A DNA stretch of 48,782 nt from an uncultured Candidatus Saccharibacteria bacterium (GCA_964594965.1 CAZQMX010000003.1:224-49005), one strand, 5' to 3'. Shown: positions 1 through 48,782, counted from the first letter of the stretch. Notes: a model not told the origin generated them from the sequence alone. Made by a program: numbers and translations.

Positions 1-1
1 A

Positions 2-361
2 TACAGCGCTGATTCTGGCTGGGTCAATGGTTCGTCTTTTACAACCGAAACCCATCGCTATCCGACAATTAGTTTCTCTTGGGATCCAACTGAGCCCAAC
101 CAAGACGAAGATGTTGATTTTACCGATGAATCAACGGTCTATGGCGGAGCAACCAAATCAAGCTGGGCTTGGACTTTTGAAGATGGTAACCCATCCAGTT
201 CTACCGACCAGAATCCAACTATTCAGTTTACCAATGGCGGCCAGAAAGATGTTGTTTTAAGCGTAACTGATTCAAGTGGATTCACCTGTGATAATTCAGC
301 TAGCCCCGAAGTTATTGATATTGAGTTTCCTATTCCGGACTGGAGAGAGGTTTTACCCTAA
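2..361 (+). CDS. C-terminal fragment of a PKD-domain surface protein (5' end lies outside the window)
   Basis: Frame 2 is open from the window edge to TAA 359-361. Translation ...FTDESTVYGGATKSSWAWTFEDGNPSSSTDQNPTIQFTNGGQKDVVLSVTDSSGF... has the PKD-domain pattern. It is absent from the ORF track because it has no Met. A terminator hairpin follows. Confidence 0.7.
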   Translation, partial: YSADSGWVNGSSFTTETHRYPTISFSWDPTEPNQDEDVDFTDESTVYGGATKSSWAWTFEDGNPSSSTDQNPTIQFTNGGQKDVVLSVTDSSGFTCDNSASPEVIDIEFPIPDWREVLP

Positions 362-389
362 TTAATTAAACCAGATTGAGATATTCACA

Positions 390-415
390 AACGCTTCATT
401 GGAAGCGTTTTTTGT
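390..415 (+). terminator. Rho-independent terminator
   Basis: Stem aacgcttc / gaagcgtt, loop attg, followed by a T-run. Confidence 0.7.
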
Positions 416-433
416 TTGTGATATAATAGGGTA

Positions 434-2320
434 ATGGTTAATTTTCTAAGAAAAAGAAAACAAGCCGGTTTTAGTTTAACCGAGCTTTTAGTCGTGATGT
501 TTATTATCGGCCTGCTTTCTTCTCTTGTCCTGATTAATTACCGGAGCAATCAGAATAAGCATGCTCTTTCCCAGTCTACCCAGAAACTGGTTTCTGACAT
601 CAAAAAGGCGCAGAATATGGCTCTGAGCGGGACAGATATTGTCGGGAACTATTACGGTTACGGCGTTTATCTGGTTGATAACGCCACTTCTTATTTAATC
701 TACGGCGATATTAATAATAATTCGAGTTACCAGGTCGGCGATACGATTATTGAGACAATTAATTTAAACGAGAAAATTAGGATTAAAGAAACCGCTCCTT
801 TATCAACTGAAATCGATATCTTTTTCAGGCCGCCCAATCCAATCACCTATATTGATGGCAGTAATTTGGCTGGTAAAAATGCTACTGTTACCCTTGAAAT
901 TATTGATACTTCGAATACTAAGATAGTCACTATTAGTACGGCCGGGGTTGTCCAGGTCGGCTCTCTGCCTTCAATTCCCAATATCCCGCCGGTAGCAGAT
1001 ATTGATGCTGATCCTTTGAGCGGCGATGTGCCCTTAGAAGTTGATTTTGACGCTTCGGGTTCATATGATTTGGATGGAGAAATTGTCAGTTACGAGTGGG
1101 ATTTTGGCGACGGTGATGATGATACCGGCGAGACGACCAATCATACCTATGATGAAGCCGGTGATTATCTGGTCACTTTAGTTGTGACGGATGATAACAG
1201 TGACACAGATAATGATACGGTTAGTATAAGTGTTTCCGAGAGTAACTATTTCGGTGATGGCTTAGACGGAGATGTTACTATTAGTGCTAATACTTCTCTG
1301 GAAGTTCAGAATAAGGATGGTTCCTATGATGGCGATATGGTCGTTATGAATTACAATAATCTGACTATTGATGCTGGAGTGACTTTAACCACTGATCAGC
1401 CTGGCCGAGGTCTTTTAATCTATGTCAGAGAGAATGCTACGATTAACGGAACTCTTTCCATGACAGCCAAGGGTGGTTATTCAGACCCAACAACCGGAAA
1501 GGGCGCGGGCAATTCGCCGTCTGACGATTCGGCAGTCTCGGTTACAGGATTAAGATACCCGGCCTTCGTCTCCGGAGAAACAGATACTTTGTCTTCAGCT
1601 GATTTTGCCGGAACAGGCAATGCTTCAGTGGCGGCAGTTTCCAGTCAGCCTGGTATTAGCGGCGATGGCAAGATATTTACCGTTCAAAGAGAAGGGGCTG
1701 CTGGTGGCAATGGTGGCGATGCTCCTAATCCGCCTACCGAGCAATATGGCCAGACAGGGTATAACGGTAGCGCTGGTCAGTCTGGCGGTGGCGCTGGGGG
1801 TAATGCTCGGACTAATCCGCCCGCTGGAGCGGCTTCTGGCGGAGATGGTACTGCCGGAACATGTTTTTCCGGCGGTTCGGGAGGCGGCGGAGCTGCCAGA
1901 GATAGCGGTGGTGGCACGGTTTCAGCCGGATCATCCTCTGTTTATGGAGGGCGAGGTGGAAACGGCGCAGGATTTAATTGTAGTTATCAGGGTTGTGGCG
2001 GAGTTGGTAATCCAGGAGGTTCTAATGGTGGTTGTAGTGGTAGCGCTCCCAGTGGCACCGGAGGACTCTTGATACTGATTGTCGGCGGAGATTTGAGCGG
2101 TACAGGCAATATTCATGCAAAGGGTACGGCAGGAGCCTATGTTAACTGGAACTGGGTTATGGGAGCCGGTGGTGGTTCAGGCGGCGGCAATATCATTATT
2201 CTTTACGGCGGAACCAACAGCCAAAGTTGGGATATTAGCGCCGATGGTGTTGCTAATAGCGGTACTTCGCAAAGAGGTGGTCATGGTTCTGTCCAGGGTC
2301 CAACGCAAATCAATCCTTAA
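434..2320 (+). CDS. Large type IV pilin-like protein: prepilin N-terminal methylation domain + PKD domain + Gly/Asn/Ser-rich C-terminal region
   Basis: N-terminus KQAG|FSLTELLVVMFIIGLL is a class III signal with Glu at +5. PKD block: DVPLEVDFDASGSYDLDGEIVSYEWDFGDG...YLVTLVVTDDNSDT. The last ~340 aa are Gly-rich (GGNGG, GGGAGG, GGSGGGG). Confidence 0.8.
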   Translation: MVNFLRKRKQAGFSLTELLVVMFIIGLLSSLVLINYRSNQNKHALSQSTQKLVSDIKKAQNMALSGTDIVGNYYGYGVYLVDNATSYLIYGDINNNSSYQVGDTIIETINLNEKIRIKETAPLSTEIDIFFRPPNPITYIDGSNLAGKNATVTLEIIDTSNTKIVTISTAGVVQVGSLPSIPNIPPVADIDADPLSGDVPLEVDFDASGSYDLDGEIVSYEWDFGDGDDDTGETTNHTYDEAGDYLVTLVVTDDNSDTDNDTVSISVSESNYFGDGLDGDVTISANTSLEVQNKDGSYDGDMVVMNYNNLTIDAGVTLTTDQPGRGLLIYVRENATINGTLSMTAKGGYSDPTTGKGAGNSPSDDSAVSVTGLRYPAFVSGETDTLSSADFAGTGNASVAAVSSQPGISGDGKIFTVQREGAAGGNGGDAPNPPTEQYGQTGYNGSAGQSGGGAGGNARTNPPAGAASGGDGTAGTCFSGGSGGGGAARDSGGGTVSAGSSSVYGGRGGNGAGFNCSYQGCGGVGNPGGSNGGCSGSAPSGTGGLLILIVGGDLSGTGNIHAKGTAGAYVNWNWVMGAGGGSGGGNIIILYGGTNSQSWDISADGVANSGTSQRGGHGSVQGPTQINP

Positions 2321-2332
2321 TTAAGTATATAA

Positions 2333-2806
2333 ATGAAAAAAAACGAAAACGGATTTAGTTTTATTGGAGTGATTATAGCCCTGACAATTACTTCGGTTTC
2401 TATCGTTGCTATTTTAGCTTTGATTAACACTTCTTTAAAAGCTGGCAATAAAGGGAAAATGAGTTTAATGGCGGCTGGCTTGGCCCAGGAAGGAATAGAA
2501 CTAATCAGAGATATGAGAAAATCAGAAGCTGACTGGGATGATTGGTATAGTTCGGTTTCAAGCGGTGACTACCTGGTTCAGCATGACAACGGCTCACTTT
2601 TATCTTTTTCCGAGACACCTTTGAAACTAGACAGCAATACCGGACTTTATCAATACGATAACGGTACCAATTCTTCCTTTTACCGCAAAGTGACTTTAAC
2701 CAAGGTTTCAGCCAATGAAATCAAGGTTCTTATTGAAGTTAAATGGTTGTTTCAGGAAAGTTGGCAATATTTAACTGCTGAAAATAGGCTATGGAATTGG
2801 AAATGA
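2333..2806 (+). CDS. Minor pilin / pseudopilin-like protein
   Basis: N-terminus NG|FSFIGVIIALTITSVSIVAIL is a prepilin-like hydrophobic helix that lacks Glu at +5. It sits in the pilin operon. Confidence 0.6.
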   Translation: MKKNENGFSFIGVIIALTITSVSIVAILALINTSLKAGNKGKMSLMAAGLAQEGIELIRDMRKSEADWDDWYSSVSSGDYLVQHDNGSLLSFSETPLKLDSNTGLYQYDNGTNSSFYRKVTLTKVSANEIKVLIEVKWLFQESWQYLTAENRLWNWK

Positions 2807-2824
2807 CCATTTTGTAACAAAATG

Positions 2825-2851
2825 GTCATCCTGAGTGAAATCGAAGGATCT
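2825..2851 (+). repeat. Copy of the short palindromic element GTCATCCTGAG..CGAAGGATCT (family B)
   Basis: gtcatcctgagtgaaatcgaaggatct has an internal ATCCT/AGGAT stem. Related copies are at 26887-26910 (inverted) and 40584-40643. A perfect 9-bp hairpin (2805-2827, gaccatttt/aaaatggtc) immediately precedes it and overlaps the stop codon. Confidence 0.7.
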
Positions 2852-2858
2852 AAAATAA

Positions 2859-3350
2859 ATGAAATTAAAAAACAAAAAAGAAAGAGGAGTCGGCCTGGTT
2901 GAAATGCTGGTTGCTATGGTTGTTTTTGGCTTGATTATGATAACTTTAGGCAATGTCGTTTTTTCTGTTGTTAAGGCCCAGCGGAGGACTTTTGCTTATC
3001 AAAATACCCAGGAAACGAGCCGGTTTCTTTTGGAAATGATGGCCAAAGAAATTAGGACCAGCATTATTAACACCAGCGAGGGAAGCGGTCTGACTGTTTT
3101 AAACATTACCAATGCTGATAGCGAAACCCTTGATTACCAGTTTGATAATACCAACAAACGGCTTTTAAGGGATTACCGGGTTGTCAGTTCGGATGATATT
3201 GAGTTGACCGGATATTTTTATGTTCAGGAATATGCTTCTCCGGCCAGAAAAGTAGTTACGATTACGATGAAAATAGAGGCAACCGGAAATAAGTCGGAAG
3301 AGGTGACAATAATTAATTTACAAAATACTGTTGCTCCCCGGAGTTATTAA
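2859..3350 (+). CDS. Pseudopilin (PulJ/GspJ-like prepilin N-terminal domain protein)
   Basis: N-terminus RG|VGLVEMLVAMVVFGLIMI has Glu at +5. Confidence 0.65.
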   Translation: MKLKNKKERGVGLVEMLVAMVVFGLIMITLGNVVFSVVKAQRRTFAYQNTQETSRFLLEMMAKEIRTSIINTSEGSGLTVLNITNADSETLDYQFDNTNKRLLRDYRVVSSDDIELTGYFYVQEYASPARKVVTITMKIEATGNKSEEVTIINLQNTVAPRSY

Positions 3351-3353
3351 AAA

Positions 3354-3689
3354 ATGACACAAAAAGGCGCCGCCACAATTGTTTTAACCATCGTGATTCT
3401 AAATACAGTTTTTCTCATTAGTTTGGGAATTAGCGCTTTAATGATTTCCCAAATTAAGACCACTCGCCAGGCAGGTACTTCGGTTGTTGCTTTTTACGCA
3501 GCTGACGCCGGGGCGGAAAAGTGCCTTTACGAAGTTAGGAAAAACGGAGCCAGTAGCTGTCCTTACACTGACGTTTCTCTTGATTTTAATTCAAATGCCA
3601 CCTATACTACTTCCTATGATGATTCTCATACGATTACCTCGGTAGGCGAATTTGGAGGCGCCAGCCGGAAAATAGAGGTAACCTGGTAA
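3354..3689 (+). CDS. PilX-N-like minor pilin
   Basis: N-terminus KGAATIVLTIVILNTVFLISLGISALMIS, small size, 3-nt spacing from the upstream pilin gene. Confidence 0.5.
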   Translation: MTQKGAATIVLTIVILNTVFLISLGISALMISQIKTTRQAGTSVVAFYAADAGAEKCLYEVRKNGASSCPYTDVSLDFNSNATYTTSYDDSHTITSVGEFGGASRKIEVTW

Positions 3690-3729
3690 ATATTGACATT
3701 TATCGTTTAAGCAGCCATAATCAAACCCT

Positions 3730-4476
3730 ATGTTTAAATTAAAAGGTAAGGTTACGAACATTCTCCTAATTCTGGTAATTGGCGGTCTGGGAGGCCTTTT
3801 GGCTGATAATCTTCTTTTGCCTTATCTGGCAACTGTTCCGCCTTTTTCAAAAATTGAATTTTTCCGCCATGCCGGCAATGGAACAACCATTATTAATCCG
3901 ACCGAGAAAATTATTATCACTGAAAATACTGCTCTAGAAGAAGCGATTGATAAAATTAATCCCTGCCTGGTCACGGTTCAATCTTATCAGAACAAAATTT
4001 TAATTAACCAAGGTACCGGCTTTATTATCACCAGCGACGGCTTAATTATTACCGCCGCTGATTTAATTTCTTCCAGAACAGACAATTACTGGATTATTAA
4101 AGGCGGAGACTATTTATCTGCCCAGATGATTAAAAGGGATTTGGAGAATAACCTGGCTCTTCTTAGAATAGAACAGGATAATTTGCCGGTAGTTTCATTG
4201 GTTGAACCAGAAGACCTTCGTCTTGGACAAAGGGTTGTCCTGGCCGGAGTTAAATTGGGAAAAGATGAACTAGACCATTTTATTAGCTTGGGAACAATCA
4301 GGAGCATTAGTAATTCGACCTTGAAACTGAACTTAATTGAAGAAGAAACCTTGGCTAATGGCGGCCCTTTAATTAATATTAAGGGAGAAGTTATTGGTCT
4401 TAATCTGATTGGTTCAAGGGGTTTAACCGAAACAATTCCATCCAGCATCATCAAGGATTTTATTAATATTAATTAA
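3730..4476 (+). CDS. Membrane-anchored trypsin-fold (HtrA/S1C-like) protein, apparently catalytically inactive
   Basis: N-terminal TM helix. S1C-like blocks are GTGFIITSDGLIITAADLI, NNLALLRIE and ANGGPLINIKGEVIGLN. The His/Asp/Ser positions read D/N/N by eye alignment. No PDZ domain. Confidence 0.6.
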   Translation: MFKLKGKVTNILLILVIGGLGGLLADNLLLPYLATVPPFSKIEFFRHAGNGTTIINPTEKIIITENTALEEAIDKINPCLVTVQSYQNKILINQGTGFIITSDGLIITAADLISSRTDNYWIIKGGDYLSAQMIKRDLENNLALLRIEQDNLPVVSLVEPEDLRLGQRVVLAGVKLGKDELDHFISLGTIRSISNSTLKLNLIEEETLANGGPLINIKGEVIGLNLIGSRGLTETIPSSIIKDFININ

Positions 4477-4507
4477 TAGTTTTTTAAGTGAATAGTTTGA
4501 CCGAGGA

Positions 4508-4527
4508 GGGCCGAATTCGGCCCTTTA
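4508..4527 (+). terminator. Terminator-like hairpin
   Basis: gggccg aatt cggccc followed by ttta. Confidence 0.5.
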
Positions 4528-4576
4528 TATATATTAGGTTCTTTTAAAAATTTAATCGTGGGAGGAGGTGAGAGAG

Positions 4577-5194
4577 ATGAGAAGAGTTATTATCCAGAAT
4601 ATTCCTAATTCTATAACCGTTATAGGGGGAATAGCGGCTATAGGCCTTAATATTCTTTTGTGGTTTAAGATTTGTCCGTCCAGTAACCCCAATATTTTCT
4701 ACTTAGTCCTTTTTGTTTGGTCAACTGACCTGGTTGACGGATTTGCTGCCTGTATTCTCAATGCTAAATCCCGCCTAGGCGCCTTTCTTGATGCAGTAAA
4801 GGATAAGTTCTTTGATATAACAATGTTTGCCTTTGTTTTCAAAGAACTTTGGGTTCAGGGGATAAACGAAATCCGTCCCTTGATTATTCTAATCCTGATT
4901 GGTGAAGGTATCTTGATAGGGATTAATCTTTTCAGCCGCCATAAAAAGGTTAATATTTCAGTTCATCCAACCGGCAAATTAAAAGCAACTTTTTATTTCA
5001 CCAGTATTGGATCATGGTTTTATGCCCAGTCGCATGAAATCCTTAACCTCTATTTCATTAAGATCCCGACCACTGATTTCCCCAGAATTATATTTTTCAT
5101 GCTTATCCTTGGACTAATTTTTGCAATTTTAAGCATTTGGGTCTACATCCGGTGCTATCGGCTCAAAAAAGAGCGAGAGGGGGAATTAAAATAA
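4577..5194 (+). CDS. CDP-alcohol phosphatidyltransferase family protein
   Basis: Motif DLVDGFAACILNAKSRLGAFLDAVKDKFFD matches D-G-x2-A-(R)-x8-G-x3-D-x3-D, with Cys in place of Arg. Multi-TM protein. GGAGGAGG lies 8 nt before ATG 4577; the track starts the ORF at GTG 4568. Confidence 0.7.
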   Translation: MRRVIIQNIPNSITVIGGIAAIGLNILLWFKICPSSNPNIFYLVLFVWSTDLVDGFAACILNAKSRLGAFLDAVKDKFFDITMFAFVFKELWVQGINEIRPLIILILIGEGILIGINLFSRHKKVNISVHPTGKLKATFYFTSIGSWFYAQSHEILNLYFIKIPTTDFPRIIFFMLILGLIFAILSIWVYIRCYRLKKEREGELK

Positions 5195-5240
5195 ACTACC
5201 GGTATCAATGATTACGATGCCGGTAGTTTCGCTTTTCCCC

Positions 5241-5269
5241 TTGACAAATTCATCTCCCAGCGCTATACA
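5241..5269 (+). promoter_or_regulatory. Sigma70-type promoter
   Basis: TTGACA (5241-5246), 17-nt spacer, TATACA (5264-5269). Confidence 0.55.
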
Positions 5270-5327
5270 AAACAAAAGAGGGAAGTACCATAAAATTCTA
5301 ATAATACAGACAAAGGAGGGCGTGGAA

Positions 5328-5855
5328 ATGAAAAAGGCAATGAGTATCTTAGTTGCTCTGTCTATGACAATGGCAATCGTTTCTGTTGCCTGGAGCGAAG
5401 GTGATGAGTTCATCAATCTAACGCAAATCATCGACCTGCTGGAAAAATGGAAAAAAATCGGTAATTTTTCCTATCCAAAACCGGAGGCTCCGCTGTTCAG
5501 TGTTCTCAAGCGCCAGAACCCGGAAAACAAAATGGAAAAAGCTTTTGTGGTATATGTTTTCCACAGTCCTAATTGGGATTTCTATATTCATTCATTTCAC
5601 AGGGTCTACTACAAGGAAAAGGGGAAATCTTTTCTGGAAAGCTATTATCCGTCTGATTCCCCAGTGATTTTTTCCAAGTTTCATTTCTACGAAAACCGTA
5701 AAGATAAAAATTGCGGCAAATGTCACAATGTTCCAATTGGGCCGGATTCCCCATCCGACGAGGAGCCAGAATCAGAAAGTCCTATTACGCCCGTTTCCAA
5801 GCCGCCACCCGGACAGGCTCTAAGTATGGCCTGTTTTAGTTCACATTTCAAATAG
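5328..5855 (+). CDS. Secreted hypothetical protein with one CxxCH motif
   Basis: AAGGAGGG lies 7 nt before ATG 5328. Signal peptide MKKAMSILVALSMTMAIVSVAWS. Contains NCGKCHN. The track's 5208 start lies upstream of the promoter. Confidence 0.55.
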   Translation: MKKAMSILVALSMTMAIVSVAWSEGDEFINLTQIIDLLEKWKKIGNFSYPKPEAPLFSVLKRQNPENKMEKAFVVYVFHSPNWDFYIHSFHRVYYKEKGKSFLESYYPSDSPVIFSKFHFYENRKDKNCGKCHNVPIGPDSPSDEEPESESPITPVSKPPPGQALSMACFSSHFK

Positions 5856-5974
5856 TTTTTTACAACGGAGGCAATAATGGAGGTTATACTGAATCTGAAC
5901 CGCGGGGCTAGTTACAGACGAGCCCTTTTTGGTTGGAATAAAAAAACCCGTTCAATCATTGGTCAATCAAACCC

Positions 5975-6002
5975 TTGACAAAAATTCTCCATTTGCTATA
6001 CT
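5975..6002 (+). promoter_or_regulatory. Sigma70-type promoter of the T-box leader
   Basis: TTGACA (5975-5980), 16-nt spacer, TATACT (5997-6002). Confidence 0.6.
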
Positions 6003-6009
6003 TGTATTA

Positions 6010-6311
6010 ACTTTGAAAATTACAAAACCTATAACTAGATCCCGAGATACTCGGGGTTGGGTCTAGTTTATTCATATCGTTATGAAAGGGTGGTTCTTGC
6101 GTCAGTGAGAGCCCGGCTTCCTCCGTAATCATAGGATAACTGATGTCGTCCCGCCAAGGCGGGAGACTGAGTCGGTAAGTGGTTTTGAATCCGTTTTACT
6201 GACGGATTTTTCCGTTTATATGGGTTCAAAACAAAAAAGGTGGTACCACGGGAAGACCTCTCGTCCTTTTGTCCAAGCTTTGCTTAGACCAAAAGATGAG
6301 AGGTTTTTTTT
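6010..6311 (+). promoter_or_regulatory. T-box riboswitch leader (tRNA-sensing transcription attenuator)
   Basis: AAGGUGGUACCACGG (6237-6251) matches the T-box motif. An antiterminator can be drawn: A1 6235-6240/6265-6270, bulge UGGUACC 6241-6247, A2 6248-6252/6260-6264. A competing long terminator pairs 6255-6278 with 6282-6305 and is followed by U8. Stem I and the specifier codon were not resolved by eye. Confidence 0.7.
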
Positions 6312-6376
6312 ATTAATCTCTTAATAGTTCCTTAACCTAGGACAAAATAAATGATTTCCAGAAAGGAGGATTTGCC

Positions 6377-8839
6377 ATGGTAATAGAGTTGGCAGTCGCA
6401 CAAGACCGCGAACAAGTTGGTGGAAAAGCAAAACGATTATCTTCTTTGATTGGAGCAGGACTTCTGGTGAAAAAAGGAGTGGTTATAACTACCAGTGAGA
6501 TAGAAAACATCCTTGCCACTGGCCGAGTATCGCAAAAGATGCTCGACAAGACTGGTGAGATATTGAAATTTCTAGTAGCCGTTCGGAGTTCTGCCGTCGG
6601 CGAAGACGGCGCGCTAACTTGGGCTGGCCAGTTCAAAACACGCCTCTCGGTATCCTTTGATGCCATAGAAGAAGCAATTCTAGAGTGTGCCAGCGCGGTA
6701 AGCAGCGATGCAGTTAGTGCGTATGCCCAATCGCACGGAGTCGCACGGCCAAAACTTGCTCTTATAATACAAGAGATGGTGAATGCCGAGGTTGCCGGGG
6801 TGCTCTTTACGAAACATCCCATTAACGGTCATGCCGTGGTTATCGAAGCCATTGAAGGCGTAGGAGAATTTCTTGTCTCTGGTCAACGAGAACCGTGCAG
6901 ATTGTATGTAAATCCCGTTTCTCGTGAGGTTGTGAAGGCTGAGGGGGCGAGTATTCCGGTTCTCGGACAGGCCCAGATTGATGAGTTGTGTCGACTTGGC
7001 AAACTCGCCAAAAAAATCTTCGGTAAAGACCAAGATATAGAGTGGGCCATAGAGCGCAACACAGGAACGATATTCCTGCTTCAAAGTAGGGATATTACAA
7101 CACTTAACAGAAAGGGGGAGCAGATGAACATAATCGGTACCGTAAGAAACGTGTTGGATTACGAGACTAGTAGGTTACGACATCTCGGTGTCAATGTCAC
7201 GAAAGATGTGCTAAGCGACCAGAATATTGCGGAATTATTAACGCCACATCCATGTCAAATGGCATTCGGGCTGTTTACATATCTCTTTGCGCATGGCGAA
7301 GGTGCAATTCGTATTGCCCGCAATGAGATGTCGTACGACATCGGTTCTGAGCTTGATATTGGTTTCTTCCATCTGGTCGGTGGACAACCTCGGTGCAGTA
7401 TCGTTCATGATGCGCTAACGTACCGTGTCCGAGGAGTTCCACTTCCAGATTACGCTCAAATGATCCAGTATTATCTCGATCGCATAGAGCAAGATTCGAC
7501 TCTTGCGAACTACCCAGAAGTGGTTCTCTACGACCAGAACCCGTCCGAGAAATTCCTTGTGAGGTTATTTGGTAAGCGCAAAGCTCGACAGTACCGTCAA
7601 GCCTACAATCAATTCTTTGGGAAATTTCGAGAGATTGAAACGACACTCTGGTCTTCGTGCCGCCGCGATTTTCTCAGGAGTTGGCGAGCACGAACCCAAA
7701 GGCAGAGCAAGATAAGCTTTCTGAAAATCCCAGATCTTTGTAAACGGTATGGGGTTGTCGCGAATCTTCTTCGTACCGAGGCTTGCTGCATGTTTGTAAA
7801 GGTGGCGCGGCTTGGTTTTTTTGCCTACGCTCACCTTCGTAATTTGCTCGACGATCTTTTCGGACAAGAAGAGGGAAGACGATACTTAGATATCCTGACG
7901 AGCGGAATTCCTCTTGCCGACAATCCAAATCTTAGATTTAGCGTCGAGTTGGCAAAGATAAGAAACGGCGAGACGTCTGAACAAAAAGTTATCGAAGAAT
8001 TTGGACATCTTGCCATGCATGAGCTGGAAATCTCGGTCCCGCGGTACAGAGAGAACCCAGAAATAATTCGCGTTTTGGCACAACGCATAGCTGATAATCC
8101 ACAACAAGCGATGGAAGAAAGCGTGATGCGAAGCCGCCAACTCAAGGCTGAGCTACTCGCAAAGGCGGGAGCACAAAGTGAAACGTTAGATTATGCAATC
8201 CGTATGGCTCGGGAGTATCTGCCCTTGCGCGAACTCGTAAAATTTGAGTATCTGCGAGGATATGATCTCTTGAGACAGATTGCGCTTCGCATCGAGCGCT
8301 TGCTTAAGTGGGAAGAGGGTTCTGTCTTTCACCTGGATCCGCAGGAAATCTTCGCGTCTAATCAGGATCTTCGCGGTTTTGCTGAGATTGTCGCAAGGCG
8401 CGTCGAAGAACACGAAGCAAACCAAAATCTAATGATTCCGTCCGTCATCTTTTCGGACCACCTAGAGGAAATGGGCCAAGCTCATAGAGTAGAAAACGGA
8501 AAGGTGTTTCGTGGTATTGGAGTTACAGATGTAATTACGGAAGGTAAGGTGGTTGTCGTGCATTCGTCAGATGACAGAGGGGCGATCGCGCGATTATGCG
8601 CAGGGTCAATTCTTGTTACGGTTACAACCGATCCTGCATGGAGTCCAATGCTCTCCGTAGTGGGAGCAACAGGAGGACTGGTCACTGAAGTGGGGGGACT
8701 CCTTGCACATGGAGCAATCTATGCGCGTGAGATCGGCATGGCGGCGGTGCTAAACATCCCCGGTATTACAAAAGTTCTCCGTACCGGGATACGCGTCCGT
8801 GTCAATGGACGCGAGGGAAATGTCGAGATACTCGACTAA
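6377..8839 (+). CDS. PEP-utilizing enzyme with rifampin-phosphotransferase-like architecture (N-terminal ATP-grasp/PPDK_N, helical middle, C-terminal swivel phosphohistidine domain)
   Basis: Blocks GGKAKRLSSL, VAVRSSAVGEDGALTWAGQF and DIEWAIERNTGTIFLLQSRDIT. C-terminus TTDPAWSPML...GGLLAHGAIYAREIGMAAV. No C-terminal TIM-barrel domain. AAAGGAGGA RBS. Visibly higher GC than its neighbours. Confidence 0.8.
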   Translation: MVIELAVAQDREQVGGKAKRLSSLIGAGLLVKKGVVITTSEIENILATGRVSQKMLDKTGEILKFLVAVRSSAVGEDGALTWAGQFKTRLSVSFDAIEEAILECASAVSSDAVSAYAQSHGVARPKLALIIQEMVNAEVAGVLFTKHPINGHAVVIEAIEGVGEFLVSGQREPCRLYVNPVSREVVKAEGASIPVLGQAQIDELCRLGKLAKKIFGKDQDIEWAIERNTGTIFLLQSRDITTLNRKGEQMNIIGTVRNVLDYETSRLRHLGVNVTKDVLSDQNIAELLTPHPCQMAFGLFTYLFAHGEGAIRIARNEMSYDIGSELDIGFFHLVGGQPRCSIVHDALTYRVRGVPLPDYAQMIQYYLDRIEQDSTLANYPEVVLYDQNPSEKFLVRLFGKRKARQYRQAYNQFFGKFREIETTLWSSCRRDFLRSWRARTQRQSKISFLKIPDLCKRYGVVANLLRTEACCMFVKVARLGFFAYAHLRNLLDDLFGQEEGRRYLDILTSGIPLADNPNLRFSVELAKIRNGETSEQKVIEEFGHLAMHELEISVPRYRENPEIIRVLAQRIADNPQQAMEESVMRSRQLKAELLAKAGAQSETLDYAIRMAREYLPLRELVKFEYLRGYDLLRQIALRIERLLKWEEGSVFHLDPQEIFASNQDLRGFAEIVARRVEEHEANQNLMIPSVIFSDHLEEMGQAHRVENGKVFRGIGVTDVITEGKVVVVHSSDDRGAIARLCAGSILVTVTTDPAWSPMLSVVGATGGLVTEVGGLLAHGAIYAREIGMAAVLNIPGITKVLRTGIRVRVNGREGNVEILD

Positions 8840-8843
8840 ACCA

Positions 8844-8878
8844 GAGGGGGCTTCCACTGGAATGCCCCCTCATTTGTT
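8844..8878 (+). terminator. Rho-independent terminator
   Basis: gagggggc, 12-nt loop, gccccctc, then atttgtt. Confidence 0.65.
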
Positions 8879-8910
8879 AAATTCTTGATTTTAAGTAACA
8901 CAATAATTAT

Positions 8911-9567
8911 ATGTCAAAAGATTATTCGTTATTTTTCATTCGTCATGGCAAACTACTTTTGCCGTATAAAGATCATAACGAGATGCCGCTTTCAGTGCTC
9001 GCTGATTTAGCGTCCTCAAAATTAAACCCGCCCATTGATTCAAAATTTGCTACTGAATATATTCCTAGATTAGCTAATAAAATACCTTTAGCAAGTGTGA
9101 AAAAAATATACGCTAGTCCTTCGCAACGATGCCAAAATACAGCACAGCTTATCGGCCAATTCATCTTAAAAAGTTATAACAAGAATATCCATATTGTTAT
9201 TCTTCCAGGGTTAAAGGAAATTCATTTTGACTTATTGAAGCTATGTGCGCACAGCGGCGCATCCCAATTAAACATTGAATCTGTAAACAATGCTGTATTT
9301 AAGGCTATGGTTAATGGAAGCGAATACTGCGAATCTGCTGGAAATGCATACCAAAAAATCAACGAACTCCTTGACTCAGATATTGCTGCGGAATCAAGTT
9401 TGTTCATTACCCACGATTTTTTAATGAGAGTTATTGAGATTTATATCGGGCATGGTGGAGCTTCTCGTCATACAATTACTTACGATGAACTACAGAATAC
9501 ACAACGAAACTTGTATCTTCATGGCTTTGCTACTGATTTTGCGCTTGAAGCTTTTCTCTCCTTTTGA
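8911..9567 (+). CDS. Histidine phosphatase (phosphoglycerate-mutase-like) family protein
   Basis: N-terminal FFIRHGK (RHG motif) and later FITHDFLMRV. Confidence 0.6.
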   Translation: MSKDYSLFFIRHGKLLLPYKDHNEMPLSVLADLASSKLNPPIDSKFATEYIPRLANKIPLASVKKIYASPSQRCQNTAQLIGQFILKSYNKNIHIVILPGLKEIHFDLLKLCAHSGASQLNIESVNNAVFKAMVNGSEYCESAGNAYQKINELLDSDIAAESSLFITHDFLMRVIEIYIGHGGASRHTITYDELQNTQRNLYLHGFATDFALEAFLSF

Positions 9568-9756
9568 AATTAGTAGTTGAGAACAGATGAATTTGCTGAA
9601 GTGGAGTACCGCGAGCGAAGTAAACGGTAATCCTCGTCTTTTCAGGAATTCTTGATAAAACAAGTTCGAGCTTGATTCTTGATTGTATAGATGTACCCCA
9701 AATCATTACTTAAACCAATAAAAATCTTGTTGACAGAATCATATTTTTGTATTAGG

Positions 9757-10761
9757 ATGCTACACGAAGTGAAATCCTTAAATAAATATACACAAAAATC
9801 TTTAGGTATTGGCCTGACTTCAAAATGCAATTTAGATTGCCCGCATTGTTATTCAAAAAATTTAACGAAAAAGACTATCTCATTAAAGACTGTCAGAAGT
9901 ATAGTCAAAAAATTTCCTAATTTAAAAAAAGTTAATTTCGGAACGGGCGAAAGCATCTTAAATCCGGAATTGCCAGAGATAATCGATTTTTTTCACTCTA
10001 AGAATATAAAGATAGCTTTGACCTCCAACGGCATTACAGTTGATAAACTGTCTGACGAGTACCTTTTAAAAATTAATGAAGTAGATATATCTATTGATTT
10101 TCCTAATAGAAGGGATCATGATTCCTGGAGAAAAAAAGAAGGTGTTTTTGATGTCGCGATTGGGGCAATTGAAAGATGTAAAAAATTAGGAGTGGAGGTT
10201 TCAATTGCCGCGACTCTGATGAACATAAATCACTCTGTTTTTAGAGGTTTTAAGAAAATACTGGATAAATACAACATATATCTTAGAGTTAATTTATACA
10301 AACCAGTTAATTCTAATGAGTATAGTTTGAGTTATGACCAATTCTGGAAAGCTATTGGAATTATCGCCGATAATTTTACTCTGGTTTCAAATTCTGAACC
10401 GATTATTTCCCTGACATCTCCCTTATCCGTTGATGTCTGTGGTTCTCCTTGTGGAGACTCGGTGCGCCTACATCCGGATCTAAGCATCAGTCCTTGTGTC
10501 TATGTTGACGGCAACAAGGTTTCTGTAGAAAAGTTTAACAAATTAAAAAAGATTATTCCGGATTTTTGCACGAGTTGTAAATTTTTGGAAAAATGTCAGG
10601 GCGGATGTATGAGTAGAAGAATTCTTGAAGACAGAATATATAAACCAGATAGTTATTGTCCTATTTACAAAGAGAATAAAGCACCGGATATAGAGTTTGG
10701 AAAAGTTGAAAAGAAGAATTTTATCCATAGCAATTATTTGTGTACCTTTATTTTAAAATAA
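9757..10761 (+). CDS. Radical SAM / SPASM-domain protein (rSAM-1)
   Basis: CNLDCPHC cluster and GTGESILNP. C-terminal Cys-rich block CGSPCG...SPCVY...CTSCKFLEKCQGGCMSRR...YCPIY. ATG 9757 places CxxxCxxC at residue ~25; the track's alternative start is 9691. Confidence 0.8.
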   Translation: MLHEVKSLNKYTQKSLGIGLTSKCNLDCPHCYSKNLTKKTISLKTVRSIVKKFPNLKKVNFGTGESILNPELPEIIDFFHSKNIKIALTSNGITVDKLSDEYLLKINEVDISIDFPNRRDHDSWRKKEGVFDVAIGAIERCKKLGVEVSIAATLMNINHSVFRGFKKILDKYNIYLRVNLYKPVNSNEYSLSYDQFWKAIGIIADNFTLVSNSEPIISLTSPLSVDVCGSPCGDSVRLHPDLSISPCVYVDGNKVSVEKFNKLKKIIPDFCTSCKFLEKCQGGCMSRRILEDRIYKPDSYCPIYKENKAPDIEFGKVEKKNFIHSNYLCTFILK

Positions 10762-10784
10762 TGAAATCCAGAGGGAGGTGAATT

Positions 10785-11381
10785 ATGGTTAGTAGATTAG
10801 TGGGAATTGTTGGTCCTTCTGGTGTTGGGAAGACCACTATAATTTCCGATCTGGTTGATGTGAAAAAAAAGTTTGAAAGAATACTTTTCTTTACAACTAG
10901 GACAAAAAGGCAATATGAAATTAACGGCAGAGATTACTGGTTTGTTTCCAACTGTGAGATGGACAGACTATTGGCGGATGACTTAGGCATGAGAGAAAGC
11001 TTGGTCGAATTCAACGGCAATCGTTTTGCCATGAGTTATTTCCAAGTCGATCTTTTTCTCAAATCTAATAAGATAGCATTGCTGGAAGTTTACATCACTA
11101 GAATACCCGATCTTAAGAAGAGATATGGAGATAGTTTTCTGGCTTTCTTTCTTTCGCCGCAAACAATTGACACCCTGTGTAAAAGACTAAGAAACTATCG
11201 AGCCCACAAAGAAGATTTTGTTGGGGAAAGAATGAAACAAACCAGAGAAGAATTGGATTCGTTCACCAATAGTTTTAAAGATTTTTTTGACGGATCTATT
11301 ATTTTAAACTCGCATTTGGAAATGGCCAGTAGGCAGGTTGAAAAAGCCATTCTGGAATGCGTAAACAGGTCAAAGACCTAG
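10785..11381 (+). CDS. Guanylate-kinase-like P-loop nucleoside monophosphate kinase
   Basis: GPSGVGKTTI Walker A and TTRTKRQYEINGRDYWFVS (guanylate kinase signature region). GAGGGAGG RBS. Confidence 0.7.
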   Translation: MVSRLVGIVGPSGVGKTTIISDLVDVKKKFERILFFTTRTKRQYEINGRDYWFVSNCEMDRLLADDLGMRESLVEFNGNRFAMSYFQVDLFLKSNKIALLEVYITRIPDLKKRYGDSFLAFFLSPQTIDTLCKRLRNYRAHKEDFVGERMKQTREELDSFTNSFKDFFDGSIILNSHLEMASRQVEKAILECVNRSKT

Positions 11382-11416
11382 AAGGGTGACAATCAAATTA
11401 ATGATTGTCACCCTTC
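11381..11416 (+). other. Perfect 15-bp intercistronic hairpin
   Basis: gaagggtgacaatca, loop aattaa, tgattgtcacccttc. It starts at the last base of the upstream stop codon. No T-run follows. Confidence 0.8.
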
Positions 11417-11427
11417 AATTAAAATTT

Positions 11428-12969
11428 ATGTATTCAGATAAAAGAAAACTGAAGAATTCTAATTATTCTTTTCTGTTTAACGATGGAAAGGAAAATTATG
11501 CCCTTTATCATTCTTTGAGTTGTAATGTTATCTACGGGGGTAAATTATTAAAAAAGATTTTTACCCATTTTCTGGATTACAGTGCTTATAAAGATCTTTT
11601 GGTAAAAAATAAGCGGTCGAAGGAGTTGTTTGAAGCTTTGTGTAAACACGGTTTTATTCTTGAAAACGGTTCGAAAGATGAAAATACATTTAATGATTTG
11701 CGGCAAGAGACAAGAAAAAAGTTCTTTATAAAAACTCTTTATCTGAGTATAACCTACAAATGTAACTTCAGGTGTAAATACTGTATTAGTAATAATTCTG
11801 TGGCTTTGGACAAAAACAAGAGTATTTTATCTATAAGCATGACAGAAAAAGTTGCCAAAGCGGCAGCCGATTTTTATTTAAAAAAAGTCAGAGAAGATGG
11901 GGATAAAGAAGTTGTTTTTTACGGAGGCGAGCCACTGTTAAATTTCAAGGTCATAAAATTTCTGGTTGAGTACATAAATAAAAAAGAACAGTCCAGAATT
12001 TTGAGAAACAAAAGATATAAAAAAAGCAGATATATTCTGTGCACAAACGGCACGCTGATAAACAATAAAATAGCTTTGTTCTTAAAGGAAAAAAACATTT
12101 ATCCAACAGTCACCTTTGACGGCGATAAAGATACGCATAATAAAGTTAGGATATGTGCTAATAAAAAAGGTACCTATAGAGATGTTTTAAAGTCATATAA
12201 GATATTGGAAAAATTTGATTTTCCAATAGGCGTGACCTTAACTTTGGGTAAACACAATATTAACCAGTTGCCAGGTTTTGTTAAGTTGTTCGCTCAAAAG
12301 CTTAATCCTTTTACCATGGCAACAAATATCATGGTTGATTACGATGGAGGCGGAAATGAGTATGTTTGCAATGGAAATATATTGGCCGATAATTTAATAA
12401 AAGCCTTTAAGGTTGCGCGCGGGGAAGGATTATATTTGGTTAAATACATTATGGACAATAGAGTAAAGCCGTTTGTCCAAAAAGATCCGCGATTAAAAGG
12501 TTGTACGGGGACAGGTTCGCGCATTATGGTCCTGCCGGACGGTTCGTTGTCGGCTTGTATGGTCTATGCAAAGAGTTCAAAAACAAAACTAGAGGATAAT
12601 CCCAATCTGGAAGATTTTATTCCTAATGGAATTAAATACTACTCTCCCTTTTTTAAGAACGAATGTAAATCTTGTTTTGCGATTTCCTGTTGCGGTGGTG
12701 GATGTCCCAAAAACGCAGAAATTAAACACGGTACTTTTTTTAGTCTGGATAATGATTATTGCTTACAAAGTAAAAAGTTTTTGGAATGGTTAATTTGGGA
12801 CTTATTTAATTTATTGGATAAACCTCATTGGTCTAGCGAGAGTTTTCTAATTCCCAATGATCAAGACCGCAGAAAGATTTATGGAAAGATAAAGGTGTTT
12901 GAGAATCCGTTGGATTTCCAATATACTCCCAATATTGAATGTAATGAAAAAAAATATAGTAAAAATTAA
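11428..12969 (+). CDS. Radical SAM / SPASM-domain protein with ~110-aa N-terminal RRE/PqqD-like extension (rSAM-2)
   Basis: CNFRCKYC, FYGGEPLL, and SPASM block CTGTGSRIMVLPDGSLSAC...CKSCFAISCCGGGCPKNA...YC. The start is uncertain (ATG 11428, ATG 11401 or GTG 11386) because the hairpin covers 11381-11416. Confidence 0.8.
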   Translation: MYSDKRKLKNSNYSFLFNDGKENYALYHSLSCNVIYGGKLLKKIFTHFLDYSAYKDLLVKNKRSKELFEALCKHGFILENGSKDENTFNDLRQETRKKFFIKTLYLSITYKCNFRCKYCISNNSVALDKNKSILSISMTEKVAKAAADFYLKKVREDGDKEVVFYGGEPLLNFKVIKFLVEYINKKEQSRILRNKRYKKSRYILCTNGTLINNKIALFLKEKNIYPTVTFDGDKDTHNKVRICANKKGTYRDVLKSYKILEKFDFPIGVTLTLGKHNINQLPGFVKLFAQKLNPFTMATNIMVDYDGGGNEYVCNGNILADNLIKAFKVARGEGLYLVKYIMDNRVKPFVQKDPRLKGCTGTGSRIMVLPDGSLSACMVYAKSSKTKLEDNPNLEDFIPNGIKYYSPFFKNECKSCFAISCCGGGCPKNAEIKHGTFFSLDNDYCLQSKKFLEWLIWDLFNLLDKPHWSSESFLIPNDQDRRKIYGKIKVFENPLDFQYTPNIECNEKKYSKN

Positions 12970-13210
12970 AAAGAGATTATCAAGATACGTTAAAATCTTT
13001 GATTTCAAGGACAGCCTTTGTTTTTTTAACTGTTTGTCTCTGAATAAAGCCTATGTTTCAAAGCAGGCGGACTTAAATAGTGACAGGATTCTAAAATTAT
13101 TTGAGAAAAATAACCTTCTGAAAGGGTTTGACTTAAAGGCCAAGAGGTTTATTAAAAAGCGTGGCAGAGAATTTCAAACAATTATACCTAGTTATTTCAG
13201 AAGCATGTAA
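12944..13210 (+). CDS. 88-aa RRE/PqqD-like domain ORF: either the detached N-terminal domain of rSAM-3 or the 5' part of a frameshifted gene
   Basis: The sequence parallels the rSAM-2 N-terminus (LCFFNCLSLNKAYV vs YALYHSLSCNVIY; ILKLFEKNNLL vs ELFEALCKHGFIL; KRFIKK vs RKKFFIK). It lies in frame 2, one frame away from rSAM-3. Confidence 0.5.
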   Translation: MKKNIVKIKKRLSRYVKIFDFKDSLCFFNCLSLNKAYVSKQADLNSDRILKLFEKNNLLKGFDLKAKRFIKKRGREFQTIIPSYFRSM

Positions 13211-14360
13211 TTTTAGTTGTAAGTATTGTCGACAGGTTACACACGGTCTAATAAGGCAGAATGCCATGAAAAGCGGGGAAGCAATAGAAATTATAGATGA
13301 TTTTTTTGAACGAGCAAAAAATAGGCCGAAAGGGATAGTTTTTTATGGTGGCGAACCATTATTAAATAAAAAGGTTCTTTTGGATTCGGTCAAGCACATT
13401 AGGATGAAAGGAAGCAAGTTAAAACCTAAGAGCCCTATTGATTTAACTGTTATAACTAATGGTACTGGAATAGACAAGAAATCGGCGAAAATTTTGAGCG
13501 AAAACGATGTTTATATTATAATCTCGATGGACGGGAGGAAGAAAGAACACGATAAACTAAGGGTTTATAAAAACGGTAGAGGGACGTTTAACGATGTCTT
13601 AAGGGGGTATAAAGTATATAAATCTGCCGGTTGCAAAGTTGGTATTTCTTGCACCATTGGAAGTCATAATTATAGAAGCCTTTTGTCGCTGTTTAATTAT
13701 TTTGCTAAAGACCTTAGACCGATAAATGTCGGTATTAATTTGCCGCATGATGATTATAATAATCCGTTAAATTCGAATATGGACTTCAAAAAATTTTGCC
13801 GGAATTTCTTTAAAATTTTCGAAAGGGCCGTTAAAGATAATTTATATATAGAGCACATTATGAGAAAATTGAGATTACTCTTTAGAGAGGAAATAAAGGT
13901 AAATGATTGCCCTGCTTGTGGTGGAAGGTTGGTCGCTTTGCCTGGTAAAAAGCTGGGTGTTTGCGAAGGCGCTATTGGTATGGATAATTTCTTTTTTAAA
14001 AATATTGACAAGGTCGCCAGAATGTCATCGGACTGGTATTTAACCTCGCCGTTGTTTGATAAAAGGTGCGACAATTGTTTGTCTGTCGGTTTGTGTGGTG
14101 GCGGTTGTCCTTTCGATGGTTATCTACAGACAAAAAAGGTAGGTCATAAAGATAAAAGGAGATGTTCTTTTGTTAAAATGATAGTAAAATGGGGATTATA
14201 TAATTTTTATCTATTAAACAAAAAAAAGATCAAAAATAAGAAGGTCTTTATTCCATCTATTAAAGAACAAAATATCTTTTTAAAGGAACTTAAGGCCACA
14301 AAAGGTAAACTGCCTCTGCGTAGTTCCGCGCGTTTTAGTAAAATAAGGGGTAAATTTTAA
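13161..14360 (+). CDS. Radical SAM / SPASM-domain protein (rSAM-3), catalytic part
   Basis: CNFSCKYC, FYGGEPLL, and CPACGGRLVALPGKKLGVC...CDNCLSVGLCGGGCPFDG. Only a GTG start is available in this frame, which opens at 13137. Confidence 0.75.
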   Translation: MAENFKQLYLVISEACNFSCKYCRQVTHGLIRQNAMKSGEAIEIIDDFFERAKNRPKGIVFYGGEPLLNKKVLLDSVKHIRMKGSKLKPKSPIDLTVITNGTGIDKKSAKILSENDVYIIISMDGRKKEHDKLRVYKNGRGTFNDVLRGYKVYKSAGCKVGISCTIGSHNYRSLLSLFNYFAKDLRPINVGINLPHDDYNNPLNSNMDFKKFCRNFFKIFERAVKDNLYIEHIMRKLRLLFREEIKVNDCPACGGRLVALPGKKLGVCEGAIGMDNFFFKNIDKVARMSSDWYLTSPLFDKRCDNCLSVGLCGGGCPFDGYLQTKKVGHKDKRRCSFVKMIVKWGLYNFYLLNKKKIKNKKVFIPSIKEQNIFLKELKATKGKLPLRSSARFSKIRGKF

Positions 14361-14364
14361 AAAC

Positions 14365-15834
14365 ATGAAAGCAGTTATTTTAGATATTCCAACAACCCAA
14401 GTTTTTACCACGCAGAGGTTTTTAAAGATTGCTAATAATCTTAAAATGTATCGTCTCTATGATCAGAAAATCAATCTGGAAGATAAGTTTAAGATAAAAT
14501 TTTCCAAACCAAACAGTTATTGTCGGGGTCTGCTTTTTATAGCAGCCGTTTTAGAAGAGATCGGAGCTAAAGTTAGTTATTATAATTCCGATTATGATAA
14601 AAAACTTTGGAATAAATGTAAAAAAGAAATAAAAAGAGCAGATTTATTGTTGTCTTCCGCCAAGACTAATAATTACCCGGTTATACTGGAAAAGATAAAA
14701 TTAGCCAAAAGAATTAATAGAGATATCAAAACAATAATTGGGGGTCCTCATCCGACGGCTTTACCAAGAGAGTGTTTAGAAGAAAAGGAAATTGACTTTG
14801 TAGTTTTAGGAGAAGGCGAGGAAACGATAAAAGAACTGGCTTTAAAGTTAATCAATAATCAGGGTGAATTCGAAGACATATTAGGCATAGGATTTAAAAA
14901 AGACGGTAAAGTTCAAGTAAACAAGTTAAGGCCGTTGATTTCAAATCTGGACGATTTACCGATGCCAGCCTATCATTTGCTACCCGGTGGCTTAAAGTCA
15001 TATCATCCGTACATAGATACTTCTAGGGGTTGTATATATGGATGTAATTTTTGCAGTGGACCGGAATATTGGCGGAGAACCATTAGAACAAGGTCATTTA
15101 ATAATTTCTATAAAGAGCTCAAACTGATTAAATCGTTGATTGGAAAATGTAATTTTTTACATATTTCCGATCCAATGTTTGGGGTAACAAGAAAACAATT
15201 TGATATTATTAATAACTTAAAAAGAAAGAGGCATAAACTGTATTTCTCCTGTGATGTAAAAGCTAACTATATTACAAAAGACCTGGTTAAAAAAACGGTA
15301 GATTCCGGAGTGATCTTATTCTCTATCGGGATAGAGTCGTTAGACGATTCGGTTCTGCTTTTGACAAATAAAAAATGTACATCAAAAGTGGAGATAGAAG
15401 CTTGTAGAATAATTAAGGAGTTCAGTGATGTTTTTCTTAAATCCTACTGGATAGTTGGTCTGCCTGGTGAAGACAAAAAATCTTTAAAACACAACAATGA
15501 TCAGGTATATGATTTACTAGATTCGGGCATAGTTGATCAGGTTTGTAATCACATTCTAGTTCCTTATCCAGGAACAAATTTTTTTGGTAATAATAAAAAG
15601 TTTGGCATAGATATTCTGCACAGAGACTGGATTCATTACGAGGGTAGATCTTACCCACCGGTATATAGTCTCAAGGGCTTATCAAGCAATGAAATTTACA
15701 AAGCCTTTTTGCAGGCCGGTAAAAACGAACTGAAATATTATGAAAAAAAATATCCTGAATTATTAAATAAGGCTCAAGGTGACAGCAGGCAAAAGAAGAT
15801 ATCCTTCAGCAAATATAAAGGAAGATTAATTTAG
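14365..15834 (+). CDS. B12-binding-domain radical SAM protein (class B)
   Basis: N-terminal cobalamin-binding-type region (IIGGPHPTALP, VVLGEGEE) followed by TSRGCIYGCNFCSG. Confidence 0.8.
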   Translation: MKAVILDIPTTQVFTTQRFLKIANNLKMYRLYDQKINLEDKFKIKFSKPNSYCRGLLFIAAVLEEIGAKVSYYNSDYDKKLWNKCKKEIKRADLLLSSAKTNNYPVILEKIKLAKRINRDIKTIIGGPHPTALPRECLEEKEIDFVVLGEGEETIKELALKLINNQGEFEDILGIGFKKDGKVQVNKLRPLISNLDDLPMPAYHLLPGGLKSYHPYIDTSRGCIYGCNFCSGPEYWRRTIRTRSFNNFYKELKLIKSLIGKCNFLHISDPMFGVTRKQFDIINNLKRKRHKLYFSCDVKANYITKDLVKKTVDSGVILFSIGIESLDDSVLLLTNKKCTSKVEIEACRIIKEFSDVFLKSYWIVGLPGEDKKSLKHNNDQVYDLLDSGIVDQVCNHILVPYPGTNFFGNNKKFGIDILHRDWIHYEGRSYPPVYSLKGLSSNEIYKAFLQAGKNELKYYEKKYPELLNKAQGDSRQKKISFSKYKGRLI

Positions 15835-15840
15835 AACTTT

Positions 15841-16344
15841 ATGAAAAAGGATAATTATTCAATAATCGAAAAAGAGTTTTTAGCGAAAGGCAAGGACTAT
15901 ACCAAATTGTTTAAATCTGTCTGTTCTGTTGCAGAAGAGATTGGAATGGATAAAGCTTTAGAGTATTTAGAGGAATGTGTGATTCAGAAGAAAGTATTGT
16001 GGCTAGAGGAAAATTTAGGTAGAATCAAAAGAACAAAAAATCCTATAGATGATGTTCTTAAAATATTCTACGAAATTTATCTGGGGATTTCGTTTGGTCA
16101 TAACGGTAAGGTTATTAGAAAAACCGATAAAGAGCTTGTGGTAAGGTGTTGGAACAAATGTCCTGTCTTGAATGCTTGTAATAAATTTGGTCTGGATACT
16201 AAAAAAATTTGCCGTCAAGCTTATCACAGATATGCCGAGGTCTTTCTTTCTAGAATCCATCCGAAATTAAAATTTCAGAGAAACTATAACCGTATTAGGC
16301 CTTATTCGTCTTTTTGCGAAGAAAAAATTATTCTTAAAAATTAG
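15841..16344 (+). CDS. Cys-containing hypothetical protein, possibly ATC-hydrolase-like
   Basis: RCWNKCPVLNACNKFGLDTKKICRQAY resembles, from memory, the Cys pattern of the L-2-amino-thiazoline-4-carboxylate hydrolase family. Weak call. Confidence 0.3.
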   Translation: MKKDNYSIIEKEFLAKGKDYTKLFKSVCSVAEEIGMDKALEYLEECVIQKKVLWLEENLGRIKRTKNPIDDVLKIFYEIYLGISFGHNGKVIRKTDKELVVRCWNKCPVLNACNKFGLDTKKICRQAYHRYAEVFLSRIHPKLKFQRNYNRIRPYSSFCEEKIILKN

Positions 16345-16357
16345 TTATTATAAACAC

Positions 16358-16717
16358 ATGACGACTAAAAATAAATTTACCGATTCAAAGGATTATTTAA
16401 ACAAAGTAGTCAAGGTTAAAATTGACAGGCCTTTAAATTCTAAACACGATAAATTTAATATGATCTATAAAGCCAATTACGGGTTTGTCCCAGGCACCTT
16501 ATCTCCAGACGGAGAAGAGTTAGATGTATATGTTCTTGGTGTAGATAAGCCAGTAAAGGAGTTTATTGGAAAGTGTATTGCAATAATTCACAGAACCAAT
16601 GATAATGATGATAAACTGATAGTTGTTCCCGAAGGATTTGATATTTCGGATAAAGAAATCAGGGATCAAACTAATTTTCAGGAAAAATGGTTTAAATCAG
16701 TAATAATCAGAAAATGA
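16358..16717 (+). CDS. Short inorganic pyrophosphatase family protein
   Basis: YGFVPGTLSPDGEELDVYVLG and NDNDDKLIVVP match family I PPase metal-binding blocks. At 119 aa it is shorter than canonical Ppa. Confidence 0.6.
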   Translation: MTTKNKFTDSKDYLNKVVKVKIDRPLNSKHDKFNMIYKANYGFVPGTLSPDGEELDVYVLGVDKPVKEFIGKCIAIIHRTNDNDDKLIVVPEGFDISDKEIRDQTNFQEKWFKSVIIRK

Positions 16718-16773
16718 CGTTTTCTAACCGTTCGTTTAAAACTGCATAAAGATTAATTCTTGAGGAGGTGTTT

Positions 16774-18066
16774 ATGACTGTTTCGGAGAAAAAGGTTGTT
16801 TTGGGTATAGACTTTGGAACATCCAATTCATCTGCCTCAATTAACATAGACGGCGAGGTAAAATTGGTGGATGTAGACAGATATAGTCTGTCGAACAAAA
16901 AAGTTCTTAGGTCTATTATTTATTTCGACAATGAGGAAAAGAGTTTTTTTGTGGGTCAAAGGGCGATTGAGACGTATATCGAAAACGACGCCTGGGGGAG
17001 ATATATTCAGTCGATCAAGTCATTTTTGCCCGACAAGAGTTTTTCTCGCACCAAGATAGGAGGTAGGTATTATTCCTTAGACGATTTAATAGCCATTATT
17101 TTAAAGGAGATTAAAGGAGCTGGAGAAAGAGATGCCGGACAAAAAATTGAGAATGTTGTTCTTGGAAGACCGGTGTTTTTCTCTAAAGATCCGGATATAG
17201 ACAAATTTGCAGAGAAAGGATTACTGTCAGCAGCGAGAAAGGCCGGATTTAAAAGCATTCCTTTACAGTTCGAGCCTATAGCAGCAGCGCTAGATTACGA
17301 AAGCAAACTTGACAGAGGCGATGAGAAAAATGTTTTAGTGGGTGATTTTGGCGGGGGTACTTCTGATTTCGCAATAGTAAAAGTTACTGGCGGAAAACAA
17401 AAAGAGAGACACGATTGTAAGTCGAATGTGTTATCAATCGATGGTGTCTATATCGGGGGGGACATCTTTGATTCTCAGATTATGTGGGAAAAGATAGCCG
17501 GGTATTTCGGGAAAGATGTTAGAGTAAAGGCATTGATGTCTGACTTTACTCTTGGTATGCCGTCGCCGATAATGAATAAGCTGCGTAGATGGCATCTGAT
17601 TCCTTTGCTTCGAACACCAAGGACGCGCCGTTCTATTAGTGAGATTAAACACCAGGCTGACAGAAAAGATTTAGTCGAAAATCTGGAAAGGTTGGTCGAT
17701 GACAACTATGGATATATGCTGTTTCAATCGATAGAAAAGGCAAAGTGCGAATTGTCGTCGAAAAAAGAAACAGATATATTTTTCAACGGAATTAATCTTT
17801 TCATTAACAAGCATATCACCAGACCGGAATTTGAAGAGATAATCTCAAGAGAACTGAAAGAAATTGATGATTGTGTCGTTTCGACTATACAAAAAGCGGG
17901 TCTTTCTCCGAAAGAGATAGATATTGTTTCTCTTACAGGAGGATCTTCTTTTATCCCGTGCATCAAGAGGATATTTGAAGAAAAGTTTGGCCAGGACAAG
18001 ATAAACCAGACTGATGCTTTTACCAATGTGGCGTATGGTTTGGGTTTGTCTGTGTTACTAACATAA
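16774..18066 (+). CDS. Hsp70/actin-fold ATPase (DnaK nucleotide-binding-domain-like, no obvious substrate-binding domain)
   Basis: GIDFGTSNSSA, VGDFGGGTSDFAIV and LTGGSSFIPCI. GAGGAGG lies 5 nt before ATG 16774. Confidence 0.75.
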   Translation: MTVSEKKVVLGIDFGTSNSSASINIDGEVKLVDVDRYSLSNKKVLRSIIYFDNEEKSFFVGQRAIETYIENDAWGRYIQSIKSFLPDKSFSRTKIGGRYYSLDDLIAIILKEIKGAGERDAGQKIENVVLGRPVFFSKDPDIDKFAEKGLLSAARKAGFKSIPLQFEPIAAALDYESKLDRGDEKNVLVGDFGGGTSDFAIVKVTGGKQKERHDCKSNVLSIDGVYIGGDIFDSQIMWEKIAGYFGKDVRVKALMSDFTLGMPSPIMNKLRRWHLIPLLRTPRTRRSISEIKHQADRKDLVENLERLVDDNYGYMLFQSIEKAKCELSSKKETDIFFNGINLFINKHITRPEFEEIISRELKEIDDCVVSTIQKAGLSPKEIDIVSLTGGSSFIPCIKRIFEEKFGQDKINQTDAFTNVAYGLGLSVLLT

Positions 18067-18146
18067 CAAAAACACCGTTAAACAAGGAAAGAGGGGGTAG
18101 ATTTTTCTGCTCCCTCTTAAAATTTTACTTCGTTTCCCAAAAGAAT

Positions 18147-18174
18147 AAGGCCGTGTCAAAAGCACAGCCTTTTA
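18147..18174 (+). terminator. Terminator-like hairpin ending the + strand operon
   Basis: aaggccgtg / cacagcctt (one mismatch) followed by tttt. A second hairpin, 18089-18118 (aagaggggg / ctccctctt), lies just upstream. Confidence 0.5.
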
Positions 18175-18251
18175 TAATTGTGGATAAGTTTTTAGGGGGA
18201 TTTTGGGGTTCGGAGTAGAATTACTCGGGGTCGCTATAGCTACAATTTGGG

Positions 18252-18283
18252 AAAAGGAAAAAGGGCGGGACGCTGTCCAGCCC
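18252..18283 (-). terminator. Terminator of the minus-strand small gene
   Basis: On the minus strand, gggctggac agc gtcccgccc followed by tttttcctttt. Confidence 0.5.
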
Positions 18284-18307
18284 TATACGAGGTTAAAGTA
18301 TTTTGCT

Positions 18308-18562
18308 TTAAGAAGCGAGAGCATCCCGGACCCTAGCTTCTTCCGAACCGGAGAATCCTTCTCCAGTGATAGCCATAATCAGAGTACCGGGGATGTCTTT
18401 CCATGTACTAATGTGCTTGTCCGGTAGGTCATCGAACCGAAGCAGAGATATCTCTTTTTTTGCTTCTTCGTTCATATCTGGGAAAAGCGTTGAAAGGACA
18501 TCTTTCCTTTCCCGAGGACTCAACTTATCCCAACGTCTTCGAACGTGGTCTGATACGCTCAT
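18308..18562 (-). CDS. Hypothetical 84-aa protein
   Basis: AAGGAGGG lies 5 nt before the ATG on the minus strand, and the gene has its own terminator. No recognisable domain. Confidence 0.6.
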   Translation of the reverse strand: MSVSDHVRRRWDKLSPRERKDVLSTLFPDMNEEAKKEISLLRFDDLPDKHISTWKDIPGTLIMAITGEGFSGSEEARVRDALAS

Positions 18563-18750
18563 TTCGACCCTCCTTTTTTAAGGTTTGGTTAATCTTCAAT
18601 GCCGAAATCATATAACATTTAGTTTAATTCGTCAATTTTTAGCCCATACTTTTCAAAAATATCAATATTGAACATCGATAGTTGGGTTGTTAATAAGTTT
18701 GTTTGTTTGGTTTAGGTTTTAGGGTAAAATAGGAACAGGAGGAATTTTTT

Positions 18751-19389
18751 ATGTCTTTAAATATATCTTTCAAGAAGTATTTATTAATCAATGCAATTGG
18801 GTTTGGTTTGGGCGGGTTGCTTTGGGGGTGGATACTCTATCGCGAACTGCCGGATTTAGAATACCCTTTTCATTTTATGGCGATTATTGTGCTGGGACTT
18901 CTGGGCGGGATTTCCCTGGTCTGGCAGAATAAAAACATCAAACAAATCTCCAAATCAGTCCTAGCCGGATTTTTGGGGTATGGAATTGGGTTTGTGACAA
19001 CGGGGGTTTTTAGTTATTTTTTATATCTTTATGGGGCTCTTATGTTAGTTCCTCTTGGGTATTTAGTAGAAATAGAGACCCTAAATAAGTATTTGAATCT
19101 AGAACCAAATATTGGAATAGGCGATTTTTGGTTGATATTCTTATTTATTGGAATTATTGTTGGCTTATTCTATTCCTTATTCTTGAAAGTAAAGAAATGG
19201 CCTTTAATTTGGCGAGGGGGAATTGGATTTGCTTTAGGGTCTTTAATAGGGCCGGTAATCGGCAATATTATTGGAAACGCTTTTAATTCTCTTCTGGTTA
19301 GTTATTTAATCACTTTTGCTGTTATCGGTGTAATCCTGGGCAAGTTTTTGGCCTGGGGAGTGTATAAAGGTAGGAATCAGGAATTATGA
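18751..19389 (+). CDS. Multi-pass membrane protein (Gly-rich TM helices)
   Basis: AGGAGG RBS and 5-6 predicted hydrophobic helices. Confidence 0.6.
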   Translation: MSLNISFKKYLLINAIGFGLGGLLWGWILYRELPDLEYPFHFMAIIVLGLLGGISLVWQNKNIKQISKSVLAGFLGYGIGFVTTGVFSYFLYLYGALMLVPLGYLVEIETLNKYLNLEPNIGIGDFWLIFLFIGIIVGLFYSLFLKVKKWPLIWRGGIGFALGSLIGPVIGNIIGNAFNSLLVSYLITFAVIGVILGKFLAWGVYKGRNQEL

Positions 19390-19399
19390 ATTAGGAATA

Positions 19400-22300
19400 A
19401 TGTTTAGAAGATATCTAAATTTAGTTTTTTTTATTCTGCCGGCTTTTTTATGGATTATAGCCGGCTTTTTTGTTTTTGCTGATGCCGCTAATTCCCCGCC
19501 GCCAGCCAGTAATTACGCGCCTAATTTATGGTTTGATTCAAGAGAGCAATATTTCCCAACTAATCCTCTGGATTTTTATTATGAGAATGGACAAGAAATT
19601 TCCGGTGAAATCGCTGTTTCAAAGTACAATCAGTTGTCTGTTCAGGACAAAATAAATAATTTAACTGTCTTGTATCATATTGAGGATGAGGGTAATCAAT
19701 GGGTTTATCAATATTGGTTCTTTTATGTTTTTAACGATAATCACAGGGGTGTAAAAAATAAACATTATGGCGACTGGGAATCAGTTTTTGTTTTTGTTGA
19801 TAAAAGCTCGGGCGGGATTAATAAAGTAATTGGCACCGCGCATCAAAGAGAAATTTTTAATACAGAAATTTATAATCCGGAAACTAATCATATTTGGACC
19901 TATATTGGCGAGGGTTCGCATGCTAGTTGTGTAGATAATATTAACGATGGGAGTTGTAATTTTTTAAAATGGATAAAATTCGAAACCTGGGATAAAAAAG
20001 GATCTCAACTTCTACATGATAATTATAATTTGGTAGAAATAAATAGTAATTTTGTTAATAATTTTAGGGGCGTGGCTACTCTGAAAAAATCGTCTGTTTT
20101 AGGGATAAATTTATTTGATTTGGTTGAAGTTAAAAAGTTTGAAGACAAAGAATTATATATTCCCTGGGGCGGGAAGCCGCCAAAGCATGCTTGGGAGCAG
20201 TCAAATTACTATAATCCCGAGGAATTAAGGCCGTATAGTATGAGGTATGCGGCTGACTATATCTCAAACAAATTTAACCAAGCTAAAACACAAGTGGCTA
20301 GTTCATGGGATAATCTGGTTTCCGGCGTAAGTAATATTTTTAAGAAATCAGACCAGTCGGCCGGGATTAGTTCATCTTTACTATCGTTAGAGCTACTGTC
20401 GGAGGTCGAACCTCCGACGGTGTCTGAACTGGAGCTAATAGTCGCGCCAGCGCCGATTCCAGCGGAAGCTTTAGCGGAACTATCGGAGGTTCAACCTCCG
20501 ATAGTATCTGAACTGGTGGTGGAATCAGGTATGAAAGAATTAGCGAAAGAAGAAGAAGAAACAGAGGAAGAATCGGAGGTTGAACCTCCGATAGTAGAGG
20601 AGAAAACAATTGTTAGTTATAGCAGTAGCGGAAGTAGTTCTGCAGACGCTTCTCAGGAAAACGGCGATGAAAGTACGGACGAAACTGCAACTTCAACAGA
20701 GGAAATTGCGACTTCAACCGAAGAAATAATTGAAGAAACCGATACTAACTCACCTATGGCAGTAATTGACTTAAACGCTAGTGCGGGAAATAGTCGAGGG
20801 ACGATTAGTTTATCTTGGACAGCGCCGGGAGATGATGAATCAGTTGGAACTTCAACAGAATATATTATTAAATACGCCACCTCAACTATTGCTTCTTCTA
20901 CCTGGGATTCGGCAATTGATATTTCTGGTGAGCCAGCGCCATTGGTGGCGAGCAGCAGCGAAAGTATGACTATCAGTGACTTAGAAATTAATCAAACCTA
21001 CTATTTCGCGCTTAAATCAAAGGATGAATCTGATAATTTATCAGAAATTTCTAATATTACCAACGCTAGCCCAAGCGCTTTAGGAGACTCCGTTATTATC
21101 AGCGAAATCCAATTAGGAACGCGCGAGTTTGTTGAATTATATAATCCAACTAGTCAGACAATTAATATGACTGGCTGGTACTGGTCGTATTATTCTCCAA
21201 ATAGGAATTGGGATGATCCCTATCGCAATCTGGAATTTCCTGAAGAGGCAAGCATTCCAGCCGACGGATATTATTTAATTGGGTTGGGCAGCGGTACAGG
21301 TGGTTGGTATGATATGGAGTTTGACTGGCGGCCATATGAAACAAGTCAACTCAATAATAGTGTTGGCTCAATCGCTATTTTCCCATGGGATCCGAGCGCG
21401 ACGACTTCCGCCGCAGCGGAGAATAGCGCTATTGACGCGCTTGGCTGGGGAAGTATTGATTATGTTTATAAGGATACCTCTGTTTCAGCGCCAAGTTTAG
21501 AAAAAAGTTTAGTCCGGCAAATAGCTGGTTGGGATACGGATAATAATAGTAATGATTTTATTGAAAAAGATTGGCCTAATCCTAAAAATTCTTCAGGAGA
21601 GAGTTTAACTATTGTTATGGAAGGTACAGAAGTCACAGAAAATAGTACCTGGGACTTATCCGGCAGTCCATATATCCTAGAATCGAATGAAACAAACCAG
21701 CCAATAATAAGAAGCGGTGCAACTTTGACGATTGAGCCGGGAGTGACAATTAAAGGAATTAGCAAATATTATTCCAGTTTGGTCATAGAAGGCGTTTTGA
21801 AAGCTGAGGGAACAAACGCTAGCCCAATCACTTTTACCGGCAATAACGCCAGCTCTAGTCCCGGCGATTGGCTCGGGATTGAGTTTGATAGCGCTGATAA
21901 CGGTTCGGTTTTAGATTATGTTAATTTTGAATATGGCGGTTATTGGCAAGTTTTTCAAGGTTCGGAAGAAATGGTCAGAATTCTTAATAGTTCCGTGACA
22001 ATAACCAATTCTAATTTCGAAAACAGCTTCAAGAACGGAATTTATCTATATAATTCTGACTCCTCTATTTCTGATTCTAGTTTCTCAAGCGCGGAAAAAG
22101 ACATTGTCATTTCCGGTTCCGAGTCCCAGCCAACAATTAATAATTGCCAGTTTAGCGGCAGTATTGGGATAAAAGCATATAACCATTCGTCGCTGACAGT
22201 TAATAATAGCAGTTTTTCTGGTGGTAATTATCCGATAACAATCAGCAGCGCTTACCCGAGTTTAAGCGGCAACCAATCAGATAGCGCTAAGTTAAACGGT

Positions 22301-22735
22301 GTTTATATTGAGCCGGAAAGTGTTTTTAATCAGGATATGACTTGGAAAGCGGATTTGCCCTATGTTCTCTATTCCGGTTCAAATACTTATCCAACCGTGG
22401 CGTCTGGGACGGTTCTGACTATTGAGCCCGGGGTGGTTATTAAACCAGTCAGTGACTATTATCACGGTTTGTTTATTGAGGGAGAATTAATTGCCCAAGG
22501 GACAACTTCTACGCCAATTGTCTTTACTTCTCTAAAAGATGATGATTATGGTGGGGATACCAATGCTGACAATGCCAGCACAACGCCGGCGGTTGGTGAC
22601 TGGAAAAACATTAAGTTCTTTACCGGCAGTCGGGGAGAATTAAACCATATTCTCTTCCGCTATGGGAGTGCTCAGCCGCTGCAGCTTATTAGCCCCGATG
22701 TTATTCTTGGAGATAATATCAAATACGAGCCGTAA
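19400..22735 (+). CDS. Large surface protein: Vps62/DUF946-like + acidic repeat linker + FN3 + lamin-tail (LTD) + parallel beta-helix repeats
   Basis: N-terminal TM helix. YQYWFFYVFND...HYGDWESVFVFVD (Vps62-like). FN3-like TISLSWTAPGDDE...YYFALKSKDESDN. LTD-like VIISEIQLGTREFVELYNPT. Repeated NSxITNSxF beta-helix motifs. Confidence 0.75.
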   Translation: MFRRYLNLVFFILPAFLWIIAGFFVFADAANSPPPASNYAPNLWFDSREQYFPTNPLDFYYENGQEISGEIAVSKYNQLSVQDKINNLTVLYHIEDEGNQWVYQYWFFYVFNDNHRGVKNKHYGDWESVFVFVDKSSGGINKVIGTAHQREIFNTEIYNPETNHIWTYIGEGSHASCVDNINDGSCNFLKWIKFETWDKKGSQLLHDNYNLVEINSNFVNNFRGVATLKKSSVLGINLFDLVEVKKFEDKELYIPWGGKPPKHAWEQSNYYNPEELRPYSMRYAADYISNKFNQAKTQVASSWDNLVSGVSNIFKKSDQSAGISSSLLSLELLSEVEPPTVSELELIVAPAPIPAEALAELSEVQPPIVSELVVESGMKELAKEEEETEEESEVEPPIVEEKTIVSYSSSGSSSADASQENGDESTDETATSTEEIATSTEEIIEETDTNSPMAVIDLNASAGNSRGTISLSWTAPGDDESVGTSTEYIIKYATSTIASSTWDSAIDISGEPAPLVASSSESMTISDLEINQTYYFALKSKDESDNLSEISNITNASPSALGDSVIISEIQLGTREFVELYNPTSQTINMTGWYWSYYSPNRNWDDPYRNLEFPEEASIPADGYYLIGLGSGTGGWYDMEFDWRPYETSQLNNSVGSIAIFPWDPSATTSAAAENSAIDALGWGSIDYVYKDTSVSAPSLEKSLVRQIAGWDTDNNSNDFIEKDWPNPKNSSGESLTIVMEGTEVTENSTWDLSGSPYILESNETNQPIIRSGATLTIEPGVTIKGISKYYSSLVIEGVLKAEGTNASPITFTGNNASSSPGDWLGIEFDSADNGSVLDYVNFEYGGYWQVFQGSEEMVRILNSSVTITNSNFENSFKNGIYLYNSDSSISDSSFSSAEKDIVISGSESQPTINNCQFSGSIGIKAYNHSSLTVNNSSFSGGNYPITISSAYPSLSGNQSDSAKLNGVYIEPESVFNQDMTWKADLPYVLYSGSNTYPTVASGTVLTIEPGVVIKPVSDYYHGLFIEGELIAQGTTSTPIVFTSLKDDDYGGDTNADNASTTPAVGDWKNIKFFTGSRGELNHILFRYGSAQPLQLISPDVILGDNIKYEP
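20399..20591. repeat. Three in-frame copies of the 19-nt palindromic element TCGGAGGT(C/T)(G/C/T)AACCTCCGA (family A) inside the CDS
   Basis: Copies at 20399-20417 (tcggaggtcgaacctccga), 20483-20501 (..ttcaa..) and 20573-20591 (..ttgaa..), spaced 84 and 90 nt apart. Each is read as SEV(E/Q)PP. Confidence 0.9.
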
Positions 22736-22745
22736 ATAACTATTG

Positions 22746-23453
22746 ATTATCGATTTGCGAAATCGATAATAATAAATAGTATGGAGCTTTATCATGTTTT
22801 AAATAGAGGCGTAGATAAGCGAGACATCTTTCTAGAAGAAAAGGATTATTTGCGTTTTGTTCATAATTTATTTGAATTTAACGACCGGAAAAATATCACC
22901 AATAACCTTTTCCATCTTGAGAAAGGGCAAAAAAATATGGGTTTGCGAAACCCATATAAAAGGGATTTGTTGGTAGATGTACATGCTTTTTGCTTGATGT
23001 CGAATCATTATCACCTGTTACTAAGTTCTAGCGACAAAGAATCTGTTTCCAATTTTATGAGAAAAATTAATGTTGGTCATGCTAATTATTTTAATAAAAA
23101 ATACGATAGAAACGGGGCTTTGTTTCAAGGAAGGTATAAGTCAGTTTTAATAGATAAAGAGTCGCAATTTCTATATATTCCCTACTATATTCACTTTAAT
23201 CCATTGGATTTAAAATTTCCGGAGTGGAGAAAAGGGAAGATCAGAGATTTTAAAAAAGCAATAAATTTCTTAAGTTCTTATCGCTGGAGCAGCCATCCTG
23301 ATTACATAGGTAAAAAGAACTTTCCTTCTGTAACTGAAAGAACCTATTTTCTGGAAATATTTGGTGGACCAGATAGATATCTAAAGAATATCAAAGAGCG
23401 TTTTAAAGAAATGGAATTATGGATTTCGCAAATCGATAATGTAAATCGATAAT
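22746..23453 (+). mobile_element. RAYT / IS200-like Y1 transposase unit bracketed by inverted 25-nt hairpins
   Basis: Left hairpin 22746-22770 (attatcgattt gcg aaatcgataat). Right hairpin 23416-23440 is its inverted copy with 24/25 identity. An extra half-copy aaatcgataat lies at 23443-23453. Confidence 0.7.
22781..23452 (+). CDS. REP-associated tyrosine transposase (IS200/IS605 Y1 HUH family)
   Basis: HUH motif LMSNHYHLLL, catalytic Tyr region FQGRYKS, size 223 aa. Confidence 0.8.
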   Translation: MELYHVLNRGVDKRDIFLEEKDYLRFVHNLFEFNDRKNITNNLFHLEKGQKNMGLRNPYKRDLLVDVHAFCLMSNHYHLLLSSSDKESVSNFMRKINVGHANYFNKKYDRNGALFQGRYKSVLIDKESQFLYIPYYIHFNPLDLKFPEWRKGKIRDFKKAINFLSSYRWSSHPDYIGKKNFPSVTERTYFLEIFGGPDRYLKNIKERFKEMELWISQIDNVNR

Positions 23454-23486
23454 GTCGACAGGATTGACTTTTAATGATGAGAATGT

Positions 23487-24101
23487 ATGCTGGGAATAAT
23501 GATGAGGATTGGATTTTTAGCATCAGGTAATGGAAGTAATATGCAGGCGATTATTGATGTCTGCAAATCAGAGGCTTTGAAAGCAGAGCCGGTTGTTGTT
23601 ATTAGTAATAACAGCGATTCAGGCGCGATTAAAAGAGCCAAAAAAGAAAATATCCCCTATTTTCATTTAAGCAATAAGACTCATCAAAACCTTGGCCAGG
23701 CCATTATTAATGCCCTAAATAAGCATTCTGTTGACATAGTGGTTTTGGCCGGCTATATGAAGAAGATTGGACCAGAGATATTGTCTCACTATAACGGGGC
23801 AATTTTAAATATCCATCCGGCGCTTTTGCCTAAATTTGGCGGAGATGGAATGTATGGAATTCGAGTTCATCAGGCGGTTCTTAAAGCTAGAGAAAAAGAA
23901 ACCGGTGTTTCAATCCATATTGTTGATGCTGACTACGATACCGGGCCGGTTATTGCCCAAGTCAGAGTGCCGGTTGAAAAAAATGACACGCCAGAAAGTC
24001 TGGCCGCCCGGGTTTTAAAACAAGAACACATTTTATTTCCAGAAACACTGCAAAAAATTACAACCGGGGAAATTAAAATTCCTGGATATTCTTTAAAATA
24101 G
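23487..24101 (+). CDS. purN: Phosphoribosylglycinamide formyltransferase
   Basis: GFLASGNGSNMQAII, VVLAGYMKKIGPEIL, ILNIHPALLPKFGG, GVSIHIVDADYDTGPVIAQ. Confidence 0.85.
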   Translation: MLGIMMRIGFLASGNGSNMQAIIDVCKSEALKAEPVVVISNNSDSGAIKRAKKENIPYFHLSNKTHQNLGQAIINALNKHSVDIVVLAGYMKKIGPEILSHYNGAILNIHPALLPKFGGDGMYGIRVHQAVLKAREKETGVSIHIVDADYDTGPVIAQVRVPVEKNDTPESLAARVLKQEHILFPETLQKITTGEIKIPGYSLK

Positions 24102-24117
24102 GAAAAGGAGGTTTGAT

Positions 24118-24618
24118 ATGGATGGCGAAACACAAATAGAAGGGCATTCGGTTAGGTGCTTCGGTTGAGGGGAATCTAATCCCTGGGGCCTGGGGCTGAA
24201 ATTTAAAGATACTGGCGAGAATAGTTGCGAAGCGGACTTTATTCCTAATGCGTTCCAGGTCAGTTGGCCTGGGATTTGCCATGGAGCGATTAGGTTCGGC
24301 TTGATTGATGGGGCAGCGAGTTATTTAGTTGTCAAAAAGGGGATTATGGGGATGACCCGGAGAGTAGAGATAAAGTCAATCACAGATTTTGAAAACCCTC
24401 TATTTGTTGGCGAGAGTGTAAGAGTAGTAGCAGAGCTAGTTGAGATAAATGAGGAGCACAATTATGCCAAAGTAGAGGCGAGAATAATTAGGGTCGCTGA
24501 TAACACAGTTATTGTCGAGGCCGAACTCAAGTTCCTACCCGAGCTTAAAAAATCCAAACAAACAAAAGACAGGATTAGAAGAAATACCATTGACCGAGGC
24601 CTGACTTCAAAAGGATAA
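24118..24618 (+). CDS. PaaI-like hotdog-fold thioesterase interrupted by one in-frame TGA (24166-24168)
   Basis: AAAGGAGG RBS and ATG 24118. MDGETQIEGHSVRCFG-TGA-GESNPWGLGLKFKDTG...PGICHGAIRFGLIDGAAS... runs in a single frame to 24618. The track reports only the part from 24301. Confidence 0.6.
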
Positions 24619-24666
24619 TCTGATAGATTTCCTTCTTGTGGTTCTTTGTATATTCTTGCGTCTTGA

Positions 24667-24743
24667 GCCAGCGTAGCTCAGTCTGGCAGAGTGCTGGCTT
24701 CGGAAGCCAGAGGTCGTTGGTTCAAATCCAATCGGCCCGACCA
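24667..24743 (+). tRNA. tRNA-Pro(CGG)-like gene with non-complementary acceptor stem
   Basis: Normal D arm (gctc/gagt), anticodon arm ctggc-UUCGGAA-gccag, T arm gttgg-ttcaaat-ccaat, A73 and encoded CCA. The 5' strand gccagcg does not pair with the 3' strand cggcccg. Confidence 0.5.
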
Positions 24744-24758
24744 ATTCTAATTTAATGT

Positions 24759-24835
24759 GGCGATGTAACTCAGGTGGTTAGAGTTGCGGGTTCATACCCC
24801 GTGGGTCACCGGTTCGAATCCGGTCATCGCCACCA
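24759..24835 (+). tRNA. tRNA-Met(CAU), either elongator-type or Ile2
   Basis: Acceptor ggcgatg/catcgcc, anticodon loop UUCAUAC, T loop ttcgaat, encoded CCA. G1:C72 argues against an initiator. Confidence 0.85.
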
Positions 24836-24848
24836 CACTGAAAGGCAT

Positions 24849-24882
24849 AGCGGTTAAGAAAAACGATTCTTAACCGCTTTTT
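24849..24882 (+). terminator. Rho-independent terminator after the tRNA pair
   Basis: agcggttaagaa / ttcttaaccgct, a 12-bp stem followed by ttttt. Confidence 0.75.
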
Positions 24883-24884
24883 CA

Positions 24885-24913
24885 TTGCCTTAAAAAAACA
24901 GATAGGATATAAT
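24885..24913 (+). promoter_or_regulatory. Promoter giving a leaderless or near-leaderless mRNA
   Basis: TTGCCT, 17-nt spacer, TATAAT (24908-24913). ATG 24922 begins 8 nt after the -10 and there is no SD. Confidence 0.5.
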
Positions 24914-24921
24914 TTGCTCAA

Positions 24922-25458
24922 ATGGAGAAATTAAATGAAAAGGCGCTCAAATTAGGCTTGGCAGTATACCGTGTGACCAAACTTTTCCCCGGGGGCGAGA
25001 TTTTAATTTCCCAGATGAGGGGAATAGCCAATGAAATATTGTCTGATTTGGCTTTAAGCCAAAAAGCAAAGGCCGGTAAAAAGGTAGAAATCGTTTTAAG
25101 TTATCTTCAAATTGCCCGGGATCAGAATTGGATAAGAAGCGTTAATTTTGATATACTAATAAGAGGGTATAATGAGTTATTAAGAGAGATAAAGCGGGGA
25201 AATAGGGAAAAACAAGCGGATTTTTCAAAAAAAGGGAAAACTGGAAATCTAAACGAAAGACAAAAAAAGATTCTAAAGTATATTAAGAAAGTTGGGCAGG
25301 TTCAATTGAAAGAATTATCAATTTTACTTCCTAAAATTACTTCCAGGACAATTCGTAATGATATTAGAGAATTGGCTAAAAAAAGGATTATTCTTCAAGG
25401 CGGCAAAGCCAGGAATATTTTCTATAGAATTAATCGGGAAATTGATGTGGAAATCTAA
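24922..25458 (+). CDS. Helical N-terminal domain + DeoR-type winged-helix HTH protein
   Basis: C-terminal NERQKKILKYIKKVGQVQLKELSILLPKITSRTIRNDIRELAKKRII is a DeoR-like HTH. Confidence 0.45.
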   Translation: MEKLNEKALKLGLAVYRVTKLFPGGEILISQMRGIANEILSDLALSQKAKAGKKVEIVLSYLQIARDQNWIRSVNFDILIRGYNELLREIKRGNREKQADFSKKGKTGNLNERQKKILKYIKKVGQVQLKELSILLPKITSRTIRNDIRELAKKRIILQGGKARNIFYRINREIDVEI

Positions 25459-25530
25459 TTTCCGGATAATTTCCAGATAATTTCCGGATTCTTCCAGATT
25501 CTTGAATGAATTTCCAGATGATTTCCGGAT
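25457..25530 (+). repeat. Array of ~7 tandem 10-11-nt repeats AATTTCC(G/A)GAT
   Basis: Units at 25457, 25468, 25479, 25490 (10 nt), 25500 (degenerate), 25509 and 25520, lying between the HTH gene and the ECF sigma gene. Confidence 0.85.
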
Positions 25531-25558
25531 TATTCGCTTCTGTGGATAACTTGCTAAA

Positions 25559-26086
25559 ATGAAAAAGCGTCATTTTGTAAAACTATATGATAACTACGCT
25601 CCGCGAATTTATCGCTTCATTTTCCTAAAGGTGAGTTCGCCAGAAGATTCTGAAGATTTGACTTCAGAGACTTTTTTTAAGTTCTGGCAGAATATATCAA
25701 AATCAAAGGACAATAAACAAAGAGCAATGAACAATAATAAGAAGATAGATAATCCGCGGGCTTTGCTTTATCGGATAGCCCATAATCTGGTTATTGACCT
25801 TTATCGGAAGAAATCCAGGAAAGAATTGGTTTTAGACCCAAGTGAGAATGTTTTAGCTGGAATTAGGGATAAAAGCGACTTAGGGGCTAAAATTAAGATA
25901 GATTCAGATATGGAAGGGGTTAAAAAAGCGCTTTCCCAATTAAAAGATGAGCATCAGAATGTGATTGTCTGGCGATATCTGGATGAACTTTCAACCAAGG
26001 AAATTAGCCAGATTTTAGGTAAATCAGAAGGAGCAACCCGGGTTCTTGTCCATCGGGCGATGAGCGCCTTAAAAAAGAAGCTTTAA
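25559..26086 (+). CDS. ECF-type RNA polymerase sigma-70 factor
   Basis: Region 2: YAPRIYRFIFLKVSSPEDSEDLTSETFFKFW. Region 4: VIVWRYLDELSTKEISQILGKSEGATRVLVHRAMSALKK. Confidence 0.85.
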   Translation: MKKRHFVKLYDNYAPRIYRFIFLKVSSPEDSEDLTSETFFKFWQNISKSKDNKQRAMNNNKKIDNPRALLYRIAHNLVIDLYRKKSRKELVLDPSENVLAGIRDKSDLGAKIKIDSDMEGVKKALSQLKDEHQNVIVWRYLDELSTKEISQILGKSEGATRVLVHRAMSALKKKL

Positions 26087-26128
26087 GCCTGTAACAAAAA
26101 GGGTTTTTAATCGTCTTAATAGTAATAC

Positions 26129-26887
26129 ATGACAGACAAAGAACTAATCAAACAACTGAAGAGATTGGATAAAATCCAGCCGTCTCGACATTGGCTGGCT
26201 TTATTGCGTCGCAATTTGTCCGCTCAGATTGATTTTGAAATGGTTAAGGAAGGAAAGAGCGGTTTTAATTTTGGCTGGCTACCACAATTACAGCCAATAG
26301 CTTTGGCTGTTTCTTTGACTTTAATTCTGGTTTTTGGACCATGGCTGACATTAAAGGCCTCAGAACCAAGTTTGCCCGGGGAATTACTTTACGCGGTTAA
26401 AAGAGCCGGCGAAGATATCCAGAAGACAATTGCTTCTCAGGAAAGTAAAACCAAATTGGAGGTTGAATTTGCCAATCGCCGATTGGAAGAATTGGCTAAA
26501 ATAACGGGTGACTCCTTTAGTCCGGAAGAGAAGACTGAAAAAACCAAGCAGGTTATGATTGATTTCAAGGATAATTTAGCTGGATTCAGCCAGCATGTTA
26601 AAGGGATCTCTTCCAAGGAAGAAGCTGTTATTGTGGCTAAAAAGACCAAAGAATTAAAGGAAAACTTGGATAAAACCAAAGAGGGAATGCCAATTGAGGC
26701 CAAAAGTGATATTGATGAGGCAGAAAAGACAATTAAAGAGATCAGCGAGGATATTCTGGCGGTTTTAATTGATAATGGAGAAAAAGAAAGTGATCAGAAT
26801 GCCACTACAACCGGGATAATTGACGAGGAAATCCTAATTTTCTTGGAGACGGTTACCAGCACAGAGGAGATTTTGGAGAAGGAATAG
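26129..26887 (+). CDS. Putative anti-sigma factor (single TM, extracytoplasmic helical domain)
   Basis: Lies immediately downstream of the ECF sigma gene. One TM helix (LQPIALAVSLTLILVFGPWL). The LPGELLYAVKRAGEDIQ region is typical, from memory, of DUF5667-type proteins. Confidence 0.5.
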   Translation: MTDKELIKQLKRLDKIQPSRHWLALLRRNLSAQIDFEMVKEGKSGFNFGWLPQLQPIALAVSLTLILVFGPWLTLKASEPSLPGELLYAVKRAGEDIQKTIASQESKTKLEVEFANRRLEELAKITGDSFSPEEKTEKTKQVMIDFKDNLAGFSQHVKGISSKEEAVIVAKKTKELKENLDKTKEGMPIEAKSDIDEAEKTIKEISEDILAVLIDNGEKESDQNATTTGIIDEEILIFLETVTSTEEILEKE

Positions 26888-26910
26888 ATCCTTCGATTTC
26901 GCTCAGGATA
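26887..26910 (-). repeat. Inverted copy of the family B element
   Basis: agatccttcgatttcgctcaggata is the reverse complement of tatcctgagcgaaatcgaaggatct. It overlaps the stop codon and is followed by an imperfect 51-nt palindrome (26906-26956). Confidence 0.7.
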
Positions 26911-27056
26911 ACTATTTCTGGCTAAATCGGAGATTTAGAAAAATAGTTAGTTATCCACAAGAGGTTGTTTTAAAATAGTTTATTTAATGTATAATTTGAG
27001 GAAGTCCAAGCCCAAGTTGAGGATTGGTCGTGTTTTCGCGTAAATGGCGAAAAACC

Positions 27057-27085
27057 TTGACTTTTGGACTGGTTTGAGATATAAA
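27057..27085 (+). promoter_or_regulatory. Sigma70-type promoter for the large surface protein gene
   Basis: TTGACT (27057-27062), 17-nt spacer, TATAAA (27080-27085). This gives an AT-rich 5' UTR of roughly 100 nt. Confidence 0.55.
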
Positions 27086-27194
27086 TAGGACTCAATCGTA
27101 ATATTAGATATAGGTCGATGCGGTTGAAAAAATAAAGTCGAATGAGATTGTCTAATATCATATGAATTAGCTAATCTCAGAGATAAAAAACAAA

Positions 27195-30100
27195 ATGAAT
27201 AAAATGAAAAAGTCAATTACAGTTTTGACTTCTATCGCTACAACTTTGTCACTTTCAGGAGTAGCAATGCTTGCTCCGATGGCCGCTTTGGCAGTTGACG
27301 TAGTTGATGGCGATTTGATTCGTAACCCAAGCGCTGAAGGATTAGCTCAACTTGACATCTATATTGTTAAAGTTGTTGGTACTGAAAAGTACAAAAGGTT
27401 AATTCTTAGCCCTCATGTCTTTGAGAGCTATGCTCACTTTGACAAGAACGGCAATGGCAACAATTGGGATGATGTTATGGACGTTGGCCAATCAACCATG
27501 GACGAGTTCACCACCTCTGACCTAGTCAGGGTTGATGGAACCGACCAGGTTTACCGACTCCACGCTGCAGACGGCACTGACACTGGTGATAAATATTGGC
27601 TCAATATGACCGCGACTGCTTTCACGGCGGTCTTTGACGCTGATTCAATTTACACCATTAACAGCACTGACTCAGCTGGATATACGGCTGGTTCAAATGT
27701 CACTGACGCGAGCGCTACTTTCCCTCCGGTGAGTAGTGGCACAACTAGCGAAGGAACTCTTTCGGTTTCTTTGGCGGCTGATACTCCAGCATCAGGTGTT
27801 GTTGTTGAAAACGCAGCCAGGGTCTATTTCACCAAGATTAATTTAACTGCCTCAGGTGGCGATGTTATTGTTGATCAGGTAGTAACCGAAAGAACTGGTT
27901 TGGCTCAAGATGCCGCAATCACTTCTTTGGATCTTATTGATGGTGACACTGGTTTACCAATCAATGTTAACAGTAAAACCCTAAACTCAATTCATAGGTC
28001 AACTTTCAACGAAGACTTTACTGTTGCAAACGGAACAACCAAGCCAATCATTATCGCGGTTAATATGCCTTCTAGTCTTGATTCCTACAATGGTGAAGCG
28101 CCGTCATTTTCTTTAGCCGCTATTACGGTTAAAGGCGATGCTAGTGTTAACGCCAGTTTGCCAATTACCGGTAATCAGATGACTCTAAACAGCACTATTA
28201 CCATTGGTACGGCTACCATTCAAAGAGGCGCTTACACTAACGCTACTTCTACCAGCATTCAGGTTGGTAAAGAAGATTACACTTTCTTCTCCTTCCAGAT
28301 TCAAGCTGGTTCGGCTGAAAAAGTTAAGTTCAGCCAAATCAAGGTTTATCAGGAAGGCAGCGCTAGTTTAGGAACTGACGTTATCAATCTTGAATTACTT
28401 CAAGACGGGACTAAGATTGCTGATGGTATAATTGCCAGCAGTAAGTATGCTAATTTTAGTTTTGACGAAATCACTATTGATAAGGGTCAGACCCTTCAGT
28501 ACCAGGTTAGGGCCGATATTGAAGACGGTTCAGCTCGAACCATTGACATGGGTATTTACCGAACAACCGATCTATTGGTTAAGGGTGTTACCTATGGCTA
28601 CAATATTACTCCTAGCTACAGCAGTACTGGTTCAAGCGGTAACAATCCTGTCATGAGCGATAACCTTTTCACTATTTCTAATGGTACCTTACAGGTTACC
28701 AGAAGTAATAGTGTTGGAGCAGAAAATGTTGGCGTAGCCAACGATCAGTATTTGGGCGCTTTTACCTTTACTTGTAAAGGTGAACAGATTGATATTTCTG
28801 CTTTAACTTTGACTATTGCTTCAACAGGAACCGGCAGTCAAATCGAAGACGCTTTGACAGGCCTGGAATTGGTTGATCCTAACGGCGTTGTTGTCGCAGG
28901 TCCAACTGATATTACTAATGATCTTTTGACTGTTGCCTGGACAGACACCTTTACTGTTCCAGTTGGCGAGACAATTTATAAGGTCAGAGGCGACTTAGCT
29001 ACCAATGGTGGCTGGGCAAGCGATGACACTATTGTTGTCAGCTTTACTCCTTCAGACACGACTGCTCAAGGGGAAACAACTGGTAATAGCATTACTGCAA
29101 CTCCAGCTTCATCAGTCAGCGGTAATACTCAGACAGTTAAAGCCGCGGCTTTAACAATTACCAGAAACACCTTGCCGGCCAACAGCAATATTATTGTTGA
29201 CCAGAAGGATGTTAATCTTTCCAGTTGGAGCTTTGACGCGACCGATTCAGGAGAGGATATCAGAATCACTTCTATTGGCTTTACAGCTAAGGCCAGTGGT
29301 ATGGCAGCGACTAACACCAACGCCTTAACAGTTTGGGCGGATGATGTTGCTCAATCGCCAGTCAATGACGCTGTCGCTGATTCAGATTCTGGAACCGCCG
29401 CTTCTTCAACCTTTGCCTTGGAAGAGCCAATCATCATTGCCAAGGGGACAACCATGACGATTGAATTACACGGAGACAAGGATACGGTTGCCTCCGATGA
29501 CACGGAAAACTGGGGTTTGCGCGGCGATTCTGTTACTGCTTACGGCGTCAACACCGGTAACACAGTTACCGAAACTTTGACCCAGGACGATGGTCCAACC
29601 TTGACTTCGGTAGTTAATGGTACGCTGACGATTGAAACTGAAAGCAATCCTTCTTCAGCAATCGTTTTGGCTGGTTCAACAGGTAATGTCTTTAGCAATG
29701 TTAAGTTGACAGCTGAGTACGAAGATTTGCGATTAGACAGGTTAATTGTCTATGTAGCTGATGGTTCTTATACCTTCACGCCTGGCGCTGGCGAGTACCG
29801 CGATTTCACCAATGTGTCGATTTATGACGGTACGACCAAGTTGGCTGAGTCATCTATTTCATCAGACAACACGCACACCTTCAACTTTAACGCTGGCGAT
29901 TTGACTGTTCCTAGTGGTGGCAGCAAGACATTAGTTATTAAGGCTGATATGAGCACCGTTGATAAGACCAACGATAATGCTCCGGGTACCAACTCGGCTG
30001 ATGTTAAACTTGGCTTTGGCGGCGTTAATGGTATTAAAACTACCGGTATGTCCTCTAACGCGGAAATCACCACTTCAACTTATGAGGTTTACCGTAGTTC

Positions 30101-30785
30101 AACCAGCTCAGCCATGGTTCTGCGAAGCAGCAAGCCAATTGTAACCTTGCCAACTGCCGATAATAGATTAGGCGCAGCCAGCAGTTTGACATCAGATGAC
30201 GCTATTGTTTACGCCTTTAAGGTCTCTGCTGATGCTTCTGGCGGCGAGGTTCTAATGTATCGAGTCACCTTTGGTTTTGCCACTTCGGGATCAGGAGTTG
30301 TTGTTGGTAATATCAGAATTAGGGATGATAGCAGCAACACCCTAAAAACATCAACTGCTCCGGTTCAGGTAGATGGAGAAGCGGAAGTTTACTTCACAAC
30401 TACCTTTGATAGTCCTGATGTGGACAATGGCGCAGCTGGCGAAGCTGTCAAGATTGACGCTGGTGAAAGCAAGACATTCTATGTCTACGCTGATATCAGC
30501 GGAGCCGATGCGGCTGCCGATAAGCTAACCGTTCGTCTGATTGGCGACACTGCCTCAACTTCGGCCCATGTCAACACAGACAACAACGCGGACGCTTTTG
30601 GCACGCCTAACTATGACTTCACCACGGATGTCGGTAACTTTATTTGGTCTGACAACTACAAACAGGCCAATATTTCAGGAACCGGCACCAACAACGCTAC
30701 GACACAGGTTATGTGGTATAATGGTCATTTGGTCTCAGGCTTAGACAATCTTGTTAGTACTACGCCTTATACCCTTAGCTACTAA
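27195..30785 (+). CDS. Large secreted surface (S-layer-like) protein with repeated Ig-like beta-rich modules
   Basis: Signal peptide ...LAPMAALA. Thr/Ser/Asp/Gly/Val-rich and Cys-poor. Its own promoter and a strong terminator. The N-terminal module is shared with the next gene. Confidence 0.7.
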   Translation: MNKMKKSITVLTSIATTLSLSGVAMLAPMAALAVDVVDGDLIRNPSAEGLAQLDIYIVKVVGTEKYKRLILSPHVFESYAHFDKNGNGNNWDDVMDVGQSTMDEFTTSDLVRVDGTDQVYRLHAADGTDTGDKYWLNMTATAFTAVFDADSIYTINSTDSAGYTAGSNVTDASATFPPVSSGTTSEGTLSVSLAADTPASGVVVENAARVYFTKINLTASGGDVIVDQVVTERTGLAQDAAITSLDLIDGDTGLPINVNSKTLNSIHRSTFNEDFTVANGTTKPIIIAVNMPSSLDSYNGEAPSFSLAAITVKGDASVNASLPITGNQMTLNSTITIGTATIQRGAYTNATSTSIQVGKEDYTFFSFQIQAGSAEKVKFSQIKVYQEGSASLGTDVINLELLQDGTKIADGIIASSKYANFSFDEITIDKGQTLQYQVRADIEDGSARTIDMGIYRTTDLLVKGVTYGYNITPSYSSTGSSGNNPVMSDNLFTISNGTLQVTRSNSVGAENVGVANDQYLGAFTFTCKGEQIDISALTLTIASTGTGSQIEDALTGLELVDPNGVVVAGPTDITNDLLTVAWTDTFTVPVGETIYKVRGDLATNGGWASDDTIVVSFTPSDTTAQGETTGNSITATPASSVSGNTQTVKAAALTITRNTLPANSNIIVDQKDVNLSSWSFDATDSGEDIRITSIGFTAKASGMAATNTNALTVWADDVAQSPVNDAVADSDSGTAASSTFALEEPIIIAKGTTMTIELHGDKDTVASDDTENWGLRGDSVTAYGVNTGNTVTETLTQDDGPTLTSVVNGTLTIETESNPSSAIVLAGSTGNVFSNVKLTAEYEDLRLDRLIVYVADGSYTFTPGAGEYRDFTNVSIYDGTTKLAESSISSDNTHTFNFNAGDLTVPSGGSKTLVIKADMSTVDKTNDNAPGTNSADVKLGFGGVNGIKTTGMSSNAEITTSTYEVYRSSTSSAMVLRSSKPIVTLPTADNRLGAASSLTSDDAIVYAFKVSADASGGEVLMYRVTFGFATSGSGVVVGNIRIRDDSSNTLKTSTAPVQVDGEAEVYFTTTFDSPDVDNGAAGEAVKIDAGESKTFYVYADISGADAAADKLTVRLIGDTASTSAHVNTDNNADAFGTPNYDFTTDVGNFIWSDNYKQANISGTGTNNATTQVMWYNGHLVSGLDNLVSTTPYTLSY

Positions 30786-30828
30786 TAGCTAATAAGGTTA
30801 GTAGGCCCAGATTGATAGAATTGAAAGA

Positions 30829-30863
30829 AAGACCCTCCCGCAGTATTGCGGGGGGGTCTTTTG
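30829..30863 (+). terminator. Rho-independent terminator
   Basis: aagaccctcccgc / gcgggggggtctt followed by ttg. Confidence 0.8.
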
Positions 30864-30907
30864 ATTGAGTTGGCAGAGGATAATATATATGTTAAAATAT
30901 ATATATT

Positions 30908-32761
30908 ATGTTAAACAAATATACATTTTTAATATTTATTGTTTTTGTTTCGTTTTTCTTGTTCTGTTCAACGGTCAAAGCCGAGACTGGATTAAGCGTT
31001 TCTTTTGAAGATAGTTATAATTTTAACAATGCCAGCACGAGCGACATTGTTTTAGCCGGATTATCCGAATCTAAATTTGTGGCGGCTTATCAGGATGGCG
31101 GCGGTAATCGTAATTATGGAGAAGTTAGAATCGGCCAAATTTCCGGCAATGAAATAAGTTATGGTCCGGAATATAACTTTAATCCAACCAATACTGCTGA
31201 CATAGCTATTGCTTTTCTTTCAGAGAATAAGTTTATTCTTACTTATCAAGATACAGGGAAATACGGTTATGGCGGGGCGATTATTGGGGAAGTTAATGGC
31301 AATGAAATTACTTTTGGCCAAGAGTACTATTTTAATGAAAATACAACCAGCAATACTTCTTTAGCGATTCTTTCTGATAATAAGTTTATTGTTGTTTATG
31401 ACGATGAACGGTCAAACTCTAACCAAGTTAAAGCGGCGATTGGAACTATTTCAGGAACAGAGATTTCTTTTGGCGCAAGATATCCATTCAATTATTCAGC
31501 TGTGGATTATGTTAATCTGGTAATTCTTTCGGAAAGCAGTTTTATAATTGCTTACGAGGACAAAGGTTCTTCCAGGCGCGGTGTCTGCGTGCTTGGGAGT
31601 ATTTCTGGCGATAAGATCTCTTTTAGTTCAGAATATGTTTTTAATCCAACTGAGACAAAATCAATTTCGGCCGCTAAAATCGGGGAAAATAAGTTTGTTC
31701 TTGCTTATGATGATGATGGCGAAAGCTCGGACCAAGGCCGGTCAATTCTGGGCACAGTCAGCGGGTCTTCTATTTCTTTTGGTCAGGAATATATTTTCAA
31801 CAGCGCTCTGACGGGCTCTGTTTTTGCTTATTTATTTGATAGCGATAAAATACTGGTTGCTTATCAGGACGAGAATAGTTCTAGCGGCGAAGTTGCTATT
31901 GGGCAAGTATTAGAAGACAGTATTATTTTTGATACAGCCAGATATATTTTTCATCCTAGCAATACAGAAAATATTTTTGCAGGAATCCTATCTAGGGACA
32001 GTTTTGTTCTGGGCTACCGAAATTCATCAAGTAATCTTGATTATGGGGTAGGGATTACAGGAACTATTTCAGGCTTTGCGCCCGAACCCGAACCTGAGCC
32101 CGAACCCGAACCCGAACCTGAGCCCGAACCTGAGTCTATAACCATCGCCGACGGCGACTTAATCCGTAATCCTAATGCTGAAGGCATGGCTCAATTTGAC
32201 ATCTATATTGTCAAACTTGTTGGAAGCGCAAAGTTTAAGCGTCTTATCTTAAGTCCCCACGTCTTTGAAAGTTATGCCCACTTTGACAAGGATGGCAATG
32301 GTAGCCCTTGGAACGATGTTATGGACGTAGCTCAATCTTCTTTGGACGATCATGTGACTTCTGCCCTGGTTAGAGCTGTAGGAGACGATAAGGTCTACAA
32401 ACTGATTGCCAGCGGAGACACCGGCACCAAGCAATGGCTTAATATGACCGCTAGTCAATTTGCTATTGATTACGACGCCAATTCTATTTACGAGATTAAT
32501 GCGACTGATCGTGGCGCTTATGCTCTCGGCGTAAATATTACCAGCGGTAGCGCCAGCACCGCAGAAACCATTATTATTAAGGTTGCTACTCTAAGAGTTA
32601 GAAGCTTACCCTCTTTAGATGGAGAGGTTCTGACCAACGTCAGTCAAGATGAGACATATGACCTGATTGACGAACAGGACGGCTGGTATAAGATTACGGC
32701 TAACAGCGTTACGGGCTGGTGTTACGGCGGAGATACTGGCGGCTACGCAGCTAAGCAGTAG
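30908..32761 (+). CDS. Secreted protein: 7 beta-propeller-like repeats + (PE)9 linker + shared surface module + C-terminal SH3b domain
   Basis: Seven ~52-aa repeats (I(S/T)FGxEYxFN...LSxxKF(I/V)xxYxD). APEPEPEPEPEPEPEPEPES linker. GDLIRNPNAEG...SPHVFESYAHFDK module. RVRSLPSLDGEVL...DGWYKI SH3_3-like domain. Confidence 0.7.
   Translation: MLNKYTFLIFIVFVSFFLFCSTVKAETGLSVSFEDSYNFNNASTSDIVLAGLSESKFVAAYQDGGGNRNYGEVRIGQISGNEISYGPEYNFNPTNTADIAIAFLSENKFILTYQDTGKYGYGGAIIGEVNGNEITFGQEYYFNENTTSNTSLAILSDNKFIVVYDDERSNSNQVKAAIGTISGTEISFGARYPFNYSAVDYVNLVILSESSFIIAYEDKGSSRRGVCVLGSISGDKISFSSEYVFNPTETKSISAAKIGENKFVLAYDDDGESSDQGRSILGTVSGSSISFGQEYIFNSALTGSVFAYLFDSDKILVAYQDENSSSGEVAIGQVLEDSIIFDTARYIFHPSNTENIFAGILSRDSFVLGYRNSSSNLDYGVGITGTISGFAPEPEPEPEPEPEPEPEPESITIADGDLIRNPNAEGMAQFDIYIVKLVGSAKFKRLILSPHVFESYAHFDKDGNGSPWNDVMDVAQSSLDDHVTSALVRAVGDDKVYKLIASGDTGTKQWLNMTASQFAIDYDANSIYEINATDRGAYALGVNITSGSASTAETIIIKVATLRVRSLPSLDGEVLTNVSQDETYDLIDEQDGWYKITANSVTGWCYGGDTGGYAAKQ
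32081..32134 (+). repeat. Hexanucleotide tandem repeat (ccc/cct gaa/gag) x9 encoding (PE)9
   Basis: Direct reading of the sequence. Confidence 0.95.
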
Positions 32762-32803
32762 TAGTAATAAAGATTAAGGTTAAAGGTAAAATTTAACTTA
32801 TTC

Positions 32804-32834
32804 AAAAGGCAAGTCTTTTGGGCTTGCCTTTTGG
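32804..32834 (+). terminator. Rho-independent terminator
   Basis: aaaaggcaag / cttgcctttt. Confidence 0.7.
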
Positions 32835-32858
32835 TTGAGAGTTATGTAGTATTGAATT

Positions 32859-33545
32859 ATGAATAAAAAACGTTATTTTGTTATTGTTTTAATTGCTTTA
32901 GTGATTGGAGCGGTTTTTTATTTCTATTTGACCAAGTTTTTTTTGCCAGCCAGAGAGGAAAATAAAATATATACTGCCGATGATTTCCCTCAGGCGTTGG
33001 AAAAGATGGATGAGGAAATTTTGAGATTGACTTTGGAAGACCTAAACAGCCAATACCAGGATAAAAAAGAAGACAAACAGGTTTATGTTAGTTGGATTAA
33101 TATTGGTATTTTAAAAAAACGGCTGGGAGATTATCAGGGCGCGGAAGATGCCTGGCAAAACGCTATTTCCTACAATCCAGATCAGCCATTGGCTTTTGGC
33201 AACCTGGCCGATTTGTATCTTTTTGAGTTAAAAGAAATTGAAAAAGCAGAAGAATATTACAAGAAAGTTTTAACCATGAGTCCTAATTATTATAATTATT
33301 ATATCGGTTTAGCAACATTATACCGCTACGAAATGACTGATAAGGCCAATTTAATAGAGAATTTAATGAATGATGGCGCCAGGATTAATCCGGGCGAGAG
33401 GGAGAATTACTATATGTATTTGGCTAGTTATTTTGCCCATGGACCTGAAAACAAAGGCGGCAATGATATTGAAAAAGCCAAATTTTATACTCAAAAAACA
33501 TTGGAAGTTGATCCTAATCTAAAAGATCAACTGCCTGATTTATAG
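32859..33545 (+). CDS. Membrane-anchored TPR-repeat protein
   Basis: N-terminal TM helix. TPR-like GDYQGAEDAWQNAISYNPDQ and EKAEEYYKKVLTMSPN. Confidence 0.65.
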   Translation: MNKKRYFVIVLIALVIGAVFYFYLTKFFLPAREENKIYTADDFPQALEKMDEEILRLTLEDLNSQYQDKKEDKQVYVSWINIGILKKRLGDYQGAEDAWQNAISYNPDQPLAFGNLADLYLFELKEIEKAEEYYKKVLTMSPNYYNYYIGLATLYRYEMTDKANLIENLMNDGARINPGERENYYMYLASYFAHGPENKGGNDIEKAKFYTQKTLEVDPNLKDQLPDL

Positions 33546-33560
33546 AGACCACTATGACAG

Positions 33561-33591
33561 TAGGGTTCAACCCTTACTAGGGTTCAACCCT
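33561..33591. repeat. Tandem duplication of the hairpin motif TAGGGTTCAACCCT
   Basis: tagggttcaaccct at 33561-33574 and 33578-33591. The GGTTCAACC core resembles the family A element. Confidence 0.8.
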
Positions 33592-33602
33592 CTTGTTTAA
33601 AT

Positions 33603-35873
33603 ATGAATATAGAAAAAATATTAAAATATGCTATCTGGGCTGGTTTGGTTGGTATTTTCTTTATCCCTCTGATTGTTAGCAGTGGTTTTTATTTCCCCTA
33701 TATTGTTCCTAAAACACTGGTTTTTAAGATTGTGACAGAAGTTCTATTTTTATTTTTTCTGGGTTTGGCAGTGATTAAAAAAGAATATCGACCAAAATTG
33801 AATTTAGTTTTGGTCTTATTTTTCTTGTATATTGCCACTGTTTTTATTTCATCTTTGATTAATGATGGTTTTTATTTCAGTTTTTGGAGTAATAATGAGC
33901 GAAACGAAGGTATACTCTTATTGTTACACCTTTTTCTTTATTTATTTGTTTTGACTAGCTTTTTGCGTCGAACTAAAGATTGGCTCGTTATTTTCGAAGC
34001 CAGTTTTGTTAGTAGTATTCTGGTCAGTTTATTTGCTTTGGGACAGTATCTGAAATTGGAATGGGTATTAGCTTCAGCCGCTGGAGAAAGATTGACTTCA
34101 ACCCTTGGCAATCCTGGTTATGTTGCCGGATATTTAATTTTTAATATTTTCTTTGGTTTAATATTGTTCTTTTTCAGAAAGAATCTATATCTTCGCTGGT
34201 ATTATATTCTGGGTATTTTTTTACAAATATTTATTGTCTTAAATACTCTAACCCGAGGCGCTATTTTAGCTTTGTCGTTTTCTTTATTTGTTTTCATTTT
34301 CTACCTGGCCTTTTTCCATTTACGGAGCAATAAATTAGTCAGGAATACTGGCATTGCCGTACTGTTGCTGGGGATAATTTTTACTGGGGTGGTTTTTTCA
34401 AACAAGCAGGCAGATTGGGTAAAAAATACGGGTGTTTTTAGGAGAATGGTCAGTATTTCGTTCTCTGATACAACAGCTGAAAATCGGTTAATGACTTGGA
34501 ATTCATCTTTTCAGGGATTTAAAGAGAAGCCGATTTTAGGTTACGGATACGAAAATTTTTATAAAGTTTTTGATAAGTATTTTAACGCTAAAATTTATCG
34601 TAAGGCTGGCTCAGTTGTCTGGTTTGACCGGGCTCACAACATTATTTTTGACAGATTAATTACTGGGGGGATAATTGGCTTATCTTTGTATTTGAGCTTA
34701 TTGCTCGCGCCTTTAGTTTATCTCTGGACACATTTTCGTCGGAAAAAAACAAAGAATCGGTATTTAATCCCGGTCGTTTTGACTTTGGTTGTTTTAGGAT
34801 ATTTTCTCCAAAACTTGTTTATCTTCGAATCGCTAGTTACCTATATTCCCCTATTTTTAATCTTAGGGTATTTGTCCCGATTTTGTCCTGCTTGGTCAGG
34901 AAATTTCTCTCAATCAAAAAAGGCCTATTTGACCATGCTGATTATTAGCGCTTTAGTCTTTTTGCCGGTTTTATTTAGTTTTAGCATCAGACCGGTTTTA
35001 GCTAACAGAGGATTAATTGATGCTATGATAAAGATTCGGCTCGAAAAATATGAAGAGGCCAATAATCGGTTTATTGATATTTTGGGCAGAGGGACTTTTG
35101 GTAATCAGGAATATCGCCAACATTACGCAGAATTTGTTACGGGCATAGCTGGAAACCAAAATATTGGCGGGGCCTGGGTTAGCGAATCAGTTATTAGGGT
35201 AGAGCGAGAATTTGAAAAGCAGATAAAGGAAAAACCGCTTAGCGCCCGTAATTATCTAATGTTTATGAGGTTTTTGAACAAGACCCACAGTAATAATCCA
35301 GAGCGTTTAATTAAATCCTTGGTTCTTTCCCAAAGGGCGATTGAGGTAAGCCCAACTAGGCCGCAAATATATCATGAAGCTGCCTATAGTCAATTCTATT
35401 TGGGAAGATATTACGCATCCATAGGAGAAATAGAAAGGTCCGAGCGGATTTTTGATCAATCAGTTGCTAATATGCAAAAGGGAATTGATATAAATCCCCA
35501 GGTGGTGGAATCATACCTTAATATGATAATGATTCTTTTTATTGTCGACAGGAACGATCAAATTCAATCCTATTTGGATAAAATGGACGAATTTGATCTT
35601 GATTATCATTCAGAAGATAAACTAATCAAAATAGCTAATTCAGCGATTCATGCTAAAGAATATAATTGGACACTCAAAATATATCAAGAACTAACTCAGA
35701 TTGCTCCAGAAAATCCAGATTATTGGGTTGATTTGGCTTTGTCTTATGCATATTTAGGCCGAAATCAAGAAGCAATTGAAACGGCTAAGAAAGTCGCCCA
35801 GTTTGGCGGCGTATATGTTGGTCAATCAGAAGCGTTTATTCAGGATGTCCTAGCCGGAAAGTTTAAGAAATAA
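33603..35873 (+). CDS. O-antigen ligase (Wzy_C)-like polytopic membrane protein with C-terminal TPR region
   Basis: More than 10 TM helices. LNTLTRGAILALSFS is Wzy_C-like. C-terminal TPR-like repeats. Confidence 0.7.
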   Translation: MNIEKILKYAIWAGLVGIFFIPLIVSSGFYFPYIVPKTLVFKIVTEVLFLFFLGLAVIKKEYRPKLNLVLVLFFLYIATVFISSLINDGFYFSFWSNNERNEGILLLLHLFLYLFVLTSFLRRTKDWLVIFEASFVSSILVSLFALGQYLKLEWVLASAAGERLTSTLGNPGYVAGYLIFNIFFGLILFFFRKNLYLRWYYILGIFLQIFIVLNTLTRGAILALSFSLFVFIFYLAFFHLRSNKLVRNTGIAVLLLGIIFTGVVFSNKQADWVKNTGVFRRMVSISFSDTTAENRLMTWNSSFQGFKEKPILGYGYENFYKVFDKYFNAKIYRKAGSVVWFDRAHNIIFDRLITGGIIGLSLYLSLLLAPLVYLWTHFRRKKTKNRYLIPVVLTLVVLGYFLQNLFIFESLVTYIPLFLILGYLSRFCPAWSGNFSQSKKAYLTMLIISALVFLPVLFSFSIRPVLANRGLIDAMIKIRLEKYEEANNRFIDILGRGTFGNQEYRQHYAEFVTGIAGNQNIGGAWVSESVIRVEREFEKQIKEKPLSARNYLMFMRFLNKTHSNNPERLIKSLVLSQRAIEVSPTRPQIYHEAAYSQFYLGRYYASIGEIERSERIFDQSVANMQKGIDINPQVVESYLNMIMILFIVDRNDQIQSYLDKMDEFDLDYHSEDKLIKIANSAIHAKEYNWTLKIYQELTQIAPENPDYWVDLALSYAYLGRNQEAIETAKKVAQFGGVYVGQSEAFIQDVLAGKFKK

Positions 35874-35884
35874 ATGTCTAACAG

Positions 35885-35903
35885 TCGGAGGTCGAACCTC
35901 CGA
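35885..35903. repeat. Intergenic copy of the family A palindrome
   Basis: tcggaggtcgaacctccga. The 21 nt gtcggaggtcgaacctccgac are identical to the CDS copy at 20398-20418. It lies 12 nt after a stop codon. Confidence 0.9.
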
Positions 35904-35910
35904 CAGTCCG

Positions 35911-35936
35911 AAAAATCGCCAACAGGGCGGTTTTTT
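35911..35936 (+). terminator. Rho-independent terminator
   Basis: aaaaatcgcc aacag ggcggtttttt. Confidence 0.65.
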
Positions 35937-35978
35937 GGTAGAATAGAATAGAATAGATAAAAGATTTGAAGGATATTA

Positions 35979-37463
35979 ATGACGTTTTGGCAAAGAAGTT
36001 TAATGGATAAAGTTATTACAAAAAAAAGAATTCTTTTGTTTTCTCTATTTGTTTTAATATTATTCTCCAGATTATGTTTTTTAGGTTCCAGTTTGTGGCA
36101 CGATGATGCTTTTAACTTTGTTGATAAGGCGATAAATTTAGCGGTTAATGGCCAATATTTTAATGCTCATAGCACTGGTTATCCATTTTGGATTGTTCTT
36201 TTGGCGTTAGTAATAAAAATTGGCCATTTTTTTACTGGCCAATGGTCAGCAATCTTTTTACCGAATTTGACTGTGGCAATTTTTGGTTCTTTGCTCTTAT
36301 TTCCGATTTATAATCTGTCAAAAAAAATTTTAGATAATTCCTATTATTCCCTATTGACTGCGGCAGCCGTTTTGGTTAATCCAATTATTTGGCGCTGGAG
36401 CGAAGTGGCAATGAGTGATATTTTTGCCCTTTTTTTTATTCTTTACGCAATAGTATTCTTTATAGATTTCGCTGAAAAAGATAAAAATAGATATTTCTGG
36501 TTGAGTAGTTTATTTCTTTATTTTGCCTTAATGTCCCGGGTTTTGTATGGATTGGTTCTTCTGCCTTTTATTATTTTTTGGTTCGTTTCCAACAAGCAAT
36601 TTAATTTCCAAAAGCTCATTTACATTATTAGCGGTTGGTTTTTTACAATACTGTTTATGGTTTTCAGTTATGGCCTGTTTCATAATTTTGATTTTTTGGC
36701 TTTTTTGTCTGGCTATGGTTCTGTTCTGCCAAATCTTAAAGAGTTCTTATTGTCTTCAATAATAGTTTTAAGGTCAATTGGCCCAATAATGATTTTAATG
36801 TCTGTCTTGGGGTTAATATATTTATTTAAAAAAAACAGGAAATACTTTTATTTTCTTTCAAGCCTTCTAGCTGTTTTTTTCTTTTATCTGTCTAGTTGGT
36901 ATCGAAACGGCTCATTTGATATAGAAAGATATTCAATTTTAATCACAGTTATTTTATTGATAATTGCCGGATATTGTCTGGTGGTAAATAAAATAACCAG
37001 GGTTTTATTCGGGGCTTCCCTGATTATATTACTCTTTCTGTTTACCAAAGGAGTCAACTTGCCATTAAATCAATACAGCGCTTACGCGTCTTCTGATAGT
37101 CGTTTTATAAGCTATATGCTTAAAGCGTCTCAATTAAAACAGCAAACAAAGGTTGATTTGGACCTGCGGAACTATCAAGATTTAGCTAATTATATTGATA
37201 GTCAGGATGTTGTTTTTCATTGGAATAATGATTGGATAATGCCTAAATTGTTACTCTCTGGCGCGCATTTGCCCAAAAAGGCGTTATTAGTCAGTATTGA
37301 ATCAGAACAAGATTTAGAAGGAAAATTAGCTCAACATCAGGACAGAAAGATATATCTATTAAGAGGCGCTTATGATACCTACCTTGGAATTATGGATAAT
37401 TATAAACCAGCGGAGAATATATTCTTAAACAATCAGTCGCTTGTTAATTTTATACCACAATAA
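35979..37463 (+). CDS. GT-C fold (ArnT/PMT, family 39-like) membrane glycosyltransferase
   Basis: Polytopic protein with an early acidic loop (LWHDDAFNF), set within the glycan locus. Confidence 0.5.
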   Translation: MTFWQRSLMDKVITKKRILLFSLFVLILFSRLCFLGSSLWHDDAFNFVDKAINLAVNGQYFNAHSTGYPFWIVLLALVIKIGHFFTGQWSAIFLPNLTVAIFGSLLLFPIYNLSKKILDNSYYSLLTAAAVLVNPIIWRWSEVAMSDIFALFFILYAIVFFIDFAEKDKNRYFWLSSLFLYFALMSRVLYGLVLLPFIIFWFVSNKQFNFQKLIYIISGWFFTILFMVFSYGLFHNFDFLAFLSGYGSVLPNLKEFLLSSIIVLRSIGPIMILMSVLGLIYLFKKNRKYFYFLSSLLAVFFFYLSSWYRNGSFDIERYSILITVILLIIAGYCLVVNKITRVLFGASLIILLFLFTKGVNLPLNQYSAYASSDSRFISYMLKASQLKQQTKVDLDLRNYQDLANYIDSQDVVFHWNNDWIMPKLLLSGAHLPKKALLVSIESEQDLEGKLAQHQDRKIYLLRGAYDTYLGIMDNYKPAENIFLNNQSLVNFIPQ

Positions 37464-37502
37464 CACCAAAACAAGTTATAAATAAGAGTGATATGGAATA
37501 TT

Positions 37503-38627
37503 TTAATAAATTTCTTTTGTTTTCTCTATCATTTCTTCTAAACCAAATTTCCTTTCTATTTTTTCTTTTGCTTTTTGGGCCATTTTCTGGGCTTTGTCCG
37601 GATTGTTAATTAAGTAATTAATCTTTTCAGCCAATTCTTGGCTGTTTTTTGGTTTGACTAAAATACCATTAACATTATTCTCAATTATTTCCGGAATACC
37701 GCCAATGGGAGTGGTAATAATTGGCGCTTCCGCAGCGGCGGCTTCAAGAATTGTATAAGGTAGCCCCTCTTTAATTGAAGGCAGAACAAAAACATCAAAG
37801 GCCTTTAAGTATTGGGAGGCATTATCAATCCATTCAATTAAATGAACATTTTTAAGATTATGTTTTCTGACAAAATTATACATTTTTTCTTTATCCGGGT
37901 TTTCTCCGCTGCCGATTAGAATTAATTCAAATTCTCTATCGATGTCTTTAACCGCCTTTAAAAGATAGAAAAGCCCCTTATTCTTGGTCCATTCAGCAAT
38001 TGTTCCAATAACCAAAGAAGAAGTTTTTTGGATTAATTTCTCTTGGGCTTCTTTCTTTTCAAGAAAGAAAACCGGTCGCAGTCCATTATGGATAGTGGTT
38101 AATTTGCTTTCAGGCGCAATTTTGTTCTTAAGAGCATTTTTCCGGTCACGCTCGGAAACACAAATTACTTTATCATAGAAAACGCAGGTTAATTTACTGA
38201 ATAACTTAATCAAAGAAATCTGCCACTGGGACCGGTCTTCTGAAAAAGCCCAGCCGTGAGGGGTATATATCAGGCGGGTTTTCTGATGGGAAAAGATTTG
38301 GTAAATCCAGCCAGCCAAACCGGCAATACCGCCGGCTTTAGGGCTGTTGACATGGATAATATCCGGCTTTATTTGAAGAATTAAACTCAAAATTTCAAAA
38401 AAAGCAAAAACATCTTTGAGGGGATTAATATTTCTTTGAAAGCCGTTAATATTGAAATATGGGATGTTGGTTTTACTGATTTCTCTGTAGAATTTTCCTT
38501 TGCCGCCGACTGCGATAAAGACCTGGTAATTGTCTTTTTTTAAGGCGGTAGCCAAATCAAAAACATAGCGGTTGCCGCCGCCCCAGACAGATTTAGTAAT
38601 GATATAGAGGATTGATTTTTTCGCCAT
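37503..38627 (-). CDS. Glycosyltransferase family 4 (GT-B)
   Basis: EGLPYTILEAAAAEAPIITTPIGGIPEII is an E-x7-E-type motif. Confidence 0.8.
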   Translation of the reverse strand: MAKKSILYIITKSVWGGGNRYVFDLATALKKDNYQVFIAVGGKGKFYREISKTNIPYFNINGFQRNINPLKDVFAFFEILSLILQIKPDIIHVNSPKAGGIAGLAGWIYQIFSHQKTRLIYTPHGWAFSEDRSQWQISLIKLFSKLTCVFYDKVICVSERDRKNALKNKIAPESKLTTIHNGLRPVFFLEKKEAQEKLIQKTSSLVIGTIAEWTKNKGLFYLLKAVKDIDREFELILIGSGENPDKEKMYNFVRKHNLKNVHLIEWIDNASQYLKAFDVFVLPSIKEGLPYTILEAAAAEAPIITTPIGGIPEIIENNVNGILVKPKNSQELAEKINYLINNPDKAQKMAQKAKEKIERKFGLEEMIEKTKEIY

Positions 38628-38671
38628 TTTCTTGTATATTATAACATGTATGGCTAATAATCAAGGAGTTT

Positions 38672-39307
38672 ATGGCTTATATTTTCTTAGATGAATCAGG
38701 TGATTTGGGTTTTGACTTTAGTAAAAAAAGAACCACAAAGTTTTTTGTGATTACTTTTTTATTTACTAAAAACAAGAGGCCCATCGAAAAAGTTGTTAGA
38801 AAGATTCATAGTGGTTTAAGGAAGAAATATAAAAAGATAGGAGTTTTGCATGCTGTAAAAGAAGAGCCAATTACTAGACAAAGATTGTTTAAGTTACTTC
38901 TAGAAAAAGATTGTCTGTTTATGACAATTTACTTAAATAAAAAGAAAGTTTATACAAAATTACAAGAAGAGAAATCCGTTCTTTACAATTATGTGGCGAA
39001 TATTCTCCTGGATAGAATATTTACTAAAAAACTAATTCCTTTAAACAGAAAAGTTAAACTTATTGCATCAAGAAGAGAAACAAATAAATTTTTAAACAAG
39101 AATTTTAAATATTATCTAGAAAATAAGATAAAAGATATTAATAAAATAGATATAGAAATACAAATTAAAACTCCTTTTCAGGAGAAGTCACTGCAAGCAA
39201 CTGATTTTATAAGCTGGGCGATTTTCAGGAAATATGAATATGGTGATGATAGTTATTACAATATGATAAAGGATAAAATAGCAGAAGAAAATGCGCTATT
39301 TCCATAA
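38672..39307 (+). CDS. DUF3800-family protein
   Basis: N-terminal YIFLDESGDLGF, C-terminal LQATDFISWAIF. Confidence 0.55.
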   Translation: MAYIFLDESGDLGFDFSKKRTTKFFVITFLFTKNKRPIEKVVRKIHSGLRKKYKKIGVLHAVKEEPITRQRLFKLLLEKDCLFMTIYLNKKKVYTKLQEEKSVLYNYVANILLDRIFTKKLIPLNRKVKLIASRRETNKFLNKNFKYYLENKIKDINKIDIEIQIKTPFQEKSLQATDFISWAIFRKYEYGDDSYYNMIKDKIAEENALFP

Positions 39308-39432
39308 AAAGATAAAACCCCATACGCTATTTAAGAGCAACCCTGCGGAAGCCCACATACGAGGATTTACTTATCGTATACAATATACCAAATTAAGTTT
39401 ATTATGTCAATAGTAATTCTGTGGATAATTTA

Positions 39433-40593
39433 ATGTCTAAAAGTGTTTTAATTTTTTCGACCGCCTATCTTCCTTTAACCGGCGGGGCAGAAATCGCAGT
39501 TAAAGAAATTACCCAACGGCTGCCAGACTGGCAGTTTGATTTGATTACGGCTAAAATTAGTCCAAAATTGGCTAAATTTGAGAAAATCAACAATGTTAAT
39601 ATCTATCGGACCGGGTTTGGCTTGAATATTTTAGATAAATTCCTTTTGCCTCTTTTAGGAGTTTTTAAGGCAATCCAGCTGGACAAGGAAAGGAATTATT
39701 CAATAATCTGGTCAATTATGGCTTCGCAGGCCGGAATTGCAGCAACATTTTTCAAGTTTTCAAGCAAAGGCAAGAAACTACTTTTAACTATTCAGGAAGG
39801 TGATCCAGAAGAACATTTGGAAAGATATGTTTTTGGAATTAAATTTCTTTATCAGATTTTAATTAAACCCTGGCATATGCTTTCCTTTAAAAACGCCGAC
39901 GCTATTACAGTTATTAGCAGCCATTTGAAAAAAAGAGCTTTAGAAAACAATGATAGGGTTCCGATTAAAGTAATTCCCAATGGAGTTGATTTAGATTTGT
40001 TCAGGCCAAAAAGACCAGAAGAAAAACCAGGTATTATTTCAAAAGACAAGATAATTTTAACCGTTTCAAGATTGGTTAAAAAGAATGGAGTCGACGATTT
40101 AATTAAGGCCATTAGTGAATTAAGAATCATGAATTATGAATCAGGAATAAAACTCTTGATTGTTGGCGATGGACCAAATAAGAATGAATTAGAGAAATTA
40201 GTTAAAAAACTAAACCTCGAGGACAAAGTTAAATTCTTCGGTCATATGGATCATATGGAAATTGTTAAATACTATTATCTAGCCGATGTTTTTGTCCGTC
40301 CTTCAATTTCTGAAGGATTAGGCAATGTTTTTTTAGAAGCTATGGCGACCGGTTTGCCAATAATCGGGACACCGGTTGGCGGAATCCCTGATTTTTTAAT
40401 TGACAGAGAAACCGGTCTTTTTTGCCAGGCGGGAAATCCTGAAAGCATTGCCCAGAAAATCAAGGAAATTTTAGAAGATAATTCATTAAGAGAGGAATTG
40501 ATAAAAAACGGCATAGAATTAGTTAGAGAAAAATACAATTGGGATAATATTGCTTCAAAAATGGAGAATGTTTTTAAAAGGGTGTCATCCTGA
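39433..40593 (+). CDS. Glycosyltransferase family 4
   Basis: SEGLGNVFLEAMATGLPIIGTPVGGIPDFL. ATG 39433 is preferred over the track's GTG 39421. The stop codon lies inside the family B repeat. Confidence 0.8.
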   Translation: MSKSVLIFSTAYLPLTGGAEIAVKEITQRLPDWQFDLITAKISPKLAKFEKINNVNIYRTGFGLNILDKFLLPLLGVFKAIQLDKERNYSIIWSIMASQAGIAATFFKFSSKGKKLLLTIQEGDPEEHLERYVFGIKFLYQILIKPWHMLSFKNADAITVISSHLKKRALENNDRVPIKVIPNGVDLDLFRPKRPEEKPGIISKDKIILTVSRLVKKNGVDDLIKAISELRIMNYESGIKLLIVGDGPNKNELEKLVKKLNLEDKVKFFGHMDHMEIVKYYYLADVFVRPSISEGLGNVFLEAMATGLPIIGTPVGGIPDFLIDRETGLFCQAGNPESIAQKIKEILEDNSLREELIKNGIELVREKYNWDNIASKMENVFKRVSS

Positions 40594-40643
40594 GCAGAGC
40601 GAAGGATCTGTACAAACAGATTCTTCACTACGTTCAGAATGAC
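40584..40643. repeat. Inverted pair of family B elements forming a ~27-bp imperfect hairpin
   Basis: gtcatcctgagcagagcgaaggatctg (40584-40610), spacer tacaaa, cagattcttcactacgttcagaatgac (40617-40643). 23 of 27 positions pair, including G-U. Confidence 0.8.
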
Positions 40644-40654
40644 AAATAATCAGA

Positions 40655-41818
40655 ATGACAGATTCAATAAGAATTTTAATCCTATCCGGAGTTTTTCCGC
40701 CAGACATTGGTGGGCCAACTGCTTTTTTAGACCCTTTAGCCAGGGATTTAATTAAAAACGGCTTTAAGGTCCGGGTTTTAACTTTTGGAAAAAGAGACAA
40801 GGTCAAATATCCTTACCCGGTTAAAAGAGTTTCCTATCTCTGGTCTTTTCCTTTCAGATGTCTGGTTTATTTAAAATGGGGTCTCTGGTACGGCTTAAGG
40901 GCGGATATTATCTACAACCAGGACCTATACACTGCTGGGATAGCCAGTTTGATTATAAGGAAAGTTTTGAGGAAAAAACTGGTTACTCGGTTTGTTGGTG
41001 ATTCTGCTTGGGAAAAATCATCGGTTGAAAAGCTGATTACTGACGATATCCTTACTTTTCAGGAAAAGAAATATTCTTCAAAAGTTGAAAGATGGAAAAA
41101 AGCCAGAAAAAGAATACTAGATAATTCGGATAAGATTATTGTTGCGAGTAATTTCTTAAAACAAGTTGCTTTGAAAATCGGTTTGCCCGAAGAAAAAATC
41201 AAAGTCATTTACAATTCAATCGATTTTTTGAATGTTAATCCTTCAGCCAGTAAAGAAGGATTAAAACAAAAACTGAATCTGAAAGGAAAAATCCTTTTAA
41301 CTATTGCCCGGCTGACGCCCTGGAAAGGAATTGATATGTTAATTGAAATTATGCCGGATTTAATTAAGAGATATGGAGAAATTAAATTAGTTGTTGTTGG
41401 CCGGGGACCGGAATCAGATAATTTAAAACAATTGGCCAAAAATCTTAAACTGGAAAACAATATTGTTTTTACCGGTAAAGCTAATCGGCAGGAGGTCAAT
41501 GACTATTTATCCCTGGCTGATATTTTTCTTTTGAATACTAATTATGAAGGAATGTCTCATTTGCTTTTGGAAGCGATCAAAGCCGGCATTCCCATTATTA
41601 CCACTCCGGCCGGCGGTAATTTAGAAACGATTAAAGATAATCAAACAGGAATTCTGGTTGGGTACAGGAACAAAAGAGAATGGGTGAAGGCAATTGAGAA
41701 AGTTTTGGATGATTCTGATTTAGCCAGTCAATTAATCCAAAACGCCAAAGATGATTTAAAAAGATTTAATTGGGATGATTTAGTTAAAGAGACCATTGGA
41801 GTTTTTGAAAGTCTCTGA
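40655..41818 (+). CDS. Glycosyltransferase family 4
   Basis: YEGMSHLLLEAIKAGIPIITTPAGGNLETI. Confidence 0.8.
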   Translation: MTDSIRILILSGVFPPDIGGPTAFLDPLARDLIKNGFKVRVLTFGKRDKVKYPYPVKRVSYLWSFPFRCLVYLKWGLWYGLRADIIYNQDLYTAGIASLIIRKVLRKKLVTRFVGDSAWEKSSVEKLITDDILTFQEKKYSSKVERWKKARKRILDNSDKIIVASNFLKQVALKIGLPEEKIKVIYNSIDFLNVNPSASKEGLKQKLNLKGKILLTIARLTPWKGIDMLIEIMPDLIKRYGEIKLVVVGRGPESDNLKQLAKNLKLENNIVFTGKANRQEVNDYLSLADIFLLNTNYEGMSHLLLEAIKAGIPIITTPAGGNLETIKDNQTGILVGYRNKREWVKAIEKVLDDSDLASQLIQNAKDDLKRFNWDDLVKETIGVFESL

Positions 41819-41825
41819 GAAATAT

Positions 41826-42557
41826 ATGAAAACAAAAAGAGAAATAAAATTAGGTAATGATAAATATTTAGTCATAGATTTGACAGAACCCTTAAAGGAA
41901 AATGTTGAGGTTTTTCCCGGCGACCCGAGGCCGAAAAAGAATGTTTTTAGTGAGATTAAAAAAACGGGATACCAGCACCATATTTATCAGATTGGAGACC
42001 ATGTTTTTCATCCCCACGGCGACGCACCCAAGCATCAAAATCTGAATTCCCGAAACAAAGGATTTGAAATTTATGATCTTGATTTCTGTTTTAATCCAGC
42101 CTGTTTAATAGATTTGTCAAAGGAATTAGAAGCAAAGAAATTAAAGGGCGTTAAATATTTAGTTAAAGTGGAGAGAAAACATTTGGAACCCTATTCCAGG
42201 ACTATTTCCAAAAAAAGCGCTCTTTTAATCAGGACAGGATATGATAAATGGCTTGAGAAAAACAATCCTCATCAGCCAAAAAATATTCCCTATTTAACAA
42301 AAGAAGCTGCGGAATTTGTTAAATCCTTTAGGGGAATTAAAGTCTTTGGAATTGACTCAATTACTATCGACCCGCCCGGCATCCATGATTCCCATCAGGT
42401 ATTAAAAGACCTTTTAATTGTTGAATCTTTAGTCCATCTTGACCAAATTCCTTTGAAATCAAAAGAAAATTTTGATTTACAGACCAGTCCAGTTAAAATA
42501 TTAGGGGCGACAGGAGGACCAATTGTCGCCTACGCCTTTATAGAAATTAGAAGTTGA
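41826..42557 (+). CDS. Cyclase-family (kynurenine-formamidase-like) protein
   Basis: FPGDPRP, HPHGDAPKH (His-rich metal motif), LLIRTGYDKW, FGIDSITIDP. ATG 41826 avoids overlapping the upstream gene. Confidence 0.55.
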   Translation: MKTKREIKLGNDKYLVIDLTEPLKENVEVFPGDPRPKKNVFSEIKKTGYQHHIYQIGDHVFHPHGDAPKHQNLNSRNKGFEIYDLDFCFNPACLIDLSKELEAKKLKGVKYLVKVERKHLEPYSRTISKKSALLIRTGYDKWLEKNNPHQPKNIPYLTKEAAEFVKSFRGIKVFGIDSITIDPPGIHDSHQVLKDLLIVESLVHLDQIPLKSKENFDLQTSPVKILGATGGPIVAYAFIEIRS

Positions 42558-42560
42558 AAA

Positions 42561-42579
42561 TCGGAGGTCGAACCTCCGA
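42561..42579. repeat. Intergenic copy of the family A palindrome
   Basis: tcggaggtcgaacctccga, 3 nt after a stop codon and 8 nt before the next ATG. Confidence 0.9.
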
Positions 42580-42587
42580 AATTAAAG

Positions 42588-44036
42588 ATGTCTAAAGTAT
42601 TATTGATTAACCCCATCTTTAATATCCCTAAAGAAAACTATGACAGCAGTATTTCTGTCGGGCTTTTGTGCTTGGCTTCCTATCTGGATAAAAAAGGAAT
42701 TGAAGTTAAAATGATTGACGGCGCCAGACAGAAAAACTATTTAGATTTAATTAAAAAAGAACTTCCTCAAGTTGATTTTGTCGGTATTTCAGTTATGACA
42801 ACTCAGGTTGAACCATCTTTAGAAATTTCTCGGATAGTCAGGAACTTTAATCCAGATTTGCCTATTATTTGGGGCGGTCTTCATCCGACCTTTTTCTCGA
42901 AGGAAACACTTGAAGATGATTTAGTTGATATTGCTGTCATCGGCGAAGGAGAAGAGACCTTGTTGGAAATAATTCAGAAAAAACCCTTGGAAGAAATTAA
43001 AGGAATTGCTTTTAAGAAGGGAAATAGTATTCAGGTTAATCCGGGAAGACAACTTTTAGGATTTGAAGAATTACCCCTGCCTAAATGGAATTTAGTCCCG
43101 GATGAGATTTTAGAGAATCTGGCTTTGATTCCGACTCATACCAGCCGGGGCTGTCCTCACCGCTGCTCTTTTTGCGTCAATGCTATTAGAAAAAATCGTT
43201 GGCGGGCCAGAAAGGCAGAAGAAGTCCTGAAAGATTTAGAAATTATTAAATCCCACCCTCATTTGAAAAAAAAGCCAATTAGATTCTGGGATGAAGATTT
43301 TTTTGTCAACAAGGAAAGGACCATGAGTATTATTAAAGGTATGATTGAAAAAGGATTTAATTTGGAATGGGAGACGACTATCCGGGCCGATTATCTGGAC
43401 AAGGAATTTTTTAACGACCAGGCTCTATCTGATTTGAAAAAGTCTGGCTGTTATCTTTTGTCTTTTGGCGCCGAATCCGGCTCAAAAAGGATTCTAGAAA
43501 AAATCCAGAAAGATGTCACTTTGGAACAAATCTTAAATTCAGCCAGGAGATGTCTTGAGAATAATATTATTCCCCAATATTCTTTTATGGTTGGTTTACC
43601 CAGCGAAGAAAGAGAAGATATTAAAGGAACAATCAATTTGATTGATAATTTGGTTGAATTAAGTCCTGATATCCAGATTTTAGGACCACAGGCCTTTCGG
43701 CCTTATCCCGGCTCAACTCTTTACCAGGAGTGCCTTGATTCCGGCTGGAAAACGCCAAATTCTTTAAGAGAGTGGGCGCGATTAATGAAAAACGAGCTTA
43801 ATTATCTTTCGCCCAAGAATTTCCCCTGGGTTAAAAATGTTGATTTGGTTGAATCATTGGAGGCCTATGTTAGATTTGGCGCTCATTCAATTAAAAGCGC
43901 CTTGGGTTCAACTGTTAAAGCAACCAAATGGCTGAAACTGCCTTTTGTTCTGCTTTGCCAATTAAGGTGGAAATTAAAATTCTTTGGTTTTTCTTGGGAC
44001 TATAAATTAGCTAAAAGATTTGTGGCAAAATCATGA
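42588..44036 (+). CDS. B12-binding-domain radical SAM protein
   Basis: IIWGGLHPTF, VIGEGEETLLEI, TSRGCPHRCSFC. Confidence 0.8.
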   Translation: MSKVLLINPIFNIPKENYDSSISVGLLCLASYLDKKGIEVKMIDGARQKNYLDLIKKELPQVDFVGISVMTTQVEPSLEISRIVRNFNPDLPIIWGGLHPTFFSKETLEDDLVDIAVIGEGEETLLEIIQKKPLEEIKGIAFKKGNSIQVNPGRQLLGFEELPLPKWNLVPDEILENLALIPTHTSRGCPHRCSFCVNAIRKNRWRARKAEEVLKDLEIIKSHPHLKKKPIRFWDEDFFVNKERTMSIIKGMIEKGFNLEWETTIRADYLDKEFFNDQALSDLKKSGCYLLSFGAESGSKRILEKIQKDVTLEQILNSARRCLENNIIPQYSFMVGLPSEEREDIKGTINLIDNLVELSPDIQILGPQAFRPYPGSTLYQECLDSGWKTPNSLREWARLMKNELNYLSPKNFPWVKNVDLVESLEAYVRFGAHSIKSALGSTVKATKWLKLPFVLLCQLRWKLKFFGFSWDYKLAKRFVAKS

Positions 44037-44212
44037 ATAAAAAAGTAGCCTACCATTTAACCATATCTCTGATGATATTCTTTCTCATTTTTGAGATTAT
44101 CTATTACTTCTCAGATGTTAAAGATTTTAGGGAAATTGTTGCCTTGGAATCAGATATTGTCATTACCCTGGGCATTATTATCGGAATTATCTGGTTGTAT
44201 AGGAAGAAGTAA
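44033..44212 (+). CDS. Small (59-aa) two-TM membrane protein
   Basis: The ATG overlaps the upstream TGA (ATGA). Translation MNKKVAYHLTISLMIFFLIFEIIYYFSD...ITLGIIIGIIWLYRKK. It falls below the ORF-track length cutoff. Confidence 0.45.
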   Translation: MNKKVAYHLTISLMIFFLIFEIIYYFSDVKDFREIVALESDIVITLGIIIGIIWLYRKK

Positions 44213-44218
44213 AATCAT

Positions 44219-45376
44219 ATGAGAATCTTAATGATTAGCATTGAAAGAGCATTGTTGGGCGCCGGATTCAGCGGCGATGCTTTAGAGCGTCATAAGGAAT
44301 ACGGGCAAAGGGCTGGTCATTTGGATGTTATTCTTTTGACGACCAAAAAGCCCCAGTCATCCGACGGGGTTAAAAGATTTGAGAAAAGAAAGGTCAATTC
44401 GCATTTGACAATTTATCCGACTAATTCCAGAACTAAATTAAATTATGTTTTTGATGCTTTTAGAATTGCCCGGACTGTTGCCTGGTCAAACAAATTTGAT
44501 TTAATTGTTTGCCAGGATCCGTTTTTAAACGGCTTGGCCGGCTGGTTGATTAAAAAATGGTCTAAAGTTCCTTTGCTGGTCCATTTCCACGGCGATTTCT
44601 GGCAGAACAAACACTGGCTTTTTGAAAAAGGAAGATGGTGGTTTAATTGGTTTTTTCTTTTAATCAGTAAGTTTGTTGTTAAAAGGGCGGATGGAATCAG
44701 GGTAACCAGTTCAGGGATTAAGGATAAATTAGCTACCAATGGGATAAAGAGAAAAAAAATCAGAATCATTTCAACTCCGATTGATTTGGAAAAGTTTGAA
44801 AGTTCTGATGAAAAAAAAGTAAAGAGCTTTAGGGAAAAACATCGGAATAAGAAGGTTTTAATTAGCGTTGGCCGGAAAGACCCTTCTAAGGATTTTAAAA
44901 CTCTCTACAAGGCAATTGAATTAATTTACCAGGATTACAAAAATCTGGCTTTCTGGCAGGTCGGGAACAAGGAATATTTACCGGGGAAGATAGGGGCGGA
45001 TAAGAATCTGGTTTTAACTTCAACTGGCGAGATTAAATTAGAAGAACTTCCTGACTATTACCACGCTTCTGATATTTACATTTCCTCTTCCAAGCACGAG
45101 AGTTTTGGCAAGGTCCTGGTTGAAGCCATGGCTGCTGGTTTGCCAGTGGTTGCAACCAAGACAACTGGTTCTAAGGAAATTGTCAAAGACGGCAAGAACG
45201 GCTACTTGGTAAATATTAGCGACAGCGTTGCCTTGGCTAAAAAGGTTTTGTTTTTACTTAATAATCCGGACAAAGCTGAAAAAATGGGACAGGCTGGAAA
45301 GAAAATGGTTAGAGAAGAATTCAGCCAGGAAAAGATTATTAGGAAAATAATTAAATTTTGGAAGGAACTAATATGA
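44219..45376 (+). CDS. Glycosyltransferase family 4
   Basis: HESFGKVLVEAMAAGLPVVATKTTGSKEIV. Confidence 0.8.
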   Translation: MRILMISIERALLGAGFSGDALERHKEYGQRAGHLDVILLTTKKPQSSDGVKRFEKRKVNSHLTIYPTNSRTKLNYVFDAFRIARTVAWSNKFDLIVCQDPFLNGLAGWLIKKWSKVPLLVHFHGDFWQNKHWLFEKGRWWFNWFFLLISKFVVKRADGIRVTSSGIKDKLATNGIKRKKIRIISTPIDLEKFESSDEKKVKSFREKHRNKKVLISVGRKDPSKDFKTLYKAIELIYQDYKNLAFWQVGNKEYLPGKIGADKNLVLTSTGEIKLEELPDYYHASDIYISSSKHESFGKVLVEAMAAGLPVVATKTTGSKEIVKDGKNGYLVNISDSVALAKKVLFLLNNPDKAEKMGQAGKKMVREEFSQEKIIRKIIKFWKELI

Positions 45377-45954
45377 CCAAGTGGGAAAGGTTTTTTGATG
45401 ATAAAATTAAAGAAATTGCCCGGGAAAAAGATATTTTAGATATCGGCGGTGGCTTCCGCCTCCAAAAAGAATTGGAAAAATACAAAGAACTTTTCAAGGA
45501 AAGCAATTACCGGGTTTTAGATAAAGAACCGAGTTTCAAACCCGATATTATTGGCGATGTTTGCCAGATGCCTTTTGAAGACGAATCCTTTGATGCTATC
45601 ATTTGTAAAGCGGTTTTAGAGCATGTTTCCCGGCCAAAAAAAGCGGCTAAAGAGATTTATCGGATTTTAAGAAAAGACGGCAAGGGTTTAATTTATCTTC
45701 CTTTCCTTTATCCTTATCATGCTCACGAAGGAATCTATAAGGATTACTTTCGATATACCGAAGATGGTGTCAGATATTTGTTTAAGGACTTTGAAACAAT
45801 TGAAATTTGTCCGGTCCGAGGCAACTTGGAAACTGTTTTTAATCTGACTCCCTTAAGGAAAATTAAGATTTTCCTTCCTTGCATCAGATTGGTTGATAAG
45901 TTTTTTTCAGAAAAACAGGCCTCGGGCTTTAATGTATTTTTAATAAAGCAATAG
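45373..45954 (+). CDS. Class I SAM-dependent methyltransferase
   Basis: ILDIGGG motif I, FDAIICKAVLEHV, GGAAGGA before ATG 45373. Confidence 0.7.
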   Translation: MTKWERFFDDKIKEIAREKDILDIGGGFRLQKELEKYKELFKESNYRVLDKEPSFKPDIIGDVCQMPFEDESFDAIICKAVLEHVSRPKKAAKEIYRILRKDGKGLIYLPFLYPYHAHEGIYKDYFRYTEDGVRYLFKDFETIEICPVRGNLETVFNLTPLRKIKIFLPCIRLVDKFFSEKQASGFNVFLIKQ

Positions 45955-45961
45955 ACCTTTT

Positions 45962-47821
45962 ATGTGTGGTATAAACGGATTTAATTCTAATCAGCCGGAT
46001 TTAATTGAAAAAATGAATCAAAAGATCCGGCATCGAGGTCCGGATCAAAAAGATTCATTCTGTTTTGATGATTTTTCATTAGGCCATACCCGTCTTTCAA
46101 TTATTGATTTATCAGATAATGCCAAACAGCCAATGTTTAATGAAGATAAATCATTAGCCTTGGTCTTTAACGGCGAGATTTATAATTTCCAGGAATTAAG
46201 GAAAAAGTTAGTTAAAAAAGGCCATCAGCTTATTAGCCAGTCAGACTCAGAAGTTATTCTTCATCTATATGAAGACCATGGTCCTGATTGTCTTGATTTT
46301 CTTGATGGTATCTTCGCCTTTGCTATTTTAGACACCAGAAAAAAAGAATTCTTTTTAGCCCGGGATAGAATTGGGGTCAAACCCCTCTATTACTATTTTG
46401 ATGGTAGTAAATTCATTTTCTCCTCGGAAATAAAGGCCATTTTAGAGCATAACATTAAGAGAGAGATTGATTTAGATGCTTTTAATCATTATTTCCGTCT
46501 TCATTACGTTCCTCATCCTTTAACGATTTACAAAAATATTGCCAAACTTCCACCAGCCAGTTATTTAATTTTTAAAAACAATCAGATTAGCGTTAAGCAA
46601 TACTGGCAAGTAGATGATTTCAAAAATATTGATTCAGAAGAAGAAATAATAGAGCAGATTCAATCTTTAATGAAAAAATCTGTTAAGGGGCAACTAATCT
46701 CAGATCGACCGGTTGGAATATTTTTGAGTGGAGGAATTGATTCAACTTCAATTCTAGGCATAGTTAATCAATCGGGCCACAAGAAGATTAAAACTTTTTC
46801 AGTCGGTTTTGATTTTAAGGAAGAGGAAAAGAAATTTAATTTCGATCTGGATATGGCCAGGCGAGTCAGTCAGGATTACCAGACCGACCACCATGAGTTA
46901 TTAATCACCGGAAAGGATATGTTGAATAATGCTGAAAAAGTAATTTACCATTCGGATGAACCGGTTTCTGACACTACTCAAGTTGCCACCCTTTTATTAT
47001 CTCAGTTTGCCAAAGAGAAAGTAGCAGTCGTCTTAGGCGGCGACGGCGGCGACGAACTTTTTGGTGGCTACCCCCGCTATGCTTACAGCCGGTTAGCCAG
47101 TCAATGGCAAAAAATACCGAATTTTCTAAGAGAGAATATTTTAGCTAATTTGTCGCTTAATGTCTTGGGAAAGTATTTAAAAAAAGAAAATCTTTTTCAA
47201 AAACTTAATACTTTGCCCGGCGCAGAAAGATACTTGCTCTTTATGTCCCAAAAAGATAACATTCTGGAAGAAATTCTCAATCAGGATTACTTTAAAAAAG
47301 ATTTAACCAGAAATTTTTATCAGGAAAAATATTTTCAAGGATGTCCCAAGAAAGATTTTGAGAAATATTTTATGCTGACTGACATTAACACTTGGATGGT
47401 TGATAAATCGCTAATGAGAACTGATAAAATGACCATGGCTTTTGGTTTGGAAGAAAGAGTTCCCATTTTAGACCATCATTTGATTGAATTGTCAGCCAGA
47501 ATCCCAAGTAAGTACAAAATTAAGGGAGAAGGGAAAGCTATCTTTAAAAAAGCAATGGAGGAATATTTGCCCGATTATGTCTTGGGTGCTCCCAAAAGAG
47601 GCTGGTTTTCTCCGGTGGCCAAATGGCTAAGGACCGATTTGAAGGATTTTGCCTACGATGTTTTATCAGAAGATTATTCTCCGAAAACCAATCAATATTT
47701 CAACTTTCCGGAAATTAGGAAAATATTGGACGACCATATTAGTAAAAAAAGATATAATCTGAATTGTCTTTGGGTTTTAATGACTTTTCAAATCTGGGCA
47801 AAACAAAATTTACAAAAATGA
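45962..47821 (+). CDS. asnB: Asparagine synthase (glutamine-hydrolysing) family protein
   Basis: N-terminal MCGI nucleophile and PP-loop FLSGGIDST; 619 aa. Confidence 0.85.
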   Translation: MCGINGFNSNQPDLIEKMNQKIRHRGPDQKDSFCFDDFSLGHTRLSIIDLSDNAKQPMFNEDKSLALVFNGEIYNFQELRKKLVKKGHQLISQSDSEVILHLYEDHGPDCLDFLDGIFAFAILDTRKKEFFLARDRIGVKPLYYYFDGSKFIFSSEIKAILEHNIKREIDLDAFNHYFRLHYVPHPLTIYKNIAKLPPASYLIFKNNQISVKQYWQVDDFKNIDSEEEIIEQIQSLMKKSVKGQLISDRPVGIFLSGGIDSTSILGIVNQSGHKKIKTFSVGFDFKEEEKKFNFDLDMARRVSQDYQTDHHELLITGKDMLNNAEKVIYHSDEPVSDTTQVATLLLSQFAKEKVAVVLGGDGGDELFGGYPRYAYSRLASQWQKIPNFLRENILANLSLNVLGKYLKKENLFQKLNTLPGAERYLLFMSQKDNILEEILNQDYFKKDLTRNFYQEKYFQGCPKKDFEKYFMLTDINTWMVDKSLMRTDKMTMAFGLEERVPILDHHLIELSARIPSKYKIKGEGKAIFKKAMEEYLPDYVLGAPKRGWFSPVAKWLRTDLKDFAYDVLSEDYSPKTNQYFNFPEIRKILDDHISKKRYNLNCLWVLMTFQIWAKQNLQK

Positions 47822-48782
47822 GACTATTAATGCTCACTAGAAAATTAGATAAGGACGATACCCAAGCCGGGTTTGCTTTTAATTGGGTTAAAAAACTTAG
47901 CCAGAAAGTAGAGTTGCTTAAAGTTATTTGCCTTGAAAAAGGAAATATTGAGGGATTACCGGAAAATGTTGAAGTTTTTTCTTTGGGTAAAGAAAAAGGC
48001 AAAAACCGATTAAAAGAATTGCTCAGGTTCCAAATTGGCGCCCTAAAGTTTGTTTCTAAGATTGACGGGGTCTTTTGTCATCAGAATCCAGAATATACCA
48101 TTCTAGTCGCTCCCTACGCCAAATTATTTAGGAAAAAAATAGTTTCCTTTTATGGTCATAAGGCTGTTACCTGGAAAACAAGGTTAATGCATTTTTTTGC
48201 TGATAAGGTTGTTACTTCCAGCCAGGCCGGATTTCAAATAGACAGCCCTAAAAGAATTATTATTGGCCAAGGAATTGATACCGACTCTTTTAAACCATCA
48301 TCAGATAAACCAGAATCTGAAAAACTGAGAATTATTGCAGTCGGCAGATATTCTCCGATTAAAAACTACGAGACTTTAATCGGCGCTGCCAGTATTCTAA
48401 AAAAACAAAATCTCAATTTCAAAGTTTCCATTGTTGGAAAAGTTATCTTAGAAAGCCAAATCAAATACTTAAGCCAATTAAAGGAGCTGGTCCAAAAAGA
48501 ACAAATTCAAGACAGAATAGAGTTTTCAGAAAAAGGGACTCCGCAATCTCAATTGGTTAGTTTATACCAGCAGTCTGATTTAAGTGTTAATCTCTGTCCG
48601 ACCGGCGCGCCGGACAAGGTTGGCTTTGAAGCCATGGCTTGTGGTTTGCTTCTTTTGGCTTGTAATCAGAGTTACGCCGAGAATTTTGGCCCATATGCTA
48701 ATCAATTGCTTTTCAAAGAAAAAGATCCTCAGGATTTGGCCGATAAGATTATTGCTTTATCAAAAAGCAACCAATTAAAAGA
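47818..48782 (+). CDS. Glycosyltransferase (GT-B, family 1/4), 3' end lies outside the window
   Basis: ATG 47818 overlaps the asnB TGA (ATGA). The frame is open to the window end. MRLLMLTRKLDKDDTQAGF...KVGFEAMACGLLLLACN. Absent from the ORF track because there is no stop codon in the window. Confidence 0.7.
   Translation, partial: MRLLMLTRKLDKDDTQAGFAFNWVKKLSQKVELLKVICLEKGNIEGLPENVEVFSLGKEKGKNRLKELLRFQIGALKFVSKIDGVFCHQNPEYTILVAPYAKLFRKKIVSFYGHKAVTWKTRLMHFFADKVVTSSQAGFQIDSPKRIIIGQGIDTDSFKPSSDKPESEKLRIIAVGRYSPIKNYETLIGAASILKKQNLNFKVSIVGKVILESQIKYLSQLKELVQKEQIQDRIEFSEKGTPQSQLVSLYQQSDLSVNLCPTGAPDKVGFEAMACGLLLLACNQSYAENFGPYANQLLFKEKDPQDLADKIIALSKSNQLK

Follow-up and report, generated by a model that had tools for sequence, protein, structure and literature searches.

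A truncated-Stem-I T-box, probably specific for tryptophan, upstream of an RPH-fold dikinase gene in Patescibacteria

Results

Organization of the locus

The stretch analysed (48,782 nucleotides from an uncultured Candidatus Saccharibacteria bacterium, one of the ultrasmall Patescibacteria or CPR bacteria; hereafter the window) carries a structured leader followed by a dikinase gene and a phosphatase gene:

5975..6002, + strand: predicted sigma-70-type promoter (TTGACA 5975-5980, 16-nt spacer, TG-extended TATACT 5997-6002)
near 6009-6011, + strand: predicted transcription start
6027..6091, + strand: decoding module, part 1 (C-stem, truncated Stem I, extra hairpin), with compensatory changes in every helix
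6057..6061, + strand: putative specifier bulge UUGGG, with UGG (Trp) at 6058-6060 and the following purine G6061, invariant in short-Stem-I leaders
6092..6113, + strand: Stem II (GGUUCU 6092-6097 / AGAGCC 6108-6113), all 6 pairs covarying
6114..6139, + strand: Stem IIA/B pseudoknot, supported by covariation
6140..6175, + strand: helix X (CUGAU 6140-6144 / GUCGG 6171-6175), supported by covariation
6177..6232, + strand: discriminator, part 1 (purine string and Stem III), an RRRxG-Stem III-AA motif as in PMC7583486
6237..6268, + strand: T-box sequence and antiterminator, aligned to the Rfam model with a posterior near 1.0
6253..6311, + strand: intrinsic terminator formed by a long hairpin and U8, in the minimum-free-energy and centroid structures
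6377..8839, + strand: RPH-fold small-molecule dikinase of 820 aa, with PPDK_N and PEP-utilizers domains
8845..8872, + strand: GC-rich, terminator-like hairpin 3′ of the dikinase gene, with a weak U-tract
8911..9567, + strand: His_Phos_1 histidine-phosphatase superfamily protein with an N-terminal RHG motif, a conserved partner

The promoter matches 11 of 12 consensus positions and carries the TG extension; promoter-like matches overall are not enriched (7 found versus 6.3 expected). The T-box core sequence of the leader, AAGGUGGUACCACGG, was located at 6237-6251. The antiterminator agrees with the Rfam consensus structure: helix A1 pairs AAGG 6237-6240 with CCUU 6265-6268, helix A2 pairs ACGGG 6248-6252 with CUCGU 6260-6264, and between them lies the 7-nt bulge UGGUACC (6241-6247), the reader of the tRNA 3′ end NCCA. 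The terminator hairpin (about 6253-6303, about 26 pairs) precedes the U8 at 6304-6311; nucleotides of its 5′ arm also belong to the 3′ strand of the antiterminator, and the two folds are therefore mutually exclusive; the same overlap was found in related leaders. Folding of the whole leader gave a z-score of -7. The region 6027-6311 (leader from 6010) is confirmed as a genuine T-box of the transcription attenuation type. An initial annotation of the locus had proposed this T-box riboswitch together with its TTGACA-16-TATACT promoter, its T-box sequence, the antiterminator with the 7-nt UGGUACC bulge and the mutually exclusive terminator with U8, and the consensus match, the Rfam alignment and the folding agree with it on all these points.

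A search with Rfam RF00230 at its gathering score of 93 bits gave no match in the leader. A sub-threshold match at 6022-6271 reached 41.9 bits, less than half of that score, with 88 model positions deleted in the alignment. The match had an E-value of 5.7e-8 when the leader was searched by itself and of 5.4e-6 when the search covered the whole window, and RF00230 was the sole plausible Rfam match of the leader. The search had been suggested with the initial annotation; the significant E-value speaks for the T-box, while the gathering threshold was missed. None of 13 related leaders scanned with RF00230 attained this threshold. That the window reaches only 41.9 bits is due to its truncated Stem I, from which the distal platform is missing.

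Covariation was evaluated over 12 related leaders in six helices, including Stem I, Stem II and the IIA/B pseudoknot. Standard pairs occupied 335 of 336 cells, and compensatory changes were found in 23 of the 28 base pairs. Neither value was matched in a shuffle control (0/2000).

A truncated decoding module

The decoding module at 6027-6091 (folding z = -2.7) is closed by a C-stem pairing ACC 6027-6029 with GGU 6089-6091. Stem I, at 6035-6066, is made of a 5-bp lower helix (CUAGA 6035-6039 / UCUAG 6062-6066) and a 6-bp upper hairpin (6041-6055) capped by a 3-nt loop. The folding and the assignment of Stem I and specifier, left over by the initial annotation, were obtained comparatively, with UGG at 6058-6060. 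We looked in the leader for the distal Stem I platform (AG bulge and distal loop, which stack on the tRNA elbow) and for a K-turn (GA motif) at the Stem I base; both are absent. T-boxes without the elbow-contacting platform have so far been documented mainly as translational and actinobacterial (PMC7583486). An extra hairpin at 6071-6086 makes a predicted three-way junction (ACC-UAUAA...hairpin...A-GGU) where other leaders have the K-turn, its canonical form CC-AAUGA...CUGA-GG being present in L051, L053, L062, L067, L069 and L070.

The loop of Stem II contains an AGUG that does not vary; its counterpart in the Rfam consensus is the AGUA half of the S-turn. In the pseudoknot, IIA pairs CGG 6114-6116 with CCG 6123-6125 and IIB pairs UCCU 6119-6122 with AGGA 6133-6136. 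All 4 pairs of IIB covary (UCCU/AGGA, GCCC/GGGC, UCUC/GAGA and UUCU/AGAA across leaders), and an F-box-like CCGUAA lies at 6123-6128. Helix X, which varies as UCGAU/GUCGA, CCGGU/GCCGG and UUGAU/GUCAA and encloses a variable hairpin (6150-6163), is an extra conserved element without counterpart in canonical T-boxes. The purine string AAGUG (6177-6181) is followed by Stem III (6182-6189 / 6225-6232), within which a sequence-conserved hairpin and U-run, AAUCCGUUUUACUGACGGAUUUUU, is found at about 6188-6213.

Specifier and tRNA match

The UUGGG bulge was invariant across the 12 short-Stem-I leaders, and its reading frame was taken from the TBDB rule (2-4 nt from the 3′ end of the bulge). In the ViennaRNA minimum-free-energy fold, U6040 pairs with G6061 and leaves a GUUGG bulge, in which a UUG (Leu) frame is possible. 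Upstream of orthologs, the long-Stem-I leaders L057, L061, L068 and L072 carry GAA-UGG-A/C at the canonical position, and L075 has a terminal-loop form of Stem I reading AGAAUGGG. UGG is the only triplet common to the long, short and terminal-loop forms, and comparison of the sequences gives UGG, tryptophan, as the specifier.

The T-box bulges read UGGU or, in seven leaders, UGGC; according to TBDB both are typical of Trp T-boxes. The CPR tRNA-Trp genes in the examined loci have the anticodon CCA and, in 8/8 normal genes, G73. Two loci, L069 and L075, have a tRNA-Trp gene and a UGGC reader on the same contig. The variable base of UGGN (U or C) would pair with G73 of CPR tRNA-Trp, U by wobble. 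The initial annotation had deduced a discriminator A from UGGU; since CPR tRNA-Trp has G73, this deduction was wrong.

A small-molecule dikinase and its phosphatase partner

The ribosome-binding site AGGAGG lies 7 nt upstream of the dikinase gene. The protein comprises an ATP-grasp domain (residues ~1-245), a helical substrate-binding region (~246-700), whose central helical domain is PF27448 Rph_4th, and then a swivel domain. The TxxGGxxxH swivel motif of small-molecule dikinases (described in PMC12167813) occurs as T770-E-V-G-G-L-L-A-H778 and is invariant among homologs (G773, G774, H778); by homology, His778 is the probable catalytic residue. The AlphaFold model had a pLDDT of 89. Its top Foldseek match was full-length RPH (PDB 5hv1, E = 4e-33, identity about 20%), with which it shares the ATP-grasp, substrate-binding and swivel-His parts over the full length, and HpeI (9goj) was also among the fold matches. 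These domains and this fold bear out the RPH-like, 820-aa ATP-grasp and swivel-His enzyme of the initial annotation.

The protein lies far under every curated family cutoff. It scored 192 bits against a cutoff of 999 with the RPH model NF041857, 131 against 1700 with the RPH model NF000283, and 150 against 740 with TIGR01418, the test for PEP synthase/PPDK. The C-terminal PEP/pyruvate-binding TIM barrel PF02896 was looked for in the dikinase and is absent, the swivel domain being C-terminal instead. The enzyme belongs to the small-molecule dikinases with a non-TIM second substrate domain. Its close homologs are all from Patescibacteria, and the enzyme is specific to this group.

In orthologous spacers, a clear terminator (hairpin and U-run) is followed by a -10 box. 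The dikinase gene is usually a single-gene unit from T-box to terminator, consistent with the monocistronic unit first proposed. The His_Phos_1 gene, usually with its own promoter, adjoins the dikinase gene in 30 of 38 loci. Thus, the histidine phosphatase that had been pointed out as a neighbour is a conserved partner, while the radical SAM operon is not linked to the dikinase, a homolog being found in only one other locus. The GC content of the dikinase gene (0.47-0.50, versus 0.33-0.40 in the flanks) does exceed that of its surroundings, as had been noticed. However, the excess, including GC3, recurs in the orthologous dikinase genes of many CPR loci, where the adjacent partner gene is GC-poor. 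As the enzyme family shares this trait throughout, and the close homologs are all patescibacterial, the lateral acquisition put forward in the initial annotation is unsupported.

Tryptophan control across relatives

About 17 distinct homolog loci have a T-box core upstream of the dikinase gene or of the operon to which it belongs, and the same design precedes orthologs with only 40-50% protein identity. Tandem-Trp leader ORFs were present in 5 of 7 loci without a T-box versus 0 of 17 loci with one. These WW or WWW ORFs (L046, L049, L050, L124 and L126) were followed by a terminator in all four examined (L046, L050, L124 and L126); L124 and L126 show the 1:2 / 2:3 / 3:4 pairing logic, the L126 leader reading W-W-R-T. 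A TrpR-family gene is adjacent to the dikinase gene in 3 loci. Nearby trpS genes (10/38 loci) and tRNA-Trp genes (8/35) are both far commoner than expected by chance; a search of the window itself for trpS, tRNA-Trp and other tryptophan genes found none. Operon partners in relatives comprise an EamA transporter, a TrpB-like enzyme and an AstE/AspA deacylase. The T-box operon of L067 begins with the TrpB-like gene followed by the dikinase gene, and the phosphatase and deacylase genes come after the dikinase terminator.

These data suggest that the dikinase family is under tryptophan control by three independent mechanisms: the T-box, the WW attenuator and the TrpR-family neighbour. Since the WW attenuator replaces the T-box upstream of orthologs, what stays constant is the signal, Trp-tRNA supply, and what varies is the mechanism.

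Discussion

It is highly probable that the leader is a Trp-specific attenuation T-box controlling the single-gene transcript of a Patescibacteria-specific RPH-fold dikinase. As the initial annotation had remarked, a phosphotransferase-type enzyme is an unusual T-box target. In relatives, the dikinase comes under Trp control through two further mechanisms, and this points to a function in tryptophan starvation that has not been described before.

The RUUGGG bulge could also be read for another amino acid, as Leu (UUG), Gly (GGG) or Val/Ile (GUU/AUU). The U6040-G6061 pair leaves GUUGG, in which the '2-4 nt from the 3′ end' rule gives UUG, and the discriminator A first proposed would fit tRNA-Leu. 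However, UUG is missing from the long-Stem-I and terminal-loop specifier loops, UGG being the sole shared triplet, and a fixed GUU or AUU codon is ruled out by the first bulge position, which may be A or G. The UGGC of seven leaders pairs with the observed G73 of CPR tRNA-Trp; tRNA-Leu has A73 and tRNA-Gly U73, and UGGC mismatches both. The context of trpS, tRNA-Trp, TrpR and WW leader peptides also argues for tryptophan, and we consider another specificity very improbable. We give even less credit to a decaying or non-functional T-box relic with constitutive expression by readthrough. The sub-threshold Rfam score and the missing distal platform and K-turn of the window leader would fit such a relic, but 12 divergent leaders pair near-perfectly and show compensatory changes, the terminator is conserved together with every discriminator motif, and the same design recurs upstream of orthologs at 40-50% protein identity.

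The initial annotation leaned towards an antibiotic (rifampin) phosphotransferase. A laterally acquired, antibiotic-inactivating enzyme of this type, with an incidental T-box, would agree with RPH as the nearest solved structure and with a gene GC-richer than its flanks. The RPH scores (192 versus 999 and 131 versus 1700 bits) and the identity of about 20% argue against it, as do the GC/GC3 excess being a family trait across CPR loci next to a GC-poor partner gene, the three independent tryptophan-sensing mechanisms, the tryptophan-related neighbours, and a conserved phosphatase that would reverse an inactivating phosphorylation; such an enzyme is most unlikely here. The pair might instead defend against TrpRS inhibitors: an indolmycin-like compound would lower charging, induce the dikinase, and be phosphorylated and inactivated by it. 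The T-box and the WW attenuator both sense charging and not free tryptophan, trpS is often adjacent, and the RPH fold serves drug inactivation. TrpR-family regulators, however, classically sense free tryptophan, and they are adjacent in 3 loci; the operon partners (EamA transporter, TrpB-like enzyme, AstE/AspA deacylase) suggest acquisition rather than defence, the phosphatase speaks against inactivation, and a candidate inhibitor is not known. Defence of this kind is unlikely, if the least so of these four readings.

For the Trp-specific T-box, we infer the switch from T-box structural work. The nascent leader would fold the truncated Stem I, displaying UGG, and Stem II and the IIA/B pseudoknot would dock on it, by analogy with the actinobacterial short-Stem-I T-boxes. 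This decoding module would bind the CCA anticodon of tRNA-Trp. If the tRNA is uncharged, its free G73-CCA 3′ end would pair with UGGU of the bulge, stabilising the antiterminator and allowing the polymerase to read through into the dikinase gene; if it is charged, this pairing would not form, and hairpin 6253-6303 with U8 would end transcription. By homology, the dikinase would then move the ATP beta-phosphate to His778 and from there to a hydroxyl-type acceptor in the central helical domain, yielding AMP, Pi and a phosphorylated substrate. The His_Phos_1 partner would either strip that phosphate or reset the dikinase. With this chemistry under the Trp switch, the expected effect of the pair would be a higher level of a phosphorylated compound or protein, confined to tryptophan starvation.

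Taken as a metabolic route, the combination of kinase and phosphatase seems futile. To our knowledge, many Patescibacteria are unable to make tryptophan; CPR bacteria are thought to be host-dependent for amino acids, and tryptophan is the scarcest of these. We tentatively suggest, as a possibility rather than a likelihood, that dikinase and His-phosphatase form an unrecognised module for tryptophan acquisition or starvation, apparently the main Trp-tRNA-sensing output in many Patescibacteria. The enzyme may be a serine (or other) dikinase feeding O-phosphoserine to TrpB2-type, indole-salvaging tryptophan synthases (compare L067), or it may phosphorylate, and so trap, a membrane-permeant indolic or phenolic tryptophan precursor from the host. 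Kinase and phosphatase may also jointly adjust the abundance of a phospho-metabolite or phosphoprotein, which in turn would switch the cell to starvation mode. The identity of the substrate would reveal how CPR bacteria cope with tryptophan shortage. Three unrelated tryptophan controls, together with the linkage to trpS and tRNA-Trp, make this 'guilt by regulation' about as strong as comparative genomics allows.

Truncated-Stem-I T-boxes are not limited to the translational ileS leaders of Actinobacteria, and a terminator-based, Trp-specific form is common in Patescibacteria. As this form stays below the Rfam gathering threshold, annotation of CPR genomes probably misses part of their T-box regulons. 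Long, short and terminal-loop Stem I forms and a replaced K-turn within one gene family offer a natural experiment on the dispensability of Stem I.

Comparison with known systems

The closest RNAs are the actinobacterial ileS T-boxes (Mycobacterium, Nocardia) with a naturally truncated Stem I, reviewed in PMC7583486. Like the leader described here, they have a Stem I without the distal elbow-binding platform, a Stem II with a conserved AGUR followed by a covarying IIA/B pseudoknot, and a discriminator with the RRRxG-Stem III-AA purine string and a 7-nt UGGNACC bulge. They are, however, translational (the ribosome-binding site is sequestered), Ile-specific and control an aminoacyl-tRNA synthetase gene, whereas the window leader is patescibacterial, has an intrinsic terminator with U8, reads UGG (Trp) and precedes a dikinase gene. 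It also differs in the position of its specifier, a 3′ bulge under a capped hairpin, in the three-way junction replacing the K-turn, and in helix X inserted before Stem III. With the canonical class I Trp T-boxes of Firmicutes (trpS, trp operon, trpXYZ) it shares the tRNA-Trp ligand, the UGG specifier, the UGGU/UGGC readers pairing with G73 and the terminator/antiterminator switch. In these T-boxes, Stem I is long and carries an AG bulge and a distal loop; they score above 93 bits (41.9 for the window leader) and control synthetase, biosynthesis and transport genes, in contrast to an RPH-fold dikinase. Attenuation of the E. coli trpL type, absent from the window itself, is resembled by the WW/WWW leader ORFs that orthologs (L046, L049, L050, L124, L126) have instead of a T-box.

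RPH (PDB 5hv1, 5fbs; PMC4844700), the best match in sequence and fold, has the same ATP-grasp, helical and C-terminal swivel-His parts. The dikinase differs from it by the identity of about 20%, the tryptophan-linked regulation and neighbourhood and the conserved phosphatase partner, and nothing indicates an antibiotic substrate. It also resembles HpeHI, CreHI and PpsAB in the TxxGGxxxH motif and the predicted ATP-grasp and swivel chemistry; these enzymes phosphorylate hydroxyls of small aromatics, with a proposed role in scavenging or trapping (PMC12167813). HpeHI, CreHI and PpsAB are two-subunit, catabolic enzymes of Actinobacteria and Proteobacteria, whereas the dikinase described here is a single chain from CPR bacteria that would be induced by tryptophan starvation.

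A T-box leader precedes the dikinase gene

The leader of the dikinase gene spans 6010-6311, and the following elements were located in or next to it:

5975-6002: promoter-like site TTGACA-16-TATACT with a TG extension (sequence match)
6188-6213: hairpin and U-run within Stem III
6237-6251: T-box sequence, AAGGUGGUACCACGG
6237-6240/6265-6268: antiterminator helix A1
6241-6247: 7-nt antiterminator bulge, UGGUACC
6248-6252/6260-6264: antiterminator helix A2
about 6253-6303: terminator hairpin
6304-6311: U8
6377-8839: gene of the 820-aa dikinase
8911-9567: gene of a His_Phos_1 phosphatase

The antiterminator is canonical, and folding showed that the terminator hairpin with its U8 competes with it. 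The promoter, the T-box core and the mutually exclusive terminator of the initial annotation were thus all recovered. Folding of the entire leader gave a z-score of −7. The Rfam search of the window gave no T-box match at the gathering score; a permissive scan matched RF00230 to 6022-6271 at 41.9 bits, where the threshold is 93 (E-value 5.4e-6 over the whole window and 5.7e-8 when the leader is scanned by itself), so that the T-box class proposed initially was retrieved below threshold. The alignment had a posterior near 1 over the 3′ half, while 88 positions of the Stem I model were deleted.

Leaders with a short Stem I in homologous loci

Homologous loci were collected by a metagenome scan with a 20-sequence alignment (78 loci) and by exact look-up of the nearest relatives (2 more). 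The closest enzyme homologs share 35-72% identity, and those with names are all Patescibacteria/CPR (Wildermuth-, Magasanik-, Kerfeld-, Buchanan- and Sungbacteria); the relatives retrieved by a single-protein scan of genome contigs were all distant ATP-grasp proteins, from Acidobacteria and Comamonas. The T-box core RRGNGGNAYYRCR lies directly 5′ of the enzyme gene in the window and in loci L051, L053, L055, L057, L062, L063/65, L068/82, L069, L070, L071, L074/79 and L075. In four more loci it heads an operon in which the enzyme gene is second.

T-box operons with the enzyme as second gene
L052: EamA transporter, enzyme
L061: LMW phosphatase, enzyme
L067: TrpB-like gene, enzyme
L072: AstE/AspA deacylase, enzyme

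None of the 13 leaders scanned with Rfam reached the RF00230 threshold; the atypical design is therefore consistent among them. Twelve leaders have in common a short Stem I with a 5-bp lower helix and a capped hairpin; its 5′ side bears a lone U and its 3′ side an invariant RUUGGG. It is followed by a 6-bp Stem II with an invariant AGUG in the loop, and then by a IIA/B pseudoknot centred on CCGUAA. These leaders also carry an extra helix X (CUGAU/GUCRG) around a variable hairpin, and their discriminator region runs from a purine string AAGUG through Stem III and AA to the T-box. Global MAFFT alignments failed to bring the 3′ strands of Stem I in the K-turn and junction subtypes into register, and helices were extracted from anchors instead. 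In the 12 leaders, standard pairs were found at 335 of 336 cells, with compensatory double changes in 23 of 28 pairs. Column shuffling (2000 rounds) gave means of 0.81 for pairing and 11.3 for compensatory pairs, and no shuffle reached the observed values. The pseudoknot covaries as well (UCCU/AGGA, GCCC/GGGC, UCUC/GAGA, UUCU/AGAA). Six of the short-Stem-I leaders contain the textbook K-turn frame CC-AAUGA ... CUGA-GG; a small extra hairpin at the same site forms a three-way junction in the window, L052, L055, L063, L071 and L074.

Within Stem III, a hairpin and U-run, AAUCCGUUU(U)ACUGACGGAUUUUUUU, is present in the window and in L052, L062, L067, L069, L070, L071 and L074. This element, whose sequence is conserved even in the loop, has the appearance of an internal terminator or a pause site.

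The predicted specifier is UGG

The TBDB rule counts back from the 3′ end of the bulge and takes nucleotides 2-4 as the specifier. Applied to R-U-UGG-G, this rule reads UGG in the short Stem I. In four ortholog leaders, Stem I is long and canonical and contains the distal motifs AGAGA and GGUGNGA; their canonical specifier position reads GAA-UGG-A (L057, L061, L072) or GAA-UGG-C (L068/82). Furthermore, a terminal loop of the L075 leader displays AGAAUGGG. The long, short and terminal-loop forms share no triplet other than UGG, and this comparison supplies the specifier assignment, predicted as Trp, that the initial annotation had left to be made.

The genomic surroundings of the enzyme point to the same amino acid. 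Of 35 loci, 8 have a tRNA-Trp gene at most 5 kb away, a TrpRS gene is nearby in 10 of 38 (TIGR00233, 290 bits against a cutoff of 177), and a Trp-repressor-family gene (PF01371) adjoins the enzyme in L046, L073 and L084. The first gene of the L067 operon encodes a TrpB-like PLP enzyme (NF009057, 738 bits). Trp 2,3-dioxygenase, prephenate dehydratase and a chorismate-mutase fusion each occur in a single or few loci. A neighbouring PLP decarboxylase, considered as a tryptophan decarboxylase, was not counted because NCBIfam names it histidine decarboxylase.

In the window, U6040 is paired with G6061 by the energy model, so that UUG (Leu) becomes a possible alternative frame in the short form. This reading was ruled out by UGG in the long and terminal-loop forms, by the genomic context and by the match of the T-box bulge to tRNA-Trp. 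The bulge reads UGGU or UGGC across the loci, and all eight normal tRNA-Trp genes have G73; in L069 and L075, tRNA-Trp and a UGGC T-box share one contig, with the L069 tRNA at 2746-2820. U stands opposite G73 in 46% of Trp T-boxes in the TBDB. With a UGG specifier and G73 in tRNA-Trp, the discriminator A deduced initially from UGGU is therefore incorrect.

Other RNA elements were observed in these contigs. In L075, a second tRNA-Trp(CCA)-like gene (6593-6668, minus strand) adjoins the normal tRNA-Trp gene (6709-6783), about 3 kb from the dikinase under its Trp T-box. In this second gene, position 33 is G instead of U, the discriminator is U73 and CCA is not encoded; it may be a pseudo-tRNA or a decoy. 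A canonical T-box at L063:528-763 scores 112 bits, above the Rfam threshold, and possibly specifies Arg, given GAA-CGA-G in its specifier position; it lies 5′ of a 156-aa ORF, and the Trp T-box of the dikinase follows at a distance of about 1.1 kb. In the window, an Rfam tRNA match (48 bits) at 24672-24734 (plus strand) covers model positions 6-65 only, without an ARAGORN call, and lies 25 nt 5′ of tRNA-Met (24759-24835). A truncated or unusual tRNA may be encoded there.

Most loci without a T-box carry putative tryptophan leader peptides

Five of the seven loci without a T-box have a short ORF for a leader peptide with tandem Trp codons, and none of the 17 with a T-box has one. A terminator lies 3′ of the ORF in all four cases examined (L124, L126, L046, L050).

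Leader peptides with tandem Trp codons
L124, 3755-3885: MESNRRVNVLNWWWTL (stop)
L126, 45-200: ...SIWWRT...
L046, 4747-4900: ...GWWS...
L050, 3842-3990: ...TWWS...
L049, 243-275: ...DDWW (stop)

The L126 peptide reads W-W-R-T, the same as E. coli TrpL. In L124, the Trp codons lie within strand 1 of the 1:2 hairpin, GGACUUUG paired with CAAAGUCC, and the terminator loop repeats GGACUUUG; this predicted layout is the classical attenuation arrangement. These ORFs indicate that Patescibacteria use ribosome-mediated attenuation of the trp type. Among the relatives of the window enzyme, the two nearest (62% and 72% identity) have the leader-peptide mechanism and not a T-box. Across the orthologs, the predicted tryptophan signal is kept while the mechanism is swapped, and independent lines of sequence evidence agree that the dikinase gene family belongs to a tryptophan regulon.

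The enzyme and its partner phosphatase

The window gene encodes 820 aa with PPDK_N (ATP-grasp) and PEP-utilizers (swivel) domains, in agreement with the initial description. The AlphaFold model (pLDDT 89, pTM 0.78) matched best, over its full length, the Listeria rifampin phosphotransferase 5hv1 (E = 4e-33, about 20% identity); matches to PpsA, HpeI and PPDK were confined to the ATP-grasp or swivel domains. T770-E-V-G-G-L-L-A-H778 agrees with the T/SxxGGxxxH swivel motif of small-molecule dikinases. The domain search found no PEP/pyruvate TIM-barrel domain, and the enzyme is therefore not a PEP synthase. It fell far short of every cutoff of the NCBIfam equivalogs RPH, PigC and RedH and of the PRK06241 models. 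From sequence and model, it is best described as a putative new CPR-specific subfamily of RPH-fold small-molecule dikinases.

The enzyme gene is indeed richer in GC (0.47-0.50) than its flanks (0.33-0.40), from which lateral acquisition had been proposed. Its GC and GC3 exceed those of the neighbours in many loci (GC 0.49 against 0.38 in the window, 0.51 against 0.36 in L063, 0.50 against 0.40 in L079); the phosphatase gene is GC-poor (0.22-0.37) in AT-rich loci. The excess is a property of the gene family and is therefore no sign of recent transfer into the window genome.

A His_Phos_1 protein of about 220 aa is encoded 3′ of the enzyme in 30 of 38 loci, the window included. An LMW phosphatase adjoins the enzyme in four loci and is fused to it in P0059. 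The enzyme-phosphatase spacer measures 70-160 nt in all paired loci except L052 and L059 (10 nt). Nearly all the longer spacers contain a GC-rich hairpin and U-run, then an extended −10 box TGTAAAAT about 6 nt 5′ of the phosphatase ATG. The −10 box is conserved in the window (8873-8911) and in orthologous spacers (e.g. L063:4941-5041), and no Shine-Dalgarno sequence precedes the His_Phos_1 genes. These features suggest a leaderless phosphatase mRNA that starts from a separate promoter. The monocistronic cassette of the initial annotation is therefore essentially right for the kinase; the conserved phosphatase it left outside is a predicted functional partner, not a bystander. The radical SAM operon further downstream, which it had also noted, is not conserved with the pair: a link was rejected because homologs of the 9691-10761 gene near the enzyme are limited to a single further locus, L068.

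The genes at 9691-12969 encode a radical SAM protein, a guanylate-kinase-like protein and a radical SAM/SPASM peptide-maturase-like protein (best match FibroRumin/PapB-type, below cutoff). They may form a RiPP-type cluster, and show no synteny with the dikinase in other loci. At 434-3350, three successive ORFs have N-terminal prepilin-type methylation motifs, one with PKD domains in addition; they resemble a cluster of type IV pilin-like genes, which would be in keeping with a CPR lifestyle.

Proposed function and comparison with known T-boxes

By analogy, uncharged tRNA-Trp would, with high confidence, stabilise the antiterminator and allow readthrough into the dikinase gene. In outline, the enzyme would then phosphorylate some acceptor via His778 at the expense of ATP during tryptophan starvation, and the phosphatase would oppose or complete this reaction. 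One idea, already discussed for HpeHI, is that the dikinase traps a permeant aromatic precursor by phosphorylation; others are that the pair makes a phospho-signal of starvation, or that the dikinase inactivates a TrpRS inhibitor. Supply of O-phosphoserine for TrpB2-type indole salvage stays speculation, because a TrpB-like gene is nearby in only 1 of 38 loci.

Our literature search found nothing linking T-boxes to CPR/Parcubacteria, or this PEP-utilizing enzyme family to tryptophan. We propose that the leader represents a structurally new variant within a known class of riboswitches, and the dikinase-phosphatase pair a target new for T-boxes. The combination of Stem II and IIA/B with a truncated Stem I that lacks the elbow-binding platform is known from the actinobacterial translational ileS T-boxes (PMC7583486). 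The CPR leaders resemble them in these three features, but add an intrinsic terminator.

Follow-up and report, generated by a model that had tools for sequence, protein, structure and literature searches.

An operon of four radical SAM enzymes and nucleotide-handling proteins as a candidate modification pathway conserved in Patescibacteria

Positions 8911-18066 of the window, the whole 48,782-nt stretch of DNA analysed here, are best explained as a single operon for an uncharacterised multi-radical-SAM modification pathway that is conserved in Patescibacteria. The evidence is divided almost evenly between a new peptide route that uses nucleotide chemistry and a non-RiPP small-molecule pathway. 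We tentatively prefer, with a probability of roughly 0.4, a reading in which one module cross-links and C-methylates a peptide or protein encoded elsewhere and is coupled to a second module that handles nucleotides.

Results

Every gene listed in the first-pass annotation was found on the plus strand when we checked the coordinates on the sequence, with one correction: the ten genes become nine, as the 103-aa ORF (12899-13210) and the 399-aa ORF (13161-14360) are one 475-aa radical SAM gene, rSAM3 (12944-14360; Radical_SAM match on 13161-14360). By aligning the window with L009 and L011 we traced the frameshift to the loss of 11 bp between 13170 and 13171, which contig L009, identical in all other respects, retains; in the gene calls of L009 and L010, rSAM3 is intact at 475 aa. 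The packing is as tight as had been described, with gaps from rSAM1 onwards of 23, 19, -26 (an overlap), 4, 6, 13 and 50 nt; the exception, and the widest gap, is the 189 nt between the histidine phosphatase and rSAM1. The AT-richness ascribed to the cluster proved real, albeit modest and not distinctive: its GC content is 0.339, the remainder of the window stands at 0.392 with other genes spanning 0.26 to 0.485, and the Hsp70-like gene, at 0.396, is at background level. Between this last gene and a convergent 84-aa minus-strand ORF lies a GC-rich, terminator-like hairpin of 9 pairs (18147-18171, minus strand), which probably marks the operon end but is a hint only, because terminator-like sites are no commoner in the region than the shuffled expectation.

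The neighbourhood, on whose conservation the first-pass annotation had staked its proposal, is found again in six or more lineages of Patescibacteria, bacteria with tiny genomes, at 45-75% identity for the set and with individual values down to 28%. Five genes form the invariant core, namely rSAM1, the guanylate-kinase-like kinase, rSAM2, rSAM3 and the B12 enzyme, and the Cys-rich protein and the Hsp70 ATPase-domain-only protein are frequent extras. All eight conserved genes are present in L001/L002 (44-75% identity) and all eight parts in L042 (28-59%), there with the pyrophosphatase relocated; L013/L038 match the window at 38-64%. L006 holds the genes as far as the NUDIX slot, where the contig stops, L045/L046 combine the five core genes with an ABC exporter and a NUDIX hydrolase, and in L044 three genes are present, those of the kinase, rSAM2 and rSAM3. 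Since the flanks vary between lineages, it is the gene set that is kept and not the chromosomal region. Across loci, the rSAM2/rSAM3/B12 identities to the window are 72/69/71, 65/67/62, 61/61/61, 49/50/52 and 46/45/46 per cent; these three genes co-evolve as a unit.

The presence of three SPASM-type radical SAM enzymes was borne out, as all three non-B12 proteins carry CX3CX2C and CX2CX5CX3C motifs with flanking cysteines; the Pfam SPASM model gave no match to them at E<=0.01. rSAM2 (11401-12969, 522 aa; Radical_SAM) consists of an RRE-like N-terminal domain, a radical SAM core and a SPASM region, and rSAM3 is its paralogue (28% identity, BLASTP E 2e-43). The top curated NCBIfam matches of both are peptide maturases throughout: FibroRumin (159 bits, cut-off 400), PapB (141) and SCIFF (127) for rSAM2, FibroRumin (128 bits) and PapB (118 bits) for rSAM3. 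A PDB sequence search with rSAM2 returned CteB at 8e-29 and also 8vpo. Its AlphaFold2 model (pLDDT 90.3) shows the beta-beta-beta-beta-alpha-alpha-alpha order of the RRE topology at residues 16-106, and the alignments to its top Foldseek matches, TigE and CteB, span 466-489 columns, compared with 379 for anSME, which is without an RRE-type N-terminal domain. The RRE-like domains proposed for two enzymes are hence well supported in rSAM2, by model and Foldseek; that of rSAM3 is shortened and related to its rSAM2 counterpart at an hhalign probability of 79%, and Pfam detects no PqqD domain in either protein. Both paralogues resemble peptide maturases in their sequence, domain order and predicted structure. 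In L016/L049, a more distant relative of rSAM2 just passes the cut-off of the FibroRumin maturase model (400.8 against 400); its gene is separated by 69 bp from a preceding gene for a 70-aa Cys-rich peptide and lies beside an rSAM1-NUDIX unit.

The class B (cobalamin-binding) radical SAM enzyme (14365-15834) matches Pfam B12-binding at 70 bits and Radical_SAM at 60 bits. Its best curated matches, BchE (121), HpnJ (110), ApyD (104) and the MCR Gln methyltransferase (101), are all under cut-off, and its nearest solved structure is 9ccb, that of MgmA, a protein glutamine C-methyltransferase. Judged by these similarities, the enzyme is probably a C-methyltransferase.

rSAM1 (9757-10761, 334 aa; Pfam Radical_SAM) has the CX3CX2C and SPASM-type CX2CX5CX3C motifs and, in its family alignment, an invariant C-terminal H-x-x-Y-L-C-T motif. 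On sequence grounds it is a member of a specific uncharacterised family of small radical SAM/SPASM enzymes, with 251 representative clusters at E<=1e-30. Its best curated NCBIfam matches reach just 44-75 bits (GeoRSP, MftC, AhbC, NirJ, MoaA), and its PDB sequence matches (GDGT-MAS, SkfB, BlsE) are confined to the radical SAM core. The closest relatives (~50% identity; L014-L017, L041) adjoin P-loop kinases, NUDIX/HD hydrolases and a nucleoside or base deaminase, and one at ~37% identity (L020) adjoins a protein of 471 aa that contains a guanylate-kinase domain. The thymidylate kinase found close to rSAM1 in the related cluster type scores 128 bits against a housekeeping dTMP kinase cut-off of 83, so that it may be an ordinary neighbour and not a pathway gene. 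Outside Patescibacteria, rSAM1 and similar SPASM enzymes with an N-terminal domain cluster with class-I methyltransferases, an inositol-phosphate-cytidylyltransferase-like nucleotidyltransferase, a CDP-alcohol transferase-like enzyme, a sugar-epimerase TIM barrel and a Mo enzyme, and no peptide gene was found in these clusters. From their gene content they look like small-molecule or lipid-headgroup pathways, and the N-terminal domain of this clade may therefore not bind peptide.

The guanylate-kinase-like P-loop kinase (10785-11381; Pfam Guanylate_kin, 84 bits) is matched over its full length by TIGR03263 at 98.6 bits versus a cut-off of 160.45. Aligned with Plasmodium guanylate kinase (2qor), it retains the GPSGVGK and TTRxxRxxExNGxDYxFV motifs, and both the guanylate-kinase fold and the GMP-site motifs are kept. 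It is invariant in the cassette, being present in L001, L006, L038, L042, L044 and L045. The truncated family-I pyrophosphatase-like protein (16358-16717, 119 aa) matches Pfam Pyrophosphatase at 43 bits over model positions 30-113 of 153 and NCBIfam at 34 bits versus a cut-off of 200; the core YxANYGFxPxTLxxDGxxLDV is retained, and the N- and C-terminal parts are absent. At the equivalent place, L006 and L045 have a NUDIX hydrolase, so mini-pyrophosphatase and NUDIX hydrolase substitute for each other in a single pyrophosphohydrolase slot.

The Cys-rich protein (15841-16344, 167 aa) has no Pfam or NCBIfam match. C46, C107, C113, C124 and C159 are invariant among the 19 proteins of its family, and Foldseek relates its AlphaFold2 model (pLDDT 94.9) with a probability of ~1 and TM 0.45-0.60 to lipid-binding Bet3, heme-binding H-NOX and the phenol-binding MopR sensor domain, which share the predicted fold. 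Judged by the model and the conserved residues, the protein probably binds a small molecule or a cofactor and has a metal site formed by cysteines. Its gene is found in L001, L006 and L042, is absent in L038 and L045, and in L003, L005 and L007 occurs with no radical SAM genes. The last gene of the operon (16768-18066) encodes an Hsp70-type ATPase consisting of the nucleotide-binding domain only (Pfam HSP70, 115.6 bits), with DnaK, over that domain only, as its best PDB matches. It is YegD-like, scoring 201 bits on PRK11678 (cut-off 331); YegD has likewise been described as a nucleotide-binding domain only (PMC13580251). The gene lies beside the cluster in L001, L038, L042, L015 and L017, not in L045, and in L001 and L015 the same UvrD-like helicase follows it.

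At the 5' end, the histidine phosphatase (8911-9567; Pfam His_Phos_1, E 5.9e-8) has an RHG motif in its translation and CobC alpha-ribazole phosphatase as its best NCBIfam match (33.8 bits versus a cut-off of 162.9). It is not beside the cluster in L001, L006, L038, L042 or L045 and is lineage-specific, outside the conserved cassette. The T-box further upstream scores 41.9 bits in Rfam, under the gathering score of 93, but looks real, with a full-length match that includes the GGUGGUACC motif. Of the unusual companions named in the first-pass annotation, two therefore fall outside the conserved cassette: the phosphatase and the T-box-controlled phosphotransferase, a PPDK_N/PEP-utilizer protein, are confined to the window's lineage.

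Orthology to a characterised pathway, which would have spoken against a new system, was not detected: NCBIfam scores all lie far under the curated cut-offs, and no enzyme of the set reaches that of any characterised family, the families checked including anaerobic sulfatase maturase, PQQ, mycofactocin, heme d1/Ahb, SCIFF, PapB, FibroRumin and viperin. The genes that would accompany sulfatase maturation or the PQQ, mycofactocin, heme d1/Ahb and ranthipeptide pathways are missing as well. We then come to the substrate: in seven cassette loci with 10-kb flanks, no conserved small ORF outside the large genes, down to 15-18 codons, and no Cys-dense small ORF was found. The whole 48.8-kb window has no plausible precursor gene, and the 189-nt gap, the only one in the operon long enough for a gene, holds no conserved ORF. 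The reported lack of a precursor peptide and leader protease thus extends to every locus searched; that of an exporter holds in so far as none is conserved beside the cluster, but an ABC exporter adjoins it in one lineage, L045.

Discussion

A close rival, and a quite possible one, is a non-peptide pathway. Here the four radical SAM enzymes would tailor a nucleotide-activated or phosphorylated small molecule (a nucleoside-derived metabolite, a cofactor or a scavenged lipid or headgroup), with the kinase and pyrophosphohydrolase, and the phosphatase in the window's lineage, setting its phosphorylation state; the Cys-rich protein would carry a hydrophobic or cofactor-like intermediate and the RRE-like domains would be repurposed. 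The invariant kinase, just 19-23 nt from its neighbours, the exchange of pyrophosphatase for NUDIX and the lack of a precursor, protease or conserved exporter at the loci searched all favour it. So do the surroundings of rSAM1 relatives (a thymidylate/guanylate-type kinase, a NUDIX/HD hydrolase, a 5'-deoxyadenosine/guanine-deaminase-family amidohydrolase), although that thymidylate kinase may be an ordinary neighbour, and the methyltransferases and cytidylyltransferase- and CDP-alcohol transferase-like enzymes paired with rSAM1 and the SPASM pair in other phyla. The best PDB match of rSAM1, over the core only, is the lipid enzyme GDGT-MAS, and the Cys-rich fold is common to lipid, heme and phenol binders. 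B12 radical SAM enzymes also act on nucleotide-linked substrates, examples being Fom3, whose substrate is cytidylyl-hydroxyethylphosphonate, and OxsB, which uses deoxyadenosine phosphates. Yet rSAM2 and rSAM3 resemble peptide maturases, the structure nearest to the B12 enzyme modifies a protein, and the Patescibacteria version is without a sugar, lipid or nucleotidyl-transfer enzyme.

It is unlikely that only the radical SAM genes form a unit, with the kinase, pyrophosphatase and Hsp70-like gene as housekeeping gmk, ppa and DnaK-like neighbours. The Hsp70-like gene fits such an accident in its background GC (0.396), its 37-44% identity between lineages, below that of core genes, its shared UvrD-like helicase and its absence from L045, as does the thymidylate kinase that passes the housekeeping cut-off; but the Hsp70-like gene is adjacent in six loci despite altered order and orientation, the pyrophosphatase is cut to 119 aa and exchangeable with NUDIX, and the kinase sits between radical SAM genes in six lineages, well under the guanylate kinase cut-off. 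An ordinary RiPP cluster with a short or fast-evolving precursor gene missed nearby seems less probable still: the maturase-like enzymes, the 70-aa Cys-rich precursor in L016/L049 and the exporter in L045 would suit it, against which stand the empty search of the seven loci, the varying flanks and the 189-nt gap. We give very little weight to an anti-phage defence island based on an antiviral nucleotide analogue that a radical SAM enzyme, fed by a kinase, would produce, like prokaryotic viperin-kinase pairs. rSAM1 does adjoin a nucleotide kinase, pVip models match weakly (52-57 bits), L001 and L038 have a tRNA-Asn immediately 5' of the cluster, and L049 has a type I restriction system nearby. 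The viperin matches, in contrast, cover the shared radical SAM core only (44 bits versus a cut-off of 180), PADLOC finds no system, searches of viral contigs and for phage-specific PHROGs gave no matches, and a set of four radical SAM enzymes that includes SPASM and B12 domains is ill-suited to a viperin scheme.

Several observations weigh against a peptide substrate, namely no precursor, no leader protease, an exporter in one lineage, no Pfam PqqD and scant intergenic space. In the preferred reading of a peptide or protein module joined to a nucleotide module, rSAM1, the kinase and the pyrophosphohydrolase would form the latter, which may supply a nucleotide-derived group or process a phosphorylated intermediate. 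The Cys-rich protein, with its ligand-binding fold, would be a ligand or cofactor carrier and the Hsp70-type ATPase an ATP-driven helper, one possibility being that they support the cobalamin enzyme. The RRE-like domains of rSAM2 and rSAM3 would recognise a peptide or protein segment, in which the two enzymes would install radical cross-links, thioether or C-C, as do their nearest relatives CteB, PapB and TigE, and the B12 enzyme would C-methylate an unactivated carbon, as MgmA does on a protein. The substrate would be a peptide or protein whose gene lies outside the operon, at another place in the genome, as for the enzymes that modify methyl-coenzyme M reductase.

Gene content and layout of the operon

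ORF listing and profile searches confirmed, on the + strand, the genes that a first-pass annotation of the sequence alone had proposed as an undescribed radical-SAM-rich maturation or biosynthetic system. A histidine phosphatase (8911-9567, 218 aa) is followed by rSAM1, a small radical SAM enzyme (9757-10761, 334 aa), a guanylate-kinase-like protein (the kinase; 10785-11381, 198 aa), the radical SAM enzymes rSAM2 (11401-12969, 522 aa) and rSAM3 (12944-14360, 475 aa if intact), a B12-binding radical SAM enzyme (the B12 enzyme; 14365-15834, 489 aa), a Cys-rich protein (15841-16344, 167 aa) without family match in Pfam or NCBIfam, a pyrophosphatase-like protein (16358-16717, 119 aa) and an Hsp70-like protein consisting of the nucleotide-binding domain only (16768-18066, 432 aa). 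The genes overlap or lie 4-50 nt apart, except for a 189-nt gap 3' of the phosphatase. We refer to the genes from rSAM1 onward (9757-18066) as the cassette.

The ten genes originally counted become nine on comparison with L009, a contig of the same organism (JGI sample 3300009105), in which the 103-aa and 399-aa ORFs correspond to a single 475-aa rSAM3 gene. Relative to L009 and a further related locus, L010, the window lacks 11 bp (ATTTAAACCGG, between ATTT repeats) at 13170/13171, which splits rSAM3; L009 has the 11 extra bases and the 475-aa product is called there, and a third locus, L011, has Ns at this spot. Since L009 is intact, the split rSAM3 of the window reflects either strain-level variation (a frameshift or pseudogene) or an assembly error, a slip at the short ATTT repeat.

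The AT-richness initially ascribed to the cluster is present but modest: its GC content is 0.339 against 0.392 for the rest, and that of the Hsp70-like gene is at background level. A low-GC island is not supported, as the cluster falls inside the spread of the window genes (0.26 to 0.485). Neither the window nor nine related loci showed a riboswitch or leader 5' of the operon. Further upstream, a T-box-like leader (6022-6271, +) precedes an 820-aa PPDK_N/Rph_4th/PEP-utilizers gene resembling rifampicin phosphotransferase (6377-8839). The earlier T-box call stands insofar as the match is full-length and includes the conserved GGUGGUACC box, but it scores 41.9 bits against an Rfam gathering score of 93; judged from its sequence, this is a plausible T-box with an unusual target. 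About 4.7 kb downstream of the operon lies an IS200/IS605-type Y1 transposase gene (22781-23452), adjoined by the gene of a 1111-aa LTD/beta-helix surface protein (19400-22735). A second tRNA (24672-24734, 48 bits), located immediately 5' of tRNA-Met (24759-24835), is detected by Rfam but not reported by ARAGORN.

The cassette is conserved across Patescibacteria

Conservation of the neighbourhood, named at first pass as a check on the proposal, was found with the Cys-rich protein, rSAM1 and rSAM2 as probes, followed by context look-ups, collection scans and BLASTP synteny mapping: a single cassette occurs in at least six Patescibacteria lineages. The MAGs in which it occurs include GCA_964469195.1, GCA_042570845.1 and the JABHSK01 Parcubacteria MAG. 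All eight conserved genes are present in the loci L001/L002 (44-75% identity), and all eight parts in L042 (28-59%), with the pyrophosphatase relocated upstream and the first radical SAM enzyme divergent. L006 runs from rSAM1 through the Cys-rich protein, with a NUDIX hydrolase in the pyrophosphatase position, up to the contig end. L013/L038 carry rSAM1, three inserted genes, the kinase, rSAM2, rSAM3, the B12 enzyme and the Hsp70-like protein; L045/L046 carry the kinase, rSAM2, rSAM3, the B12 enzyme, a NUDIX hydrolase and rSAM1, then an ABC exporter; and the short contig L044 holds the kinase, rSAM2 and rSAM3.

Five genes make up the invariant core: the kinase, rSAM2, rSAM3, the B12 enzyme, and rSAM1 or a substitute for it. 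Five of the six lineages have a pyrophosphohydrolase slot, occupied by either the mini-pyrophosphatase or a NUDIX hydrolase; the Cys-rich protein occurs in four of six, and the Hsp70-like protein in four of the five with a contig long enough to show it. The cassette flanks are different in each lineage, and the histidine phosphatase and T-box gene, counted at first pass among the companions, are confined to the window's own lineage. Across loci, rSAM2, rSAM3 and the B12 enzyme vary closely in parallel in their identity to the window proteins, whereas neither rSAM1 (75, 51, 64, 28 and 49%) nor the Hsp70-like protein (44, 38 and 37%) follows them. These data establish that the gene set is real and under selection.

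In L001 (3689-3762) and L038 (9695-9769), whose flanks are otherwise unlike, the cassette is immediately preceded by a tRNA-Asn(GTT); L038 has four tRNA-like genes in a row at this position. The window, L042 and L045 showed no tRNA-Asn next to the cassette. Just upstream of the L045 cassette, a 90-nt direct repeat (5881-5970 and 9058-9147, 96% identical), beginning at a tRNA-Lys 3' end, encloses a ribonucleotide reductase, a NUDIX hydrolase and a HAD phosphatase. Because of the enclosing repeat, these genes were set aside as extra nucleotide companions; the block is probably a separate insertion.

Three enzymes resembling peptide or protein modifiers form a core module

The SPASM-type Cys clusters read from the sequence at first pass were confirmed in rSAM1, rSAM2 and rSAM3 (CX3CX2C and CX2CX5CX3C), and their Radical_SAM Pfam matches exceed the gathering score. 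rSAM2 and rSAM3 are paralogues of 28% identity, whose best curated NCBIfam matches are all peptide maturases, namely FibroRumin, PapB, SCIFF, nif11-type and QhpD. The scores remain far from the cut-offs: 159 (rSAM2) and 128 bits (rSAM3) against 400 for FibroRumin (TIGR04136), 141 and 118 against 340 for PapB (NF047865), 127 against 425 for SCIFF (TIGR03974), and 79-87 against 349 for anSME (TIGR03942). None of rSAM1, rSAM2 and rSAM3 reached the curated cut-offs for QhpD (TIGR03906), AhbC/AhbD/NirJ or MoaA.

The solved PDB sequences nearest rSAM2 are CteB and 8vpo. In the AlphaFold2 model of rSAM2 (pLDDT 90.3), residues 16-106 form four short strands and three helices in the order expected of a RiPP recognition element (RRE). 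The top Foldseek ranks, TigE and CteB, align over 466-489 columns with the N-terminal domains included, in comparison with 379 columns for anSME, which has no RRE domain. Of the RRE-like N-terminal domains originally attributed to both paralogues, that of rSAM2 is supported by predicted topology; that of rSAM3 is shorter and related to it at only 79% hhalign probability, and Pfam detected a PqqD domain in neither. The C-terminal tail of rSAM2 (residues ~485-510) is predicted to be disordered (pLDDT 31-58), and its residues P..R.K.YG.I.V...PLDFQY.P are invariant in 9 orthologues; this conserved tail may be a docking motif.

The B12 enzyme bears out its assignment as a class B radical SAM enzyme, with an N-terminal B12-binding domain (PF02310, 70.3 bits; gathering score 32.1) and a radical SAM core (PF04055, 60.5 bits; CX3CX2C at residue 223). 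It falls below all curated cut-offs, scoring 121 against 481 for BchE, 110 against 578 for HpnJ, 104 against 750 for ApyD and 101 against 360 for the methyl-coenzyme M reductase (MCR) Gln methyltransferase model MJ_0865; those of the PhpK and BzaD subfamilies were not reached either. The nearest structure (64 bits) is 9ccb, described in two papers as MgmA, the methyl-coenzyme M reductase glutamine C-methyltransferase. The data establish rSAM2, rSAM3 and the B12 enzyme as a core module; the three co-evolve and resemble enzymes that modify peptides or proteins.

Accessory proteins of the cassette

The kinase has a guanylate kinase fold and keeps the P-loop and the GMP-site motif TTRxxRxxExNGxDYxF, with a score of 98.6 bits against a cut-off of 160.45 on TIGR03263. 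At 119 aa, in comparison with ~170 aa for the family I domain, the pyrophosphatase-like protein covers model positions 30-113 of 153 (NCBIfam, 34.5 bits; cut-off 200); it retains the region of the central DxxxxD metal-binding motif and lacks the N- and C-terminal segments. The Hsp70-like protein is of the YegD type, without substrate-binding domain and lid (DnaK, 113 bits against 648; YegD-type model PRK11678, 201 against 331).

The Cys-rich protein was modelled with a pLDDT of 94.9 and matches Bet3, H-NOX and the MopR sensor in Foldseek (probability ~1, TM 0.45-0.60), whose folds bind ligands: lipid in Bet3, heme in H-NOX and aromatic compounds in MopR. Nineteen relatives are known (45-70% identical), some of them in unrelated contexts without radical SAM genes. 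Two such loci, L003 (10001-10834) and L005 (10001-10964), encode homologues of ~53% identity, each followed by a conserved 96-aa protein and an MFS transporter. Hsp70-fold reactivases for B12 enzymes are known, and by analogy one might speculate that the Hsp70-type ATPase and the ligand-binding protein support the cobalamin enzyme.

Search for a substrate

We compared small ORFs of 15-130 codons outside large genes all-against-all in three cluster types. No conserved small ORF was found in any locus set. A Cys-density scan of the related loci gave no Cys-dense small ORF, and a whole-window small-ORF scan gave no plausible precursor in the intergenic regions. All matches in these searches were off-frame hits within genuine genes, tRNA artefacts or a GIY-YIG gene. 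The absence of a precursor noted at first pass therefore extends to seven related loci, in which no small ORF is conserved or Cys-dense. Leader protease and exporter are likewise lacking in the window, as first noted, and an ABC exporter stands beside the cluster only in L045. The Cys-rich protein was rejected as the substrate because of its predicted, high-confidence ligand-binding fold, its absence from L038 and L045, and the ~53% identical copies encoded without radical SAM genes.

A bona fide-looking FibroRumin-type RiPP pair, as judged by sequence, lies directly 3' of an rSAM1-NUDIX unit in a Patescibacteria MAG (UBA6220; L049 10981-11193 and 11262-12656, equal to L016 11948-12169 and 12241-13632). 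Its 70-aa peptide, ending ...CGTCACKCACRY... / ...CGTCACKCACRYNDVPGDNPFDK, is separated by 69 bp from the gene that follows, which encodes a 464-aa enzyme with a FibroRumin maturase score of 400.8 (cut-off 400). Some rSAM2 relatives thus do have an ordinary precursor gene beside them, whereas the window cassette has none. A 77-aa Cys-containing ORF with a signal peptide is located just upstream of the peptide gene.

rSAM1 recurs with nucleotide enzymes in other lineages

rSAM1 has no close characterised relative: PDB matches are limited to the core, and MftC (TIGR03962) gives 67 bits against a cut-off of 265. Its family is well conserved, with an invariant C-terminal H-x-x-Y-L-C-T motif, and comprises 251 representative clusters at E<=1e-30 among 1.84 billion. 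Scanning GTDB species genomes with rSAM1 yielded 25 loci, and clustering of their ORFs revealed three further contexts. In other Patescibacteria (L015, L016/L049, L017/L039), rSAM1 is found with a dTMP kinase, a deaminase-family amidohydrolase, a NUDIX hydrolase and, in some, a B12 radical SAM enzyme or an Hsp70-like protein. One unassigned contig, L041, encodes an HD hydrolase, rSAM1, an HprK-like P-loop protein, an amidohydrolase, methyltransferases and two long SPASM enzymes. The third context (L018-L027, L036, L037) spans Zixibacteria, Calditrichaeota, LCP-89, Riflebacteria, Omnitrophota, Clostridia and others; there, one or two SPASM enzymes with 25-30% identity to rSAM2/rSAM3 come directly after rSAM1. 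The usual further members are a B12 radical SAM enzyme, a Mo oxidoreductase, a sugar-epimerase TIM barrel, two class-I methyltransferases, an inositol-phosphate-cytidylyltransferase-like enzyme and a CDP-alcohol transferase-like protein. A group I intron (82 bits) occurs at 1495-1720 (-) of L039, a Falkowbacteria contig with a related rSAM1 cluster.

Within the third context, a ten-gene cluster is conserved in several non-Patescibacteria phyla (L019, L022, L024-L027, L036, L037; ~5.6-16.8 kb in L025). It contains a BzaD/ladderane-like B12 radical SAM enzyme, a PhsA/Fdh-like Mo enzyme, an archaetidylinositol-phosphate-synthase-like protein, the TIM barrel, rSAM1, two SPASM enzymes, two methyltransferases and the inositol-phosphate-cytidylyltransferase-like enzyme, gives weak matches to the NCBIfam 'DVU_1551' and 'DVU_1556' families, and appears uncharacterised. 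The three contexts indicate that the combination of rSAM1 with long SPASM enzymes is ancient and widely distributed. Time and again it is accompanied by enzymes acting on nucleotides or nucleotide-activated groups, with the caveat that the dTMP kinase of the other Patescibacteria passes the housekeeping cut-off. The data further establish rSAM1, the kinase and the pyrophosphohydrolase as a second module of the cassette, with relatives accompanied by nucleotide enzymes.

Interpretation and significance

We favour, at a probability of roughly 0.4, a cassette that modifies a peptide or protein encoded elsewhere and is joined to a nucleotide module. The substrate would receive radical cross-links and C-methylation, and the nucleotide module would supply or process something for it. 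Nearly as probable is a non-peptide pathway acting on a nucleotide-activated metabolite, a reading suggested by the lack of a precursor and by the resemblance of the clusters outside Patescibacteria to small-molecule pathways; on the other side stand the peptide maturases nearest rSAM2 and rSAM3. Tentatively, and with the odds against it, such a peptide-independent radical pathway could be spelled out as one in which ~8 kb of a reduced Patescibacteria genome rebuilds a nucleotide-activated metabolite into a new class of nucleoside- or nucleotide-derived metabolite or cofactor. The three SPASM enzymes, their RRE-like domains repurposed, and the cobalamin enzyme would do the rebuilding, the dedicated guanylate-kinase-like kinase and pyrophosphohydrolase would control the phosphorylation state, and a Cys-rich carrier of ligand-binding fold and the Hsp70-type ATPase would assist; in other phyla, the trio made up of rSAM1 and SPASM enzymes would serve again, with a lipid or cyclitol-phosphate headgroup as its target.

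We consider it unlikely that the companions are partly accidental housekeeping neighbours; the core is kept across lineages with different flanks. The histidine phosphatase and T-box gene drop out of the unusual companion set first described, but the pairing of kinase and pyrophosphohydrolase with SPASM enzymes does lie outside described RiPP and cofactor pathways. An adjacent precursor that was missed is still less probable, the small-ORF comparisons having found none. Least probable is a viperin-like defence island: the viperin match covers the core only (NF038283, 44 bits against 180), PADLOC returned generic radical SAM hits (pVip, 52-57 bits, model positions 6-192) and no specific defence match, PHROGs gave generic matches only, and the viral contig scan found a single relative of 23% identity, so that a defence or phage origin is unsupported.

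Patescibacteria have tiny genomes and little biosynthesis, and a conserved operon of four oxygen-sensitive, cofactor-hungry radical enzymes must therefore matter to them. If the favoured reading of a protein substrate holds, the cassette would represent a post-translational modification that is new, in a phylum so far unexplored. Should a nucleotide-linked metabolite be the substrate instead, RRE-bearing SPASM enzymes would prove unreliable as RiPP markers, and an uncharacterised radical SAM family, that of rSAM1, would be opened. Metagenomes often contain uncharacterised clusters with several radical SAM genes; this one stands out as compact and conserved in a phylum of minimal metabolism, and, being short and complete, it is directly testable by heterologous expression.

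Comparison with known systems

No orthology to a characterised pathway, which the first-pass annotation had regarded as evidence against novelty, was detected: no enzyme reaches a curated cut-off, and partner genes of the sulfatase maturation, PQQ, mycofactocin, heme d1/Ahb, SCIFF and ranthipeptide systems are all lacking. Literature searches on the gene combination, on Patescibacteria/CPR radical SAM/SPASM enzymes and on the YegD, V4R and DVU_1551/1556 family names yielded no description of the cassette.

The best sequence and structure matches of rSAM2 and rSAM3 are to RiPP maturases that carry a fused RRE and form thioether or cyclopropyl groups: CteB (SCIFF), PapB (ranthipeptide), TigE and the FibroRumin maturase. 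With these they share the order of a putative RRE-like domain, a radical SAM core and a SPASM domain with two auxiliary clusters. Unlike these, rSAM2 and rSAM3 score only 118-159 bits against cut-offs of 340-425, have no adjacent precursor, protease or dedicated exporter, and form a pair always accompanied by a kinase, the B12 enzyme and a further SPASM enzyme. MgmA/QCMT and Mmp10, the modifiers of methyl-coenzyme M reductase, are B12 radical SAM enzymes that C-methylate a residue of a protein encoded elsewhere; the cassette B12 enzyme is distant from MgmA (64 bits to 9ccb, 101 against 360 on the family model), and its host is not a methanogen. In PqqE/PqqD, MftC/MftB and QhpD/QhpC, a SPASM radical SAM enzyme and an RRE-type domain act on a small protein or peptide; matches of the cassette enzymes to the MftC and QhpD models are weak, far below the cut-offs, and PqqA, MftA, QhpC-like and other genes of these pathways are missing.

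Prokaryotic viperin-kinase pairs and the nucleotide-directed B12 radical SAM enzymes Fom3 and OxsB resemble the cassette in that a radical SAM enzyme is encoded beside a nucleotide kinase or phosphohydrolase, yet rSAM1 has a SPASM domain and lacks the viperin C-terminal region, and the window has no cytidylyltransferase or HD partner. The uncharacterised clusters of Zixibacteria, Calditrichaeota, Omnitrophota and others share rSAM1, one or two SPASM enzymes (25-30% identity) and often a B12 radical SAM enzyme, but in place of the kinase, pyrophosphatase, Cys-rich and Hsp70-like proteins they have a Mo oxidoreductase, a TIM barrel, methyltransferases, and cytidylyltransferase-like and CDP-alcohol transferase-like enzymes. 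The cassette is thus nearest to radical SAM/SPASM maturase clusters and is distinguished from them by its obligatory kinase and pyrophosphohydrolase and by carrying no linked substrate gene.
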